Source: Candidatus Latescibacterota bacterium | GTDB lineage: Bacteria > Latescibacterota > UBA2968 > GCA-2709665 | Assembly (NCBI GenBank): GCA_965205485.1 | Contig: OZ242180.1 | Coordinates: 2,176,001-2,240,000 of the forward strand | Direction: 5' to 3' | Length of the DNA: 64,000 nt | Shown: positions 1 to 64,000 of the stretch, piece by piece | How the letters are laid out: each line of letters opens with the position of its first letter | How positions within the stretch are numbered: the first letter of the stretch is position 1 | The notes under the pieces: generated by a model | What the model was told of the DNA's origin: nothing | Database searches by the model: none | The model's input: only the letters and a program-made list of their open reading frames with translations | Program-made: the position numbers and the translations under genes

Positions 1-519
1 GCTCTTGCATATATTCTGTGCCGACGTCACTGCGCCCGTAACCATATGCACGTCGGCCTCGAGACGCACTCCCGACATTCCAATCGGATTCTTGACACCG
101 GGCTGGTCGTCCACCACGAACGATTGGGGCAGAACGTGGATGATTTCCCGGTCCATGGGTATCGAAACCGCCTTGGCGGTCTCAATGACACGCGCCTCAT
201 CCTGAGCGGTGATCTCGTTGTCATTTCCGGACACGGCGATCACGCCCCGGCAATTGAGGCTGCGAATGTGATCGCCGGCGATCCCGGCGTAGACTGCGCC
301 GATGCGTACATCCGAGGCCTGTTCCGCTTCTTCGACGGCGCACTGGATGGACTGGACGGTCTGGGCGACATTGATCACGACACCACGTTTCAGCCCGTTG
401 GACGGGCTTGTGCCGATTCCCGTAATCTTGAGCTGATCGTCTTCCTCCACCTCGGCCACGACCACACAGATCTTGGTCGTTCCAATATCCATTCCAACGA
501 TCTGATCCCCTTTGGCCAT
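1..519 (-). CDS. ftsA: Cell division protein FtsA (5' part; runs off window start)
   Basis: Manual translation from ATG at 519: MAKGDQIVGMDIGTTKICVVVAEV...GLKRGVVINVAQTVQSI...VYAGIAGDHIRSLN; FtsA DIGTTK motif; directly follows ftsQ. Confidence 0.95.
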   Translation of the reverse strand, partial: MAKGDQIVGMDIGTTKICVVVAEVEEDDQLKITGIGTSPSNGLKRGVVINVAQTVQSIQCAVEEAEQASDVRIGAVYAGIAGDHIRSLNCRGVIAVSGNDNEITAQDEARVIETAKAVSIPMDREIIHVLPQSFVVDDQPGVKNPIGMSGVRLEADVHMVTGAVTSAQNICKS

Positions 520-583
520 CCGCTCTTCCTTTCCCGCTTCTGCACGACAAGTGCCCGATTCCGGTTCTCGAAACCCCTGAGAT

Positions 584-1378
584 TTACCCTCTACCCACAA
601 TGACCTGGTTCGAAAACCGGAGATCCACGTAGGCCGGTGTCTGATTCCTGTGGGCCCCCGCCTTCACAAACGCATCAAAACGACGGACCTGTCCAGCCGC
701 ATCTTCAAGTCGCATCAGCAGCGTCAGCCCATCGCCCACCAGAATGACCCGGGCCTCAGTAGCGGACACCAGGTGGACTTCGGAGACCTCTTCCAGGAAT
801 GCCGGTGTGTTTGACCGAAGCTCGTCGAGGAATGCAACAAGGTTGGAAAACCGGTAAACCCCCGGTGTGTCCGCAACCGCTTCAATACCGGTCACGACCG
901 GCAGATCAAACGACGCCTGCCGCAGCGGAAAGAGTGCACCATCCTCGGCCAGCCCGCGCAGACCTTCCGGCATTGCGGCCAGCGCGAGCGGACGCCGCTC
1001 CCTCAGTTCGATGAGCAGCCCGCCGGGAGGCTGCCGCAACAACAGCGCATCCTTGATCGCAGGATCTGCCACCAGCCGTTGCGTTGCCGCCTTGAGATCG
1101 GCCGCAAACAGGTTGACGCCGACTTTCAGACCGGAAAGGGCCGCGACGTCGCTTTCCTTCAGAAGCCGGTTGCCCGTCACAGTAATGTGGTCCAGACGAA
1201 ACAGGTCGGATCCGGTGAGCGCCGAATATGCATTCTGAATCCCGAATATCAGCAATCCAACAAGCGCAAGAACGACAATCCAATGCAGGATGCGGACTGA
1301 CGACCCGGGTTCAGGTTCCACGTGAGTAATCCGCTCACGTTCCTGCGTCCGGGAATAGATCGGTCTATGACTGGACAT
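584..1378 (-). CDS. ftsQ: Cell division protein FtsQ/DivIB
   Basis: Single TM, POTRA-like (ITVTGNRLL...NLFAADL), C-terminal YVDLRF; ATG 1378 with GGAGG SD; between murB and ftsA. Confidence 0.9.
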   Translation of the reverse strand: MSSHRPIYSRTQERERITHVEPEPGSSVRILHWIVVLALVGLLIFGIQNAYSALTGSDLFRLDHITVTGNRLLKESDVAALSGLKVGVNLFAADLKAATQRLVADPAIKDALLLRQPPGGLLIELRERRPLALAAMPEGLRGLAEDGALFPLRQASFDLPVVTGIEAVADTPGVYRFSNLVAFLDELRSNTPAFLEEVSEVHLVSATEARVILVGDGLTLLMRLEDAAGQVRRFDAFVKAGAHRNQTPAYVDLRFSNQVIVGRG

Positions 1379-1473
1379 GTGACCTCCGTCGTTTCTGTTG
1401 ATTCGGGCAATCCCGTACCGCAACCGATGCCACGCACGGGAACCCATCGCAAGGACGCGTTGCGGCACCCCGC

Positions 1474-2412
1474 TCAGGGGTTCTCGATTCCACGCTCTCC
1501 GACAACGCGAACTTCCATGTTCAATTCAATGCCAAAGGCCTGCTGTACCCGCTCCTGGACCATTTGTGCCAGCAAGAGCACATCCGCCGCGGTGCCACCA
1601 CCCCGATTCACGATAAAATTCGCATGGACATCAGATACCTCGACATCGCCCACGGACAGCCCCTTGCATCCGGCTCTGTCAATGAGCAGCCCGGCCGAAG
1701 CGCCGGGAGGGTTCTTGAAGATGCAGCCGGCGTTACGCTCCCAAAGCGGCTGCGAACTTCTTCGCTGGGCCAGCATTTCGTCCATGCGCGCCTGGACCGC
1801 CGCGGGATCGTCATCCTCCAGAAGAAACCCCGCCTCCACGATCAGGAATCCGGGGGGAAGGTCCGTTCGACGGTACGAAAACGATATTGACTCTCTCCTC
1901 AGTTCCAGTGCATCTCCGGATTGGAGGTTCAGGCCTCTCAGCCACGCCGTCCGCTCCATGATCTGCCCCCCCCACGCCCCGGCGTTGCCCCATATCGCGC
2001 CCCCCACGGTACCCGGAATGCCACATCCGAACTCCATTCCGGTTCGCCCGGAACGCTGACAGCGTCTGGAAAATACCTGTAGGCTTGCGCCCGCCTGTGC
2101 AGTGCCCTGATCCGATTCAATCGCCATTCGAGAGAGCCCGCCAGTCAAGCAGATGACCAGCCCTCTGAAACCGGAGTCGTTTACCAGCATGTTCGTTCCG
2201 CCGCCCAGAGGCAATACCTTCAGTTCGGATTCCAGAACGAGCGGCACCGCGGCAATCAGATCATCCATGTCCGCGGGCCGGAAAAACAGGTCTGCGGCGC
2301 CACCCATGCCAAAATGGGTATGCTTCTTCAAGGGTTCATCAACCAGAAGTTCGCCCCGGCAGCGTGCCCGGATTTCACGGGCGAGCAAATTCCGCTTTGA
2401 AGCATCAGGCAT
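1474..2412 (-). CDS. murB: UDP-N-acetylenolpyruvoylglucosamine reductase
   Basis: LGGGTN, GIPGTVGGA, NAGAWG, NAGCIFKNP, HANFIVN motifs; start placed at ATG overlapping murC end. Confidence 0.95.
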   Translation of the reverse strand: MPDASKRNLLAREIRARCRGELLVDEPLKKHTHFGMGGAADLFFRPADMDDLIAAVPLVLESELKVLPLGGGTNMLVNDSGFRGLVICLTGGLSRMAIESDQGTAQAGASLQVFSRRCQRSGRTGMEFGCGIPGTVGGAIWGNAGAWGGQIMERTAWLRGLNLQSGDALELRRESISFSYRRTDLPPGFLIVEAGFLLEDDDPAAVQARMDEMLAQRRSSQPLWERNAGCIFKNPPGASAGLLIDRAGCKGLSVGDVEVSDVHANFIVNRGGGTAADVLLLAQMVQERVQQAFGIELNMEVRVVGERGIENP

Positions 2413-3817
2413 CGGCCCGTGGCGCTCCCCCGGCCAACCGGTCAATGAGCCCGTATGCAATCTGCTCCACGTCACCGGCGCCCATCACCAATACGAGGTC
2501 TCCAGGCGCAAGGGATTTCGACAGGAGACGTTCGAGATCATGCAGGGCCGGAATGTAGAACACTTCGGTACAGCCGGCAGCCCGCACCTGACGCGCCACG
2601 GTCTCACCGGACACGCCGGGAATCGCGTCCTCCCGGGCGGCATAGACGTCGGCTACCCAGACCTGGTCGGCTTCACTCAACGCCCGCCCGAAATCAGCCG
2701 CGAAATCTCTGGTTCTCGAGTACAGGTGCGGCTGGAAAACGGCTAACAAACGGCCCGAGCATGCCGGCCGGATCGTCTCAAGGGCGGCGCGAACCTCGGT
2801 TGGATGATGGGCGTAGTCGTTTACGACACGCACGCCACCGGGACCGCCGAGCACTTCCAGACGTCGTCTCACGCCACGGAAGTTCTCCAACCCTGCCCGT
2901 ATTTCCTTCCAGGGCAGTTGCAGGGCCAGGCCCACGCCAACGGCCGCCAGCGCATTGCTCACATTGTGACGGCCGGGAACCCGGAGGACAATATCGCCGA
3001 GCGGCTTTTTTCGGTCGACCGCCCTGAACCGACTTTCGAGACCGGTCTGAAGCACGGCTTGCGCAGAGATCCTTGTTTCGCCCTCAAACCCATATGTGAA
3101 GACCTTGAGATGCCCCGCGTTCAATCGCCGCACGAACGGTCCATCCCAGGCCATCACCGCGCTTCGGCTGGTCTGATCCAGAAACTGCTGAAACGCCCGG
3201 AAGAGACCCTCCATATTCCCGTAAGTATCGAGATGATCCTCCTCGAGTGACGTCACGACTGCGACCTCGGGACGCAACGTCAGGAAGGAGCGGTCGAATT
3301 CATCGGCCTCGACGGCCCACAGCGACCGTGAGCCGGGACGCAGGTTTCTTTCAGGGCCGCGGACGATTCCGCCCACCAGCACCGTGGGGTCCAGACCCGC
3401 CGCCTCGAGAACCGCGCCCACCATCGCCGTCGCCGTTGTCTTCCCGTGTGTTCCGGTTATGCCCACAACCCGGCGTCCAGCTGTCAATTGCCCGAGGAGA
3501 CTTGCCCTCTTGACCGTGGGAATCCCTTTCGATCGGGCCTCTTGAAGCTCTCTGTTTTCCGGACCCGCAGCAGGCGTGTATACCACCAGGTCTGCGTTTT
3601 CAACGGCCTCCGGCGTATGTCCAATTTGAACCGGAATCCCCAGCATTCCCAACCGGTCCGTCAGCGCGGAGACTTCGCGGTCGGATCCGGTGACAATGCA
3701 TTCCTGGTGAAAAAGCAGTTCCGCAACCGCGCTCATGCCCACGCCGCCGATGCCCACAAAGTGAACCCTGCAGCCCTGTTTCCGATTCAAAATGCGGGAC
3801 AGATCACTATCGCTCAC
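2405..3817 (-). CDS. murC: UDP-N-acetylmuramate--L-alanine ligase
   Basis: HFVGIGGVGMS, GTHGKTT, EADEFDRSF, DYAHHPTE, FQPHLYSRT; start approximate (GTG 3817). Confidence 0.95.
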   Translation of the reverse strand: MSDSDLSRILNRKQGCRVHFVGIGGVGMSAVAELLFHQECIVTGSDREVSALTDRLGMLGIPVQIGHTPEAVENADLVVYTPAAGPENRELQEARSKGIPTVKRASLLGQLTAGRRVVGITGTHGKTTATAMVGAVLEAAGLDPTVLVGGIVRGPERNLRPGSRSLWAVEADEFDRSFLTLRPEVAVVTSLEEDHLDTYGNMEGLFRAFQQFLDQTSRSAVMAWDGPFVRRLNAGHLKVFTYGFEGETRISAQAVLQTGLESRFRAVDRKKPLGDIVLRVPGRHNVSNALAAVGVGLALQLPWKEIRAGLENFRGVRRRLEVLGGPGGVRVVNDYAHHPTEVRAALETIRPACSGRLLAVFQPHLYSRTRDFAADFGRALSEADQVWVADVYAAREDAIPGVSGETVARQVRAAGCTEVFYIPALHDLERLLSKSLAPGDLVLVMGAGDVEQIAYGLIDRLAGGAPRADA

Positions 3818-4913
3818 CGCGCAGCAGTCCACGATGCGCCATGCCCTCCACCATCCGTGCGGCCGCGTCGGGAACCGCCAGTGCGCGGCTGCGGCGGGCC
3901 ATATCCGAAAGAAGCCCGGTCGTATCGATCATCCCGGACACTTCCTGTACGAGTCTTTCCCCGCTGAGTCCTGATTCATGCACCATACGCGCGGCTCCGG
4001 CGCGAACCATCATCTTTGCATTGTGTACCTGATGGTTCTCTGCCGCCAGCGGCAATGGCACCATCAATGCGGGAACACCCAGTTGCGTCATTTCCGTTAT
4101 CGTTATCGCGCCTGCCCGGGTCAACGCGAGGTCTGCCGCGCTGTAAGCCACCGCCATATCGTCGATGAATTCCCTGACGACCACGCGGCCGCCGCAGCGG
4201 CGGGCGGCAGATGCCGCAGCGTGATATCCCACCCTGCCTGTCTGCCACAGAATCTGATATCCGCGATCCGTGAGCAGGGTCAGCGCCTCCGCCACGGCGC
4301 GGTTGATTCCCATTGAACCCTGGCTGGCTCCGGTGACGAACAGCGTGACCCGATCCACGTCCAGACCCAATCGCCGGCGAGCCTCCTTCCTGTCCACACG
4401 CCGCCAGCCATCCCTGATCGGGTTGCCTACGACATGCTTCTCACGCCCGCCCACGCGGCGTCTCGCCCCTTCAAATGCCAGGTATACCTGCCGGGCCGCG
4501 CGGGACAACAGGCGGACGGTGAGCCCGGGGTAGTTGTTCTGCTCATGCAGGACCAGTGGAATACCAAGCACCCGGGCGGCAACCCCCACCGGGCCGCTGA
4601 CGTGGCCGCCGGTGCAGATTACGGTATGGGGACCATACGCAACAAGAATGCGGAACGCGGAACAGATGCCCTTGAGAAGCGACCATGGAAACTGCAACAG
4701 ATCCAGATGCAAGCGACGTTTAAGGCCAATAACCTGTACCGTCTCCAGGACATAACCGGCATGCGGAACCAGCCTGGCCTCAACACCTCGCGCAACACCG
4801 ACGAACCTGATTATCGTATCCGGATGACTCTTGCGAACGGCGGCCGCTACGCCCAGCGCGGGCACCGTGTGGCCGCCGGTCAGCGTAACGGCAAACAACA
4901 GGCGTAGTGGCAT
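3807..4913 (-). CDS. murG: Lipid II GlcNAc transferase MurG
   Basis: C-terminal part of ORF 3807..5771; TGGH, HEQN..PG, GNP, GASQG, RAGA motifs; ATG overlaps ftsW stop (TGATG). Confidence 0.93.
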   Translation of the reverse strand: MPLRLLFAVTLTGGHTVPALGVAAAVRKSHPDTIIRFVGVARGVEARLVPHAGYVLETVQVIGLKRRLHLDLLQFPWSLLKGICSAFRILVAYGPHTVICTGGHVSGPVGVAARVLGIPLVLHEQNNYPGLTVRLLSRAARQVYLAFEGARRRVGGREKHVVGNPIRDGWRRVDRKEARRRLGLDVDRVTLFVTGASQGSMGINRAVAEALTLLTDRGYQILWQTGRVGYHAAASAARRCGGRVVVREFIDDMAVAYSAADLALTRAGAITITEMTQLGVPALMVPLPLAAENHQVHNAKMMVRAGAARMVHESGLSGERLVQEVSGMIDTTGLLSDMARRSRALAVPDAAARMVEGMAHRGLLRGER

Positions 4914-6088
4914 CAGAACCTGCGATTTCCCGTCCGGGACATTCTGACCACACCGGTCCGATGGGGAAGCGCTCCAGGGTCGGCCGATCCGCGCCTCCCG
5001 ATGTTGATCAGAATACCAACGGCAAGCAGTGTGAACAGAAGCGACGTTCCACCGTAGCTGATAAACGGCAGGGGAAGCCCGGTGGCCGGTATCAATCCCG
5101 TGCAGACCCCCATGTTTACAAACGCGTAGACCAGAATCATGAACGTAATGCCGGACGCCAGGAAGAATCCGTGCAGGTCCGGCGCGCGACGGGCGATCTG
5201 AAAGCCACATCGCCCGAAAACAATGAAACCGAGCACCACGCCGGCTGTGCCGACCAATCCCAACTCCTCGCCAACGATGCTGAACACGAAGTCGGTATGC
5301 GGTTCCGGCAGAAAGAAATATTTCTGAAGGCTCTGACCCAGACCCACCCCGGACCATCCTCCGCTGCCCAGGGCCAGAAGTGACTGCATCACATGATATC
5401 CCGCGCCCTGGACGTCGTCCGTGGGACTGAAGAACGCCATCATCCGTTCTCTTCGATATCCAAGGACGAATACAACGACAAATAATACGGGCAGAAGGAC
5501 CAACCCCGTACCGGCCAGGTGCTTGACTCGTACGCCGGCCAGATACAGCATCAGCGTGCAGGTCAATCCGATCGCCAGCGCCGTTCCGAGATCTGGTTGT
5601 AACATCACCATTCCCATCGCCACGCCGATTATGGCAATATGCGGGAGGTAACCCTGAACCAGGTCCTTTACCAGTCCCTGGCGCCTGCTCAGGGATTCCG
5701 CGAGATAGACCACGAGCGCGAGCCGCATCAGATCCGACGGCTGAAAGGCGCCGCCCGGCAAAGGTATCCATCTATATGCGCCGCGCACTTTGCCGAAGCC
5801 GGCGATTTTGAAAACCAGGACAACCGCCAATCCCAGAAATCCGATGGCCAGAAAGATCCGGGCGAAACGTGCCCAGAAGCGGTAGTCAACCCGCATAATC
5901 AAAAGCATCGCAACGAGTCCGATCACCGTACGCAACGCCGACCGCTTCAGGAAGAAGTGGTCGCTCTCGAAACGCACCTGACCCAATGCCGTGCTGGCGC
6001 TATATACCATTACCAGGCCGAAACCCACCAGCCCGACGACCAGCAACATCAGCAAATAGTGCTGCCGTTCTGCACCTGAGGTCGACAT
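4913..6088 (-). CDS. ftsW: SEDS peptidoglycan glycosyltransferase FtsW
   Basis: Multi-TM; VMVYSAS, GAYRWI, QPDLGTA, LPEPHTDFVF, GEELG, LPFISYGGTS. Confidence 0.95.
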   Translation of the reverse strand: MSTSGAERQHYLLMLLVVGLVGFGLVMVYSASTALGQVRFESDHFFLKRSALRTVIGLVAMLLIMRVDYRFWARFARIFLAIGFLGLAVVLVFKIAGFGKVRGAYRWIPLPGGAFQPSDLMRLALVVYLAESLSRRQGLVKDLVQGYLPHIAIIGVAMGMVMLQPDLGTALAIGLTCTLMLYLAGVRVKHLAGTGLVLLPVLFVVVFVLGYRRERMMAFFSPTDDVQGAGYHVMQSLLALGSGGWSGVGLGQSLQKYFFLPEPHTDFVFSIVGEELGLVGTAGVVLGFIVFGRCGFQIARRAPDLHGFFLASGITFMILVYAFVNMGVCTGLIPATGLPLPFISYGGTSLLFTLLAVGILINIGRRGSADPGALPHRTGVVRMSRTGNRRF

Positions 6089-6267
6089 ATGACCTTACAT
6101 TCTATTGGAAATGAATCCCGAAACGAGTTACCGGGAACGGGTGACAGAAACCGTGACTTTGTGTTGCGAACGGAATGACGATCACCGATGCCGGAGTCGA
6201 TGCCTTGCCGGCCTGCTCATTCTGCTTGGGTTGTTCTTGTCGAAAAGACTTGTCGAAGTGTCCTGGT

Positions 6268-7677
6268 TCATGGATTCATTTCAAATCCCAGTGATTCCGC
6301 GGCTTTTTCCATCGCAACGCCGCGAGAGGCCTTCATCAGTACAAGGTCGCCCGGTTTGAGAAATGTATTGAGATTCCTGACCATGGACTCGCGGTCGACG
6401 AATGCCCGCGACCGGTCGGAGGGCAGACCTCCGGAAACACCCCCTCGCGCCACATGACCGGACATGTCACCGAGCGCAAAAACGGCGTCCATCCCCATTC
6501 TGGCAGCAAGTTTTCCAAGGCGCCGGTGGCTCCGAACTGCCGACGGTCCCAGTTCCAGCATATCGCCCAGCACGGCCACGCGGCGACCGCCTTCCTCGAT
6601 GGACATCCTCGACAACGTTTCCAGGGCCGCCCGCATCGAGGCCGGATTGGCATTGTACGAATCGTTCAACAGACGGATTCCGTTCCGTTCGACGACCTGG
6701 CCGCGCAATTTCGAAGGCCGAAACGCGCCAATCGCTTCAGCGGCCCGCCCAATCGGCACATCCAGCGCCGCGCCCACCGCCGCTGCGGCAAGTGCGTTGT
6801 ACACCTGATGCCGGCCGGGTACGGCCAGATGAAAAAAACGGCCCTGCAGAGAGAAATGACCGCAGCCCTCCTGGTCTATGACAAGTCCCTCCCCACGAAA
6901 CTGACATATCTTCTCGATACCAAAGCCCAGGAGTCTCCCCTTTAGTCTTGCTCGCTCCTTGGACACGTACAGGTCATCGAGATTCAAGATAGCCATTGAA
7001 GACTCTTCAAGATGATCCAGGAGTTCCCCTTTGGCTTTGGCCACCCCCTCTACAGAGCCTAAAAACTCCAGATGTGCAGGTCCGATATTGGTAATGACGC
7101 CGATCGTGGGATCGGCAATCTCACACAGGTATTTCAAACCGCCGTGTTCGCTGATGCCCATTTCGATCACCGCGGCTTCGTGGGTGTTTGAAAGCCGCAG
7201 CAGGGTCAGCGGAACCCCGAGCCAGTTATTCAGATTGCCTTCCGTAGCCAGTAACCGGTACCGTGTGCTCAGCACGGCGGCAGTCATGTCCTTGGTTGTC
7301 GTCTTTCCACTGCTTCCCGTTATGCCCACCACCGGGATCCGGAAACGCCGGCGGTATGTTCTTCCGAGAGCACCCAGCGCCAGGCCCGGCGTCTCAACGA
7401 CGATCAGCGCTCCGGACACGCATTGGCGATTTCGGTTTTCGGACCAGCGCCTTGAAACGACAGCCGCCGATGCCCCTTTCTTGAGGGCATCGCCCACGAA
7501 AAGATGTCCATCCCGACTTTCGCCGTCGCGCTCTCCCTCGAGTGCGAAGAACAACTCCCCTGCAATCAACACCCGCGAATCGATGCATCCTCCAACAGGA
7601 CAGATCGCCGGATTGACGGCGCCAACGAGCTCTCCGTCCATTGCATCCGCGGCTTCAGCGAGTGTCATCCCTTCCAT
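6268..7677 (-). CDS. murF: UDP-MurNAc-tripeptide--D-Ala-D-Ala ligase
   Basis: GITGSSGKTTTK, NLNNWLGVP, EMG, DSYNANPASM, VLGDMLELG, KASRG. Confidence 0.96.
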   Translation of the reverse strand: MEGMTLAEAADAMDGELVGAVNPAICPVGGCIDSRVLIAGELFFALEGERDGESRDGHLFVGDALKKGASAAVVSRRWSENRNRQCVSGALIVVETPGLALGALGRTYRRRFRIPVVGITGSSGKTTTKDMTAAVLSTRYRLLATEGNLNNWLGVPLTLLRLSNTHEAAVIEMGISEHGGLKYLCEIADPTIGVITNIGPAHLEFLGSVEGVAKAKGELLDHLEESSMAILNLDDLYVSKERARLKGRLLGFGIEKICQFRGEGLVIDQEGCGHFSLQGRFFHLAVPGRHQVYNALAAAAVGAALDVPIGRAAEAIGAFRPSKLRGQVVERNGIRLLNDSYNANPASMRAALETLSRMSIEEGGRRVAVLGDMLELGPSAVRSHRRLGKLAARMGMDAVFALGDMSGHVARGGVSGGLPSDRSRAFVDRESMVRNLNTFLKPGDLVLMKASRGVAMEKAAESLGFEMNP

Positions 7678-7696
7678 ATTCGTCGTTCCGAGTTAA

Positions 7697-7858
7697 GAAG
7701 CTGTTTTAAAATTCCCAGCGGTCTTCGCACGGCTGCAAAAGCGCCGGTCGGCGTTGGTCAAGTCCACCCGTATAGACAAATATGGGCGGATTTTCCCGCC
7801 TTGACCGCCGCTTTTTCGCTCGCGCTCGGGAACTCACCGGTAATTTTAAAACCGCTTC
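7697..7858. mobile_element. Non-autonomous miniature inverted-repeat element (MITE), 162 bp
   Basis: 17-bp TIRs GAAGCTGTTTTAAAATT (7697-7713) and AATTTTAAAACCGCTTC (7842-7858), 1 mismatch; flanked by TAA direct repeats (7694-7696, 7859-7861); internal nested hairpins; no transposase. Confidence 0.8.
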
Positions 7859-7902
7859 TAAGGCCTCCGGACGTCTCGAACCGATTAACGCCTGGAAGCC
7901 GC

Positions 7903-9348
7903 CTATGACCGGCCGCTCAGGACGTCCCTTGCGACCTGCCGATCATCAAAGTGGATCTTTTTTCCACCGATATCCTGGTAATCTTCATGTCCCTTACCCG
8001 CAATGACGACGAGGTCGCCGCACGAAGCATTGTCGATGGCCAGTGAGATCGCCTTCCGCCGGTCGACTTCAACGAGGTGGTCCGCGCCGCCGACACCCGT
8101 AACGATGTCCCTGAGAATCGAGTCCGGGTCTTCGGTCCTGGGATTGTCGGACGTCACAACGGTCAGATCGGACATCCGCGCGGAAATCCGCCCCATCTGC
8201 GGCCGCTTTCCGCGGTCTCGGTCGCCACCGCATCCAAACACGCAGATCAATCGACCTTCCGTAAACTCGCGGGCCGCCCGCAGGACGTTTCCAAGAGCGT
8301 CGGGAGTATGCGCATAGTCCACAATCACACTGAAATCCTGTCCTGCATGAATGCTCTCGAAACGACCGGGCACCTGTACGTCCCTGATGGCAACCGCAAT
8401 CGTCTCCGCGTCTACATCCATTGCCAGCCCTGCGGCAACTGCGCCGACGGCGTTCATCTGATGGAACCGCCCCCGCAGCGCAAGGGCGAGGTGCAGGGGT
8501 CCCCAGCGCGTTTCAATATCCATGCGGGTCCTGCAACCGTCCGTTCCCGCGTTTACGATTCGTACATCGGCGTTCTGAGATCGACCGTAGGACACGACCC
8601 TGGCGACGCAGTTGCTCAACAGGCGGCCGGTCGCCTCGTCGTCCGCGTTGACCACCGCAAGCGCATCCGGATTCAGGTTGTCAAAGAGCAGCTTCTTGGC
8701 GGCCAGGTAGGATTCCAGCGAACCATGAAAGTCCAGATGGTCCCGGGAAAAATTCGTAAAAACCGCCGCATCGAACGCGATGCCCTGTACCCTGTCCAGC
8801 GCCAGCCCGTGCGACGTAACTTCCATGACCGCCGCGGTGCAGCCGCTGTCCGCCATCTCCTTCAATAGCCGCTGCAGGTCGTGTGCTTCAGGCGTTCCGA
8901 TGACCGAAGGCATCCGGCGGCCGCCCAGCCTGTATTCAACCGTACCGAGCAAACCGCAGTCTCCAACGGCTTCCCCAAGCGCCGCCTGGATCAGCATTGC
9001 CGTCGTGGTTTTCCCGTTCGTCCCGGTTACACCGACCATCCGCAGGTTTCGCGACGGCGACCCGTAGAAGAGTTCTGCGAATAAGCCCAGCGCCTTCCGG
9101 GTTGACGGTACCATGGCAGCGGCAACGTCTGCCCGGACCTGTTCTTCAACCACCAACGCCACGGCTCCCGCTGCGATCGCCTTCGGCACGAAGCGATGCC
9201 GGTCCTCAAGCTGTCCGCCCCTGATGGCGACGAACAGGTCGCCTGGTCGAACCTTGCGCGAATCGGTGGCCAGACCTGTAACCCGGGGATTGCCCCTGTG
9301 TAGCCACTTCGCTTCCGGAATCCGGCTAATGAAGTCGACCAGCCGCAT
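7903..9348 (-). CDS. murE: UDP-MurNAc-dipeptide--meso-DAP ligase
   Basis: GVTGTNGKTT, MEVTSHGL, RDHLDFH, VDYAHTPDAL, GCGGDRD, DNPR (DAP-type), AGKGHE. Confidence 0.96.
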   Translation of the reverse strand: MRLVDFISRIPEAKWLHRGNPRVTGLATDSRKVRPGDLFVAIRGGQLEDRHRFVPKAIAAGAVALVVEEQVRADVAAAMVPSTRKALGLFAELFYGSPSRNLRMVGVTGTNGKTTTAMLIQAALGEAVGDCGLLGTVEYRLGGRRMPSVIGTPEAHDLQRLLKEMADSGCTAAVMEVTSHGLALDRVQGIAFDAAVFTNFSRDHLDFHGSLESYLAAKKLLFDNLNPDALAVVNADDEATGRLLSNCVARVVSYGRSQNADVRIVNAGTDGCRTRMDIETRWGPLHLALALRGRFHQMNAVGAVAAGLAMDVDAETIAVAIRDVQVPGRFESIHAGQDFSVIVDYAHTPDALGNVLRAAREFTEGRLICVFGCGGDRDRGKRPQMGRISARMSDLTVVTSDNPRTEDPDSILRDIVTGVGGADHLVEVDRRKAISLAIDNASCGDLVVIAGKGHEDYQDIGGKKIHFDDRQVARDVLSGRS

Positions 9349-9361
9349 AACATGGCTTTTG

Positions 9362-11458
9362 TCACATGTCCTTTGGGACCGGGGTGTATTGGGGGCTGCA
9401 CACGAGGTTGCAGGTCGTGCCGGGGGCAACCCGCGTTCCGGCGCCGGGGTTCTGGGATACGACTCGCCCGCTGCCCGAGGCGCTCACCACGAATCCTGAC
9501 GACGTCAACTGGACCACAGCCTGGCGTAACGGAACACCCAGCACATCGGGCGTTGCGATGTAGTCGCCGGTCTTCCCTGAGTCCGCCGCAACCGCCCCGT
9601 GCCGCGATTCACCGCTCCCGCTCGACGGGGGTTGAGCACCGACCGGCAACCGCGCGGGTTCGCCCGGCGGGACCGTTCTGATACCGTGTCGATCCATGAC
9701 CCGCCTCGCTACGATCCGGGACAATCCTGCCAATACCGGCGTGGAAGGTTTATCGGCTTCGTTCCCGCGGGCTTCAGCGACTGCCCGGTGCCGCATTTCC
9801 GTGTCGCGCATACTCAGGATGCGTTTCATGATGCGGCTGAAGACCGGCGCCGCCACCTTGCTCCCCCAGCGAATACCCTTCGGGCCGTCTACGATCACCA
9901 TACATACGAATTCGGCGCGCTCTACCGGTAAGAATCCGATGAAGGAAGAAACGTACCGGTTTGGATCATAGCCCCTTCCCCCTTCCCTTGCCCGCTGTGC
10001 AGTGCCCGTCTTTCCGGCCACGCGGTAACCCGGTACCCGCGCGTTTGCGCCCGTGCCACGCTCGACGACTCCTTCGAGGATTTCGGCTACGATTCCCGCC
10101 GTTTTCTCGGAGACGACCTCGCGCAGGATACGGGGCCGTTCGGACACCCAGGAACCGTCCGGTGAACGGCGGCGATAGAAGCGTGGGGCCATCAGGCGAC
10201 CGCCGTTGGCGATTGCGCCGTAGGCCATCGCCATCTGCAATGCCGTTACGCCTATTTCCTGTCCGATGGACATCGATGGCAGCGTTCTTCCGGACCATCG
10301 TGTCGGCTTCTTCACGTTCCCCGGGACTTCACCTGGCAGTTCAACGCCTGTCTTGATTCCGAATCCGAAAAGGCGGACATATTCATACAGCCCCGCCCGC
10401 TTCAGCTTTCGAGCAATTTTCGCGGTGCCGATATTGCTGGATTCTTCGACAACCTGCTGGACCGTGAGCCATCCGCAAGGATGTGTGTCTCGAATCACGC
10501 CACCGGGAACCTGCATCCGGCCGAACTCGCAAAAGATCCGATCTTCCCGTCGCCAGAGGCCTTCCTGCAGTCCTCCCGCCACAGCGACCACCTTGAACGT
10601 GGATCCCGGCTCGAAGATATCGGTCACCGCCCGATTGCGACGGACGGCGGCATCGTATTTGCCGAAGTGATTGGGATCGTAAAGCGGCACATTGGCCATC
10701 GCCAGGATTTCGCCCGACCGGGGCGAGGTGACGATTGCAATACCGTTAACCGCCTGGAACTGTGACACGGCGGCAGCCAACTCCTCTTCCACGATCGACT
10801 GGTAATCGACATCCAGAGTCAACATCACATCCAGGCCATCCTCGGGCATTCTGCGCACAACGCCCAGCGCCCCCAGCGCTTCGCCGCGCGCGTCCCGCCT
10901 GGACGTCATGTCTCCCGGTTCGCCCTCCAACAGCGAATTGCGGGCAAGTTCCACGCCCTCGATACCCAGATTGTCGATGTCGGTGTACCCCAGAACCTGT
11001 CCGGCAAGCTCTCCCATTGGATAGCTTCGCCTCATCTCTACAATGCGACCCACCCCCTTCGGCAACGGATCCTGTTGCGGGTCGCTGAACACCTTTCGAG
11101 CCAGCCAGACAAATCGCTTATTTTGAAGCCGCCGCAACAGCGCAGCATTTTCCTTGCCGTCGTTACCGGAAAACCGCACGGCGATGGAACGGAGGCTGTC
11201 CAACTCGGCAACCTTGTTGACAAAGAACGATTGGGCTTCAAGGTTCGTTGCGAGTACCCGGCCCTTGCGGTCCAGAATGCGACCGCGGTTCGCCTGCAAT
11301 ACTGTCCGCGTTTCGTGCTGCTTCTTCGCACGGGCGCTGTAAACGTCACCTGTCCAGACCTGAAGCGCGGCCAGTCTGCAGGTCAGGACCAGAACGAAGA
11401 TACCGCCGAGCAGGCAGATGGCTTTCTGCCGGCGAATGTGGCGCACTTCAATCCGCAT
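9362..11458 (-). CDS. ftsI: Class B penicillin-binding protein FtsI with C-terminal PASTA domain(s)
   Basis: RGRILDR, STFK (SxxK), SSN (SxN), KTG; PASTA-like PDVLGVPLRQA...VVSQNP. Confidence 0.95.
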   Translation of the reverse strand: MRIEVRHIRRQKAICLLGGIFVLVLTCRLAALQVWTGDVYSARAKKQHETRTVLQANRGRILDRKGRVLATNLEAQSFFVNKVAELDSLRSIAVRFSGNDGKENAALLRRLQNKRFVWLARKVFSDPQQDPLPKGVGRIVEMRRSYPMGELAGQVLGYTDIDNLGIEGVELARNSLLEGEPGDMTSRRDARGEALGALGVVRRMPEDGLDVMLTLDVDYQSIVEEELAAAVSQFQAVNGIAIVTSPRSGEILAMANVPLYDPNHFGKYDAAVRRNRAVTDIFEPGSTFKVVAVAGGLQEGLWRREDRIFCEFGRMQVPGGVIRDTHPCGWLTVQQVVEESSNIGTAKIARKLKRAGLYEYVRLFGFGIKTGVELPGEVPGNVKKPTRWSGRTLPSMSIGQEIGVTALQMAMAYGAIANGGRLMAPRFYRRRSPDGSWVSERPRILREVVSEKTAGIVAEILEGVVERGTGANARVPGYRVAGKTGTAQRAREGGRGYDPNRYVSSFIGFLPVERAEFVCMVIVDGPKGIRWGSKVAAPVFSRIMKRILSMRDTEMRHRAVAEARGNEADKPSTPVLAGLSRIVARRVMDRHGIRTVPPGEPARLPVGAQPPSSGSGESRHGAVAADSGKTGDYIATPDVLGVPLRQAVVQLTSSGFVVSASGSGRVVSQNPGAGTRVAPGTTCNLVCSPQYTPVPKDM

Positions 11459-11461
11459 GGT

Positions 11462-11794
11462 TCAGTTTCTGTGACCGGAAGGTGCGCGGCGGCCAGGACG
11501 CCGATCCAGGTAGAGGTTTTGCGGCGGCCCCTGCGGAAACACCATCCCAAGTCTATTTGTGGCGATCTCCCGGATTCTACTGCTTCTCAGGAGTCCCGAA
11601 ATCTCGGCCCGAAGACGTTCCTGCCGTCGGAGAAGCTGCTGGTGCTCGGATCGAAGCCGCGATATCTCGTCACCCTGCCGTACGGTCTGCGCCTGTGCCC
11701 AGAGATAACCCAGAAGACCCAGCACCACCATCGCCATGGCAAGAAGTACGTACCGGTAGCCACCCGATGTTTTCATTTCGGAACCGGTATTCAC
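11462..11794 (-). CDS. ftsL: Cell division protein FtsL
   Basis: TM plus coiled coil, RIREIATNRLGM; between rsmH and ftsI. Confidence 0.85.
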   Translation of the reverse strand: MNTGSEMKTSGGYRYVLLAMAMVVLGLLGYLWAQAQTVRQGDEISRLRSEHQQLLRRQERLRAEISGLLRSSRIREIATNRLGMVFPQGPPQNLYLDRRPGRRAPSGHRN

Positions 11795-12738
11795 GCGCGT
11801 TCCTCAATTCTCTCCACGACCCGCAATGTCGCACTTCTGGACCGCGGATTTCGCTCGCGCTCTGCCGTCTCCGGGCGTATACCACCGGGAGTCAGCACAC
11901 GTACCTGCGGAACCCGACCGCATCCGCAAACAGGCAGGTCCGGAGGGCAGACACAACCCTGAGAAGCCGTCCGAAACACCTTCTTTACCGTTCGATCTTC
12001 AAGGGAGTGATAGGACAGAACGCCGATTCGTCCGCCCGTCGTCAACTTCCCGATCGTATACTCGAACGTCTCCTGAAGCTGGTCAAGTTCGCCGTTTACC
12101 TCAATCCGGATCGCCTGGAAGATTCTGGCCAGTGTCTTCGTGGTCTGAGACCACGGCGTTATTTCCGAAATCAGCACAGCCAGTTGGAATGTGTCTTTCA
12201 TCGGTTCCCGGACCCGCCGGCGGCAAATGGCCCGGGCGATACGTCCGGCGGCGCGCTCTTCTCCGAATTCCCTGAAAACCGACGTCAGCTTCTCCAGTGA
12301 GTATGTATTCACGACCTCCTTCGCCGACCGGAGGGCGTCGGGTCCCATACGCATATCCAGGGGCCCGTTTCGGAGATAGCTGAATCCGCGTGAGGCCTTA
12401 TCGATCTGATGTGAAGAAACGCCGAGGTCGAAGAGCGCCCCCGAAATCCGTTTCACATTCAATTTTTCCAGGATTTCCGGCAGTTCCCGGAAAGACGACT
12501 CGACGATTTCGAATCGATGAGAGAAACTGCGCAGCCGGATGGCGGCGGCCTGAACCGCATCCGGATCCCGATCGATTCCAATCAGTCGTCCGCGCCGGCC
12601 CATCTGACGCAGCATTTGTTCGGCGTGGCCCCCGCCACCCACCGTGCCGTCGATGTACACACCGTTCGGGTCGTTTACCACTCGAAGGGCCGTTTCCCGC
12701 CCCATAACCGGTGTATGAAATTCCGCAGCCCCGCACAT
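11791..12738 (-). CDS. rsmH: 16S rRNA m4C1402 methyltransferase
   Basis: HTPVM, DGTVGGGGHA, DLGVSSHQID, PLDMRM, FQAIRIEVN, SYHSLEDR, NPRSRSA. Confidence 0.96.
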   Translation of the reverse strand: MCGAAEFHTPVMGRETALRVVNDPNGVYIDGTVGGGGHAEQMLRQMGRRGRLIGIDRDPDAVQAAAIRLRSFSHRFEIVESSFRELPEILEKLNVKRISGALFDLGVSSHQIDKASRGFSYLRNGPLDMRMGPDALRSAKEVVNTYSLEKLTSVFREFGEERAAGRIARAICRRRVREPMKDTFQLAVLISEITPWSQTTKTLARIFQAIRIEVNGELDQLQETFEYTIGKLTTGGRIGVLSYHSLEDRTVKKVFRTASQGCVCPPDLPVCGCGRVPQVRVLTPGGIRPETAERERNPRSRSATLRVVERIEERA

Positions 12739-12748
12739 TGAAAGAACA

Positions 12749-13204
12749 CTAGAGAATGTCGAGGTCTTCAGCGAAGGCTTCCAGATTATCGCCGACGTCA
12801 CTCATATCCGCTGTATATCGCTCCGGATTCCAGATTTCTATCCTGTTGCCCACGCCACTGAGCGTTGCGCGATCCGTAATCTTAGATGTATCGAGCAGCT
12901 TTCGGGGAACCAGCAGACGCCCCTGCCTGTCGATCCTCGTCTCAGCAGCGCCCCCCATTACCCAGCGGGCGATTTGCCGTTTTATCCTTCCCTTATGGCT
13001 CCCCTCTCTTATCTGCTGCAAAACCTGCTGCCAGCCTGTCGGATCGAACCCGGCCAGGCACCCGTCGAACCACCTGGCAATGACGAGTGAAGTGACATGA
13101 GTAGGCAATACCCGGCGAATGGCGGCAGGGACAATCAGCCGACCCTTGTTATCGACGGGAATATCCTCATATTCTCCGATGAACAATGGCGTTTCGTCCG
13201 GCAT
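12749..13204 (-). CDS. mraZ: Division/cell wall cluster repressor MraZ
   Basis: Two DxKGR/DxQGR SpoVT-AbrB repeats, GVGNRIEIW; first gene of dcw cluster. Confidence 0.93.
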   Translation of the reverse strand: MPDETPLFIGEYEDIPVDNKGRLIVPAAIRRVLPTHVTSLVIARWFDGCLAGFDPTGWQQVLQQIREGSHKGRIKRQIARWVMGGAAETRIDRQGRLLVPRKLLDTSKITDRATLSGVGNRIEIWNPERYTADMSDVGDNLEAFAEDLDIL

Positions 13205-13370
13205 GGGTGTCGCTCGGAGGTTACACAACTGCTACAGCCGCGTGGTCCACGATTGACAACAACGGAGTTTCGAAGGCGTTCCCGCGGGAAACCGGATCGG
13301 GAGAAAAGCCCCGACTGACTTGCCGGGGCTTATCCTGCTCGAGCGATATCTTCGGAAACTTCCGTATCCT

Positions 13371-13435
13371 CCCCAATACACCACTTTCCACCACTTTCCA
13401 CCACCAAAATTAGGGCCAGGACATACAAAAGTCAA
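13371..13435 (-). promoter_or_regulatory. dcw promoter (TTGACT-17-TAATTT) followed by MraZ-binding repeats
   Basis: Minus strand -35 at 13430-13435, -10 at 13407-13412, then GTGGTGGAAA-GTGGTGGAAA-GTGGTGTATT with 10-bp period, matching the GTGG-type MraZ boxes known upstream of mraZ. Confidence 0.8.
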
Positions 13436-13664
13436 GGGATTTCTAGACGATTTTTCGCCTTATCTTCAAAAAAAACAACCCCGTGACCATGTGTGCACAT
13501 AGCTGGCGGAACCAGGCATCCAGGGTAAATGTGGTGGGTGCAAAGCGGAAGGTGCGAATTTGATACCAGATGTTGTGTCAAGGCGCACGCGCTTCCCGGC
13601 CGCTGTCCGCATCGCGGGCTGTTGCGCCTTGACCTTTCGATCCTGTCCGGATATCTTTCTCGAA

Positions 13665-14027
13665 ATGAAACGGACCATACTCACAATCCTGTTCCTCGGA
13701 ATTCTGGCCTGCACGGCACGGAACGGATCCGCGCCTGACGAACGCCAACTGGCACGCGTCGTACTCGATGTCATCCACCTGCACCAACGGTTTGCGGAAG
13801 ATCCCGACAGTCTCGCGATCAAGAGAAAAGCCGTTCTTGCGGAAATCGGGTTCACCGAGCAAGACTTCGAACGCCTGACCGCAACCTGGAAGACGAACCC
13901 CGAAGCCACGGAAGCGCTGGCCGGCAGTATTATGGAAACACTTGAAGCCGACAGCGTTTTCGTTCAATGGAAGAAGACCGCGAAGGGAAGAGCCACCGGC
14001 GGGCGCCGGGCGAAGAAAAAAAAATGA
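13665..14027 (+). CDS. Putative lipoprotein (DUF4296-like)
   Basis: MKRTILTILFLGILAC lipobox; small helical protein; family assignment tentative. Confidence 0.6.
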   Translation: MKRTILTILFLGILACTARNGSAPDERQLARVVLDVIHLHQRFAEDPDSLAIKRKAVLAEIGFTEQDFERLTATWKTNPEATEALAGSIMETLEADSVFVQWKKTAKGRATGGRRAKKKK

Positions 14028-14056
14028 AGGCGGGTTTTCAAACCCGCCTTCATTTT
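14021..14056. terminator. Bidirectional intrinsic terminator
   Basis: Perfect hairpin AAAATGAAGGCGGGTT-ttca-AACCCGCCTTCATTTT between convergent genes. Confidence 0.9.
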
Positions 14057-14085
14057 ATCTCATTTGTGCAACTACACGGTCCAGC

Positions 14086-15393
14086 TCAGTAGAACAACCC
14101 CCAGATCCGGCCGATGTCGCCGAAGGTCACGTACACCATGAGGCCGAGCAGGAATACGAACCCGACCTGCTGGATTCTCTCTTTCTGACGTGCGGAAAGC
14201 GACCGGCGTGATATGGCTTCCACGCTCAGGATCATCAGATGGCCGCCGTCCAGCGCCGGAATCGGCAACAGATTCAGCACGGCGAGATTGATACTCAACA
14301 TCGCCATGAAATCGAGCAGCGCTTCCCAACCCTCTCTCGCCTTGCTCCCGGCCATTTGCGCGATTCCCACCGGACCTGCGATCATTCCTCCGGACACTTC
14401 GCCCATGATGATGCGCTTGATCAGCGTGAATATCAGCGTGGTATACCCCACCAGGTCCCGTCCGCTGCGTTCAATGGCGGTAGCAATCTTCACCGGTACC
14501 CGAGCGCTGGGCTCGTAGGACGGACCGATGCCGATCACACCGATGGTTCGCCCCCCGCCCTGCTGGGGTTGAGGCACGATTCGCGCCGCCATCTCCTCTT
14601 TGCCCCGCAACCACCGAATCTCGGTTTCCAGCCCCGGCCTCGCGGAGATTTCCTCCCTCATCTCGTCCCATCCGCTCACGGATCTGCCGTCGATCGACAA
14701 CACACGGTCTCCAGGCTCCATCCCGCATCTCGCAGCCGGATAACCCGGCATCACCGATCCGGCAGTGGGAGGGAGAAAGGGATCGAATCCCAACTCCTGC
14801 CCGGGATCGGGTGCGGCGACAAGAAACACCACTTCGTCGCCGCGAGCCACTTCAAGGGCAACGTCACGGACGTCAACCGCGCTGTATGCATCGATCAGTC
14901 CACCCCAGTTGTCTACCGTGGTTCCGTTTATCGCCAGGATCCGGTCCTCCACGCGCAATCCGGCCGCATAGAACGGAGACGTCGCCTCGATCCTGCCTAC
15001 CTTCGTCGTCTGTAAGACAAAGTCCCCCAGCGTGAGGCGAAGTCCCAATATCAGCATGAATCCGAGGAGAAAATTCATGATGGGACCGGCGATCATGACC
15101 GCCATCTGAATTCCCCTCGGCTTCGACTGAAATTCCCATGGCTCCCGATTGACGTCCGCACTGCCGAAATCCGACATTCCCGCCACCTTCACGTATCCTC
15201 CAATGGGCAGCCAGGAAATGCAATATTCGGTCTCGCCAACCGTGATGCCGAACGCCTTGGGTGGAAATCCCAGCGAGAACTGCTCCACGCGAATGCCCGA
15301 TCTTTTGGCCACGATGAAGTGACCGAATTCGTGAACGAAGACCAGGACGCCCAATACCAGGATGAAATAGAAGATGGTTTCCAGAAATTCCAA
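14086..15393 (-). CDS. rseP: RIP metalloprotease RseP
   Basis: HEFGH, PIGGYVK, two PDZ domains, NLLPIPALDGG; follows dxr. Confidence 0.95.
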   Translation of the reverse strand: MEFLETIFYFILVLGVLVFVHEFGHFIVAKRSGIRVEQFSLGFPPKAFGITVGETEYCISWLPIGGYVKVAGMSDFGSADVNREPWEFQSKPRGIQMAVMIAGPIMNFLLGFMLILGLRLTLGDFVLQTTKVGRIEATSPFYAAGLRVEDRILAINGTTVDNWGGLIDAYSAVDVRDVALEVARGDEVVFLVAAPDPGQELGFDPFLPPTAGSVMPGYPAARCGMEPGDRVLSIDGRSVSGWDEMREEISARPGLETEIRWLRGKEEMAARIVPQPQQGGGRTIGVIGIGPSYEPSARVPVKIATAIERSGRDLVGYTTLIFTLIKRIIMGEVSGGMIAGPVGIAQMAGSKAREGWEALLDFMAMLSINLAVLNLLPIPALDGGHLMILSVEAISRRSLSARQKERIQQVGFVFLLGLMVYVTFGDIGRIWGLFY

Positions 15394-15427
15394 AGCGCTG
15401 AACTCCTTTAGCCTTTACAGTAAGACA

Positions 15428-16585
15428 TCAACGTAAAATGCGCGCCACGATCTCCCTCGCCTTCTCCCGCCCCCAGCGGTCCGCTTCGAATACCGTGTCG
15501 AGATTCGCGCCGGATGCGTTGACATGTGCATCGAGGGTCCGTCGCACGACGTCCGGTACATCCAGAAACCCGATGCGTCCGGCCAGAAAGGCATAGACGC
15601 CGATTTCGTTGGCTGCATTAAGTACTGCCGGCGCAGTTCCTCCCTCGCGACACACTTCATAGGCTAGCGTAAGACAGGGAAACCGCTCGAGATCCGGCGC
15701 GTGAAAGCTCAACGAACCCGTGGACACGAGGTCCAGCGACGGGACGGGGGTCGGCAGCCGTTCGGGATGGGTCAATGCCTGTTGAATGGGCAGTCGCATA
15801 TCCGGGTGGCTCAAGTGCGCGGTCAGGCTTCCGTCCAGGAACTCCACCAGACAATGCACGATCGACTGCCGGTGAATCACGACGTCGATCTGTTCGATGT
15901 CGAGCCCGAGAAACCAACGGGATTCGATCACTTCGAAACCCTTGTTCATCAACGTCGCGGAATCGATCGTGATCTTCGGCCCCATCCGCCAGGTTGGATG
16001 GCGGAGGGCCTCTTCCGGTGTCGCGCGGGCCATCTCGTCCAGAGACATATCGAAAAACGGGCCCCCCGAGGCGGAAAGCACGATGCGGGTCACCTGCTGA
16101 GGCGAAACTCCCTGAAGGTTCTGCCACAGGGGTGTAAGTTCGCTGTCCAGAGGGATCAACCGCACGCCGTTGCGCGCCGCGAGTTCCGTGACCAGGTGGC
16201 CCGCTACCACCAGCGTCTCCTTATTCGCAATAGCGACGTCCTTGCCTGCCTCAACCGCCGCCAGGGTTGGCCGCAGTCCTGCCCCCGCAACCAGCCCGTT
16301 GATCACCAGGTCCACCCTGGAGTCGGTCGCCAACGCGATGAGTCCGTCAGGACCGTGCAACAGCTCCACACCCTTCAGTTCATTCCTTTCGCCCGCTTCC
16401 TTTGCGTACTCCTCTCCCACGCAGACCCGTTTCGGACGGAAACGCGTCACCTGATCGCAGAGCAGATCGATATTGCTTCCCGCGCTGAGGCATTCCACTT
16501 CGAACCGTTCAGGCAGACCGGCAAGTACGTCCAGCGTACTGGTACCGATAGATCCCGTCGACCCAAGCAGCGAAGCCCGCATCAT
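15428..16585 (-). CDS. dxr: 1-deoxy-D-xylulose 5-phosphate reductoisomerase
   Basis: LGSTGSIG, ANKE, ASGGPF, HPTWRMGPKITIDSATLMNKG, NAANE. Confidence 0.96.
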   Translation of the reverse strand: MMRASLLGSTGSIGTSTLDVLAGLPERFEVECLSAGSNIDLLCDQVTRFRPKRVCVGEEYAKEAGERNELKGVELLHGPDGLIALATDSRVDLVINGLVAGAGLRPTLAAVEAGKDVAIANKETLVVAGHLVTELAARNGVRLIPLDSELTPLWQNLQGVSPQQVTRIVLSASGGPFFDMSLDEMARATPEEALRHPTWRMGPKITIDSATLMNKGFEVIESRWFLGLDIEQIDVVIHRQSIVHCLVEFLDGSLTAHLSHPDMRLPIQQALTHPERLPTPVPSLDLVSTGSLSFHAPDLERFPCLTLAYEVCREGGTAPAVLNAANEIGVYAFLAGRIGFLDVPDVVRRTLDAHVNASGANLDTVFEADRWGREKAREIVARILR

Positions 16586-16647
16586 ACAAACACCCCATTC
16601 ATGTCAACGGGTAGGCGTATTTGACGGTTCGTGGAACGCACGATCGT

Positions 16648-17478
16648 CTAATGAAACATGCGCAGGTAGAGATACACCACGGGGTATACAAACAGAAAAC
16701 TGTCGAACCGGTCCAGCACGCCGCCGTGTCCGGGAATCAGGGCGGAGGCATCCTTGACCCCCGCGTTCCTTTTGATCATCGATTCGACCAGGTCTCCCCA
16801 CAGCGCGCCCAAACCCACCACGATTCCCAGAGAGATACCGGCTGGAATGGAGTACAATTTCAAGACGATTCCACCGGCAATCATCACCGATACAGCACCG
16901 AAGATTCCACCAGCAAAGCCTGCCCCGGTCTTACCGGGGCTGATACGTGGAAAAGGATGTCGTTTCCCCCAGAACCTGCCCGCAAAATAGGCGAAAATAT
17001 CCGTACTCCAGATTCCCAGAAGCACGAGAACAGCGAACCACCTCGCGCCGGCTTCGGCGGGTTCGAATCCGGAATAGTTCCGAACCAGCAGGGCAAAGGC
17101 GGACAATAAACCGACATAGCACGTCCCGATGAAGGTCGCTTCGGCGTCCGCCAGTCGAAATTGGCCGTTCCTGCTTCCCATTGACAGGGTGAGCAGGACA
17201 AGGAGGATCACCACGGACGGAACCAGCCAGAGTCGATCTCCGAACCAGTTCAGCCAGAGACACCAAACCAAAGAGGCCGCAACCCCGATGCCCGTCCAGG
17301 GATGCAGCCCCCTCTTTTTCTGCATCTGGCAGTATTCCCACGTACCACGAGCAGCCACCGCGCATACGCCGATCAGGAGTGGTATTCCACCAAACCAGAA
17401 CAGAACCAGAAAAAGCGGCCCGAAGACCGCCGCCGCTGAGACCCGGTGAAACAGATTCGACTGTACCGCCAAAACCAC
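16648..17478 (-). CDS. cdsA: Phosphatidate cytidylyltransferase
   Basis: DIFAYFAG, ISPGKT, GDLVESMIKRNAGVKD, PGHGGVLDRFDS. Confidence 0.95.
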   Translation of the reverse strand: MVLAVQSNLFHRVSAAAVFGPLFLVLFWFGGIPLLIGVCAVAARGTWEYCQMQKKRGLHPWTGIGVAASLVWCLWLNWFGDRLWLVPSVVILLVLLTLSMGSRNGQFRLADAEATFIGTCYVGLLSAFALLVRNYSGFEPAEAGARWFAVLVLLGIWSTDIFAYFAGRFWGKRHPFPRISPGKTGAGFAGGIFGAVSVMIAGGIVLKLYSIPAGISLGIVVGLGALWGDLVESMIKRNAGVKDASALIPGHGGVLDRFDSFLFVYPVVYLYLRMFH

Positions 17479-17515
17479 TCCTGCCTGACGGAAGCGAACG
17501 TTCGAGTGAACCCCG

Positions 17516-18343
17516 TTACGCGGGCTTCACTCCGGTCGCCGCGCCCATCCGCTCTGCAACCCCGTTCCCGGCGCCATTGGCCGAAGAACGGACCTGCGCG
17601 CTGGTCTTTCCGAAACGTCGCTCCCGGGACTGATACGCCCGAACGGCTTCGTATAGATGTTCGCGCCTGAAATCGGGCCACAGGACCGGCGTAAACCAGA
17701 ATTCCGTGTACGCACACTGCCAGAGCATGAAATTACTCAGACGAAACTCTCCGCTTGTTCGGATCAGTAAATCCGGGTCGGGAAGATCGGTGGTGTAAAG
17801 CATCCTGGAAAACAGCTTTCCGTCGATACCATCGCTGTTGACGCTTCCCTGTTCCACCGCGGAGGCGATACGTCTGACGGCCTGGAGAATATCGCTGCGG
17901 CCATCGTAACTCATCGCCAGATTCAGCGTCAGCCCGGTGTTTTCGGAGGTCCTGAACATGGCATATTTCATCGCCTGCCGCGCCTGCCTTGCCAGACGGT
18001 CCGTATCTCCGGTTGCAATCAGGCGTACGTTATTTTCGAGGAGTTCCTTCAGCTCTTCAACAGCAACGTCTCGCAACAATTGCATTAACGAAAGGACTTC
18101 CGCCCAGGGGCGCCGCCAGTTGTCCGTTCCAAATGCAAACAGCGTGAGGATATCTATTCCGAGTTCCCCACAGGCCCGCACGATGTCACGCACGACTTTG
18201 CGAGCGGAACGGTGGCCCTGAGTTCTGACAAGTCCATGTTTTTGCGCCCAGCGGCCATTCCCGTCCATGATGATTGCCACATGCCCCGGGAGATTGCCAT
18301 CTGCTTTCAGTTCATTTTGAATTTCCACGTCGTAGCGATCCAA
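17516..18343 (-). CDS. uppS: Undecaprenyl diphosphate synthase
   Basis: HVAIIMDGNGRWA, PDLLIRTSGEFRLSNFMLWQ, LWPDF, RRFG. Confidence 0.95.
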   Translation of the reverse strand: MDRYDVEIQNELKADGNLPGHVAIIMDGNGRWAQKHGLVRTQGHRSARKVVRDIVRACGELGIDILTLFAFGTDNWRRPWAEVLSLMQLLRDVAVEELKELLENNVRLIATGDTDRLARQARQAMKYAMFRTSENTGLTLNLAMSYDGRSDILQAVRRIASAVEQGSVNSDGIDGKLFSRMLYTTDLPDPDLLIRTSGEFRLSNFMLWQCAYTEFWFTPVLWPDFRREHLYEAVRAYQSRERRFGKTSAQVRSSANGAGNGVAERMGAATGVKPA

Positions 18344-18391
18344 GATTTCCTCGCAAGAATTGCCGTTAATACTTCAAAATTCGGCATTTGA

Positions 18392-18504
18392 AATTTAAAG
18401 GCCCACACAGTCAAAGTCAAGCGAACTTTTCCGTCCGACCGCGCCGGTACGTCCGTATTCCATGCCCCTCCCGTCTTGACAACCCGCAGCCTCCGAAGTA
18501 TAGT
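18392..18504. promoter_or_regulatory. Divergent sigma70-like promoters (uppS operon; 5-FCL gene)
   Basis: Minus: TTGACT(18415-20)-17-TAAATT(18392-97); plus: TTGACA(18476-81)-17-TATAGT(18499-504). Confidence 0.6.
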
Positions 18505-18551
18505 TATTAACCCCGACGCCGCAGGAAAGTTTCAAGTCGAACCAACTCCCT

Positions 18552-19121
18552 ATGCCATCCAAAAAGCAAATCCGAAGTGCCGTCAGAAAACGGCGGTCCA
18601 AGCTGCGGTTGGGGGAGGTTCGCGCCCGGAGCGATCGCATTGTTGTGCGCCTGACCGGCCAGGAGGTCTACCGCCGCGCCGGATGCGTGGCCAGCTATGT
18701 CTCAATCTCGAACGAAGTCGACACCCACTCCCTCATCGATCTTGCCCTGGATAGTGGAAAACGGGTTGCAGTGCCTGTCGTAGAGCCGAACCGCGCGCTG
18801 ATCCACCGGGAAATCCGCGGCCTGGCTGAATTGAGTCCATCGGGTTCAGGCCTTCTGGAGCCGTCCGGCGAGGACGGCGCCGTGGTGCCGCCCGACGCCT
18901 TCGATGTCGTCCTCGTACCCGGTCTGGCCTTCGACCGCGCCGGAAATCGCGTGGGCTACGGGGCCGGATACTACGACCGTTTCCTTGCAATGGCGCCTGC
19001 TGTCAAAATCGGCCTCGCATACGACTTCCAGCTCTTCGACCGGCTGCCGGCCGGTCCTCGCGATATCCCGATGGACGTGGTCGTCACGGAATCTGGAATT
19101 CACTTCGCGGACCGGGCGTGA
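18552..19121 (+). CDS. 5-formyltetrahydrofolate cyclo-ligase
   Basis: EVDT, DVVLVPGLAFDRAGNRVGYGAGYYDRFL, DIPMD. Confidence 0.93.
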   Translation: MPSKKQIRSAVRKRRSKLRLGEVRARSDRIVVRLTGQEVYRRAGCVASYVSISNEVDTHSLIDLALDSGKRVAVPVVEPNRALIHREIRGLAELSPSGSGLLEPSGEDGAVVPPDAFDVVLVPGLAFDRAGNRVGYGAGYYDRFLAMAPAVKIGLAYDFQLFDRLPAGPRDIPMDVVVTESGIHFADRA

Positions 19122-19166
19122 AGTCCTGAAGGCGGTAAATGTGCAGACGCGATACAGGAGTCCCAG

Positions 19167-19949
19167 ATGCCGATGTCACCCGCTGAACTGCGCCTTGTCA
19201 TCAACCGGCACCGTGCGTGGATCGATTCTGAAGGAACGACAGGTGAACGGGCCGATTTGTCCGGCGAAAACCTGAGCCGGGCGGAACTCCGGGATGCCAG
19301 ACTCCGCTGCGCGGATCTGAGCGAAGCCATCCTGAGCGGTGCGCGGATCCAGGACGCCGACCTGCTCGGCGCCAATCTCCAGCGTGCAAGGCTCTACGAA
19401 GCCAATTTCCGGGATGCAAACCTTCAGGACGCAGATCTCTCCGGCGCTCTCCTCCAGCGCGCCCGGTTTCGGGGCGCGAATCTCAGGAACGCCGATCTGG
19501 CGCCGGCAGACCTGGAACTCGCCGACCTGACGAATGCCGATCTTTCCGGCGCCCGGCTGCGCAGGGCCACGCTGCGTGGAGCGAACCTGCGAGACGCCAC
19601 GCTTTGCGGGACCGATCTGCGGAACGCTGATCTCCAGGACGCCAACTTTCTGAGTGCCGACCTGCAGGGAGCCAATCTGAGAGGCGCAAACCTTCAGAGT
19701 GCGAATCTTCAGGGGGCCGACCTCAGGAACGCCGACCTGCAGAGCGCAAGGCTGCAGAATGCGGACCTTGTACAGGCTGACCTCCGGTGCGCCAGTTTCA
19801 TCAAGGCCCGAATGCAGAACGCCGATCTCTATAAGGCCAATATTGTGAATTCGGACCTTCGCGGCGCCGACCTGAGAAATGCCGTCGGCTTTACCGGCAG
19901 ACACATCGGACAAGCGCGTACGGATGAGACGACCAGGATCCGCGACTGA
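19167..19949 (+). CDS. Pentapeptide repeat protein
   Basis: Long run of A(D/N)Lxx repeats after N-terminal HRAWI...GERADL. Confidence 0.92.
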   Translation: MPMSPAELRLVINRHRAWIDSEGTTGERADLSGENLSRAELRDARLRCADLSEAILSGARIQDADLLGANLQRARLYEANFRDANLQDADLSGALLQRARFRGANLRNADLAPADLELADLTNADLSGARLRRATLRGANLRDATLCGTDLRNADLQDANFLSADLQGANLRGANLQSANLQGADLRNADLQSARLQNADLVQADLRCASFIKARMQNADLYKANIVNSDLRGADLRNAVGFTGRHIGQARTDETTRIRD

Positions 19950-19972
19950 CGTCTGATTTTACAGGTTCAGAA

Positions 19973-20947
19973 TTAATGAAGTTGCCGGGGACCGGTCTGT
20001 CCGGCCACTTCCGCCTGTGTGCGGAGAATTGGCGGCGGCAGGCACGCCAGATGTACGATCCGGCTTGTCGCGGGGTGGGTGAAGTGGAGTTCCTGGGCGT
20101 GAAGGTGGTATCCGATGTCTCCAGGCAGCGGCGCCCGGCCTCCAGCGGTTGGAACCGCCGGAAGGCCGCCGGAGCGATAAAGGGGGTCGTCAATCAGCGG
20201 GTGACCGGCCGCGGCAAGATGAATCCGGATCTGGTGGGCGCGGCCGGTGACGAGATTGACACGGATCAGGCTCCGATTGCGGTCCAGGTTGCGGTTGAGG
20301 ACCCGGCATTCTGTCCTGGCGGGTTTTCCCCCGCTCGTCGCCGCGTACAGGTATCCGGTCGGGGCAAAGGGAATCCGCCCGATGGGTACATCCACCGCAA
20401 ACCGGTCGGGCATGTCCGTACCGGCGACGAGCGCGCGGTAGATTTTGCATACACGGCGGTTTCGGAATTCCTCTGAAAGGACTCGTCTTGCCAACTCGGT
20501 ACGGGCGAACAGAACCAGGCCCGATGTTCCCCGTCCGAGGCGATGGAGTGGCGCGGGGCCCGGGGTTTCCCGGTATTTTTCGCGGATGCAGGCGAGAAGG
20601 GTATTCCGAAGGTGATGGCCGCCGGGCAGCACGGGGAGGCCGGCGGGTTTGGCTACGGCAATAATGTGTTCGTCTTCGTAGAGCAGCGCGAACGAACGAG
20701 GGGTATCCGGTTCCCGCCACGGCCTGCGGCGGTAGGTGAGCCGCTGTCCCGCGAGAAGCCGGGTTTCTGGCGTGGTCGGCCTGTCATCCAGCCGCACATC
20801 GCCGGACACGATACGATTGCGCCAGGCTTCCCGCGACGAGTGCGGATAACGCCGGAGATAGAACTGAAGAACGGTTTCCCCCGCAGCGTCGTGCTGGATA
20901 CGGTTCCTGTAGGTCCAACCCTGATTTGTCGGCGTGTTTTCGCACAT
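19973..20947 (-). CDS. RluA-family pseudouridine synthase homologue (HRLG variant)
   Basis: S4-like N-terminus, LYEDEHIIAVAKPAGLP, HRLGRGTSGL, TGRAHQIRIH, LHA. Confidence 0.9.
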   Translation of the reverse strand: MCENTPTNQGWTYRNRIQHDAAGETVLQFYLRRYPHSSREAWRNRIVSGDVRLDDRPTTPETRLLAGQRLTYRRRPWREPDTPRSFALLYEDEHIIAVAKPAGLPVLPGGHHLRNTLLACIREKYRETPGPAPLHRLGRGTSGLVLFARTELARRVLSEEFRNRRVCKIYRALVAGTDMPDRFAVDVPIGRIPFAPTGYLYAATSGGKPARTECRVLNRNLDRNRSLIRVNLVTGRAHQIRIHLAAAGHPLIDDPLYRSGGLPAVPTAGGRAPLPGDIGYHLHAQELHFTHPATSRIVHLACLPPPILRTQAEVAGQTGPRQLH

Positions 20948-21172
20948 ATTCGTGAAATATAACGGTGTTAAGGGGTCCGTGCTATTTCAATTCGGCCCGT
21001 GGTGTTCGCCCGCGGGCGGTTCCTGTCGTCTCACGGACGACAACACCGGGGTGTACTGTAACATACGACGCGGCGACTGCGGGTTCACGGACCGGGTGAG
21101 GTCTCGACTGATTCGTCTCAAGTTTATGGTATTGATGCAGATAGACTATTATCACCGCTTGCAGGCAAGGTA

Positions 21173-21187
21173 TGGCACAGCAATTGC
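21173..21187 (+). promoter_or_regulatory. Putative sigma-54 -24/-12 promoter
   Basis: TGGCAC-AGCAA-TTGC, 18 nt upstream of the ATG at 21206. Confidence 0.65.
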
Positions 21188-21205
21188 GGAACAGATTTCG
21201 ATGGA

Positions 21206-22138
21206 ATGGGATTTGTCCCGGAAAACGCGCCGCGTCGGATCGGCATTGCCCTCAAGGAGCGGAGACCGCGGGTTGCGGCAGGCCGATGCGCAAGGCCTGG
21301 CCGCGCGGCGAGGTGCGGTCTCCTCAGGGTGCGGATCGGACTCGCCGCCTGCTGCGGGCTCCTGTACGTTTTCGCGATCGCGTCCCGAACTGACGCCGCA
21401 TTCGAGTTTCGGGCGGTGGGTGCCCGGCCCGGCGGGATGGGAGACACGTTCGCGGGTTGGGTGGAAGGCGTCGAAGGCGTCTTCTGGAATGCGGGCGCGG
21501 TAGCCTGGGGCAAGGGCGTCAGTATCACGGGGGGGTACGAGCGTCCGTTCGGCATGGCGGTGCTGGATGCCCATGCGATCGGGGCTGTCGCATCTACCGG
21601 CCGCGTCGCCGTGGGCCTGAGTTATCTGGAGTACGGATTCAGCCTGTACCGTGAGCGGACCGGCGGGCTGACGATCGGTCTCCGGGTTGTATCCCGGCTG
21701 GGTCTCGGGGTGAGGATCCGGCGCATGCAACTTTCCGTTGCCGGCGCCGACAGCCGCGCGTGGACGGCGTTCGATCTGGGCGCCAGGATAGTGCTCAGCC
21801 CAAGGATTACACTTGGGCTTGCGGCGTGGAATGCAGGCGGGCAGTCGGTGGACGTATTGGGTCAGGGTGGAATGGCAGGCGTGGCGTTTGAGGCGGTACG
21901 TAACGTGGCGCTGCTCGTGGACGTTCGCAAGGAGGCCGGCCGTCCCACGGGGGTGAGTGCGGGCCTGGAATACAGACCCGCCCGCCGGGTTGTGCTTCGG
22001 ATGGGCGCCGGGGGCGGGGCCGAGCGATTGTGCGTGGGGGCGGGTGCGCTTCACCGGGGCCTGCGGATCGACTACGCGGCGCTGCACCATACCGTGCTGG
22101 GGCTGACACACCGGGTCTCCCTGACGATTGGACGTTGA
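21206..22138 (+). CDS. Outer-membrane beta-barrel protein (PorV/PorQ/FadL-like)
   Basis: Signal-like segment ending TDA|AFE, GARPGGMG motif, alternating beta strands, C-terminal THRVSLT; start uncertain. Confidence 0.65.
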   Translation: MGFVPENAPRRIGIALKERRPRVAAGRCARPGRAARCGLLRVRIGLAACCGLLYVFAIASRTDAAFEFRAVGARPGGMGDTFAGWVEGVEGVFWNAGAVAWGKGVSITGGYERPFGMAVLDAHAIGAVASTGRVAVGLSYLEYGFSLYRERTGGLTIGLRVVSRLGLGVRIRRMQLSVAGADSRAWTAFDLGARIVLSPRITLGLAAWNAGGQSVDVLGQGGMAGVAFEAVRNVALLVDVRKEAGRPTGVSAGLEYRPARRVVLRMGAGGGAERLCVGAGALHRGLRIDYAALHHTVLGLTHRVSLTIGR

Positions 22139-22151
22139 ACGGTGCGCGATC

Positions 22152-22180
22152 TTGACACTGGGAGGATGATGTCCTATTTT
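22152..22180 (+). promoter_or_regulatory. sigma70-like promoter
   Basis: TTGACA-17-TATTTT upstream of the PASTA gene and rpe. Confidence 0.55.
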
Positions 22181-22260
22181 TGAATCTGACACTGCCCGGA
22201 GGTCTCAGACCCCGGTAATGTGTTCGTAATCCGGTTCAGAAAAAGGCGGAAAAAAGACGG

Positions 22261-22995
22261 ATGGTCAAGAGGTTGATACGAGAGGCGGCGCTGTTCGCGG
22301 GTTGCGCGGTTTTCACCGGTATCGTGGGGCTGATCCTGCTCGATCGATTCATCATGCCGCGGCTGGTCCGGGCCGGCCAGCGTGTTGAGGTCCCCGATAT
22401 TGTGAATCTGACACCGGAAGACGCCGGCCGTGCGCTGTCCCGGCGGGGGCTGAGGTTGAAGTTGCAGCCCGCGCGATGGGACACATCCGTTGCCGAAGGC
22501 AGACTGGTACAACAGAATCCGCTTGCGAATTCGCACGTGAAGATAAACAGGACGGTCTACGCGGTGCCGAGTCGCGGGGTCCGGCTCTTCGAGGTGCCCG
22601 ATCTCAGGGAGAAATCCCTTCGCCAGGCCCAGCTGTGGATTGCACAGGCGGGCCTGGCCATGGGGGATACGCTTGAAGACGCGTCCGATATCGTCAAGGA
22701 GGGGTTGATCATCAGCCAGGACCCGCCTGCCGGACAAAAGGTACAAAGCGGAACACCAATCTCGGTTACGTTAAGCAACGGTCCTCCCGGAGAGATGGTC
22801 CCTATGCCGAATCTGGTTGGGAAGCCGCTTGAAACCGCCCGCGCCGAGCTGGCGGAAGCAGGGCTCCAGGTACGGGACATCCGGTATGAATTCAGCACCC
22901 AGCATCTGTTGAACGTGGTGATCCGGCATGTGCCCGAGTCGGGTGAAGAAGTGAAACAGGGCGCGCGGGTGCGGCTGGTGGTGAGCAAATTGTAA
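22261..22995 (+). CDS. Membrane-anchored PASTA domain protein (3 PASTA)
   Basis: N-terminal TM, then VPDIVNL, VPDLREK, MPNLVGK repeats with QxP motifs. Confidence 0.9.
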   Translation: MVKRLIREAALFAGCAVFTGIVGLILLDRFIMPRLVRAGQRVEVPDIVNLTPEDAGRALSRRGLRLKLQPARWDTSVAEGRLVQQNPLANSHVKINRTVYAVPSRGVRLFEVPDLREKSLRQAQLWIAQAGLAMGDTLEDASDIVKEGLIISQDPPAGQKVQSGTPISVTLSNGPPGEMVPMPNLVGKPLETARAELAEAGLQVRDIRYEFSTQHLLNVVIRHVPESGEEVKQGARVRLVVSKL

Positions 22996-23076
22996 CCGGT
23001 GGTTGCCGCCGCGCATCGGTTTCCGATTGAAGCCGCGCCCTTCCGAACCCCCAGCCGGAAATTTGGAGGTTTTTTT

Positions 23077-23742
23077 ATGATCAAAATCGCCCCGTCTTTC
23101 CTGTCAGCGGATTTCGTCGTACTCGAACGCGAGATTCGGGCGGTGGAAGCAGCCGGCGCGGACTATATTCACCTGGACGTGATGGACGGGCATTTTGTGC
23201 CGAATATCACATTCGGTCCGATGGTTGTGGAAGCCATAAGTAAAACGACGGCGCTGACCCTGGACGTGCATCTCATGATTTCCGATCCGGGCAAGTACCT
23301 GAGAGCGTTCGCGGACAGCGGCGCCGACATCTGTACCATACACGTTGAGGCCGGCGGGGACTTGCGCGCACTTCTGGTTGAAATCCGGAAGTTGGGAATG
23401 CGGGCAGGCGCCACTGCGAAGCCCGCAACACCGGCGGAGGCGCTCTATCCGCTGTTGCCGTATCTGGATCTGGCGCTTGTGATGTCGGTGGAGCCCGGAT
23501 TCGGCGGCCAGGCGTTTATGCCCGAGTCACTGGAAACCGTGCGGAGATTGCGGGCGGAGGTCATGCGCCAGGGTGTGAATGCGGAAATAGAAATCGACGG
23601 GGGCATCGGATTGGAAAACGCCGGGCTGGCGGTCGCGGCGGGAGCGGAAGTGCTGGTCGCCGGTTCGGCCGCGTTTCGTGATGGCAAGGTGGTTGAGAAC
23701 GTGGCTGCGCTTCGCCGCGCGGGACTCGCGGGACTGAGGTAG
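23077..23742 (+). CDS. rpe: Ribulose-phosphate 3-epimerase
   Basis: IAPSFLSADF, HLDVMDGHFVPNITFG, MSVEPGFGGQ, DGG, VAGSA. Confidence 0.97.
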   Translation: MIKIAPSFLSADFVVLEREIRAVEAAGADYIHLDVMDGHFVPNITFGPMVVEAISKTTALTLDVHLMISDPGKYLRAFADSGADICTIHVEAGGDLRALLVEIRKLGMRAGATAKPATPAEALYPLLPYLDLALVMSVEPGFGGQAFMPESLETVRRLRAEVMRQGVNAEIEIDGGIGLENAGLAVAAGAEVLVAGSAAFRDGKVVENVAALRRAGLAGLR

Positions 23743-23901
23743 CCAGGGGACCGGGCCCAACAACGTCAGAACCCGGTGGTTCTGAAGCGAGGGACGGTCG
23801 GAGAGGCGTCCGATTCTGGAGTTTTTTGTTGCGTTAATCGCTGTCGTCCCGTATTTTTACAGGTCTGTTTCCCTTTTCAGTATTAACATCAGGTACGCCC
23901 C

Positions 23902-25230
23902 ATGTTCGACCACCTAACGGAAAAGCTGGAAGGGGTTTTCAAAAGACTCCGCGGTCGCGGCAGGTTGGCCGAAGCCAATATCGATGAAGCGCTCAGAGAC
24001 GTGCGTCGCGCGCTTCTGGAGGCGGATGTCAACTACAAGGTGGCGAGGGCGTTCGTCGCCCGTGTCAGGGAGCGGGCGGTCGGACAGGACGTGCTGCGAA
24101 GCATTACCCCCGGGCAGCAGGTCGTCAAGGTCGTGCATGACGAATTGATTCACCTCCTTGGAGACGAGCACCAGGAGTTGGATCTGACCGGACCGCCGCC
24201 AAATATCGTCATGGTCGTCGGTCTGCAGGGATCGGGCAAGACAACGCTATGCGCCAAGCTTGCGCGGCTCCTTAATGGGCGGGGCCGCACGCCTCTCCTT
24301 GTGGCGGCGGATATCTACCGTCCTGCCGCCATCGACCAGCTATGCGTTCTGGGCGCGTCTATAGACGTCCCGGTCCACCGGGCGGCGGAGGGGACCGATC
24401 CGGCGTTGATTTGCGCCGAGGCGGTGGACCTCGCCCGGGCGGACGGGATGGACCCCGTCATTCTGGATACGGCCGGCCGGCTTCACGTTGATGATGCCCG
24501 GATGGAGGAATTGAAAAGGATACGCGAAGCGGTTTCGCCGGGTGAGATTCTGTTCGTCGCGGACGGGATGACGGGTCAGGATGCGGTTTCGGCGGCGACG
24601 GCGTTCCACGAACAGCTCAACTTTACCGGAATCGTCCTGACGCGCCTCGACAGCGATACGCGCGGCGGCGCGGCGCTGTCCATCCGCGAGGTCACGGGTG
24701 TGCCCATCAAGTATGCGGGCGTCAGCGAGAAGGTGGATGGTATAGAGCCGTTTCATCCGGACCGGATGGCCTCCCGGATTCTGGGTATGGGCGACGTCGT
24801 GACGCTGGTGGAGCGTGCGCAGGATGCGGTGGACCTCCAGCAGGCGAAGAAGCTGGAGAAGAAGCTGCGAAGCGCCGCGTTTACGTTCGATGATTTTCTG
24901 CAGCAGTTGGACCAGGTTCGCAGGATGGGGCCTTTGAGCCAGTTGATGGACATGATCCCCGGGGCCGTAAAGCAATTGAAGGGACTGCAGGTGGATGACG
25001 ATGCGTTCGTGCATACCGAAGCGATCATCCTGTCAATGACACTGCAGGAACGGGCCAATCCTCAGATCCTGAACGGCAGCAGACGCCGCCGTATCGCGAA
25101 TGGCAGCGGATGTAGCATCCAGGAAGTCAACCGGCTGATAAAACAGTTCGGAATGATGCGAAAGATGATGAAACGGATGTCGAGGATGGAGAAGCAGGGC
25201 CGCGACGCGGGTGTACCGTTTTTGAGCTGA
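23902..25230 (+). CDS. ffh: Signal recognition particle protein
   Basis: GLQGSGKTT, DTAGR, RGGAALS, FHPDRMASRILGMGD, M domain SRRRRIANGSG. Confidence 0.97.
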   Translation: MFDHLTEKLEGVFKRLRGRGRLAEANIDEALRDVRRALLEADVNYKVARAFVARVRERAVGQDVLRSITPGQQVVKVVHDELIHLLGDEHQELDLTGPPPNIVMVVGLQGSGKTTLCAKLARLLNGRGRTPLLVAADIYRPAAIDQLCVLGASIDVPVHRAAEGTDPALICAEAVDLARADGMDPVILDTAGRLHVDDARMEELKRIREAVSPGEILFVADGMTGQDAVSAATAFHEQLNFTGIVLTRLDSDTRGGAALSIREVTGVPIKYAGVSEKVDGIEPFHPDRMASRILGMGDVVTLVERAQDAVDLQQAKKLEKKLRSAAFTFDDFLQQLDQVRRMGPLSQLMDMIPGAVKQLKGLQVDDDAFVHTEAIILSMTLQERANPQILNGSRRRRIANGSGCSIQEVNRLIKQFGMMRKMMKRMSRMEKQGRDAGVPFLS

Positions 25231-25298
25231 TTCGAAATCTGTAATCGGTAGAGCAACGGAAGGCTGACAGCTTCTTTTCAGATTAGGAGGATGGGTTT

Positions 25299-25604
25299 TT
25301 GGTAAAGATTCGATTGACCCGAAAGGGCGCCAGGAATGCGCCGTTCTACCGGGTTGTGGTCGCGGACAGCCGGTCACCTCGGGACGGTCGGTTCATTGAG
25401 AGCCTCGGGTACTACGATCCAACAATGAAACCGCAGCTGGTGCGGCTGAACGCGGAGCGGGCGCGCCACTGGCTGGATCAGGGCGCGGAGCCGTCAGGAA
25501 CTGTGAAGAGTCTGCTTCGGCAACAGGGTATTCTGAGCCAGGACGACATGCCCGGCGCCGATACGGACGAAACGGACGAAACCGACGCTGAAGCCGGGGA
25601 ATAG
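25299..25604 (+). CDS. rpsP: 30S ribosomal protein S16
   Basis: VKIRLTR...[23 protein letters not shown] start with AGGAGG SD. Confidence 0.97.
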
Positions 25605-25607
25605 CCC

Positions 25608-26141
25608 TTGCCCCGAGATCCGGTCCAAAGGGAACAATACGTCGCCATCGGCAGGGTCCTGAAACCCAGGGGGCTCGGCGGCGAGGCGTTTCTGCATCCG
25701 CTCACGGATTTTCCTGAACGGTTTCAGGTCCTCAAGCGCGTGCTTGTCCAAAGGCCCGACGGGAACCGGACAACACTCGGGATCGACCGGGTTCGGAACT
25801 GCGGACGGCGGATGGCCGTCAAATTTCTCGATATCGATACGCCCGACGCGGTTGCGCCGTTGCGAGGGAGCGAGTTGCTGGTTCCTGCCGACGACGTGTA
25901 TCCGCTTCCTGAAGGTACGTTCTATGTGTTCCAAATCGTGGGATTGAAGGTCAAGACGGAAGAAGGCCTGGAAGTCGGACGCGTGGTCGATGTATTGTCC
26001 CATCCCGGGAATGACCTTTTCGTTGTCCAAAGGGAGGATGGGGGCGAGGCGTTGATACCCGCTGCGAAGGACCTGGTTCGGATTGACCTGGCGGGCGGGC
26101 GTCTGGTTGTGAAGAACGTGGACGGACTTCTCGATCGATAG
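25608..26141 (+). CDS. rimM: Ribosome maturation factor RimM
   Basis: IGRVLKPRGLGGE, FYVFQIVGL, LIPA; synteny rpsP-rimM-trmD. Confidence 0.93.
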   Translation: MPRDPVQREQYVAIGRVLKPRGLGGEAFLHPLTDFPERFQVLKRVLVQRPDGNRTTLGIDRVRNCGRRMAVKFLDIDTPDAVAPLRGSELLVPADDVYPLPEGTFYVFQIVGLKVKTEEGLEVGRVVDVLSHPGNDLFVVQREDGGEALIPAAKDLVRIDLAGGRLVVKNVDGLLDR

Positions 26142-26229
26142 ACGGGATGAATCGGCGGACGAACGGTGAAATATTCCCGGGACGGGACACGATTCCTCGT
26201 TTCCGGAGCGAGTTTATCAGCGGACTGCC

Positions 26230-26967
26230 GTGCATATCGACTTTCTCACCATATTCCCCGACCTGATCCGGGAAGCGGTTGCATACGGTATTTCAGGGCG
26301 TGCGATCCGTGCCGGTCTGGTCGACGTCATCGCGCACGATTTGCGGGATTTTACGGATGACGTTCACCGCACGGTGGACGATACCCCGTACGGCGGCGGT
26401 GCGGGGATGGTATTCAAACCGGAACCGGTCGCCCGGGTACTGGCCGCCATTCAAGACGTCGGACGGTCGCTCGACCACGTGATTTTCCTGACGCCAGATG
26501 GCAAGCGGCTGGATCAGAGGACGGTGAACCGGCTTTCCATCGCGCCCGGTCTGGTGTTATTGTGCGGACGGTACCGCGGTATTGACGAACGCATTCGCGA
26601 GTTATACGTTACCGAAGAGATTTCGGTTGGCGATTACGTGTTGAGTGGCGGCGAATTGCCCGCGCTGGTGTTGATGGATGCCGTTGTGCGGCTGATCCCC
26701 GGGGCGATGGGAGACGCGGAGTCCGCCCTGGAGGATTCGTTTCAGAACGGGCTTCTGGATTGTCCGTGGTATACCAGGCCCAGAGAGTTCCAGGGCTTGC
26801 GGGTTCCCGACGTTCTGTTGAGCGGAGACCACCAGCGGATCGCAGGTTGGCGACGCGACGCGGCCCTGCAACGGACCCGGAAACGGCGGCCGGATCTCTA
26901 CGAAAGAATCGAAGCCGGCGACAAGGCCGGCTCGGAAAACGAGGATGCAGGCGGGCACGTAGAATAG
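26230..26967 (+). CDS. trmD: tRNA (guanine-N1)-methyltransferase
   Basis: VDDTPYGGGAGM, LCGRYRGIDER, SVGDYVLSGGE, YTRP. Confidence 0.97.
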   Translation: MHIDFLTIFPDLIREAVAYGISGRAIRAGLVDVIAHDLRDFTDDVHRTVDDTPYGGGAGMVFKPEPVARVLAAIQDVGRSLDHVIFLTPDGKRLDQRTVNRLSIAPGLVLLCGRYRGIDERIRELYVTEEISVGDYVLSGGELPALVLMDAVVRLIPGAMGDAESALEDSFQNGLLDCPWYTRPREFQGLRVPDVLLSGDHQRIAGWRRDAALQRTRKRRPDLYERIEAGDKAGSENEDAGGHVE

Positions 26968-27062
26968 TCGCCGCCGGTCGATGGATATTTTCCGCGCATT
27001 GATGATGAATCAGGGCGACGGATCGTGCCCTGGGAACCTTTCATCGTTTCAGGAGTGTTGCC

Positions 27063-27416
27063 ATGGATACATTGTTGAAATCCTTGACGGAGGAACAAAT
27101 CAAACCCGACCTGCCGGCATTCGGCGCCGGAGACACGGTGCGGGTGCACGTACGCGTGGTCGAAGGCGAGAAGGTGCGTACGCAGATGTTCGAAGGCGTG
27201 GTCATTCAGCGCAAGGGCCACGGGATCCATGAGACCTTCACGGTACGTAAGATGGTGGTGGGCGGCGTGGGAGTCGAGCGGATCTTTCCGATCCACTCAC
27301 CGAGGGTGGCGAAAGTTGAACTGATTCGCAGCGGAAAGGTGCGGAGGACGCGTATTACCTATCTGCGCGAACTGCAGGGCAGAGCCGCGAGGATTGCGGA
27401 AAAAAGGAACGCGTAA
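27063..27416 (+). CDS. rplS: 50S ribosomal protein L19
   Basis: GDTVRVH, FEGVVI, TFTVRK, GVERIFP, KVRR. Confidence 0.97.
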
Positions 27417-27437
27417 TCGAGGAAATCGGATAACCGG

Positions 27438-27749
27438 ATGGCGACACGCAATACAGGAAGACGCCCCCGGGGACGCGCGGGGCGCAGAAGTCAGGCACAA
27501 CGAAGGGAACCTGCCCGGAGTCCGCTGCCCTATTCCCGAAGGAACTGGACCTTCCTTGGCGCTGGCCTGGGCACGATCCTGATCGGCTATCTGTGCCTGT
27601 CCCAACCGCCGGTCGACGGTTTCATGTCGCTTACGCTGGCGCCGGTTCTTCTGGTCATCGGGTACTGCGTGCTGATTCCCATCGGCCTGCTGCTGGGCGA
27701 ATCGAAAAAACCGACCGACGACGCATCCGACAAGTCCGTGGGCGGTTAG
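27438..27749 (+). CDS. Small two-TM membrane protein (DUF3098-like)
   Basis: NWTFLGAGLGTILIGYLCL...SLTLAPVLLVIGY; stop TAG lies inside the tRNA. Confidence 0.7.
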   Translation: MATRNTGRRPRGRAGRRSQAQRREPARSPLPYSRRNWTFLGAGLGTILIGYLCLSQPPVDGFMSLTLAPVLLVIGYCVLIPIGLLLGESKKPTDDASDKSVGG

Positions 27750-27816
27750 CTCAGCTGGTTAGAGCGCCTGCCTTACAAGCAGGAGGTCACTGGTTCGAAT
27801 CCAGTATCGCCCACCA
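27740..27816 (+). tRNA. tRNA-Val (anticodon TAC)
   Basis: GGGCGGTTAGCTCAGCTGGTTAGAGCG-CCTGC-CTTACAA-GCAGG-AGGTCACTGGTTCGAATCCAGTATCGCCCA-CCA; cloverleaf with encoded CCA. Confidence 0.97.
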
Positions 27817-27827
27817 TTTAAAAACAA

Positions 27828-27862
27828 GGGTTTATGTCGTTTTGACATAAACCCATTCTTGT
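27828..27862 (+). terminator. Intrinsic terminator after tRNA-Val
   Basis: GGGTTTATGTC-gtttt-GACATAAACCC followed by ATTCTTGT. Confidence 0.8.
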
Positions 27863-27864
27863 TG

Positions 27865-28036
27865 GTGCGCCAGGTATGGCGCGAAACGCCGGTGAGCCGG
27901 AAAGTAACGGGAGGGTGTGAAGAAGGAGTCGGCGCTTGGAAACCGGCATGGGAAACTGAGCCGGAAAGTAACGGGAGGGTGTGAGTCACTCCAGGGGCCG
28001 CGGTGACCGGAACTCTAACCGGAAAAGCGTAGTGCC
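27865..28036 (+). mobile_element. Truncated 5' fragment of a group II (class C-like) intron
   Basis: Begins GTGCGCCAGGTATGGCGCG right after a terminator hairpin; contains GGAGGGTGTGAGTCACTCC resembling the GGTGAAAGTCC domain-I tetraloop stem; no RT ORF or domain V; 3' end approximate. Confidence 0.65.
27893..27984 (+). repeat. Two exact 28-bp direct repeats separated by 36 bp
   Basis: TGAGCCGGAAAGTAACGGGAGGGTGTGA at 27893-27920 and 27957-27984. Confidence 0.95.
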
Positions 28037-28039
28037 GTA

Positions 28040-29410
28040 CTACAACACCAGCTCGTCGGGCGGCTGGTAGTCGCTTTTGCGCGGGTCCCAGCGGGTTCCG
28101 CATTTGTCGCTGATGACCACCCATTCACCCGCACTGAGGTTGCCCTGGTGGTGGTAGTTGAAGCGCTTGAGCCCTGCAGCTTCGGCGGCGTCCAGCAACA
28201 TCTTGAGGTCGCGCGCCGACATTGGGTCGCCATCGTGGGGCAAGCGGCCGGTGTCAAGCCAGGGCACGATGCGCTCCGGGTCGTCCACCGAGGCCAGCGC
28301 CCTTCGGGTCTCCTGCGTGACCACCTGCTCGAAAAACTCCGGATTGAGGGCGCTCTCAAAATCGAGCAGATCGTCGCCCACACCCGGAAGGACAATGCCG
28401 AAGAGGGCCTGCACGACATCGAGGGTGTCGGCTACGCGGATCCCCGTATTCCACTCCAAAAGCGTCTGTGAGTAGCGATAGACCGTACCGATGAAGCCGT
28501 CGAAGCCGCGGTGAAAGAAGTAGTGCTTTGGCAGCAGGAAATCCATGAACCGGGCCAGATCGACGAAGTCGTATCCGCACAAGGGCGCGAAGGCCGCCGA
28601 GCGCGGGCCGCATCCCAGGCGCACCGGGTGCTTCAACTCGGCGGCGACGCCTTCTCGGATGCGGCGAAAATAGCGCGTCAACGAGTCTGTCCGGAACGAC
28701 AGCCAGGCCATCAGGTCGGAATCGGCACCCAGCATGCGGTGTGCACCGACCAGTCCGCCCCTGGCGTGTCCGCGGATGCGCACCGGGTCGAGATTGTGGA
28801 ACAGGTCCAACAGCCTGTCTTTCGCGGCGACCATGGCCTCATAGTCGTACCCCAGATCCGCGGCCATCGGTGCCGCAGATTCCGGCAGGTCTTGAAAGAA
28901 GCAGGAGCGTTGGGCCATGTGATGAGGGGCGATTTCGTACCCCCACTCCGGCCCGTCCATCACGGCGCCGTCCGCCATTGGGAAGTGCTCGAGCGTATCG
29001 ACCATGCGCGCCACCCGGGATGCCAGCGTCCTGTCGTCGTGCAGCTGGTGGCCCTTTCCCCCTGGACCCGCACCACCATCGGCGTACATGCAATACACCT
29101 GCATGCCGCGGTCCTTGGCGGCGTTCATCGTCCTTTCCAGCAGGGCCCTTTTCTCGGGCAGCTTCTGTACCGGCGGCGACGGCGGTTCGACCCCGAGTCG
29201 CGCGTACACAGCCGGATTCGGATCGTAGGCCTCCGCCACAACGTCGCCAGTGGGTGTGGGCAAAGCGCGCTTCGAGAGCTTTGCCGTGCCGAAAACGAGC
29301 GGACCGAACACGACGCCGTCCACGCCGCCCTCAGCCCAGGCGTCGAGTATGCGCTCGTGATCATTCATCACGCTCTCAAGATCGCGCATGACATCCATCC
29401 ACAACTTCAA
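28040..29410 (-). CDS. Hypothetical protein (possible TIM-barrel, glycoside-hydrolase-like)
   Basis: 456-aa ORF, TTG start with GGAGGAGG SD; fold guess only. Confidence 0.7.
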   Translation of the reverse strand: MKLWMDVMRDLESVMNDHERILDAWAEGGVDGVVFGPLVFGTAKLSKRALPTPTGDVVAEAYDPNPAVYARLGVEPPSPPVQKLPEKRALLERTMNAAKDRGMQVYCMYADGGAGPGGKGHQLHDDRTLASRVARMVDTLEHFPMADGAVMDGPEWGYEIAPHHMAQRSCFFQDLPESAAPMAADLGYDYEAMVAAKDRLLDLFHNLDPVRIRGHARGGLVGAHRMLGADSDLMAWLSFRTDSLTRYFRRIREGVAAELKHPVRLGCGPRSAAFAPLCGYDFVDLARFMDFLLPKHYFFHRGFDGFIGTVYRYSQTLLEWNTGIRVADTLDVVQALFGIVLPGVGDDLLDFESALNPEFFEQVVTQETRRALASVDDPERIVPWLDTGRLPHDGDPMSARDLKMLLDAAEAAGLKRFNYHHQGNLSAGEWVVISDKCGTRWDPRKSDYQPPDELVL

Positions 29411-29723
29411 GTTGAACCTCCTCCTTGCTTCGCGGTTTCGTTTCCCATACGAAGGAACCGTCTACGTGCAACCAGCGAAATCCTCGCACGGAACTCGGAG
29501 CTTCATTGCTAGTTGGCGGTATCGATGTTCACCGGGAAGCCCGTGGGCGGCCCCTCCTGAGGTTTTTCGACCGCAGTCTGCCATCGTCTCCAACATCGGA
29601 TTCTGACCTCATCTCAAACTCTCCTCTCCGCCCAATATACGACATTAAACTCGGAGGGGAAGTTGCCGCACTCTATATTGGCACGTAGGGGATGGGCTAT
29701 TTTAGCCCTGGTTTCGAGGACAA

Positions 29724-31001
29724 ATGCAAGCGAAAACTGTATATATACTGAGCTCGTTCTGTTCGTCGGTTCTGTCTACGATTGCACTTACCGTGGTGAT
29801 GGTGTACCAGGTCGACGTGGTGAAACTTGATCCGCTGCAACTGGTTTTGGTTGGTACGACACTGGAGGTAACGGCATTTCTGTTTGAAGTTCCTACCGGG
29901 GTGGTTGCAGACCTCAAGAGCCGAAGGTTGTCGGTGATTCTGGGGTATCTATTGAACGGGTTGGGCCTGATGATGATGGGTTGGATACCCCTGTTTTGGG
30001 CCGTGGTCGCCAGCAACGTGATCCGCGGGATTGGTGGAACCTTCATGAGCGGCGCGTATGAGGCCTGGCTGGTGGATGAGACGATTGCCCAACACGGCAA
30101 CGACAATTCCGTTGGTATGGTCTTCTTGCGCGCTTCACAGGCGTCAAGCGTGGGATCGATCATCGGGATTCTGTTGGGCGTCGCCCTCGGATGGCAGGAT
30201 GTATCCGTACCGATTCTGATTGGGGGCGGCGGGCTGTTGGTCGTTTCAGTTGCCCTGTGTTTCACAATGCGCGAGCGTGGGTTCAAGCCCGTGCCCGTGG
30301 AACAACGAGAAACATGGGTTTCGATGCGCGCCACAATCTCAACGGCCATCCTGCAGATTCGAAGCGAGCATTACCTGTTGTTGATCCTTGCGATCTCGTT
30401 TCTTTACGGTCTGTCGAGCGAAGGATACGATCGGCTGACCGCACCCCACCTGCTTCACGATTACGAGCTGCCGTTTAAAGAGACGGTGGTACCTGTCGCC
30501 TGGTTCGGGCTCATCATCCTGGTCTCATCCATAATTTCACTCGTGATGACCGAGGCTGCCAAAAGAGGTATCAACCTCAGGAGTGGGACGTCTGTTTCGG
30601 CGGCGCTGATGTTTTCGAACGCAGGGATCGTCGCCGCGATTCTCTGCCTGGCATGGACGAATCACTTCTGGGGAGCGCTGGCGGCGATCTGGGTAATCAG
30701 GGGGTTAAGGCATACTGGAGGGCCGCTGCTTGTCACGTGGTACAATCAGCAAATCAAGGATTCGAGCGTGCGGGCAACGGTGTTGTCGGTCCGGGCCCAG
30801 GCCGACTCAATCGGACAGATCGCCGGGGGTCCTCCAGCGGGCGTGGTTGGCAGATGGCTTTCCGTAAGGTGGGGTATCACCACGTCGGCGGCGATGCTTT
30901 CGCCGGTCATTCCGATATACGGATATGCAGCTGTCCGCATATCGAAGGAAACTCCCGAGGACTCGGAATCCGTCCCGGCAGAGACTGACACTGAAAAATG
31001 A
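29724..31001 (+). CDS. MFS transporter (TetA(P)-like)
   Basis: About 12 TM; FEVPTGVVADLKSRRLS, SGAYEAW, RATVLS. Confidence 0.88.
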   Translation: MQAKTVYILSSFCSSVLSTIALTVVMVYQVDVVKLDPLQLVLVGTTLEVTAFLFEVPTGVVADLKSRRLSVILGYLLNGLGLMMMGWIPLFWAVVASNVIRGIGGTFMSGAYEAWLVDETIAQHGNDNSVGMVFLRASQASSVGSIIGILLGVALGWQDVSVPILIGGGGLLVVSVALCFTMRERGFKPVPVEQRETWVSMRATISTAILQIRSEHYLLLILAISFLYGLSSEGYDRLTAPHLLHDYELPFKETVVPVAWFGLIILVSSIISLVMTEAAKRGINLRSGTSVSAALMFSNAGIVAAILCLAWTNHFWGALAAIWVIRGLRHTGGPLLVTWYNQQIKDSSVRATVLSVRAQADSIGQIAGGPPAGVVGRWLSVRWGITTSAAMLSPVIPIYGYAAVRISKETPEDSESVPAETDTEK

Positions 31002-31915
31002 AGAACTTTTCAATCGAGCATTGGGAGATGGACGAGGCAGCCCGGCTGCAAGCCGTATGGGAGGTGGCAACAGCCAGCGCGCCGTTCGCGTATCCCGTTG
31101 AGCCGGCGGAATTCGCGGCCGGAATCATCCCCATGGAATCCGACGACGAGTCCTGTGCCTCGGCCCAGTCACAAAAGCTGCTCGCGGCGTCAGACACTAC
31201 GGGACCGGTCGGATTCGTACATCTTTGTGTCGGTAGCGACGTCGAGGTCGACGGCGAGAATATCGAATGCGGAATCATCCGCTTTCTTGCATTTTCACCT
31301 CGTCGAAGGGAAGTCGGTCAGGCACTCCTCAGCGACGCGGAACAGATCTTCCAATCGGAGGGTCTCACACGCGTAGACGCCTTTTCCCTGTACCACGGAT
31401 ACCCCTTCCACAATCATAAAGTCGGCATCCTTTCGTCTCGTATGACTCACGTTTCGTCCCTGCTTAAGGAGAATGGGTACAGGGCTCACGATGGACACGT
31501 GACGATGCAACGATCGTTGGATTCCGCGCCCCTTCCCGATCCGCATCAAGGCGTCAAGCTCATAATCGAAAGGTCAGACGGCGCCGGCGCCCTCCCCAAC
31601 ATCCGGGTTAAGGCCGCAATCGACGGCCAGGCCATAGGCAGCTGTCGTTCCCAATCCGGACGTACCTACGCGGATCAGGATTCGTTGGACTGGCTCAGTT
31701 ATACACGTTGGATAGGCGTGAAGGAGAGTTATCGCCGGAAGGGAATCGGCAGGCATCTCCTGCGGCGCGCACTTCACGAAATGCGGTGTGAGGGCTACAA
31801 ATCGGCTGCATTGAATTGCCGGGAGGAAAATCATGCAGCCGTGTCACTTTACCTGTCGGAGGGCTATAGAACCCGCGACACTTCACTCGCCTACGTCAAA
31901 GATCTGCGTACGTGA
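30998..31915 (+). CDS. Tandem GNAT N-acetyltransferase
   Basis: GVKESYRRKGIG, NHAAVSLYLSEGY; ATGA overlap with MFS gene. Confidence 0.85.
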   Translation: MKNFSIEHWEMDEAARLQAVWEVATASAPFAYPVEPAEFAAGIIPMESDDESCASAQSQKLLAASDTTGPVGFVHLCVGSDVEVDGENIECGIIRFLAFSPRRREVGQALLSDAEQIFQSEGLTRVDAFSLYHGYPFHNHKVGILSSRMTHVSSLLKENGYRAHDGHVTMQRSLDSAPLPDPHQGVKLIIERSDGAGALPNIRVKAAIDGQAIGSCRSQSGRTYADQDSLDWLSYTRWIGVKESYRRKGIGRHLLRRALHEMRCEGYKSAALNCREENHAAVSLYLSEGYRTRDTSLAYVKDLRT

Positions 31916-32224
31916 CGCTGGTAATAGTAAACGCCTCTGGTCGCGTCAGCTGGGCACGGCGAAGAGGTAATACGTCATCTACTCCTACTGTTAACTTTCT
32001 TAGCATCCTGGTCTGACGAGGCCTGCCTGGTCGGCGGACGTTAAAGGCTTTGAGTCAAGCCTCCTTCTGAGAGCGCTCAACTTGTGACTTGATTAGACAC
32101 ACAAAACCATTTGCGCAACAACACCCTCTGTGCCGAGATTAACGGGACGATTACCCTTTGAGAATTCGCGAACAATGGAGAGGGCAAGGGAGCGCATCAG
32201 ACGGATGGGCTCATTGTGGTTCTC

Positions 32225-33214
32225 TCAGTTTCGCTTTTTCGCACGTGAGCGCTCGGCCGTCAGTTCGGGGTAATCATCGCGGTGCCAAAACGCCGTTCGT
32301 TCGACCTGCGCATAGAAGTCTGTCGAAGGCTCGAACCCGAGTTCCTCCCGGGCCCGGGAGATGTCCGCGAGGGTATGAGCGACGTCGCCGACGCGCGGCG
32401 GTCTACGTTCAAGCCGGAGTTCTCTGCCTGCAACCTGTTCGAGGACGTCTTTAACCTCGAGCATGGAGTGGGCTTCGCCCTGGCCCACGTTGAGCACGTC
32501 GGCTTCAAACCCGCGCCCGCGAGTCGCGGCAGCGATATTCGCGTCCACAACGTTGTCGATAAAGCAGAAGTCCCGAGTCTGTGTGCCGTCGCCCTCCAGG
32601 AACGGCTGGTACGACGGATCCACGTACAGAGCATAGGGCCACGCCGATAATACGGTGGAGTAGGCGCCTCCAAAAACCGCGCCGGGTCCGAACACGTTGA
32701 AATATCGCAGGCTGACCGCATCCAGACCGTACAATTGATGGAACATGTCGCACCACTGCTCACCCTGAAGTTTCGCCAGCGCATAAGGCGATTGTGGGGC
32801 GGATGGGTATGCCTCCGGCGTGGGAAGGACCGAAGCCTCGCCGCAAACCGCACTGCTGCTGGCGAAAACCAGGCGGGTTCTCCCAATCAGGTCGGATTTC
32901 AAAATCGCATTGAGCACGGACAGGGTTCCCATTACATTCGCTTCCGCGCTGTGCAGTGGATTCCGGACCGAGTAGGGAACTCGTGGCTTTGCGGCCAGGT
33001 GGAGGACCGCGTCCGGAATCGTGTTATTGAGAAGTCGCACGAACCAGTCCGCATCCACGACGCTGTGGACGTGATACTGAACGCCCTCGACGCCGTTGGC
33101 TGGCGTTCCGGAAGACAGATCGTCAACACCGAAAACGTCATGACCGAGTTCCATGAGACGACGGCATGTACTCTGCCCGATAAAACCGTTGCTGCCTGTA
33201 ACGATAAACCTCAT
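32225..33214 (-). CDS. NAD-dependent nucleotide-sugar epimerase/dehydratase (WbpP-like)
   Basis: TGSNGFIG, ASSS, YALAK (YxxxK), LRYFNVFGP, GDGTQTRDF. Confidence 0.92.
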   Translation of the reverse strand: MRFIVTGSNGFIGQSTCRRLMELGHDVFGVDDLSSGTPANGVEGVQYHVHSVVDADWFVRLLNNTIPDAVLHLAAKPRVPYSVRNPLHSAEANVMGTLSVLNAILKSDLIGRTRLVFASSSAVCGEASVLPTPEAYPSAPQSPYALAKLQGEQWCDMFHQLYGLDAVSLRYFNVFGPGAVFGGAYSTVLSAWPYALYVDPSYQPFLEGDGTQTRDFCFIDNVVDANIAAATRGRGFEADVLNVGQGEAHSMLEVKDVLEQVAGRELRLERRPPRVGDVAHTLADISRAREELGFEPSTDFYAQVERTAFWHRDDYPELTAERSRAKKRN

Positions 33215-33432
33215 TGTGCAAAACCTCGATTTCCGTACCCGAAAAAGGCTTTGGTGAAACAGTCCGCTCGGTGTAATGACCGTCAGATACCATCATTATA
33301 CGGAACACATGGCGATTGGTTGCATCTCGCCGTCGTTTGACCCGTTTTCTGAGGCAGGACAATATACAAATCCGTTGGATTTTCGCAACGTATGCAAGAA
33401 TCGCAACAGAATACCGGAGGACTTTCAGTCCC

Positions 33433-34221
33433 ATGTCCGACCCATTCACTGCAACTTTCGAAAGACTCTGGATCGGCTTCAGGGCTAGCTGGTGCGACAG
33501 TCACGACCTGGGCGGCGCCACCGCGTTCAGCCACGAGGAGGTCAAAGCGGCCATGCTGCACCGCGTCGTACGGATTGACGTGCCCGGCGCGATGGTGGAC
33601 GCAATGATCGACCGCGCTCTTGCCCACTTCAGGGAACGGGATTTCGACTGCGCGTTCACCCTGTCGCCGCTGGACCGCCCCGCTGATCTGGCCGAACGGC
33701 TGAAGAGCAGGGGATTCACGTTTGAGATGCAGGCGGTGGCGATGCGCTGCGACCGGTGCGTCCGACCCTCGGTCTCCGAATCCGTCGAGGTTGAAGAACT
33801 CGATCCGCGCCGGTACGGCGTCTGGGCAGACATCATGTGCCGCAGCTTCGAATTTCCGGACGACGTGGGCGCTCTTGGAAGAGGGGTACTGAATATTCCT
33901 GAAGTAAGGCTCTACCTCGCGTACGTTGATGGCGCGCCCGCGGGAACCGCGTTGCTCTATTCCAGATACGGTCTGGGTTGTGTCGACTTTATTGGCACGT
34001 TGCCTCAATACCGCCGAAGGGGTGTTGCGTCCGCCGTGACCGCCCGTGCGGTCGCGGACTCCCGTTCGATGGGCAATCGATGGACGGGCCTTGAAGTAGT
34101 GGCCGGCAGCGCCGCCGAAAGGGTCTACAGGAGGATCGGGTTTCGTCCCGTACACGATCGCCCGCGTTATGTCAGGAGCACGAGTCAGGCCGACCGTGAA
34201 TCCGGGCCTGACCGAGCCTGA
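33433..34221 (+). CDS. GNAT N-acetyltransferase
   Basis: IGTLPQYRRRGVA, VYRRIGF; ATG after GGAGG. Confidence 0.85.
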   Translation: MSDPFTATFERLWIGFRASWCDSHDLGGATAFSHEEVKAAMLHRVVRIDVPGAMVDAMIDRALAHFRERDFDCAFTLSPLDRPADLAERLKSRGFTFEMQAVAMRCDRCVRPSVSESVEVEELDPRRYGVWADIMCRSFEFPDDVGALGRGVLNIPEVRLYLAYVDGAPAGTALLYSRYGLGCVDFIGTLPQYRRRGVASAVTARAVADSRSMGNRWTGLEVVAGSAAERVYRRIGFRPVHDRPRYVRSTSQADRESGPDRA

Positions 34222-34398
34222 AAACAGACGTTGAACGGACGCCACGCCGTCGTTCCTGACAGCGACTGGAACGGCAGCCGGGAGCGCGACCAGGCTCCGC
34301 GAACGGCCTGATGCCGCTATTCTGTCAGGGCGGGCAGGAACACGTTTTTTCCGAGTGGATATCGCCCCTTGCTGTGGTCGTGGAATACGATACGTTAA

Positions 34399-34449
34399 TA
34401 TATAATTATATAGTCCTTGACTTGAAATCTTATAGTCAGTATCATTTCC
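34399..34449 (+). promoter_or_regulatory. sigma70-like promoter with AT palindrome and Fur-family-like box
   Basis: TTGACT(34417-22)-17-TATCAT(34440-45); perfect palindrome TATATAATTATATA 34399-34412; 34431-34449 matches the E. coli Fur consensus at 13/19 on the minus strand. Confidence 0.6.
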
Positions 34450-34605
34450 GATCCGGTCCCTGAAGTTAGGCGGATTTTTGTGTCGGCGAACATGACGGTG
34501 GGCGCATCGTCGTGTCCGGCGAGATGTACGGCGCCGATCGTTCCCGTTTTCTGAATCGCCTTCCAGGCGGCCCTTCGCGTCACCCAATGCACTGGAGGAA
34601 ATTGC

Positions 34606-36906
34606 GTGGTACAGCAGACGCTGGTCAGTTTCTTCGACTTTCTCTGGATGTCCGGTCTGCTCCTGGCGCCCATGCTGTTGCTGGGGTTGTTCCTCTCGGG
34701 CCTGATCCATGTATTTATCTCTCGTGAAGCCATCCTCAGGTGGCTCAAGGACGACAGCCTGAAATCCGTTGCCGTGAGTTCGGCCGTGGGCGTCCCGGTG
34801 CCGCTGTGCAGTTGTTCCGTCGTGCCGGTGGTTGCCGAGATGCGAAGGAAGGGCGCATCCCGTTCGTCCTGCATGTCCTTCCTGATAACCGCGCCGGAGA
34901 CGGGGGCGGATTCGATCCTGGTTACGAACGCCTTCTTCGGTTTTATCGCCGCGGTCGTGCGTCCCGTAATCAGCTTCATCACGGCCGTCGTAGCCGGCAT
35001 CTTTTGCATCGGTCTCATACGCAACGGCCACGAAGAAACCGTGTCGGACCATGGCCACGATGAACACGACCATGACCATGACCACGGGCACGATCACGAT
35101 CATGACCACGATCACGGTTCGCACGAGCCCCTCATTCCGGAAACTGACGACTGCTACGTGAGCTTTTCGCGATTGAAGGGCCTTTTCGTGCAGTGGTTGA
35201 AGAGCGTCGCCACGGTGGCCGGACGGTGGAAGTCCATTTCGTGGGTGAAACCGGCATTCTACCGTGACGCTCTGGAGGCGGAAGAGGCCGGAAAGACTTC
35301 TCCGGGGGACACGTCCACCGAGGGTCACGCACTCGATTTCAAAAAGCTGGTGAAGCACATCTTTCACTACGGTTTCGTTGAGATCGCCGACGACATCCTC
35401 TTTGCGCTGCTGGTTGGCGTGGCCCTGGGCGGGGTACTTTTCCTGGTGATTCCGGGCGACCTGATGACAAACGAATACGCCCGCTGGGTCTCCTATCCCG
35501 TCATGGTGCTGGTCGGCGTTCCTCTTTATATCTGCGCATCGGCGAGCACGCCGATCGCCGCGGCCCTTGTCGCGAAGGGATTCAGCCCGGGTGCGGCGCT
35601 GATCTTTCTGATGACCGGGCCGGCCACCAATACCGGTACCATCGCGATCATCGTCAGCCAGTTCGGCGCACGATTCGCCACCATATATGTAGCAGCGGTC
35701 ATCGCGGTCACGGTCGCCCTCGGTATTGTGATCGACGCGCTGCTCCTGGCCACCGGCCTGACGATTCCGGTGTACCTCGGCCCCTCCGAGTCGCCGACGA
35801 TACAGTTCCTTCAGTGGGGCTCGGCCCTGGTTCTCGTCGCTCTCATTATCTGGCGTTTCCGGGCGGGCGCGCTCCGCAGTGGCTGGGAGGACCTGCTTCT
35901 CAATATACGACCCCTGGCGAAAACATGGGCTCAGGCCTGGGAGCGCCTCACGCGCGGACGTAACTTCAAGGGGGTCATATCTCCCGGCACACCGATGGGA
36001 AAGATGCTCTGGGGATTGCTCCTCCTCCTGTTCCTTGCCAGCGGATTCACAGCCGTACCCCCCAATGCGGTAGGCTACGGCCTGCTTCTCGGCGAGGTCT
36101 ACTGGCGTGACATCCAGCCGGGACTGAGCTATCTCGCCCCATGGCCCTTCGTCAAGGTCGACAAGTGGCCGGTACGGGAAGTGAAGTCCATCCTTTGTGA
36201 AACTCCCGAAGAGTACGTGTCCGGCGATCTCAATCTGATTTCCCTGACCGTCAACGTGCAATACAGGGTCAAGGATCCCTACGTCTATCACTATCGGACG
36301 GAGGAGCCGAAGAGAGTCATCGCCGACGTCGTCAAGGCCCACGTGCGTTCCTTCATATCCGCCCGGGACCTCGAAAGACTGCTGAACGTGCATCGCGCAA
36401 CGCTCGAAGATCATCTCACCAGGTCCTTCGACGTGGACGTGCACTTCGCAAATTCGGTTCTGAAAACCGTTGAAATCGTCAAGGTCAACCTGCTGGATGT
36501 GAGCCCGGTGGCGGAAACCATGAGCGCTTTCAGGGACGTCTCCAGCGCGCAGGAAGACCGGGAGCGGATCATTGTCAACGCGCAGCGCTTCCTCGTGTCG
36601 CTGGTCCCCCAGGCGCACGGAAACGCGGCGTGGGAGATACAGCAGGCCGACGGCGAGGCCTATCGGAGAGTCAAGACGGCGGCCGCTGAGGCCGATGCCA
36701 TATCCACGGTGTCCAGGGCTGTAAGAACCGCGCCAGGCGTACTGAGGAACATGCTCTGGCGGGAGAAACTCGAGACGGCGTTATCCGGAAATCCCAAGAT
36801 CATCGTGCCCAACAAGAAAAGCCTCGAAAAGGTCGCGCTTTGGAAGAGAAAGACATCAGGGGTCAACCATGGCGCGCGGGCCGGCCACGGAAAGAAGGGC
36901 CACTAA
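34606..36906 (+). CDS. ArsP/DUF318 (SO_0444-type) metal permease with His-rich loop, fused to a C-terminal HflK-like SPFH domain
   Basis: GVPVPLCSCSVVP, SFLITAPETGADS, (HD)n loop, PLYICASASTPIAAAL, GPATN; then TM+GFTAVPPNAVG...QPGL..PWP, SGDLNLI, AFRDVSSAQEDRER. Confidence 0.88.
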   Translation: MVQQTLVSFFDFLWMSGLLLAPMLLLGLFLSGLIHVFISREAILRWLKDDSLKSVAVSSAVGVPVPLCSCSVVPVVAEMRRKGASRSSCMSFLITAPETGADSILVTNAFFGFIAAVVRPVISFITAVVAGIFCIGLIRNGHEETVSDHGHDEHDHDHDHGHDHDHDHDHGSHEPLIPETDDCYVSFSRLKGLFVQWLKSVATVAGRWKSISWVKPAFYRDALEAEEAGKTSPGDTSTEGHALDFKKLVKHIFHYGFVEIADDILFALLVGVALGGVLFLVIPGDLMTNEYARWVSYPVMVLVGVPLYICASASTPIAAALVAKGFSPGAALIFLMTGPATNTGTIAIIVSQFGARFATIYVAAVIAVTVALGIVIDALLLATGLTIPVYLGPSESPTIQFLQWGSALVLVALIIWRFRAGALRSGWEDLLLNIRPLAKTWAQAWERLTRGRNFKGVISPGTPMGKMLWGLLLLLFLASGFTAVPPNAVGYGLLLGEVYWRDIQPGLSYLAPWPFVKVDKWPVREVKSILCETPEEYVSGDLNLISLTVNVQYRVKDPYVYHYRTEEPKRVIADVVKAHVRSFISARDLERLLNVHRATLEDHLTRSFDVDVHFANSVLKTVEIVKVNLLDVSPVAETMSAFRDVSSAQEDRERIIVNAQRFLVSLVPQAHGNAAWEIQQADGEAYRRVKTAAAEADAISTVSRAVRTAPGVLRNMLWREKLETALSGNPKIIVPNKKSLEKVALWKRKTSGVNHGARAGHGKKGH

Positions 36907-37063
36907 GAGGCAGACGAAGATTTTTGAGGCACCCAATTCATATCCCTGAAGGAGTGCCGGATACCACGCCATTCGATTAGCGCCCGAGAAACCTGAACCG
37001 CAACGGGTCAGCGGGTCGATCGTTCACGCACGATCCGGACGTCCTAACTGACGAGGCAACGCA

Positions 37064-37954
37064 ATGACGCTCAAGAAAGCCACGATGACCGCGGCCATCG
37101 CCGTGATTGCCGGCGCGATCGTCTACGACAGCATCTACATTATCCACGAGACTCAGCAGGGCGTTCTGACGCACTTCGGAAAGATTTCGCCTCCGGTGAG
37201 ACAACCGGGGCTTCACCTGAAGTGGCCCCGCCCGATCTCCAGGATCTACAAGGTGGATCGGCGCATCCATACGCTGACCGACATCCCTCACGAACTGATC
37301 ACCGACGATCAGAAAAGCGTTCGCGTCGACGGGTACCTGCTCTGGAGGACCGTAGATCCCATTCTGTTCGTCGAGGCGATCCGCACCGGAAAGAACGCCC
37401 TGGAGCGCCTGCAGGACCTCTATCTCTCAAGCAGTGGGATTGTCGTCAGCAACAAGTCCCTGGACGCCTTTATCGGGCTGGGGCTGGAGCACGAAGACCT
37501 GAACGAGGCATCACGGGAGATTCACGCCAGGATTGCGCCGATTGCGAGAGAAAGCTACGGCATCGAGGTCATCGAAGCGGGAATCGTGGAATACACGCTG
37601 CCCACGGAGAACCGACCGAGCGTCATTCAGCGTATGATCGCGGAACGGGCGCGTATTGCCGCCCGGTATCGCAGCGAAGGCGAGGAACGGGCCCTGCGAA
37701 TCGAGGCGCTGGCCATCAACGAACACGAGAAGCTGCTGGCCGACGCCCACGCGGAGGCGACTGCCATTCTAGGCAAGGCCGAGGCCGAGGCGATGGCGGT
37801 GCTCGGCAAGGCGTACCGGCAGGACCCGGGATTCTACAGCTTCATCCGCGCCCTGGATAGTTACGACCTTATCATAGACCGGAACACGACGTTGATGCTT
37901 CCGGCCGACAACGAGTTGTTCAAGTACCTCAACAGCAGGTCCACGCCCCGATAA
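37064..37954 (+). CDS. HflC-like SPFH/Band 7 protein
   Basis: TM, HFGK..PGLHLKWP, VDGYLLWR, RMIAERARIAARYRSEG, DPGFYSFIRALDSY. Confidence 0.9.
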   Translation: MTLKKATMTAAIAVIAGAIVYDSIYIIHETQQGVLTHFGKISPPVRQPGLHLKWPRPISRIYKVDRRIHTLTDIPHELITDDQKSVRVDGYLLWRTVDPILFVEAIRTGKNALERLQDLYLSSSGIVVSNKSLDAFIGLGLEHEDLNEASREIHARIAPIARESYGIEVIEAGIVEYTLPTENRPSVIQRMIAERARIAARYRSEGEERALRIEALAINEHEKLLADAHAEATAILGKAEAEAMAVLGKAYRQDPGFYSFIRALDSYDLIIDRNTTLMLPADNELFKYLNSRSTPR

Positions 37955-37972
37955 ACCGAGAGTTCGCGCGAA

Positions 37973-39403
37973 ATGAGTGAACAGACATCATTGCCACGGA
38001 GTACGCGGATCATCTACGCCGTATTCGATTACTACTCGAAACACCGGCGGCGAATCATGGTATGGGCCGCTGCCGCGGTTGTGGTCGGTATCCTGGCCAG
38101 CGGGTTCTACATCGTCAAGAAGGAGGAACTCGGCGTCGTCCTCCGGTTCGGGAGGGTCGTGAATACCAACGTCCGGCCCGGTATACGCTACTGCATTCCG
38201 ATCATCGACGTGGTACACATCCGCAAGGTCAAGCGGGTCACCCGATACCGGGTGGCCAGCAAGGAAGGAAACAAGGTCAACTTTACCATATTGTCGGGAG
38301 ACGTGAACCTTCTGGAAGTGGACGTCGCCGTCCAGTACCGGATCGACAACCTCAGAAACTTCCTTTTCATCTCCAGCGATCCCATCGCGATGCTGACCGT
38401 TTACACCAGGGAGGAACTGGTCGACGCTCTGGGCGAGAATTTCATCGACCTGATTCTCACCTCGAATCGAAACATTATTCAAAGCAGGCTGTTCGACCGG
38501 ATTACCGCCCGGCTCGAGAATCGCGATATCGGGATAGAGCTTGTTTCGCTGGACATCGTCGACGTTAAGCCGATCGAGGAGACCATCGCCGCATTCCGGG
38601 ACGTCAGCGACGCGTTCGCGGAGCGGGCGAAGGCGGTCAGCGACGCGAATCGACAGAAGGAGCAGCTGATTGCACGCAGCCGGGGACAGGCCGAAGCGCT
38701 GGTATTGAACGCGAAAGCCAGGGCCCGGGAAAGGGTCGTGCAGGCGAAGAGCAGCGCAGGGTCGTTCTCCGCGCTCCTGGGCGAATACAGGAAACAGCCA
38801 TCGCACGTCCGCATCACCCGCTATTGGGACCGCATGAGGAAGATCTTTTCCGAGGCGAGCCTGGCTGCAGTCAACCCTGCCAATCAGTCGGCCATCGACA
38901 TCAACATGATAGACGGCGCCGGCGACGGATTCACGCCGGCGGACCTGGCGCTGGGGGAGCCGCCCGCAGGAACCGGCGCGGCGGCCGGCAGGATGGCGTT
39001 ATCGTCAACGCAAATGCCCGATATACATAAAATAGAAAATGTCGACGAGGACAGACTCACGCTGGACGGCCAATTTCACAAGGTGCGCGCGGAACGCGAT
39101 CACCTGGACGTGGCCAACCCCCGGTCGCTCATTTTCGACACGCCTTCGATATTCTCCCACAGCCACGTTGTGCGTGGCAAACGGTTCAGCCGGCAGGAGC
39201 AGGAGAAGCCGATGGTGGAGGTGCTCCCCGCGGAGGATGCCGGGTCGACGACGCAGGCGACGCCTGGAATCAAATCCGGGAAGAAGACGAAGGCCGGCTT
39301 CAAGCAGGGCAAGAAAGCGAAGGGCGCCGTCAAGCAGGGGAAGCAGGACGCGGCGGCTGGCAAGCCGGCAAAGACGGGGGAGGGTGGCGCCACGTCGAAG
39401 TAG
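37973..39403 (+). CDS. HflK-like SPFH/Band 7 protein with long C-terminal tail
   Basis: SGFYIVKKEELGVVLRFG, SGDVNLLEVDVAVQYRI, AFRDVSDA, ARSRGQA; Lys/Gly-rich tail. Confidence 0.88.
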   Translation: MSEQTSLPRSTRIIYAVFDYYSKHRRRIMVWAAAAVVVGILASGFYIVKKEELGVVLRFGRVVNTNVRPGIRYCIPIIDVVHIRKVKRVTRYRVASKEGNKVNFTILSGDVNLLEVDVAVQYRIDNLRNFLFISSDPIAMLTVYTREELVDALGENFIDLILTSNRNIIQSRLFDRITARLENRDIGIELVSLDIVDVKPIEETIAAFRDVSDAFAERAKAVSDANRQKEQLIARSRGQAEALVLNAKARARERVVQAKSSAGSFSALLGEYRKQPSHVRITRYWDRMRKIFSEASLAAVNPANQSAIDINMIDGAGDGFTPADLALGEPPAGTGAAAGRMALSSTQMPDIHKIENVDEDRLTLDGQFHKVRAERDHLDVANPRSLIFDTPSIFSHSHVVRGKRFSRQEQEKPMVEVLPAEDAGSTTQATPGIKSGKKTKAGFKQGKKAKGAVKQGKQDAAAGKPAKTGEGGATSK

Positions 39404-39433
39404 ATGTGACACGCCTCGGGAAGAGGGTAGCGA

Positions 39434-40588
39434 ATGGCGGCACATATCGTCAGTGGGCTATTGGCATTCTGGCTCGCCCTGCTGCCGGTCGCAACGCCCG
39501 CGGCGGAGACAGGTATCAGCGATACGACGATTGTCTTCGGTCAGAGCGCTTGTTTCTCCGGGCCGAACAGGCAGTTGGGTTTCAATTATCGCGCGGGTAT
39601 TCGCGCGGCCCTGCAAGAAGCGAACCGTCGCGGCGGCGTTAACGGCAGGTCACTCAGGCTGATTTCCCTCGACGACGCGTACGAGCCCGATCAGGCAGCC
39701 GCCAACGCGGAGCGATTCGCATCCGAAAACGACGTATTCGCCGTCATCGGCGGCGTGGGTACGCCGACGGCGAAACGCATCGCGCCGGTATTGAAATCGG
39801 CAAATATACCCTTCGTGGGTCCCTTCACCGGCGCCGCGTTCCTGCGCAACGCCAGGCGGTTTCCAAACGTCGTCAACCTGAGAGCGGGCTATCTGGACGA
39901 GACACGCGTTCTGGTGGACCACATCCTGAGGAAGCGCGGCAAGAAGCGGTTTGGAATCATCTACCAGGACGACGCTTTCGGGCGTTCCGTCCTCAAGAAC
40001 TACAAGTCGGTGCTCGACGGAAAGGGCATTCCCATTCTGGGAAAAACCGCTTTCTCTCGAAACACCCATGCCGTTCAGGCCAGCCTGTTCGCCCTGGCCA
40101 AGGCCGACCTGGACGCCATCATGATCGTCGGCGCATACGCGTCCAACTCTGAAATTATCAACCTGGCGCACTCTCTCGGCCACAGATACATAATGGCCAA
40201 TCTGTCGTTCGTTCTGTCCTACGAGTTGAAGAAGAGGATCGATGCACCGAGCGACCGAATACTGGTCTCAGAAGTGATGCCCGATGCCGACGACACCGGC
40301 ATGCGGGTGGTCAGAAGCTTTCAACGGGCTCTGGGAGCCGTGGGCGCTGCAAGCGGTGAACAGGACGGGAAATTCGGTGTCAACGAGGTGTCCCTCGAGG
40401 GATATATTCTGGGACGCTTCGCCATCGAGGTGCTGGAGCGCATGGGCGAGACGTTGACGCGGGAGCATTTTCTGCAACAGGCATTGTCGTCCGGACCGGT
40501 AGCGATTGACGATTGGACGCTCGCCTTCGAGCCTGGAACCAACACGGGCTCGCGCTACGTCCGGTTGATCGATCTCGGAGGAGATTGA
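39434..40588 (+). CDS. Periplasmic substrate-binding protein (LIV/type 1 fold)
   Basis: Signal peptide, FGQSACFSGP, GGVNGR, DDAYEP, GGVGTPT, YQDDAFG. Confidence 0.88.
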   Translation: MAAHIVSGLLAFWLALLPVATPAAETGISDTTIVFGQSACFSGPNRQLGFNYRAGIRAALQEANRRGGVNGRSLRLISLDDAYEPDQAAANAERFASENDVFAVIGGVGTPTAKRIAPVLKSANIPFVGPFTGAAFLRNARRFPNVVNLRAGYLDETRVLVDHILRKRGKKRFGIIYQDDAFGRSVLKNYKSVLDGKGIPILGKTAFSRNTHAVQASLFALAKADLDAIMIVGAYASNSEIINLAHSLGHRYIMANLSFVLSYELKKRIDAPSDRILVSEVMPDADDTGMRVVRSFQRALGAVGAASGEQDGKFGVNEVSLEGYILGRFAIEVLERMGETLTREHFLQQALSSGPVAIDDWTLAFEPGTNTGSRYVRLIDLGGD

Positions 40589-40591
40589 CCC

Positions 40592-41080
40592 TTGAAAAAG
40601 GTGGATGAATTTTCAGCCGAAGAAATCGGCGAAGAGTGGTTGCGGGAGCTCTACAAGGTCGTCCACATGCGGCGCGGCACGATGTTCAGGCTGATTACGG
40701 AGTCGGCCCGCCTGCTGCTCTTGGGCAATGCGGGCGGCGCGGCATTGATCATCGGATTCATGAGTTCGCCTTCCGGAGTCGAAGACGCGGCCTACCACTG
40801 GCTGGCCCTGGCGACGCTGCTCGTGTTTGCGACCGGGACCCTGGCATCCGCGCTCACAATGATTCTTGTTGCCATGGTCTCGGTAAAGGAAGCGCACAGC
40901 GCCGAAGAGGCATTGAAGAGTTTCGCGGATCGGGACATCGATCGCACCCAGGTGCTCTTCACACTGGGCGAACAGACGTTTCGTATCGCCGACTATTCTT
41001 TGGTTTCGGGCGCGGTCAGTATGGGTGGGTTCATGCTGGGCGGGATGAGCAGTATCCTGCTCCTGATGCTGTTCTTCTGA
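40592..41080 (+). CDS. Hypothetical membrane protein (about 3 TM)
   Basis: TTG start 3 nt after the binding-protein stop with GGAGG SD; three hydrophobic segments. Confidence 0.7.
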   Translation: MKKVDEFSAEEIGEEWLRELYKVVHMRRGTMFRLITESARLLLLGNAGGAALIIGFMSSPSGVEDAAYHWLALATLLVFATGTLASALTMILVAMVSVKEAHSAEEALKSFADRDIDRTQVLFTLGEQTFRIADYSLVSGAVSMGGFMLGGMSSILLLMLFF

Positions 41081-41319
41081 GTCGCAACGGGTCGATACGG
41101 GCAAGTGATCGAAGGGGGCAACCCGGCGTCGGAAGCGAGGGTTGCCCCTGAAAAATTCCGGTGATTCGGCGCCTTGATCGACCGCTGCGACGATTCACAC
41201 AAACAGTTCCGAAGCTGCATCTCGCAGGGAGACAGTCACGACCTGCGGACCTGTTCGGCAACCTCGTCCGCAGGTGCGGGACAGGACAACAACTGAAGCC
41301 AACGCAAGGTCAGGTCAAC

Positions 41320-42180
41320 GTGGATTCAGACAGTCTGCTCATCATATCGGGATATTCACTGGGCATCTTCGCCGTTTCCTTCGCCGGCGGGAAACTGGCC
41401 GTCCTGGGATCCATGACCCACACGAAGATTCAGATACTGATGAGCCTCGTGGCGGGTTTTATCCTCGGCATCGCCATGTACCACCTCTTGCCACACAGTC
41501 TCGAACGGATTTCCGGACCTGGGAACGTGGAGAAGGCTGTCGCGTTGGTGGTTTTCGGCATGGTCCTGATGATCTTCCTCCTGCGCGTGTTCCACTTCCA
41601 TCAGCACGACTTCAGCAATGAAGCCGGCGAACTGTACGATCATCACGACCACAGTGATTCCGGCGGACACTCGGGAAGTCTGGTAGGAGTTGCGATGGGC
41701 CTGGGTGTGCATACCGTAACCGAAGGCGTCGCCCTGGGTACCAGCATGCGGATCAGCTCGCCGCATGAAGACGGAGGGGCGCTGCCTGCACTCGGCGTCT
41801 TCCTCGCCATCCTGCTCCACAAGCCGCTTGACGCTTATTCCATTGTCGGCATGATGAAGTTCGCGGGATACGGCCCGCGCACGCGTACGGCGGCGAATGT
41901 CGGATTCGCCCTGCTGTGTCCGCTGGTGGCTCTCGCCAGTTTCTGGGGCGTGGGGTTGCTCGGCCCGGACGACGGCTCGGTCACGGGCTACGTGCTTGCA
42001 TTTGCCGCGGGTGCGTTTTTGTGCATCGCGCTGAGCGACCTGATGCCTGAAATCCAATTCCACAGCCACGACCGCGGCAAGCTCATTGCATCCCTTCTCG
42101 TGGGAATCGGTCTCGCCTACGCGCTCTACTTCGTTGAATCCAGCGCCGTTCATGGAACGGAAGCGCAGCACGGACACTGA
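41320..42180 (+). CDS. ZIP-family divalent metal transporter
   Basis: HLLPHS, His-rich loop, GVHTVTEGVALG, ILLHKPLD, FAAGAFLCIALSDLMPE; GTG start inferred. Confidence 0.9.
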   Translation: MDSDSLLIISGYSLGIFAVSFAGGKLAVLGSMTHTKIQILMSLVAGFILGIAMYHLLPHSLERISGPGNVEKAVALVVFGMVLMIFLLRVFHFHQHDFSNEAGELYDHHDHSDSGGHSGSLVGVAMGLGVHTVTEGVALGTSMRISSPHEDGGALPALGVFLAILLHKPLDAYSIVGMMKFAGYGPRTRTAANVGFALLCPLVALASFWGVGLLGPDDGSVTGYVLAFAAGAFLCIALSDLMPEIQFHSHDRGKLIASLLVGIGLAYALYFVESSAVHGTEAQHGH

Positions 42181-42238
42181 ACATAACGGTGCGGCGTCTC
42201 GACTTTCAATGGTCCGTATGCATCCGCAAAGACCCGCG

Positions 42239-43156
42239 ATGACATCGCCGAAAAGCCCTCTCAGTCCAAAACTGCAGGACCTGATCACGTCCATCGACAG
42301 ATCTCCCGTCGTATCCGTTGCCCCTGTAAAAGATGAACGAGACGACCTGTTGGTGACGTGCAAGTCAGGTCGACGACATCTACTTCGAATCGAAGACGGT
42401 CCGATCCCGCTTCTTCGGCAAAAATGGGCGTACGAGCAGTTGCGCAAGGGTGGTGTGCCGTGTCCGCGCGTGGAGGCAACGATTGAACCCGATACGGATT
42501 TTCCAAAAGGCTGTCTGCTGATATCCTGGATCGAGGCCGTGCCCTCATCCGAGATCATCCGAAGAGAAGGACCGGGACAGAAAAGCCAGGCGCTTTGTCG
42601 AGAACTGGGCCGGGCGTTGCGCCGCCTACACCATGTGAACGTGGCCGGGCCGGTCCCGGATTTTATTTTCAAGCACACCAGAGCAGGCGCGTATCAGCGC
42701 GTGGAGGATTTCGTCGGGCAGCTTCGTGAGGCGGAGTTGATCGATAAGGATTTCGAGAGAAGATACCGCCGACTGTTTGAGAAGTACGCTGGGTCCGTTC
42801 CCGAAGAATTGACCAGGACACTGTGTTTTACGGATACCCACTTCAGCAATATCATCGTTTTTGATCGTCCGAAGCCGAAAGTCGCTGGGTTTGTCGACGT
42901 GGAGGAAATCGGCGTCGGCTGGCCAATGTGGGACTTCACAAATTGGGAGTGCTGGGGCTTGCGCTTTGGTCTGTCATGGACGCGAGATCATATTCTGGAG
43001 GGGTATGGCGAGATAGACATGGAGATGTACCGGTTGGCTCTACTGGTTCGACTGTCCCGCCCGTTTACATTTGTCGGCTCGACCCGGGAACAGATTATCC
43101 GTGCAGTCGAGTCGGAGGACATTGCAGATTTCAAACTGGAAAAACTCTATCAGTAG
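42239..43156 (+). CDS. Aminoglycoside phosphotransferase-like kinase
   Basis: GVPCPRV, LGRALRRLH, FTDTHFSNII, GFVDVE, WDF; start uncertain. Confidence 0.75.
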   Translation: MTSPKSPLSPKLQDLITSIDRSPVVSVAPVKDERDDLLVTCKSGRRHLLRIEDGPIPLLRQKWAYEQLRKGGVPCPRVEATIEPDTDFPKGCLLISWIEAVPSSEIIRREGPGQKSQALCRELGRALRRLHHVNVAGPVPDFIFKHTRAGAYQRVEDFVGQLREAELIDKDFERRYRRLFEKYAGSVPEELTRTLCFTDTHFSNIIVFDRPKPKVAGFVDVEEIGVGWPMWDFTNWECWGLRFGLSWTRDHILEGYGEIDMEMYRLALLVRLSRPFTFVGSTREQIIRAVESEDIADFKLEKLYQ

Positions 43157-43237
43157 ATTTCGGAGCGCGATCCGTCGTGGCTGCCGGATCCCCCAAGTGC
43201 AAGAACCGATTCAGAACTGGAAACCCACGGCCATCGA

Positions 43238-44368
43238 TCACGCAAGCGCGCGCAACCCCGCGTGGATCTTTTCCGCGTACTCCTCGGTCCTTCCGGGCGT
43301 ATACACGTCCATTGGCATCACGACCATGCGGGGCACCGCGCGATCGGCCACCGGCGTCACCCCCTTTCCGTAACGCGCACTGCCCGTGTAGTGGGGGCAC
43401 CGGATGGGGCACCCTTTGCCGTACGCCAGGACCTCCGTGAAAATCGGATCTTCGGCGGCGGAGCGTCTCTTGTACCCGATCGAGACGGGACAACCGTGTT
43501 CGACCATCGTCTTCTGAAAACGCTCCACCGAAATCCCCTCTCGGTCGCCTTCGAATCGAAACGCGACCGCGTGATACGCGTTGACGCACCCGTCCGCCAC
43601 GCGCTGCGGCGCCAGCCATGGCGTCTCCCTGGCGGCTTCACGGTAGAGCGACCCCGCCTTGTGATGCGCCGAGATAATCCCGTCGGCCCTGTCCATCTGC
43701 GCCAGCATCACCCCGGCCTGCAGTTCGGTCATGCGGTAATTCCATCCAAGGGTCGTCTTGATGATTCTCATTTCCTGCATTTTTTCGACCATGTCGGCCC
43801 GATCGGTCACCGCCATGCCGCCGTCCCCGCTGGTGAGATGTTTGGCCTCCTGAAAACTGTATGAACCGATCGACCCCAGCGTTCCCAGGGGCGTGCCTCT
43901 GTACGAACCCCCGACGCCGTGCGCCACGTCTTCGATCACGGGCAGTTCATATTTGTCCGCCACCCGGAGAATCCCGTCGTAGTCCGGCGGGTTTCCCCAC
44001 ATCGGCGTACAGATGACGGCGCCCGTGTGTTCCGTGATGCACGCCTCGAGCGAATCGGGATCCATATTCCAGCTGTCCTCATCGATGTCGCAGAATACAG
44101 GTACACCGTTGTGATACATCACCGCTGCGCCACCGAAGTGGACCACGGGATCGCAAACGACTTCCACGCCCGGCCCGACGCCCGCAGCCGCCACGGCCGT
44201 GTGCAGCACGCTCATCGCACTATTCATTGCCAGAGCGTATTCCGCCCCCACCCACGCTGCAAATCGCTCCTCCAGCCGGGTCGTGAATTTACCGGTCTTG
44301 CTGTTCAGCGACCCGCTCGCGATCACTTCCGCCAGGTAGTCCAGCTCCAGCTTTCCGAACCGTTCCAT
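43238..44368 (-). CDS. DegT/DnrJ/EryC1/StrS PLP aminotransferase
   Basis: VIEDVAH, SFQEAKHLTSGDGG, NYRMTELQA; AAGGAGG SD. Confidence 0.92.
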   Translation of the reverse strand: MERFGKLELDYLAEVIASGSLNSKTGKFTTRLEERFAAWVGAEYALAMNSAMSVLHTAVAAAGVGPGVEVVCDPVVHFGGAAVMYHNGVPVFCDIDEDSWNMDPDSLEACITEHTGAVICTPMWGNPPDYDGILRVADKYELPVIEDVAHGVGGSYRGTPLGTLGSIGSYSFQEAKHLTSGDGGMAVTDRADMVEKMQEMRIIKTTLGWNYRMTELQAGVMLAQMDRADGIISAHHKAGSLYREAARETPWLAPQRVADGCVNAYHAVAFRFEGDREGISVERFQKTMVEHGCPVSIGYKRRSAAEDPIFTEVLAYGKGCPIRCPHYTGSARYGKGVTPVADRAVPRMVVMPMDVYTPGRTEEYAEKIHAGLRALA

Positions 44369-44442
44369 GTCGACCTCCTTACGTTTCTTTCTTCGGCCAG
44401 CGGCTGAAGGCGTCGCAGTGTGGTAACGCCGCGTATATCCGA

Positions 44443-45711
44443 TCAACAGCCGACCAGATGCCGGGGAAACTTCGACGTCCGGTAGACCTGTCGTCCCCAG
44501 TCCAGATCTTCGGGGAACAGAAAGCATTTGCCGGCACGCGGATCGATCGGCCTGCCCGCAGACACATGTTCAAGGATTGCGCGCTGGAGCGACGTGTCGC
44601 GGGGCGCGTTGCTCAGGTCATCCGCATCATTCCCAAACACAGTTTGCAGAATCGACCGTGCCGAGATGCCGCTTGGAACCATGTAGAACTCCCGCAGGAA
44701 TCGAACCAGATTCGATCCGGACGGAAGCCAGTCTTCCAGTTGCGTATCCAGCAGCCAGGAACCACAGAAGAACGCCCTGTACGGGCGTTCGGGGAAATGG
44801 CGGGGGAAAAAGTCCATCGCGGCCCGGAAGGAGTCACCGCACGCGGCGTGATCCAAAGGTATGCCGCCGGGAATATGAAAATACAGGACGGGGTCCCCGG
44901 GTTCCAGCACAGGATCCCAATCGGCCGCGGCAAGCGTCACCATTTCTTCGGATGCGCGTCCGGTCGGAAGGATGGGGTGGCCGGCAATCCTGTCTCCCGT
45001 GATCCGGAGCCGGGAGGTCCACGCGGCCGGGGCGTCTCCGCCTCGGTGCCGCTGGCCGTCGCGTCGATAGGAAACGCCGGCTTCGCTCAGCGCGATGACC
45101 GTGGACGCCTCCCTGTGGCGATACACGCGAAACGGGTCGTTCATCACATTGAACTGGTGTTCAAGGCGGCCCAGAGCGTAGATGTCTCCGCGGAGGAAAT
45201 TGGCCAGCCAGCGCGCCGCGTGACCGTCCAGGCCCCACCGATCGAAGATTTCGCTGCAGGTTTCGCCCCTCAGATAAATCTGTTCCATACTGTCCCGTAC
45301 GACCTTTTCGGGAATCCCGTGCGCGCGGTGCGTCGCTCGCATCTGGCGAAACCGCGACAGCAGCACCAGCAGGTAGAAGAGACCTGCCAGTTCTCCCAGA
45401 GGGCCCTTCATGCACGGCCAGTCGTCCGCCAGGCGGCTGGAATATCCTTTCACATGGTAGAGACACCAGTGGCAATGCCACGCCAGAGCGCACAACGCGG
45501 GGACTCGCGACACCACGTCCGCCGCGGCGACGGCGGCCTTCACGATGTCTTCCGGGAGAAAAATTCCCCGGCAGGCCTCGCTCACGAAGTCCGTTGACAG
45601 AAAGGGGACCTCGCCGTCCGGCATCGAACTCCGTGAGGCCTCCCACGACGGCTCGAGGACCTTTCGACTCTGCTCGATATCCAGATCCGATACCACCCGG
45701 TTCAGATCCAT
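44443..45711 (-). CDS. Acyltransferase-domain protein (DUF5596/GNAT_C-like)
   Basis: LGRLEHQ, FHIPGG.PLD, CGSWLLD, SNLVRF, TSLQRAI. Confidence 0.75.
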   Translation of the reverse strand: MDLNRVVSDLDIEQSRKVLEPSWEASRSSMPDGEVPFLSTDFVSEACRGIFLPEDIVKAAVAAADVVSRVPALCALAWHCHWCLYHVKGYSSRLADDWPCMKGPLGELAGLFYLLVLLSRFRQMRATHRAHGIPEKVVRDSMEQIYLRGETCSEIFDRWGLDGHAARWLANFLRGDIYALGRLEHQFNVMNDPFRVYRHREASTVIALSEAGVSYRRDGQRHRGGDAPAAWTSRLRITGDRIAGHPILPTGRASEEMVTLAAADWDPVLEPGDPVLYFHIPGGIPLDHAACGDSFRAAMDFFPRHFPERPYRAFFCGSWLLDTQLEDWLPSGSNLVRFLREFYMVPSGISARSILQTVFGNDADDLSNAPRDTSLQRAILEHVSAGRPIDPRAGKCFLFPEDLDWGRQVYRTSKFPRHLVGC

Positions 45712-45833
45712 ATCCGCTCTTCCTCTGCTCCATCCGACCAAGAGAGCCTGTGCGAGGGAAACAGACGCACTGTCGTAGAACCCAGGCACGCACAAAAATA
45801 GGCTCATTCAATATGCAATTTTAAATTAGCCTA

Positions 45834-47045
45834 TTATATCCGCACCTTCGCAGTTTCGCCTTCTGATCGGTTGATCTGAAACGCCGATTCGTGGAGGTCG
45901 CGCCACGGAACCAGGCTGCCCCGCGCCCGGCGCTGGTGTTCGTTACCGCCGTAAGCAACGAAGACGGAACCTGGCAAGGGTAAACGTGTGAGATGTTTCT
46001 GTACGCGACCGATGCTGTCAAACAGGCTCGACGACGCCGTGTTGGCCGACTTGGCCTCGACAAGCGCGATGTTGCGCGGGTACTCGATGATGAGGTCGGC
46101 CTCGGCGCCGTTTCGGTCCCTGTAAAACGACATACCGCCCATTTCGCCCTGGTTGGTCCTGCTTTTTGCGATCTCCGAGACAACCCAGGTCTCGAAAATC
46201 GGTCCGCGCAGTGGATGATTGCGCAGCTGCTCGGGTGTGCGGATACCGAGCAGCCAGCAGACGAGCCCTGTGTCGTAGAAGTGCAGTTTGGGCATCTTTA
46301 CAAGACGTTTACGAAGGTTGCCGTGAAATGCCGGTAGCCTGAAGGTGATGAAGCTGGTCTCCAGGATGCTGAGCCAGGCTTTCGCACCTGGCTGGGATAT
46401 TCCGCAATCGTCGGCCAGCGAGGAGAGATTGAGCAACTGAGCCGTACGGCCGGCGCACAATTCCACGAATCGCTGGAATGTCCCAAGATCTCCCACGTTT
46501 CTGATTGTCCGCACGTCGCGTTCGATATATGTGGCGACATAGGAGCGGAGCCAGTCGGATGGGTCCAGACCATCGTTGAATATGCGGGGATATGAACCGG
46601 CAAAGAGGGATTCTTCCAGACTCTCCGGAAACCGGGGGAACCGTTCGACTTCCCTGCGGGTGAGTGTCGGCAGGTAGTATATCGCCGTCCTTCCGGCCAG
46701 CGACTGGCTGACCGAATCGAGCAGAGCGAGGTTCTGCGAGCCGGTCAGGATCCAGCGTCCGGGCGCCGGGTCATCGTCGATAATGCCCTGCAGGTAGGAA
46801 AGCAGGTCCGGGGCCCGCTGTACCTCGTCGATGATGACGCCAGCCGGAAACTGAGCCAGAAAGCCGCGTGGGTCTTCTACCGCAAAGGCGCGAACGTCCG
46901 GAGACTCGAGTGTTGTATACCTGTGCTCGGGAAAAATGGCCCGGCAAAGCGTCGTCTTTCCGCTTTGCCGGGGACCGGTAAGCGTAATGGCAGGGAAAGC
47001 TCCCGCGGCCTTTTTGAGTCTGGGCGCCAGGTCACGTGTGATCAT
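45834..47045 (-). CDS. AAA+ ATPase with DUF4143 domain
   Basis: TGPRQSGKTT, IIDEVQ, LTGSQ, SLAGR, PKLHFYDTG, FETWVVSE, EADLI..EAK. Confidence 0.93.
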   Translation of the reverse strand: MITRDLAPRLKKAAGAFPAITLTGPRQSGKTTLCRAIFPEHRYTTLESPDVRAFAVEDPRGFLAQFPAGVIIDEVQRAPDLLSYLQGIIDDDPAPGRWILTGSQNLALLDSVSQSLAGRTAIYYLPTLTRREVERFPRFPESLEESLFAGSYPRIFNDGLDPSDWLRSYVATYIERDVRTIRNVGDLGTFQRFVELCAGRTAQLLNLSSLADDCGISQPGAKAWLSILETSFITFRLPAFHGNLRKRLVKMPKLHFYDTGLVCWLLGIRTPEQLRNHPLRGPIFETWVVSEIAKSRTNQGEMGGMSFYRDRNGAEADLIIEYPRNIALVEAKSANTASSSLFDSIGRVQKHLTRLPLPGSVFVAYGGNEHQRRARGSLVPWRDLHESAFQINRSEGETAKVRI

Positions 47046-47080
47046 ACCAGGAAAATAGTGAAATTTAAAGGCTATGTCAA
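47046..47080 (-). promoter_or_regulatory. Promoter for a probable leaderless AAA transcript
   Basis: TTGACA-17-TATTTT then 6 nt to ATG; no SD. Confidence 0.6.
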
Positions 47081-47377
47081 TATTTAACTTTGAAATAGCC
47101 TAAAAACCCGAAATTGAAGATCGAGAACTGAAGATCGTGACGCGGGCCGCGTCGTGTCATGGCGCCTCCCAAGGTCGGCAACTTCACGGATCAGGGAATA
47201 GGTGTGTATTGTCCGAGCGGGCGAACGGTTTACAACCCGCCACCAGACTGCGGTATGATATGTGCTTTTTCTCCGACATGCCAAAGTAGATTCCTGAGGT
47301 CGGCGGCCGCGCACGGCGACATCGTCAAATCGATCGATACGTAGCCCGGACGGCGTGAAGTTATCACGTGAAGACTA

Positions 47378-47406
47378 TTGACTTTCGTGAGATTGGCCGC
47401 TATATT
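47378..47406 (+). promoter_or_regulatory. sigma70-like promoter upstream of the oxygenase/MMPL cassette
   Basis: TTGACT-17-TATATT. Confidence 0.55.
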
Positions 47407-47539
47407 TTCGCGTGCGAAAGTATTAGATTTAGTGATTGTGGGATTGAAAAGCGCGGTCTGCGGCTTGAGGGTGGTAAACGGAAGGTCCGCGGCCGTGTTC
47501 GGGAATCCGTTGTTGAGATCGTAAGGAGACAGCGGCATT

Positions 47540-48709
47540 ATAACCGTACCTTCCGCATATGTCGACGGCTATCCGGTGGCGCGGCGTTACGACCGCGAGC
47601 TCGCCGACAACTATCTCAGACATACGACAGTCGGCGACCCCCCGCTCGATCCGGTCATGGAGGAATTGGCCGGGCTTCCACCCCAGGACCTGCACCGGTT
47701 CATCAAGGCCGGTATCGACGAGGAGGAAGACGTCATGCGCAGCGCTCCCTCGGCGCTGCGCGATTTTTTCGACAACCTTGAAGATCCGCCCTGGTTTGAA
47801 TACGAATCCTTCAGGGCCGGCATGCGCGCCTTCCATATGAACACGACGAACATGCTTGTCGCGTTCGTTACGGGCGTGCTGATCGAGGGGTTCGCGACCA
47901 TGATCGCCAAGTCCTTCGCCACCACCGGACGCGTGTTGAACCGGTCGACGGCAAGAAGGCGCCTCATGCAGAATAACCGACATCTCCTGGAGTTGTTCTT
48001 CCCGGGAGGTTTGCGGAGAGACGGCGACGGATGGAAACTGTCCATGCGCCTTCGGTTCGTCCACGCAAAAGTCAGGCACCTGCTGGCAAATTCCAACGAG
48101 TGGAATACCGAAGCCTGGGGCCTCCCGTTGAGCGCGGCGCATCTGGGATTCGCCATCACCGTCTTCTCCATGCGACTGATGCAGCACTCGGTCGCGGTGG
48201 GGGCGACGTTCAATCAAGAAGAAAAAGACAGCATCATCCGGATATGGCGGTACGCGGGCCACGTGATGGGCGTTCCCGAGTCCATCCTGTTTACCGATGA
48301 AGCGCACGCCCGGGAGATATTCAAGGTCGCCCTGATGTGCGAGCCGGAGCCGGACCACGACTCAGCAACGATGGCGAACGCGCTGGTCGAGGCCATCCCG
48401 CTGACGGCGGGTATAGAGGACCCCGGTGAACAGCGGGACGTGAAAGCGCTGGCCTACCGCCTTTCAAGATCCCTTATCGGAAACAGACTGGCGGACCAGT
48501 TGCAATTTCCCAAAACCAATACATTCGGGGTGCTCCTGTTGTACCGGCTGAAGCAACGCCTGCAAAAGCTGCTGAAGAGCAAACAGTCGATCAGGTCGGA
48601 AAACTTCACCCAGATGCTCGAGATCTCGGTGTACGACGAGGTCGGACTTGGCGGCATGAGCTACAGGATGCCCGATCACGTTCAATCGTCAAAATCGAGC
48701 CCTTACTGA
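47540..48709 (+). CDS. DUF2236 / MpaB'-like (Lcp-related) oxygenase
   Basis: TTVGDPPLD, RRLMQN, RLRFVHAKVR, WGLPLSAAH, WRYAGHVMGVP; start either ATA/ATT (47540/47537) or GTG 47576. Confidence 0.82.
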   Translation: MTVPSAYVDGYPVARRYDRELADNYLRHTTVGDPPLDPVMEELAGLPPQDLHRFIKAGIDEEEDVMRSAPSALRDFFDNLEDPPWFEYESFRAGMRAFHMNTTNMLVAFVTGVLIEGFATMIAKSFATTGRVLNRSTARRRLMQNNRHLLELFFPGGLRRDGDGWKLSMRLRFVHAKVRHLLANSNEWNTEAWGLPLSAAHLGFAITVFSMRLMQHSVAVGATFNQEEKDSIIRIWRYAGHVMGVPESILFTDEAHAREIFKVALMCEPEPDHDSATMANALVEAIPLTAGIEDPGEQRDVKALAYRLSRSLIGNRLADQLQFPKTNTFGVLLLYRLKQRLQKLLKSKQSIRSENFTQMLEISVYDEVGLGGMSYRMPDHVQSSKSSPY

Positions 48710-48765
48710 TTCAAGTTCACGGCGATGATAACGACCTCCTTCGTGAAACGGAAAACAGGAGATTC

Positions 48766-48873
48766 ATGGATTTGATGGGACGAATTCCTTTGAGGTCACC
48801 GGTGTTGACACTGCCGGCCGTCAACCAGGGTGAGATCGTCGCCGCTCCCGGCCATGAAAGGGAGCGGCGATGA
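48766..48873 (+). CDS. Putative 35-aa leader peptide (uORF) coupled to the MMPL gene
   Basis: AGGAG SD; MDLMGRIPLRSPVLTLPAVNQGEIVAAPGHERERR*; TGA overlaps the MMPL ATG (ATGA). Confidence 0.4.
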   Translation: MDLMGRIPLRSPVLTLPAVNQGEIVAAPGHERERR

Positions 48874-51161
48874 CGCTTATGCTCCAGGATCGATACATAG
48901 ACGCCATTCTGCGCTATCGGTGGATCGTGATCGCTGCGGCGGTGCTGCTGATGGCGGCCATGACGGCCGGCGTCCGTTTTATCTCGGTAACAAACGACTA
49001 TCGCGTTCTGTTCAGCGAAGACAACCCCCAGCTTCTCGCCTTCGACGCACTCGAGAACACCTATTCCACGTCCAACGCGGCATTGATCGCCATTACGCCC
49101 GGGCAGGGCTCCGTTTTCACCCGCGATGCCCTCGTCGCGGTTGAAGAGATGACCGGGGCCGCGTGGCGTGCGCCTTATTCCAGCCGCGTCAACTCCCTCA
49201 CCAACTATACGCATAGCGAGGCGTCCGGGGATGACCTTATCGTCGCGCCTCTCGTCGAGGACGCGCGGGCGCTGAGCGACGCCGGTGCGGCGCGCGTTGA
49301 ACGGATCGCGCTTGAAGCCGCCGAAATCGCGGGGCGCCTGGTATCCCACGATGGACGCACGGCAGGCGTGGCCGTCAACTTCGTCCTGCCGGAGAACCCG
49401 GACCAGGCCGTCGTTGAAATAACCGACTATCTCCGTTCGATCCTGAGCGACGCCCGAGCACGGCATCCGGACATCGCCTACCATCTCACAGGCGACGTCG
49501 TGATGAACCGCACCTTTTCCGATGCCACCCAGGACGACCTGCAAACGCTGACGCCGATCGTGTTCGTCATCATCATCGGCGCCACGATCCTGCTTCTGCG
49601 CTCGGTCTCCGGCACGTTGGCCATCATCGCCGTGATCGTGTTCGTTGTCAATACCACCTTGGGGTTCGCCGGCTGGAGCCGCGTTGTGTTCAGCCCCACG
49701 AACGCGGGGGTGCCTATAATCGTCATGGTAATCGCCATGGCCGACGCCATACATATCGTGACGAGTGTCCTGCTTGGCATGAGACGGGGCCTGGAGAGGA
49801 ACGTTGCGATCGCCGAGTCATTCCGGATCAACGTCCATCCGGTATTCATTACCTCCGTCACGACCGCGGTGGGATTCCTCAGCCTGAATGCCTCGGATTC
49901 ACCGCCATTTCATACATTGGGCAACTGCGTTGCGTTCGGGGTCCTGTGCGCGTTCGTGTTTTCAGTCACCCTCCTCCCCGCCCTGTTATCCATCCTGCCG
50001 TTGCGTGTTTCCGCCCGGGGTTCTCGAGATACCCATTTCCTCGACCGTTTCGCCGATTTCGTCATTGCGCGGAGCAGAATCCTGCTGGTCGTGATGGTGC
50101 TTGTGGTCGCCGGGCTGGTTCTGGGGGTTTCCCGCATTGAACTGAGTGACAACATGGCTCAGTATTTCGACGACCGTTACGAGTTCCGCCGCGATACGGA
50201 CTATATCATCGAGAATCTGACCGGGCTGGACAAACTGGAGTATTCGCTGGACGCGGGACGGGACGGCGGCATCACCGAACCGGAATATCTGCGCCGGATC
50301 GATGCGTTTGCCGGGTGGTACAGGCAGCAGCCCGAGGTCACCCACGTCCAGGTGTTTTCGGACATCATGAAACGGCTGAACAGGAACATGCACGGCGACG
50401 ACCCGGCTTTTCATCGTCTGCCTGAAGACCCGGAGCTCGCCGCGCAGTACCTGCTGCTCTACGAATTGTCCCTGCCCTTTGGAAGCGATCTCAACGATCG
50501 CATCGATGTGGCCAAATCCGCGACCCGGATGGTCGTCACTACCAGAAACGCATGGTCTCGGGACCTGCGCGAACTCGACGAACGCGCGCAGGTCTGGCTT
50601 CGTGCTAACGCGCCCGGTTTCGCGCAGGAGGCATCGGGACTGAGCATTGTCTTCGCCCACCTGTCGCTGCGGAATATCAACAGTATGCTGCGCGGTACGA
50701 TCCTGGCCATGGCGCTCATTTCGTTTATCCTGATATGGATCTTCAAGAGCGTACGGATCGGACTCCTGAGTCTGTTGCCGAATTTTATCCCCGCAATGAT
50801 GAGCTTCGGCCTGTGGGGCTACCTCGTGGGCAACGTGGGCATCGCGTCATCGGTCGTCATCGCCGTGGTTTTCGGGATTGTCGTGGACGATACAATTCAC
50901 TTTCTGAGCAAGTATCTCAAGGCCAGGCGCGAGGACCTTGCCGCACCGGAGGCGGTGCGCTACGCCTTCCGCACGGTGGGCCACGCTTTGTGGACAACCA
51001 CCACGGTCCTGTCGGCGGGCTTTCTCGTTTTTGCAACGTCGGGGTTCCAGGTGAGTTGGGCGCTTGGTCTTCTGGTCACGATCACGATCATCTTCGCGCT
51101 GGTCGCCGATTTCCTGCTCCTGCCGACGCTGTTGATGACCATCGACCGGAGGAAATTATGA
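48870..51161 (+). CDS. MMPL/RND-family transporter
   Basis: Two halves with IAMADAIH and GIVVDDTIHF, TSVTTAVGFLSL; large periplasmic loops. Confidence 0.92.
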   Translation: MTLMLQDRYIDAILRYRWIVIAAAVLLMAAMTAGVRFISVTNDYRVLFSEDNPQLLAFDALENTYSTSNAALIAITPGQGSVFTRDALVAVEEMTGAAWRAPYSSRVNSLTNYTHSEASGDDLIVAPLVEDARALSDAGAARVERIALEAAEIAGRLVSHDGRTAGVAVNFVLPENPDQAVVEITDYLRSILSDARARHPDIAYHLTGDVVMNRTFSDATQDDLQTLTPIVFVIIIGATILLLRSVSGTLAIIAVIVFVVNTTLGFAGWSRVVFSPTNAGVPIIVMVIAMADAIHIVTSVLLGMRRGLERNVAIAESFRINVHPVFITSVTTAVGFLSLNASDSPPFHTLGNCVAFGVLCAFVFSVTLLPALLSILPLRVSARGSRDTHFLDRFADFVIARSRILLVVMVLVVAGLVLGVSRIELSDNMAQYFDDRYEFRRDTDYIIENLTGLDKLEYSLDAGRDGGITEPEYLRRIDAFAGWYRQQPEVTHVQVFSDIMKRLNRNMHGDDPAFHRLPEDPELAAQYLLLYELSLPFGSDLNDRIDVAKSATRMVVTTRNAWSRDLRELDERAQVWLRANAPGFAQEASGLSIVFAHLSLRNINSMLRGTILAMALISFILIWIFKSVRIGLLSLLPNFIPAMMSFGLWGYLVGNVGIASSVVIAVVFGIVVDDTIHFLSKYLKARREDLAAPEAVRYAFRTVGHALWTTTTVLSAGFLVFATSGFQVSWALGLLVTITIIFALVADFLLLPTLLMTIDRRKL

Positions 51162-51973
51162 GTTGTTCACGCAGACTGCTCTCGTTTTCGGTGCCATGGC
51201 TGGTCGTCGCGGCCGGCATCGGCGCGCCCGCGGCCGTTCACTCGCAGAACGCCGTGTCCGATGCGACCGGGCTGAGTATCGCCCGGGAGTCCCGCGCCAG
51301 GGAGGAAGGCTTCGGCAACTTCACCGCGCAGCAGGTCATGGTGCTTCGCAACAAGCACGGGCAGGAGAGCCGGCGCCAGCTCCGCGTAAAGGTCCTGGAG
51401 GTACCTGGCGCCGGTGACAAGAGCCTGTTTGTATTTGACGAGCCGCGCGACGTCAGGGGAACGGCGCTTCTCGTGCACGCGCACCGGGACCGGGCGGACG
51501 ATCAATGGCTCTATCTGCCCGCTTTGAAACGCGTCAAACGGATCAGTTCGTCGAACCGGTCCGGTTCCTTCATGGGCAGTGAGTTCGCCTATGAAGACAT
51601 GACCGCCCAGGCCGTCGAAAAATTCACCTACCGCTACCTGCGTGACGAGCCCTGCGGCGGTTTGACGTGTACGGTAACGGAACGCTACCCAACGGATAGG
51701 AAATCGGGCTACACCCGCCAGGTGGTGTGGCGCGACAAGGACGAGCTTCGCGTCCGGAAGGTGGAGTACTACGACCGCAGGGACGCGCATCTGAAGACGC
51801 TCTCCCTGGAAAACTACGGGTTGTATCTGAGTCGTTACTGGCGCGCGGGGGTGATGACCATGGTCAATCATCTTACCGGGAAAAGCACGGTGCTGACTTG
51901 GACGGACTACAAGTTCGCTACCGACCTTGGAGACAGGGACTTCACCCGCACCGGACTGAAACGGACGCGTTGA
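51158..51973 (+). CDS. Outer-membrane lipoprotein-sorting (LolA-like) protein
   Basis: Signal peptide; DQWLYLPALKRVKRI, SFMGSEFAYED; ATG overlaps MMPL stop. Confidence 0.88.
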   Translation: MSCSRRLLSFSVPWLVVAAGIGAPAAVHSQNAVSDATGLSIARESRAREEGFGNFTAQQVMVLRNKHGQESRRQLRVKVLEVPGAGDKSLFVFDEPRDVRGTALLVHAHRDRADDQWLYLPALKRVKRISSSNRSGSFMGSEFAYEDMTAQAVEKFTYRYLRDEPCGGLTCTVTERYPTDRKSGYTRQVVWRDKDELRVRKVEYYDRRDAHLKTLSLENYGLYLSRYWRAGVMTMVNHLTGKSTVLTWTDYKFATDLGDRDFTRTGLKRTR

Positions 51974-53223
51974 TGCCGAACCGCAATGTCTTTCAATGCG
52001 CGCCGCTCGTCGCGGTCAGTATTCTTGCGGCCTTGATGTCGGGCGATGCCGTTGCCGGGATCGAAACGCGGGAATTGTCCGGACGCCTGAGTGTCGAGAG
52101 CCGCTGGCATCCGAAGACCGGCGCCTGGCCCGGCCAGCGCTCCCACGGCAGTGGTATTGTCGTCGAGCCCAGGGTTTACCTTGAAGACGCCCGGGGCCGA
52201 AGCTTCACCCTGGCCCCGTTCCTGCGCTTGGACGCCGGGGACGAACGGCGCACCCATGCCGATTTGCGGGAAGCCTATTTTCTGGTCTTCGGCGAGGTTC
52301 GCGGGCAGGAATGGGAAGTGCGTCTGGGCGTGGACAGGGTATTCTGGGGCGTGACCGAATCGCGCCGCCTGGTGAATATCGTCAACCAGATCGACCTCGT
52401 GGAACACCCGTACAAGGAGCCCTCAATGGGCCAGGCCATGGCCCATCTCACAATTTCCGGAGACTGGGGCGCCGTGGAAGTATTCGGAATGACCGGACAC
52501 CGCACCCGCACCTTTCCGGGAAGGTCGGGCCGCCTGCGATTCCCGCTTGTTGTAGATAATGAGCGGGTTTCGTATGAGGGTGACGCCGGACGGTGGCGCC
52601 CCGAGTTCGCCGCTCGTTTCAGCCGAAGTTCCGGTGACATGGACGTAGGCGTCAGCGTATTCGACGGCAATAGCAGAGAACCCATGTTGTCACCCGGCAT
52701 TGACCCGAAGGGCCGTCCGGTACTGTTACCGGGCTATGAGCGGATCCGGCAGTTCGGGCTGGACGCCCAGTTGACGGCCGGACCGTGGCTGTTCAAGCTG
52801 GAAGGACTCGGAAGGGCCGGCGCGCGGGACCGTCGCGGTGTGGAGGAGGACTACGTCGCTGCAACACTGGGCGGCGAGTATACGGTTTATTCCTTGTTCG
52901 GCTCGGCAGCCGATCTGAGCCTGATCGGGGAATGGAACTACGACGGCCGCGGCAGGAATGCGACGAATATCTTTCAGAACGACCTCTTCCTGGCCGCTCG
53001 CCTCGCGTTCAATGACATCCAGAGCACCGAAGTACTCGGCAGCCTGATGGACGATTTCGATACGACCACACGCGTGTTGACGTTCGAATTGAACCGGCGA
53101 ATCTCCGGCAGGTTCTCCCTGCATCTGGAGGCGATTGCCCTTCTCGACGTAGACGCCGGCGACCTGTCCTACGCCAGCAGGCGAGACAGCTTCGTCGAAA
53201 TGCACCTGGTTTACAATCACTAG
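51973..53223 (+). CDS. Outer-membrane beta-barrel protein
   Basis: Signal peptide, DLREAY, RVFWGVTES, beta-strand pattern; TGATG coupling. Confidence 0.75.
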   Translation: MPNRNVFQCAPLVAVSILAALMSGDAVAGIETRELSGRLSVESRWHPKTGAWPGQRSHGSGIVVEPRVYLEDARGRSFTLAPFLRLDAGDERRTHADLREAYFLVFGEVRGQEWEVRLGVDRVFWGVTESRRLVNIVNQIDLVEHPYKEPSMGQAMAHLTISGDWGAVEVFGMTGHRTRTFPGRSGRLRFPLVVDNERVSYEGDAGRWRPEFAARFSRSSGDMDVGVSVFDGNSREPMLSPGIDPKGRPVLLPGYERIRQFGLDAQLTAGPWLFKLEGLGRAGARDRRGVEEDYVAATLGGEYTVYSLFGSAADLSLIGEWNYDGRGRNATNIFQNDLFLAARLAFNDIQSTEVLGSLMDDFDTTTRVLTFELNRRISGRFSLHLEAIALLDVDAGDLSYASRRDSFVEMHLVYNH

Positions 53224-53336
53224 CTGGTGCAGGACCGGGAACAGTTAGTCTGAAAGGACGCGAGGGAACCATCGGACCTGAGGAACGGTCTAATGAGCAG
53301 TGTCCGAAGGAGAACTCATCCCTTTTGGAGGCCGTG

Positions 53337-54017
53337 ATGGCGATTGATCGCAGGCGTTTTCTTTGTCAGGCGGGTGCGCTGGGCGCCGCGGCGTTTGTGA
53401 CGCCGGGTGCGTTTGCAGAGGAGCTGATTCGAACGCCCTGGCAGACCGAGGGACCCTACTACCCGGACAGGATGCCGCTGGACGTCGATAACGACCTCCT
53501 GATCATCAACGATGCGATCACGCAGGCGGTGGGAGAAATCACGCATCTGACGGGGCGCGTCACCGATGTGAGCGGCCAACCCGTCAGGAATGCACAGGTC
53601 GAGATCTGGCAGGTCGACAGCAACGGCGTCTACATCCATACCGATGCGCCTCGGAGCAACAGGCGGGACCGGAACTTCCAGGGGTTCGGACGATTCGAAA
53701 CCGGTTCCACGGGTGAATACCGGTTTCGTACGATCAAGCCCGTCAGATATTCGGGCGCGCGCGCGGCACACATTCATTTTGCGATCAACAGGAACGGACG
53801 CCGGGCCCTGACCACCCAGATGTACGTCAAGGGCAACCCGGACAACGAGAGGGATTCCATATTTCGGAGGTCCGGCGGCGCTTCACGCGATCTGCTGGCG
53901 GTGCCGTTCAAGCCGCTGCCCGGATCGGAAATTGGAGAATTAACCGCGAATTTCGATATTGTGATCGGCAAAACGCCGGAAGACCTTGAGGGTGGACGCC
54001 GCGGCTGGATATGGTGA
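53337..54017 (+). CDS. Tat-exported intradiol ring-cleavage dioxygenase (protocatechuate 3,4-dioxygenase-like)
   Basis: DRRRFL Tat motif, EGPYYP, EIWQVDSNGVY, FRTIKP.RY, HIHF. Confidence 0.88.
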   Translation: MAIDRRRFLCQAGALGAAAFVTPGAFAEELIRTPWQTEGPYYPDRMPLDVDNDLLIINDAITQAVGEITHLTGRVTDVSGQPVRNAQVEIWQVDSNGVYIHTDAPRSNRRDRNFQGFGRFETGSTGEYRFRTIKPVRYSGARAAHIHFAINRNGRRALTTQMYVKGNPDNERDSIFRRSGGASRDLLAVPFKPLPGSEIGELTANFDIVIGKTPEDLEGGRRGWIW

Positions 54018-54058
54018 TGGTTCACCGGGGGCCCGGTCGCCGCTTGCGTTCGCTCAGA

Positions 54059-54700
54059 TCAGACCTTCCTGAGATACCTTCCGGGATTGCCCACCCAGAC
54101 CTCGCCCGCGGGCACGTCGTGCCGGATCAGGGTCCCCGCGCCCACCATACTACCCTCGCCGATCGTTGCGCCGATAATCGTCGAGTTCGTTCCCAGGAAA
54201 CAGTTTCGTCCCACGCGTACGCTTCCCGAAAAGCTCACCCCAACCGTAAGGCACGAGTAATCACCGATCACGTCGTCGTGGGACAGTCCCACGTTCTGCA
54301 GGACGATCACGTGGTCGCCGATGGTTACGAATGCGCCCACCGTGGTTCCCGCCAGAATAACCGATCCCCGTCCCACCGTGCTTTGCGGGGAAACGAACGC
54401 GTGGGGATGGACAATTGTGGCGAATCGTTCCCGCGGCAGGCCCAGTCCGGCCACCGTTCCAGGCCAGGCCTGATAACTCCCCGGGCCGAAAGTAAATCCG
54501 GTGATCTGAACGTCCTCCGGCAAGGCGCAAACGGCGTCGAAGTCCCCCAGGTGTTTGAGGCCGCCTTTGTTGACGGGTTTGCCGTTGCGCGTCACGTATC
54601 CCATCACCTCATAGGTCGGCTTCAGGGCATTGATTTCTCGCACGGCGTCCAGAATGTCGGAATTGTTGGATCCGATGCCCAGGAAGACCAGCTTTTGCAT
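54059..54700 (-). CDS. NeuD/PglD-family sugar O-acetyltransferase
   Basis: ATIVHPHA, hexapeptide repeats, SHD, VGAG, VGNP. Confidence 0.88.
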   Translation of the reverse strand: MQKLVFLGIGSNNSDILDAVREINALKPTYEVMGYVTRNGKPVNKGGLKHLGDFDAVCALPEDVQITGFTFGPGSYQAWPGTVAGLGLPRERFATIVHPHAFVSPQSTVGRGSVILAGTTVGAFVTIGDHVIVLQNVGLSHDDVIGDYSCLTVGVSFSGSVRVGRNCFLGTNSTIIGATIGEGSMVGAGTLIRHDVPAGEVWVGNPGRYLRKV

Positions 54701-54742
54701 ACCGCCACCTCCTCGTGTTTTGACCCGGCGACCCGGCTTCCG

Positions 54743-56455
54743 TCAGCTGTATGCAGCCGCTATGTCGCAACTGTCGACACCATCACCCAATGCCACCTGT
54801 GCGAAATCCTGACGGTATCGGGTCACGATCCCGAACGGCGCCGATCGGCCGTCCACCCGAATTTCCTCCAGCGCCCTTCCGCCGAATTCAGCCGGAATCA
54901 ACCAGCGCAGATTTCCGTCGTCCGGCGCGCCCGCTGCAGTGAATCTTAGCGTCTGGTCCTGCCAGGAGAGTCGTTCCACGCACCATTGATCCCGCAGCAG
55001 CCAGAAATCACACCACTGATCGTAGGACCAGACAGGTACATTCCGTTCCGCGGCCCTTTCAAGCAGAACAAGCCCGTGCGCCCTCGAGTATCTCACCCAG
55101 TTGCCCGGGTGTAGGATAACACCGTAGGGCACGTGAAAACGGGTGGCGCTGTCGTCGAGGATGCGGTCTACCAGGACGCCGTACATCTCAGGCGAATAGT
55201 GAAAGGACTTTGGCGCGCTCTCCTGGAACCAGACGTCGTCGGACAGGTGGGTATGCTGCTGCAGCACGTCGATCAGGCGCCCGTCAGGATGGCAGAAACG
55301 CATTGGCATGGCCGCCCCTCTCAGGTGATACGGGCTGCTGCAGCGGTCCCGCATGTAGGCCGAGCACAGGTAGTTCGCATCCATTCGGATCCCCAGCCGC
55401 GCCTGTACCTCCACCAGTTCCATGTAACCCGCCCAGGAGAGACAGTGATTGCGTACGCTCGTGGGCCTGAACCCGTACATTTCCTCGAAAAGCCGGATCT
55501 GCCGCTCGAATTCGGCCACGCGCTCCGCTATCGGGCGTCCGTCCTGGGCCCGGAGGTTCGGATGCGGGCCCACGTCGTGATTTTGCCGATACCGTTGCAC
55601 GTCCGCGAGCGTCGAGTCCGTCCCGATGGGAATGATGTATAGATTCATGCGGGCGCCGGCTTCCGTAACTTCCCTGAATTCCTGCTCCGTAGCGGAAATC
55701 TCCGCTCCGTCCTCGTCGCCTGAATAGAGCACGATCGCGGATGCCTCGCCCGGCAGGTGCCAGAGCAGGGGGACGGGCGCCGGAACGAACCGGCACACCA
55801 GTTCCACCAGCCACCGTGCCAGCAGGTCGGCAAACGGAATCAGTCCGCTGTCCGCCGGCCCGAGATCGATTCCGATGGAATCGGCGCGCACGTTGTCGCC
55901 CACGGCCCGCTCGACCTGGCGCGGATCCCCCTGGCGGAGGGTGAACACGCACTCGGGAAGGTCAAAAGCGAATGCCAGGATCCGTCCCTTTCCGTATGGT
56001 GATTCGATTATCCCGACGGACTCTCCCTCGAATGCGTCCGGACGGTAGAGATAGGCGATACCGGCTCCCGCCTCAGGTTCCTCGATATAATGACCCGTCT
56101 CCCCGACCACCGGGAAGTCCTCTCCTGAAACCCCTGCCGCCGGATAGCGTACCGGACGCAGGCGAAGCGGCGCGGCCCTGGCGCCCTGATAGACCAGCCC
56201 CGCGGCATCCGCCAGGATGTCTCCGGGCAGGAACGTAACGACGGTGCCGCCGCGCCGCGCATATCCGATCAGATCCTCGTGTGTCCGGTCATCCGTTTCT
56301 GCTGCCGGGCAGACCAGCACGGGAGTCGACGCAGGATCCAGGGTCTTGATCTGATCCTGGAGGATCCGATTGTAAGCGCGAAGCCCCCAGGTTGTGAAAA
56401 TCTCAGCGATGTAGTCCGATAGATCGGGCGGACGGGTCAGAATGCCGATTTTCAT
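54743..56455 (-). CDS. Hypothetical protein with possible polysaccharide-deacetylase-like barrel
   Basis: 570 aa; SGDED, GPHP, VRNH, ILHP; function tentative. Confidence 0.6.
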   Translation of the reverse strand: MKIGILTRPPDLSDYIAEIFTTWGLRAYNRILQDQIKTLDPASTPVLVCPAAETDDRTHEDLIGYARRGGTVVTFLPGDILADAAGLVYQGARAAPLRLRPVRYPAAGVSGEDFPVVGETGHYIEEPEAGAGIAYLYRPDAFEGESVGIIESPYGKGRILAFAFDLPECVFTLRQGDPRQVERAVGDNVRADSIGIDLGPADSGLIPFADLLARWLVELVCRFVPAPVPLLWHLPGEASAIVLYSGDEDGAEISATEQEFREVTEAGARMNLYIIPIGTDSTLADVQRYRQNHDVGPHPNLRAQDGRPIAERVAEFERQIRLFEEMYGFRPTSVRNHCLSWAGYMELVEVQARLGIRMDANYLCSAYMRDRCSSPYHLRGAAMPMRFCHPDGRLIDVLQQHTHLSDDVWFQESAPKSFHYSPEMYGVLVDRILDDSATRFHVPYGVILHPGNWVRYSRAHGLVLLERAAERNVPVWSYDQWCDFWLLRDQWCVERLSWQDQTLRFTAAGAPDDGNLRWLIPAEFGGRALEEIRVDGRSAPFGIVTRYRQDFAQVALGDGVDSCDIAAAYS

Positions 56456-56488
56456 GGATGATGACCTCCAAGCTTGATTCGGGGTCAG

Positions 56489-58048
56489 TTACTGCACGCC
56501 GAATATCCTTGCCGCGTTGTCCCACAATATCATGCGCTTCAACCCGTCGGGAATGTCGGCGTAGAGCACCCGTCCGAGTTGATAGGGGAATCCGTTTACG
56601 GGATGGTCCGATCCGTACAGGATCTGATCGGGGGGCGCATGTTCGACGAGCCAGGGGAGGGTGCCGCGCGCCATTTTCGAGTAACCCAGATCGAAAAACA
56701 GATTCGGCCGTGCATGGGCGACATCCAGAAAGGGCGCCAGTCCCTCGCGGCTGCCTCCGCCGAGGTGGGCATAGATGAACTTCGCGTTGGGGAACGCGGC
56801 GAGCGTATCCATCAGGAACGCGGGAGACGGCCCGCGGTGGACATGGCAGAGCATCGGGCAGTTCCGCTCGTGCGCCGTCTGAAACGCGAGACGGTAGCCA
56901 CGGTCCTCGGTCGACGTGTCGTGAAGCGCGCAGTGGATTTTGATGCCCCGGCAACCGAGTTCGTCGAACCCGCGCGCCATCTCACCGGCCATCTCCGTTT
57001 CGTAGTTCGGATTGTAGACCACGTAACCCACGAGCCGGTCGGGAAAGGCTGCCACGCCGTCGCCGATCCGGGTGTTTCCTTCACGGTAGTCGGCCCCGAT
57101 CGCGAGAAAGTGGCTGACGGCAAACCGTTCAACCCCCACTTCGTCCATGCGCGACACCATCTGTTCGGCCGACCAGTCGCGGTGGTACTTCGAATGAAAT
57201 CTGCCGAGGTGGCCATGGACGTCAAACACGCGGAAACCGCGCCCGCCGCAGGGCCAGTCCGGTTCAGGTCCGGTCTCCCGTTCCGGGAGACCCAGCAACC
57301 GCCTGAGGGTGTTTCCTGCGATATCGGCCCGCTGGTTCTGCGAAATTCGCGCGCCCGTCAGAAGGCCCAGCGGACCTCCCGGGTCCCAGGTCGGCATCCC
57401 CGTCCCGAACAACAAGCGCCCGTGTCCGAACCGTCCTGAAATCTCCTCCACGATCCGCGACTCCTGGATGTAGGACGCCTCGATGTAAATGTTGGGAAAC
57501 GCATCCCACACCCCGTAAAGCGCCCTCGCGGTCGTGCCGCCTTCGCGAATCAGCACGAGCGGCAGCGTGGGGTGCGCTTCCGCGATCTCGAAGACCGCGC
57601 GCCAGTCCGTGAGCTGGCTCCAGCTCGTCCGCCCCTGGTCAAGTATCAGAGGGATTCCCGCTTCGGAAAGGGATCTCAGCAGCGGCCGAAGAATCCGTTC
57701 CAGCAACGGAAAGCCGTGGACACCCGGAAACAACCTGACGGCACGCACGTCCTGCGCGCGCATCTGCGCCACGAGTTCATCCGGCTCGGTCTGTTCTCCC
57801 GTACCCGGGGGCAGAACGGCCCAGCATGGGTGGAGGCGCGGATGGGAACGCGTGGCCTCAACCACCCATGCGTTCCCATCAGCCGGGTGTCCCATCGCGG
57901 CGTGGCTCGCGTAGACCAGGGCTTCGGAGATACCCAGTCGATCCATCTCCGCCAGCAGCGCTTCGGGTGTCCGAAAGCACGGCTCGCGGTTGGTGCGCGT
58001 GGGTCCCAGCATGCAATTCATGTCGAAGATATCCATTCCGTTCTCCAT
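56489..58048 (-). CDS. Tandem amidohydrolase (two Amidohydro_2-like domains)
   Basis: RLLFGTGMP in domain 1; DVHGH, GIKIH, IYAHLGG, ILYGSDHP, NAARIF in domain 2. Confidence 0.85.
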   Translation of the reverse strand: MENGMDIFDMNCMLGPTRTNREPCFRTPEALLAEMDRLGISEALVYASHAAMGHPADGNAWVVEATRSHPRLHPCWAVLPPGTGEQTEPDELVAQMRAQDVRAVRLFPGVHGFPLLERILRPLLRSLSEAGIPLILDQGRTSWSQLTDWRAVFEIAEAHPTLPLVLIREGGTTARALYGVWDAFPNIYIEASYIQESRIVEEISGRFGHGRLLFGTGMPTWDPGGPLGLLTGARISQNQRADIAGNTLRRLLGLPERETGPEPDWPCGGRGFRVFDVHGHLGRFHSKYHRDWSAEQMVSRMDEVGVERFAVSHFLAIGADYREGNTRIGDGVAAFPDRLVGYVVYNPNYETEMAGEMARGFDELGCRGIKIHCALHDTSTEDRGYRLAFQTAHERNCPMLCHVHRGPSPAFLMDTLAAFPNAKFIYAHLGGGSREGLAPFLDVAHARPNLFFDLGYSKMARGTLPWLVEHAPPDQILYGSDHPVNGFPYQLGRVLYADIPDGLKRMILWDNAARIFGVQ

Positions 58049-58063
58049 TTAGCAGATTGCGGC

Positions 58064-60043
58064 TTATATGAAGACTCTGTTACCGATCGTTCCCGAAATG
58101 TAGTCCACGATACACCAAACGCCCGCCCCAGTGGCCTCTCCCAGAATAATCCCCATGAAGAACGGCCGGGTCCTCCGGTACAGCGTCGCCCCTCCGAATT
58201 TCAACACGGTCGCTTTCATCCACCAGGCCAGAAATACGCTGAAGAAGTAGGTATCCGTGTACCAAATCGTACTCAATGGAAGCGCAACCGGGTGCAGGGG
58301 CCACCACCTGAGACGCATCCTCAGCAGGGTCAACAGACCCGCAATACCCATCCCGAGTCCGGTATAAAGCATGCCTTTCGTGAAAACGGGACTCGGCTCC
58401 AGCATGCGCGTCCCCACAAAGGCATCGAACGGGATGCGCGAATAATCGCGAAAGTGCCGGTCCAGATTCAGACCGCCCCGCGCATAGCCCAGATCCAGCG
58501 TCATCCCGCTTGCGGTAACCAGCCCCACCGCCATTGCCGCGCCCATCGCCCAGATCAGGCCGCGCTTGCGCCTCATCCCCCTCGACAGCCACAGCGCCCC
58601 GAGGGCGCGGGGCATCACGTTGCTGACTCGCGTCATCGTCCAGGCGTAACCGAACCCCAGCGTCACCAAGCCCGCCGGGCCGAAGGCCGACGAACCCGTT
58701 GCGCAGACCACAAACTCGGCGGGGTTGATGGGCGAATAGGTGGCCACGAATCCCGTCTCGCTCACGATCCGCGCAAGAACAAAAAACACCACGATACATG
58801 AGAAGAACAGAAACAGGATCAGAGCGAGGGAAATTCCTGCCTGGTACAACCAGCACCCAAGATATACCAGGCCCCCCAGGGTACCGAAGACCGCGGCACG
58901 GTAGGAGATGACTTCACCGGAGTCGTCGGCGGTTGACGACGCCCCGGACGCCCTGGCAAAGACCCCGCGCAGGTGGGCCCGCGCCGTCCACGCGCTGTAC
59001 GCGGCCAGCACCAGCATGTATCCCATACCGGTCAGCGCGAGAAACGACGACCCGCGGGAACTGAACCGGCCGACCATACCCGAGACATCCGTATACTCCG
59101 CTCCGAAGACCGCCAGCGTCCCCCTGATGACCTTGGAGATGACGTTGAACACCCAGATGCTCAGGCTCACGTCCAGGTTCACAAAGTAGGAATACCCGAG
59201 AATTGCAAAGTGCATCCTCAGGGGTAACGGGGTCGTCCCCTGGAAAATCCACAGCAACGTCCCCATCTGGACCCGGGGTACCGTATGGAAATAGTGATTC
59301 AGCCCATTGATCGTACCGATCAAAAGCGGGACCGCAAAGCCCGCCCACATCAATCGGCTCCTGAACAAGGGTCCCAGGCGCCCGGCATCCGTTTCCGTCA
59401 TTTCCAGCGGGACCTGGAGAATCGGAAACGCGAACCTCTCGTACTCCGCCCACTGCCTGCGGAATATCACCGCGATGCATAACAGCACTCCGAACAGCAC
59501 CAAAAAAAACGACCCCCAACTTGCCAGGGGGGCCAGCCATGCCAGCCAGGGCAGGGGGACATTGTGCGGAAGCCCCTCGTAGAACCCCCGCACCGCCTCG
59601 GCGTTACGGGGGGCCGTCCACGGCAGTATATGGGGCAGTACGGCTTCCAGGTCGGGACGCTCCGGAGAAGCGTAGTAGGTCACGCCAGTCAGAAAGGCGA
59701 TAAGCCACTTGACCATCCACAGTGCCGGCATCGACACCAGAAGCATCGAAAAAATGCACAGAAGCTCTCCACGTTTCAGGCATTGCGCCGGCTTCAGGAC
59801 GACGTTGCAGAAAAGGATCAGCAGGAGAAAAACGAACAGGATGCCCCTGTCCACAAAATAGTAGTGGAGAGAGGTGCCCTGGATCACCATACGGTTATAG
59901 GGGATGACAACTGCCAGAAAGAGGCACAGGGCGAGCCCGATCAGGAAGGCCCTGCCCGTCAGTCCGTCCCGTACCTCCTCACACACCCCGCTACGTTCGC
60001 CAGGTGTCCGATCTCGAAGGCTCTCCGCCGGGACGTCGCCCAT
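58064..60043 (-). CDS. Large polytopic membrane protein (DUF6785/DUF6784-like)
   Basis: GLTGRAFLIG, RRQWAEYERFAFP, RIVSETG, WWPLHPV, GGATLYRRTRPFFMGIILGE. Confidence 0.8.
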   Translation of the reverse strand: MGDVPAESLRDRTPGERSGVCEEVRDGLTGRAFLIGLALCLFLAVVIPYNRMVIQGTSLHYYFVDRGILFVFLLLILFCNVVLKPAQCLKRGELLCIFSMLLVSMPALWMVKWLIAFLTGVTYYASPERPDLEAVLPHILPWTAPRNAEAVRGFYEGLPHNVPLPWLAWLAPLASWGSFFLVLFGVLLCIAVIFRRQWAEYERFAFPILQVPLEMTETDAGRLGPLFRSRLMWAGFAVPLLIGTINGLNHYFHTVPRVQMGTLLWIFQGTTPLPLRMHFAILGYSYFVNLDVSLSIWVFNVISKVIRGTLAVFGAEYTDVSGMVGRFSSRGSSFLALTGMGYMLVLAAYSAWTARAHLRGVFARASGASSTADDSGEVISYRAAVFGTLGGLVYLGCWLYQAGISLALILFLFFSCIVVFFVLARIVSETGFVATYSPINPAEFVVCATGSSAFGPAGLVTLGFGYAWTMTRVSNVMPRALGALWLSRGMRRKRGLIWAMGAAMAVGLVTASGMTLDLGYARGGLNLDRHFRDYSRIPFDAFVGTRMLEPSPVFTKGMLYTGLGMGIAGLLTLLRMRLRWWPLHPVALPLSTIWYTDTYFFSVFLAWWMKATVLKFGGATLYRRTRPFFMGIILGEATGAGVWCIVDYISGTIGNRVFI

Positions 60044-60121
60044 CCGTCACGTCCTCGTTTTTACAGCAATTCCTGGATCTCGACCATCGACGGGATATCG
60101 TACCGTCGCAATCTCCTCGCC

Positions 60122-61024
60122 CTATCTCGAAGCAACAGCGGCGGTTTCACTCCGGGAATCCACATCATCGGGAGTTACCTTACTCTCCTCGAGAACGGTC
60201 TGGATTTCATAGATTGATCCACTGCGCTCCGCCGGGGGAAGCGGGAGCCGGACCGGGGCGTCGACCATGCGCGGTTCCCGGGTGGGTTCGCCTCGGAGGA
60301 TCTTTCCGTTGAATTCTTCCCAGGTATTGATGGGTTGAACCAGCGGAAAGGCATCGACCGCGCAATACATGTACAGCAGAAGACGCCGTGGCTTTCCGGA
60401 CGTATTCGGGGCGGATGCGTGCAGCGTCCGGACGTGGTGGATGGAGATACCGCCGGCCCTGATTTCGATCGGGACGGCGCCTTCGCCGGTGAAATCCGGT
60501 TCGGTGACGGCGCCGGCAAATCGACCGTTGAGGTGGTGGTCGTGTATGCGCCCCTTGTGAGACCCCGGAATGACCAGCAGGCAGCCGTTCTCGAGGGTCA
60601 TATCGTCTATGGCGACACCGACCGCGAGCAGGTCGTCGTTGGTATGGGGGTAGAACGCCCAGTCCTGGTGCCATTCCACCGGGCTGCCCACCTCCGCGGA
60701 TTTCATGTTGAGCTTGTCCCCGTTGGTACGTATACCGGGACCGATGAGCTGCGCGGTGATGTCCAGGATCTTTTCGTGTCGCAGCCCGCGGGCGTACACG
60801 TCGTGGCTCCCGGACGGGTTTATGAGACGGCGCAACTGCGGGTTTTCCGGCGTATGGCCCGGTTCCAGATCGAATACGTCGGTGGTTTCGGTGACCTGCC
60901 TTGAAGCTTCGACAAACGCATCGGTGACCCGGCGAAGTTCCGCGACTTCCTCACCGGAAAGAACGCCATCCACGCCGAGATAGCCGTTGGTATGGTAGAA
61001 ATCAACTTGTTCCTGAGAAAGCAT
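60122..61024 (-). CDS. PhyH-family 2OG-Fe(II) dioxygenase
   Basis: WHQD, ENGCLLVIPGSH, TLHASAPN, R. Confidence 0.92.
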   Translation of the reverse strand: MLSQEQVDFYHTNGYLGVDGVLSGEEVAELRRVTDAFVEASRQVTETTDVFDLEPGHTPENPQLRRLINPSGSHDVYARGLRHEKILDITAQLIGPGIRTNGDKLNMKSAEVGSPVEWHQDWAFYPHTNDDLLAVGVAIDDMTLENGCLLVIPGSHKGRIHDHHLNGRFAGAVTEPDFTGEGAVPIEIRAGGISIHHVRTLHASAPNTSGKPRRLLLYMYCAVDAFPLVQPINTWEEFNGKILRGEPTREPRMVDAPVRLPLPPAERSGSIYEIQTVLEESKVTPDDVDSRSETAAVASR

Positions 61025-61093
61025 GGGTATGGCTCCTTTTGGATGAAGTGATCAGTCGATTATCGCTGGAAATTTGAATCGTTAAGACAGCTT

Positions 61094-63073
61094 CTAAAGA
61101 AGGGACATATTGCCGACCTTTCCGGTGGCAAAGTCGATGAGGCTCCACGTGCCCAGGCAGACCGCCTCGCCCAGGATGATCCCGATAAAGAACGGCCTGG
61201 TCTTACGGTACAGGGTCGCCCCGCCGAACTTCATCACGAGCGCCTTGATGCCCCACGCCAGAAAGATACTGAAATAATAGTGTTCTGTCATCCATATCGT
61301 GCTTACAGGAAGGGCGATCGGGTGGATGGGCCACCATGACAGGCGCGTTCGCAGGACCATGAACAGAGCGGCAAGACCCAGTCCCAGTCCGGTATATGCG
61401 AATCCCCTGTAGAACACCGGGCTGGGATCCAGCAGCCGGCGTCCCACGTATTCGTCGAACGGCAACGCGGCGTCGTTCACGTCGCGGAACCAGTAGTCGA
61501 GGTTCCGGCCTCCGTGCGCGTATCCGAGATCCAGCGTCGTGTGGCTTGCGACAACCAGCCCCACGGCCAGGGCGGCGCCCATCGCCCAGATCAGTCCCCG
61601 CGTCCGTCCCATTTCCCTCGCCAACCTGAGCGCCGCCGAAGCGCGTGGCATCAGCGTGTTCAGCCGGGTCATCGACCACACGTAACCCACGCCCGCGGTT
61701 ACCAGACCGGTGGGACCGAACGCCGAAGAACCCACCGCGCATACGACGAACTCCGACGGGTTCAATGGCGAATAGGTCGCGGCATAGCCGGTTTCGCTGA
61801 CGATTCTCGCCAGGACGAGAAAGACGACAAAGGAGGCGATAAACAGGAGTGCGATTACATGCGGCGGCAGTCCCGCCTGGTAGAGCCAGCATCCCAGATA
61901 CAGTGTGCCCATCAAGACACTGGCCACCGCCGTCCGGTAGGGTAGCACCTCCTCCGAATCGACAAGATGTGACGGGCGTCCCAGCACCTTCGTCCAGACG
62001 GCTTTCAGGTGGCCCCGGGCAATCCACAGGCTGTACCCGGCCAGCGCCAGCATGTACCCCATGCCCATGAACGCCAGGAACTCCGACCCCTGGGAGCTGT
62101 GCCGCCCCACCATCCCGGATACGCCGTAGCGTTCCGCACCCAGCATTGCAGACACGCCGTTTATGCATTTGGCGATAACGTTCAGGAGCCAGATGCTGAG
62201 ACTCACGTCCAGGTTCACGAAATAAGCATAACCCAGCAGCGCGAAGTTGAGCCTGATTGACATCGGTATTGCACGCCGGAAGATCCAGATCACCGCGCGC
62301 AGGCTTATCCGGGGCAGTGTGTGGTAATAGCTGTGCAGCGCGTTCACCGAACCGATGGCGAACGGAATCGCAAACCCCGACCACATCAACCGGCCGCGGA
62401 ACAGCGGTCCGATCCAACCGTCGCCGCGTTCGCCCATCGCAAGGGGAACCTGCATGATGGGGAAGGCGAATCGCTCGTGTTCCTCCCACTGTTTTCTGAG
62501 GATCACCGCCACGCAGCCCAGCACCACGAACAGCGCGACCAGGAATGAGCCCCAGCTCCACAGAGGGACCACCCACGCCCACCAGGGCACGGAACCGCCC
62601 TTCGGCAATCCTTCGTACAGCCATTTGACGGGCTCGGCGTCCAGCACCGCGAGCCACGGCAGGGAGTAGGGCAGGACAGCCTCCAGGTGCCGCATCTCCG
62701 GAGACGCATAGTAGGTTACGCCCGTCATGAACCCGAGCAATGCCTTGGTCATCGCCCATGCGGGCATCAGGAGCAGCAGCATTGCATAGATGGCCAGCAA
62801 CTCGCCCCGGCCCAGGGCGTAGCGGCGTTTCAGGAGGCCGAGCAGCGGGTTGAGCAGTACGGCCAGACAGAAAAAGACGAACAGCACGCCCCGGTCCAGA
62901 AAGTACCAGCCCATAAAAGGGCCCTGGACCACCATTCTGTTGTAAGTCAGCCAGACACCAAGAAGAGCGCACAGTCCGAGGCCGATCAGGAACGCCCGGA
63001 GCGAGAGACCGTCTCCGGACGTCACATCCGGATTCCGGCTTTCCGAAATGACGGTTCCTGCCTGCCGTGTCAT
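61094..63073 (-). CDS. Large polytopic membrane protein (DUF6785/DUF6784-like), paralog of 58064-60043
   Basis: Same motifs (RKQWEEHERFAFP, NLDVSLSIW, RIVSETG, WWPIHP); ATG 63073 with GGGAGG SD. Confidence 0.8.
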   Translation of the reverse strand: MTRQAGTVISESRNPDVTSGDGLSLRAFLIGLGLCALLGVWLTYNRMVVQGPFMGWYFLDRGVLFVFFCLAVLLNPLLGLLKRRYALGRGELLAIYAMLLLLMPAWAMTKALLGFMTGVTYYASPEMRHLEAVLPYSLPWLAVLDAEPVKWLYEGLPKGGSVPWWAWVVPLWSWGSFLVALFVVLGCVAVILRKQWEEHERFAFPIMQVPLAMGERGDGWIGPLFRGRLMWSGFAIPFAIGSVNALHSYYHTLPRISLRAVIWIFRRAIPMSIRLNFALLGYAYFVNLDVSLSIWLLNVIAKCINGVSAMLGAERYGVSGMVGRHSSQGSEFLAFMGMGYMLALAGYSLWIARGHLKAVWTKVLGRPSHLVDSEEVLPYRTAVASVLMGTLYLGCWLYQAGLPPHVIALLFIASFVVFLVLARIVSETGYAATYSPLNPSEFVVCAVGSSAFGPTGLVTAGVGYVWSMTRLNTLMPRASAALRLAREMGRTRGLIWAMGAALAVGLVVASHTTLDLGYAHGGRNLDYWFRDVNDAALPFDEYVGRRLLDPSPVFYRGFAYTGLGLGLAALFMVLRTRLSWWPIHPIALPVSTIWMTEHYYFSIFLAWGIKALVMKFGGATLYRKTRPFFIGIILGEAVCLGTWSLIDFATGKVGNMSLL

Positions 63074-63108
63074 TCGATCCGCGCCTCCCGATGGTCGAGT
63101 GGAAGCGT

Positions 63109-64000
63109 TCAACGTTCGAACCGTACGTGAATCGCCAGGAGATCGCAATCGCCGGGAATATCGAGCGGTATTCGCATCGTTCCGTCCTCCGCCGATATCA
63201 CGCGGTCATTCCAGTTCGCGCCGGACCAGATCTCGACAACGTCTTGCGCGCTTCTTCCTTCGGGAAGGACGATCTCCAGCGCCGTCCGGCTCCTCACCGG
63301 CGTATACGGAAACACGATGGCCATCAGCGAATCGCCGTCTCTGACCATCGGGAGCAACTCGATGGTGGGCACGGCCCTCCGGTCGGTCGGCCGCAGCATT
63401 CGGTAATCGTCAACGGGCGGAAAGGGCGTCAAACGCGCCAGGGGCCTTCGGCCGGCCGCCCAGAGGATCAGCCTCCGCAGCAACGCCACGTTGGACGTCT
63501 CCTCCAGAAAAGACATTCCGGGAACGTTTCCCGTATATTTCACGGCAGGCATGCCCGCCAGCCAGGCCTCCCTCCGGGATCCTTCCTCGACCAGCACCAG
63601 GGCCGGCCGGCCATCCACGGTCCCCAGCACCTGCCCGTCCGGATACCCGCCGTCCACCCGGGTCGTCAGGATCACGGGATGTTCCAGGCCCTCGGTGAGC
63701 GGATGGTTGTGCAAGAGATCGACTTCAAAGATGCCGGACTCGATCTCCCATGGCAGCTTGCACGCGCCACTCCCTGCCCACGGAGCGGCCGGCCGGTTGC
63801 CGATCCACAGGAGCCCCTCTCCACGTTCCGCAACCGCGTTGACAACGTCGAGCTGGGACTGCGTGAGGCAATGCACCTCGGGGAGGATGACCGGGCCGCT
63901 CAGCTGATCGCCGGCGTCGTCCAAACGCTGGTCCCAGAACCAGCGCCATGGCAGGCCGGTACGGTAGACCATATCGACCATCCGGATCAAGCCTTCATGT
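63109..64000 (-). CDS. Hypothetical protein, C-terminal part (beta-galactosidase trimerisation/GATase1-like region)
   Basis: Open frame to window end; VILPEVHCLT, HPLTEGL, DGRPALV. Confidence 0.6.
   Translation of the reverse strand, partial: HEGLIRMVDMVYRTGLPWRWFWDQRLDDAGDQLSGPVILPEVHCLTQSQLDVVNAVAERGEGLLWIGNRPAAPWAGSGACKLPWEIESGIFEVDLLHNHPLTEGLEHPVILTTRVDGGYPDGQVLGTVDGRPALVLVEEGSRREAWLAGMPAVKYTGNVPGMSFLEETSNVALLRRLILWAAGRRPLARLTPFPPVDDYRMLRPTDRRAVPTIELLPMVRDGDSLMAIVFPYTPVRSRTALEIVLPEGRSAQDVVEIWSGANWNDRVISAEDGTMRIPLDIPGDCDLLAIHVRFER

Follow-up and report, generated by a model that had tools for sequence, protein, structure and literature searches.

A metal permease fused to an HflK-like SPFH protomer, in a conserved trio of SPFH genes, points to a cage that may hold its own transporter

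In a 64,000-nucleotide stretch of DNA from Candidatus Latescibacterota bacterium (the window), a single gene joins an SO_0444/ArsP permease to an HflK-like SPFH protomer, here called K1. The permease-SPFH fusion is real and conserved, and it is followed by two more SPFH genes, one HflC-like and one coding for an unfused HflK-like subunit, K2. Other trios with this K-C-K arrangement carry unrelated metal transporters, and this suggests a type of cage, so far unstudied, built around transporters and not around FtsH. The six co-oriented genes described in an earlier note on this DNA are all found as plus-strand open reading frames (Table 1).

Table 1. Features of the locus, in positions of the window.
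Feature	Position	Strand	Description
Sigma-70-type promoter-like site upstream of gene 1	34417..34445	+	10/12 consensus matches, 17-nt spacer
Gene 1	34606-36906	+	766 aa; SO_0444/ArsP permease fused to HflK-like SPFH protomer (K1)
Permease domain (aa 1-419)	34606..35862	+	Two inverted repeats; CSC aa 68-70, CAS aa 310-312
His/Asp-rich loop between permease repeats	35020..35145	+	pLDDT <50; probably cytoplasmic
Basic helical linker (aa 420-462) and SPFH anchor helix (aa 463-478)	35863..36039	+	
SPFH domains and long coiled-coil helix (aa 479-748)	36040..36849	+	Probably periplasmic
Gene 2, HflC-like subunit of the trio clade	37064..37954	+	296 aa; above TIGR01932 cut-off
Gene 3, unfused HflK-like subunit (K2), long C-terminal tail	37973..39403	+	476 aa
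Gene 4, periplasmic LIV-fold binding protein	39434..40588	+	384 aa; Peripla_BP_6 E 7e-47; close clade only
Gene 5, conserved, three hydrophobic segments	40592..41080	+	162 aa; close clade only
Gene 6, ZIP family metal transporter	41320..42180	+	Zip (Pfam)

The domain search that the earlier note proposed for gene 1 detects both ArsP_1 (aa 17-377, E 1.7e-44) and Band_7 (aa 503-659, E 1.5e-11) of Pfam in a single frame, which confirms that the permease continues in frame into an HflK-like SPFH part. The motifs described there are also present: CSC (C68-S69-C70), YICAS (C310) and a His/Asp loop, which varies in length and is missing from many distant fusions. Residues C68, C70, P97, C310, G338 and P339 are invariant in homologue alignments. 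Gene 1 scores above the cut-off of the SO_0444 profile (NF033936, 320.1 bits against 300), K1 scores below that of the HflK profile (TIGR01933, 139.4 bits against 159.4), and the three SPFH proteins reach 45, 81 and 62 bits on PF01145 (cut-off 23.6). By Foldseek, the SPFH part of K1 best matches HflK/C chains from E. coli (7vhq_E, E 3e-13; 9cz2), and its coiled coil is a helix spanning residues 636-708 in the predicted structure. The linker before the anchor helix has nine K/R residues and is presumably cytoplasmic. The permease has no sequence match in the PDB. Its predicted fold appears to be of the elevator type, nearest to carriers of the ion-transporter (IT) superfamily: in VIA-align it gives Z 12.8 to Pho90, 12.2 to INDY and 11.9 to ArsB, aligning 270-276 residues at an rmsd of about 5 A. 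Of the 48,161 chains compared, the 11 best are all DASS, ArsB, TRAP or AbgT carriers with Z 9.5-12.8 and an rmsd of 5-6 A, and matches from rank 14 down have Z of 6 or less; for helical bundles, Z below 13 is no decisive mark. The junction between permease and SPFH part is crossed without a gap by one contig per run in 4/4 runs from four studies, and both permease halves and the SPFH part are present in all 120 best homologues (62-98% identity), which rules out an assembly artefact or a frameshift; the fusion is not limited to one assembly, which would have counted against it.

Profile searches and hydrophobic segments agree with the gene types assigned earlier to the rest of the operon (HflC-like, HflK-like, LIV-fold binding protein, three-TM protein, ZIP transporter). 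Gene 2 is 32% identical to the host's housekeeping HflC, and K2 shares 25% identity with K1 and 30% with the host's HflK; both K1 and K2 have lost many of the residues that never vary in housekeeping HflK. As for membership of the HflK/HflC FtsH modulators, gene 2 passes the HflC cut-off (TIGR01932, 155.7 bits against 134.4) but groups apart from housekeeping HflC, and K1 and K2 miss the HflK cut-off (150.7 bits against 159.4 for K2), whereas the host's own HflK scores 273 bits on TIGR01933. No ftsH lies in the window, as the earlier note observed; the host carries ftsH at C1:4608640 and, at C1:3706211-3708009, a separate hflK-hflC pair. This separate pair, with the different clade of the trio HflC, rules out that the trio is the host's housekeeping hflKC. 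The best PDB match of gene 4 is 4kv7. No ABC permease or ATPase is found among the six cassette genes and gene 4 is LIV-fold, not DctP, so we rejected a binding-protein-dependent transporter of the ABC or TRAP type; a TRAP-like reading (binding protein, small membrane protein and elevator) has nothing for it but analogy. Gene 5 matches no Pfam family. The probable start of gene 6 is the GTG at 41320, which gives 286 aa, the same as in homologues. Promoter-like sites number four against 2.2 in shuffles, and the one upstream of gene 1 recurs in seven close relatives. Its spacer holds a weak Fur-box-like repeat with three mismatches (two in two relatives) to the consensus, and the repeat is not seen in most loci. 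The host genome has two Fur-family genes, one immediately after znuA. An Rfam search of positions 30000-46000 gives no match.

The survey of fusion and operon in other genomes, which the earlier note had called for, separates what is conserved from what is not. HflC and K2 are kept in 31/31 intact close loci that have 4.2 kb or more of downstream sequence, and HflC or K2 in 0/27 unfused loci, so that the trio is retained together or lost jointly; these 31 and 27 loci are kin and therefore not independent. The binding protein and gene 5 are retained in all 31 intact loci. Where the flank allows, the ZIP gene is present in 23/30 intact and 25/27 unfused loci, and is linked to the permease, not to the scaffold. 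Among distant fusions (about 30% identity), HflC comes next in 11/11 loci with downstream DNA and K2 is present in 10/10 loci with room for it (one frameshifted, one cut by a contig end); the binding protein and gene 5 were not found at these loci. Since distant fusions retain just the K-C-K trio, the conserved core is three genes, not six. The proposal that the six genes form one system does not hold as a single conserved unit: the ZIP gene goes with the permease, and genes 4 and 5 are confined to the close clade.

The scaffold is dispensable in the close clade, where the permease occurs without it in 29 of 67 loci. In the permease tree the scaffold-less loci are interleaved with fused forms, and the starred branches force 6-7 changes; deletion scars show at least seven breakpoints, with permease and ZIP remaining. 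A natural truncation that leaves the permease alone lies near aa 435. As the scaffold is repeatedly deleted while permease and ZIP are kept, a compartment needed for transport is unlikely, and the dedicated metal-handling compartment that had been proposed is improbable as a transport requirement. A phage or plasmid element was also considered and found no support: neither of two IMG/VR loci is an ArsP fusion with a trio, and the flanking genes are common to about ten close genomes. No ArsP fusion was seen among the 40 plasmid matches listed, and a scan of viral contigs found no ATPase-SPFH fusion.

In the HflC tree, which includes 12 housekeeping HflC, the sequences from ArsP, CDF and ATPase trios group in a single clade (100/99) apart from the housekeeping ones, on a long branch, and the clade recurs in two further trees (95/94 and 100/99). 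Across Pseudomonadota, a search for HflC gave housekeeping pairs almost exclusively, and we used these as outgroup. On the HflK side, the tree leaves open a single origin of the fused subunits (AU p 0.58, which neither rejects nor shows one). CDF-SPFH fusions make up 67 of 100 matches, and the site residues H47, D51, H153 and D157 are present in 67, 62, 68 and 63 of 68 alignment rows. All 120 of the P1B-ATPase matches listed are SPFH fusions, with CPC in 118 and DKTGT in 120 of them, again counted on alignments. The loci seen are K-C-K for both cargos (2/2 for CDF, 3/3 for the ATPase). With their metal motifs intact, these two cargos look like working transporters. Cultured carriers include Aquibium oceanicum (on a plasmid), Symmachiella dynata and probably P. 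aeruginosa.

Metal genes surround the close loci. Among the neighbours in 67 close loci we find ZIP (51), CzcA-like genes (26), a TonB receptor nearest ZnuD (15) and a heavy-metal P1B ATPase (9). In contrast, an acetamidase/formamidase-family gene lies upstream in 6 of 11 distant loci, and the neighbours scanned there include no metal gene. Transport direction appears about even between uptake and efflux: the one SO_0444 family member tested protects against Zn/Cu excess, while the context genes of fusion loci are of both uptake and efflux types.

Our preferred explanation, which we consider moderately probable, is an accessory hetero-SPFH ring that holds its own metal transporter, clustering and sheltering it without being required for transport. 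K1, HflC and K2 would together build a ring in the inner membrane whose dome lies in the periplasm, a topology suggested by the charge bias of the sequences, and each K1 would carry one elevator-type metal permease on a cytoplasmic linker of 45 residues. K2 may act as a spacer that takes up the other HflK positions, leaving cargo on just a part of the ring. This ring would cluster and shelter the transporter and aid zinc-type metal homeostasis, transport itself being possible without it. Co-assembly is suggested by the operon, by likeness to HflK/C and by a complex prediction. The earlier note asked for a model of all three chains; the prediction covers the K1-HflC pair, which scores 0.60 against 0.00 for the best control, with at least 95% of contacts agreeing between runs and partner pLDDT of at least 75. 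This score mark is reached by 116/157 solved and 2/215 mismatched pairs, and 18 solved pairs and both mismatches lie at or below 0.60; given this, and that a solved HflK/C look-alike exists, we take the prediction as weak support. The idea that the SPFH trio tethers metal transporters in place of a protease gains from the conserved trio, the metal neighbours and two more fused transporter families, and survives without its claim that the ZIP transporter is tethered too.

The zinc protease FtsH could still be the partner. The trio descends from HflK/C, and 3/5 cassette genomes checked (G002, G003 and G005, the last small and probably incomplete) have no other adjacent HflK-HflC pair. The trio might then be a dedicated FtsH adaptor with the protease still inside it, its fusion delivering the transporter for regulated turnover or its metal-sensing membrane domain tuning FtsH, which we regard as fairly unlikely: the host has its own hflKC pair, the trio HflC lies in a separate clade and the cargo motifs resemble those of working transporters. 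The FtsH-contact residues divide. The 'Arg191' contact quoted in PMC12048511 corresponds to Ala at position 191 of E. coli HflK, so we used the triad R141/E142/R185 (10.1101/2025.07.21.662073) instead. Position 185 is basic in 10/12 housekeeping HflK but in 0/9 close K1 and 0/9 close K2, whereas a basic residue at position 141 is kept in 9/9 close and 24/29 distant K1; in housekeeping HflK, too, positions 141 and 142 lack conservation. A different use of the dome, in line with the compartment of the earlier note, as a periplasmic antechamber that traps metal or chelate at the mouth of the transporter, is fed by the binding protein and raises affinity under scarcity, would fit cargos that are always metal transporters across the three named families, the binding protein and gene 5 that stay with the trio in the intact loci, ZnuA and ABC-3 genes directly after the trio in two loci (L071 and L151), and a His-rich N-terminus in Pseudomonas-type HflC. 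We hold it to be distinctly unlikely, as the scaffold is lost repeatedly and the permease is not, distant loci yielded neither the binding protein nor gene 5, only a single His and no Cys is conserved in the binding protein (of whose three paralogues one precedes a sensor-kinase-like gene), and in E. coli HflK/C can have one open side (PMC12048511). Frequent scaffold loss and the non-metal neighbours of several distant loci would also suit a fusion that couples only expression and membrane insertion, the SPFH set serving general membrane stress with the transporter as passenger; with three unrelated transporter families joined at the same point within a single trio lineage, and the ArsP fusion persisting in 112 of the best 150 representatives at 50% identity, this is very improbable. 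A bolder extension of the ring explanation, conceivable but doubtful, would make the trios a second, FtsH-independent HflK/C cage lineage and a plug-in module for metal transporters, with one subunit joined to interchangeable cargo (ArsP permease, CDF domain or P1B ATPase), a cargo-free HflK that sets copy number per ring, a periplasmic dome acting as antechamber to raise efficiency under metal scarcity, and a binding protein and small membrane protein that feed or gate it in the close clade.

To our knowledge, FtsH is the only structurally defined HflK/C client in bacteria. The locus bears on what SPFH cages do for the proteins inside them: here the gene itself fixes the client, one to one in a single chain. 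The client's output, metal flux, is measurable, and natural variants with and without scaffold, together with three unrelated cargos, are ready controls. Database names such as 'SO_0444 transporter', 'HflK' and 'P-type ATPase' hide the fusion family. The earlier note knew of no characterised permease-SPFH fusion, and a literature search at the level of listings and abstracts likewise found no description of a transporter-SPFH fusion.

With E. coli HflK/HflC-FtsH (PDB 7VHQ, 7WI3, 9CZ2; PMC12048511) the trio shares the SPFH and coiled-coil fold, K and C subunits, adjacent genes and a single anchor helix; unlike that system it has three genes, not two, and one of its HflK-type subunits carries a polytopic transporter in the same chain. 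Compared with housekeeping HflK/HflC, the trio subunits are 23-32% identical, with a separate HflC clade and FtsH-contact residue 185 not kept. Gene 1 belongs with the SO_0444 family (NF033936; PF03773 ArsP_1; PMC3219624) by its score and by CSC, the most conserved motif of that family (10.1101/2022.07.06.499078), but differs in its C-terminal SPFH fusion, in a context with uptake genes and in having no metal-responsive regulator gene beside the permease. The human stomatin cage with aquaporin-1 and UT-B is likewise an SPFH cage with transporters and not a protease, but is eukaryotic, with a ring from a single gene and non-covalent clients (PMC12407830). The P. aeruginosa PA2434-PA2439 hmtA cluster, or PaFlo5-6-7, likewise combines three HflK/C-like genes and a metal transporter in one operon (PMC4542158, PMC11761036, PMC13086221). 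Look-alike trios occur in 4/5 chosen genomes, with HflC in the trio clade (on a long branch); they are probably PA2437-39 orthologues, and PaFlo5-7 probably the same operon. The three SPFH genes beside hmtA are up 9-14-fold on zinc depletion (PMC4542158, Table 2), and mutants in P. aeruginosa SPFH genes are reported to show that these are dispensable for growth and for the stress traits examined, in a study whose section list names no metal assay (PMC13086221). In that cluster, unlike in ours, the ATPase has a gene of its own, and it is a six-helix domain without a Pfam family that the first SPFH protein bears.

All six genes of the cassette have the same orientation in the window. The earlier note had read gene 1 as a permease continuing into an SPFH protein in one reading frame, and the domain search, which finds ArsP_1 and Band_7 in that gene, confirms it; by profile scores, gene 1 lies above the SO_0444 family cut-off and below the HflK cut-off. 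Independent assemblies also back the fusion, with the junction bridged by contigs in 4/4 runs from 4 studies. The holders listed for the cassette are mostly sponge or marine metagenomes. Gene 5 is a member of a broad unnamed family (30/30 Atlas matches without Pfam), and its KEAH motif is kept within the close clade, that is, the loci closely related to the window's cassette. Elsewhere in the host genome (one contig), far from the window, lie ftsH and a housekeeping hflK-hflC pair, whose products are 26-32% identical to the window subunits.

Features of the cassette, its surroundings and the host genome (window positions, except where a host contig is named)
Feature	Coordinates	Description	Basis
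Gene 1 (permease fused to K1)	34606-36906	766 aa; ArsP_1 aa 17-377 and Band_7 aa 503-659, single frame	domain profile search
Gene 2		HflC	above profile cut-off
Gene 3 (K2)		HflK-like	below HflK cut-off
Gene 4		binding protein, LIV-fold	
Gene 5	40592-41080	without known family	
Gene 6		ZIP	
Promoter-like site	34417-34445	kept in close relatives; contains a weak Fur-like repeat	
K2 tail	38900-39403	160 aa; conserved His-containing stretches, then Lys/Gly/Ala-rich end	
tRNA-Val(TAC)	27740-27816	about 7 kb 5' of the cassette	
Host gene pair	G000:C1:2750409-2751724	Fur-family gene directly 3' of ZnuA-family gene; probably the host zur locus	

The survey of other genomes that the note saw as a check on the fusion finds it conserved, old and widespread. 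Both parts are present in all 120 best homologues, and 112 of the 150 best representatives (50% clustering) include both permease halves and the SPFH part, at identities down to about 30%. An ESM Atlas cluster of 1191 members has ArsP_1 in 100% and Band_7 in 99%. In a GTDB scan, the best 80 of 626 matches correspond to 67 loci, 34 of them with the full fusion, from seven named phyla and unnamed bacteria. Different phyla intermingle in the permease tree, suggesting that the cassette has spread horizontally. One Binatia contig (G004:C84) carries two facing ArsP-SPFH cassettes about 8 kb apart (L151 and L059), one of the close and one of the distant clade, with ZnuA/ABC-3 genes in between.

Amongst the close loci, which are kin (two from one genome) and do not count as independent events, HflC, K2, the binding protein and gene 5 are all present at the 31/31 full fusions that have 4.2 kb or more of downstream sequence, the remaining three being truncated by contig ends; at the 27 unfused permease loci with room, HflC, K2 and an intact binding protein appear in none and gene 5 in two, and ZIP is found at 25 of these vs 23/30 full fusions. 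In the permease tree with a fused outgroup, unfused forms interleave with fused ones (two contig-cut rows are unreliable), and leftover pieces identify deletions with differing endpoints (L008, L010, L012/L029, L021, L048, L050, L051, L063). This indicates that the scaffold was lost many times and that the permease and ZIP stayed. The deletion in L012 and L029 yields a 204-aa chimeric ORF, which joins the start of the SPFH part with the binding protein's C-terminal end. At L026, L027, L040 and L043, the unfused permease occurs as two copies in operons that diverge from each other. One of them also includes a His-rich lipoprotein, a ZnuD-like receptor, a COG0523 GTPase, a WD40 protein and ZIP, a zinc-starvation-type island. 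For more distant relatives, 80 metagenome loci were scanned, 12 of them with the fusion and the others unfused or too short for a call. At distant fusions including L151, HflC comes next in 11/11 with downstream DNA, and K2 is present in 10/10 with room. Of the six-gene operon of the earlier note, the conserved core is the trio of K1, HflC and K2 (K-C-K); genes 4-6 were seen as part of the operon at none of the distant fusion loci (metagenome loci and L151).

Elsewhere, the K-C-K trio is fused in the same place to other metal transporters. At L070 and L068 (Aquibium oceanicum plasmid), a CDF membrane domain-HflK fusion is followed by HflC, HflK, a PPIase and a heavy-metal ATPase; 67/100 matches have the CDF-HflK fusion, with four site residues kept. 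A P1B ATPase-SPFH fusion, with intact CPC and DKTGT motifs, appears in 120/120 matches listed, the named ones mostly Planctomycetota, and in 3/121 genomes of the phylum of genome G002, with HflC and then HflK after each. The trio is also found in 4/5 chosen Pseudomonas-like genomes, where the first subunit has a 6-helix domain and, in the two genomes checked, a P1B ATPase lies downstream. In the Pseudomonas-type trios L192-L195, this N-terminal 6-helix domain is 330 aa long without a Pfam match, and the HflC N-terminus is His-rich. These trios and their ATPase probably correspond to PA2437-2439 and hmtA of P. aeruginosa, genes that zinc depletion raises according to two reports (PMC4542158 Table 2; PMC11761036); the available text of a P. 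aeruginosa SPFH study (PMC13086221) mentions a three-gene operon without the word ATPase.

The HflC proteins of ArsP, CDF, ATPase and Pseudomonas-type trios form one clade vs 12 housekeeping HflC, a small and mostly proteobacterial sample. Support is 95/94 when each of the 20 trio rows other than ATPase is included, 100/99 without the long-branched close and Pseudomonas rows, and 100/99 under a mixture model with the ATPase rows, two of the 9 close rows and no Pseudomonas rows. In the HflK tree, ArsP-fused subunits fall outside a starred group of housekeeping HflK, K2s, and CDF and ATPase fusions; a single clade of all fused HflK-side subunits is not rejected (p 0.58). Read most simply, these trees would point to a single trio lineage that has exchanged its cargo.

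Shewanella requires SO_0444 when stressed by Zn or Cu, according to PMC3219624. Across the 67 close loci, which come from the best 80 of 626 matches, neighbouring genes include CzcA-like RND pumps (26), ZnuD-like TonB receptors (15), heavy-metal ATPases (9), CDFs (8) and COG0523 (2 confirmed). ZnuA and ABC-3 genes directly follow the trio in L071 and L151, and L101 has a metal-sensing repressor and a P1B ATPase nearby. At six distant loci, an acetamidase-family gene lies upstream and none of the scanned neighbours is a metal gene. In one distant subclade (L072, L074, L075), the region 5' of the fusion contains an HflC-like gene, the fourth SPFH gene there, together with an acetamidase/formamidase-family gene; L102, L135 and L139 likewise have the amidase gene upstream. 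The likeliest role of the cassette is zinc homeostasis, with uptake and efflux about equally probable.

The AlphaFold model of gene 1 (mean pLDDT 85, pTM 0.63) has a permease with two helical repeats, a disordered His/Asp loop between them and an extra helix (aa 397-419), then a helical linker of basic charge, the anchor helix (aa 463-478), the SPFH domains and finally a helix of 73 residues. The charge bias suggests that the loop and linker are inside and the SPFH part outside. For the permease modelled alone (pTM 0.80), the top 11 structural matches are ion-transporter-superfamily elevator carriers (Z of 12.8 for Pho90, 12.2 for INDY and 11.9 for ArsB; rmsd about 5 A), which for a helical bundle is suggestive of an elevator-type fold but falls short of proof. 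The likely metal ligands are C68, C70 and C310, invariant in 120 fusions. The K1 SPFH part is predicted to pair with HflC (0.60 vs 0.00 for the best control), the runs having 95% or more of their contacts in common and the partner a pLDDT of 75 or higher; by the tool's own rating this prediction is weak, a solved look-alike exists, and the prediction mark is reached by 116/157 solved and 2/215 mismatched pairs, 18 solved and both mismatches being at or below 0.60.

The fusion is real, old and widespread, and it is the hallmark of a kit of three HflK/C-type genes in which one metal transporter can take the place of another as cargo. In the best-supported model, which we consider probable, K1, HflC and K2 would form an accessory ring that holds the fused transporter and shelters it, K2 acting as a spacer without cargo. 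That the trio is instead an FtsH adaptor seems unlikely. Three of five cassette genomes checked show no other K-C pair, and in these the trio may serve FtsH. Full FtsH pull-down requires the E. coli HflK triad R141/E142/R185 (from the part available of 10.1101/2025.07.21.662073), and position 185, basic in 10/12 housekeeping HflK and 15/29 distant K1, is basic in 0/9 close K1 and 0/9 close K2; this pattern leans against FtsH binding in the close clade, although positions 141 and 142 vary even in housekeeping HflK, weakening the triad comparison. PMC12048511 gives the FtsH contact as HflK Arg191, yet residue 191 is Ala in the E. coli HflK sequence used here; Arg141 fits the later mutagenesis. 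We give still less credence to the ring being a true metal antechamber. The accessory ring remains our preferred model.

Our literature search found no description of a transporter-SPFH fusion of this kind. The closest structural likeness of the gene 1 SPFH part, and its best match, is E. coli HflK/C, with trio HflC falling outside housekeeping HflC. Human stomatin associates with AQP1 and UT-B, according to the text available of PMC12407830, which indicates that SPFH cages can hold transporters; compared with the trio, a transporter-holding SPFH cage is in principle already known.
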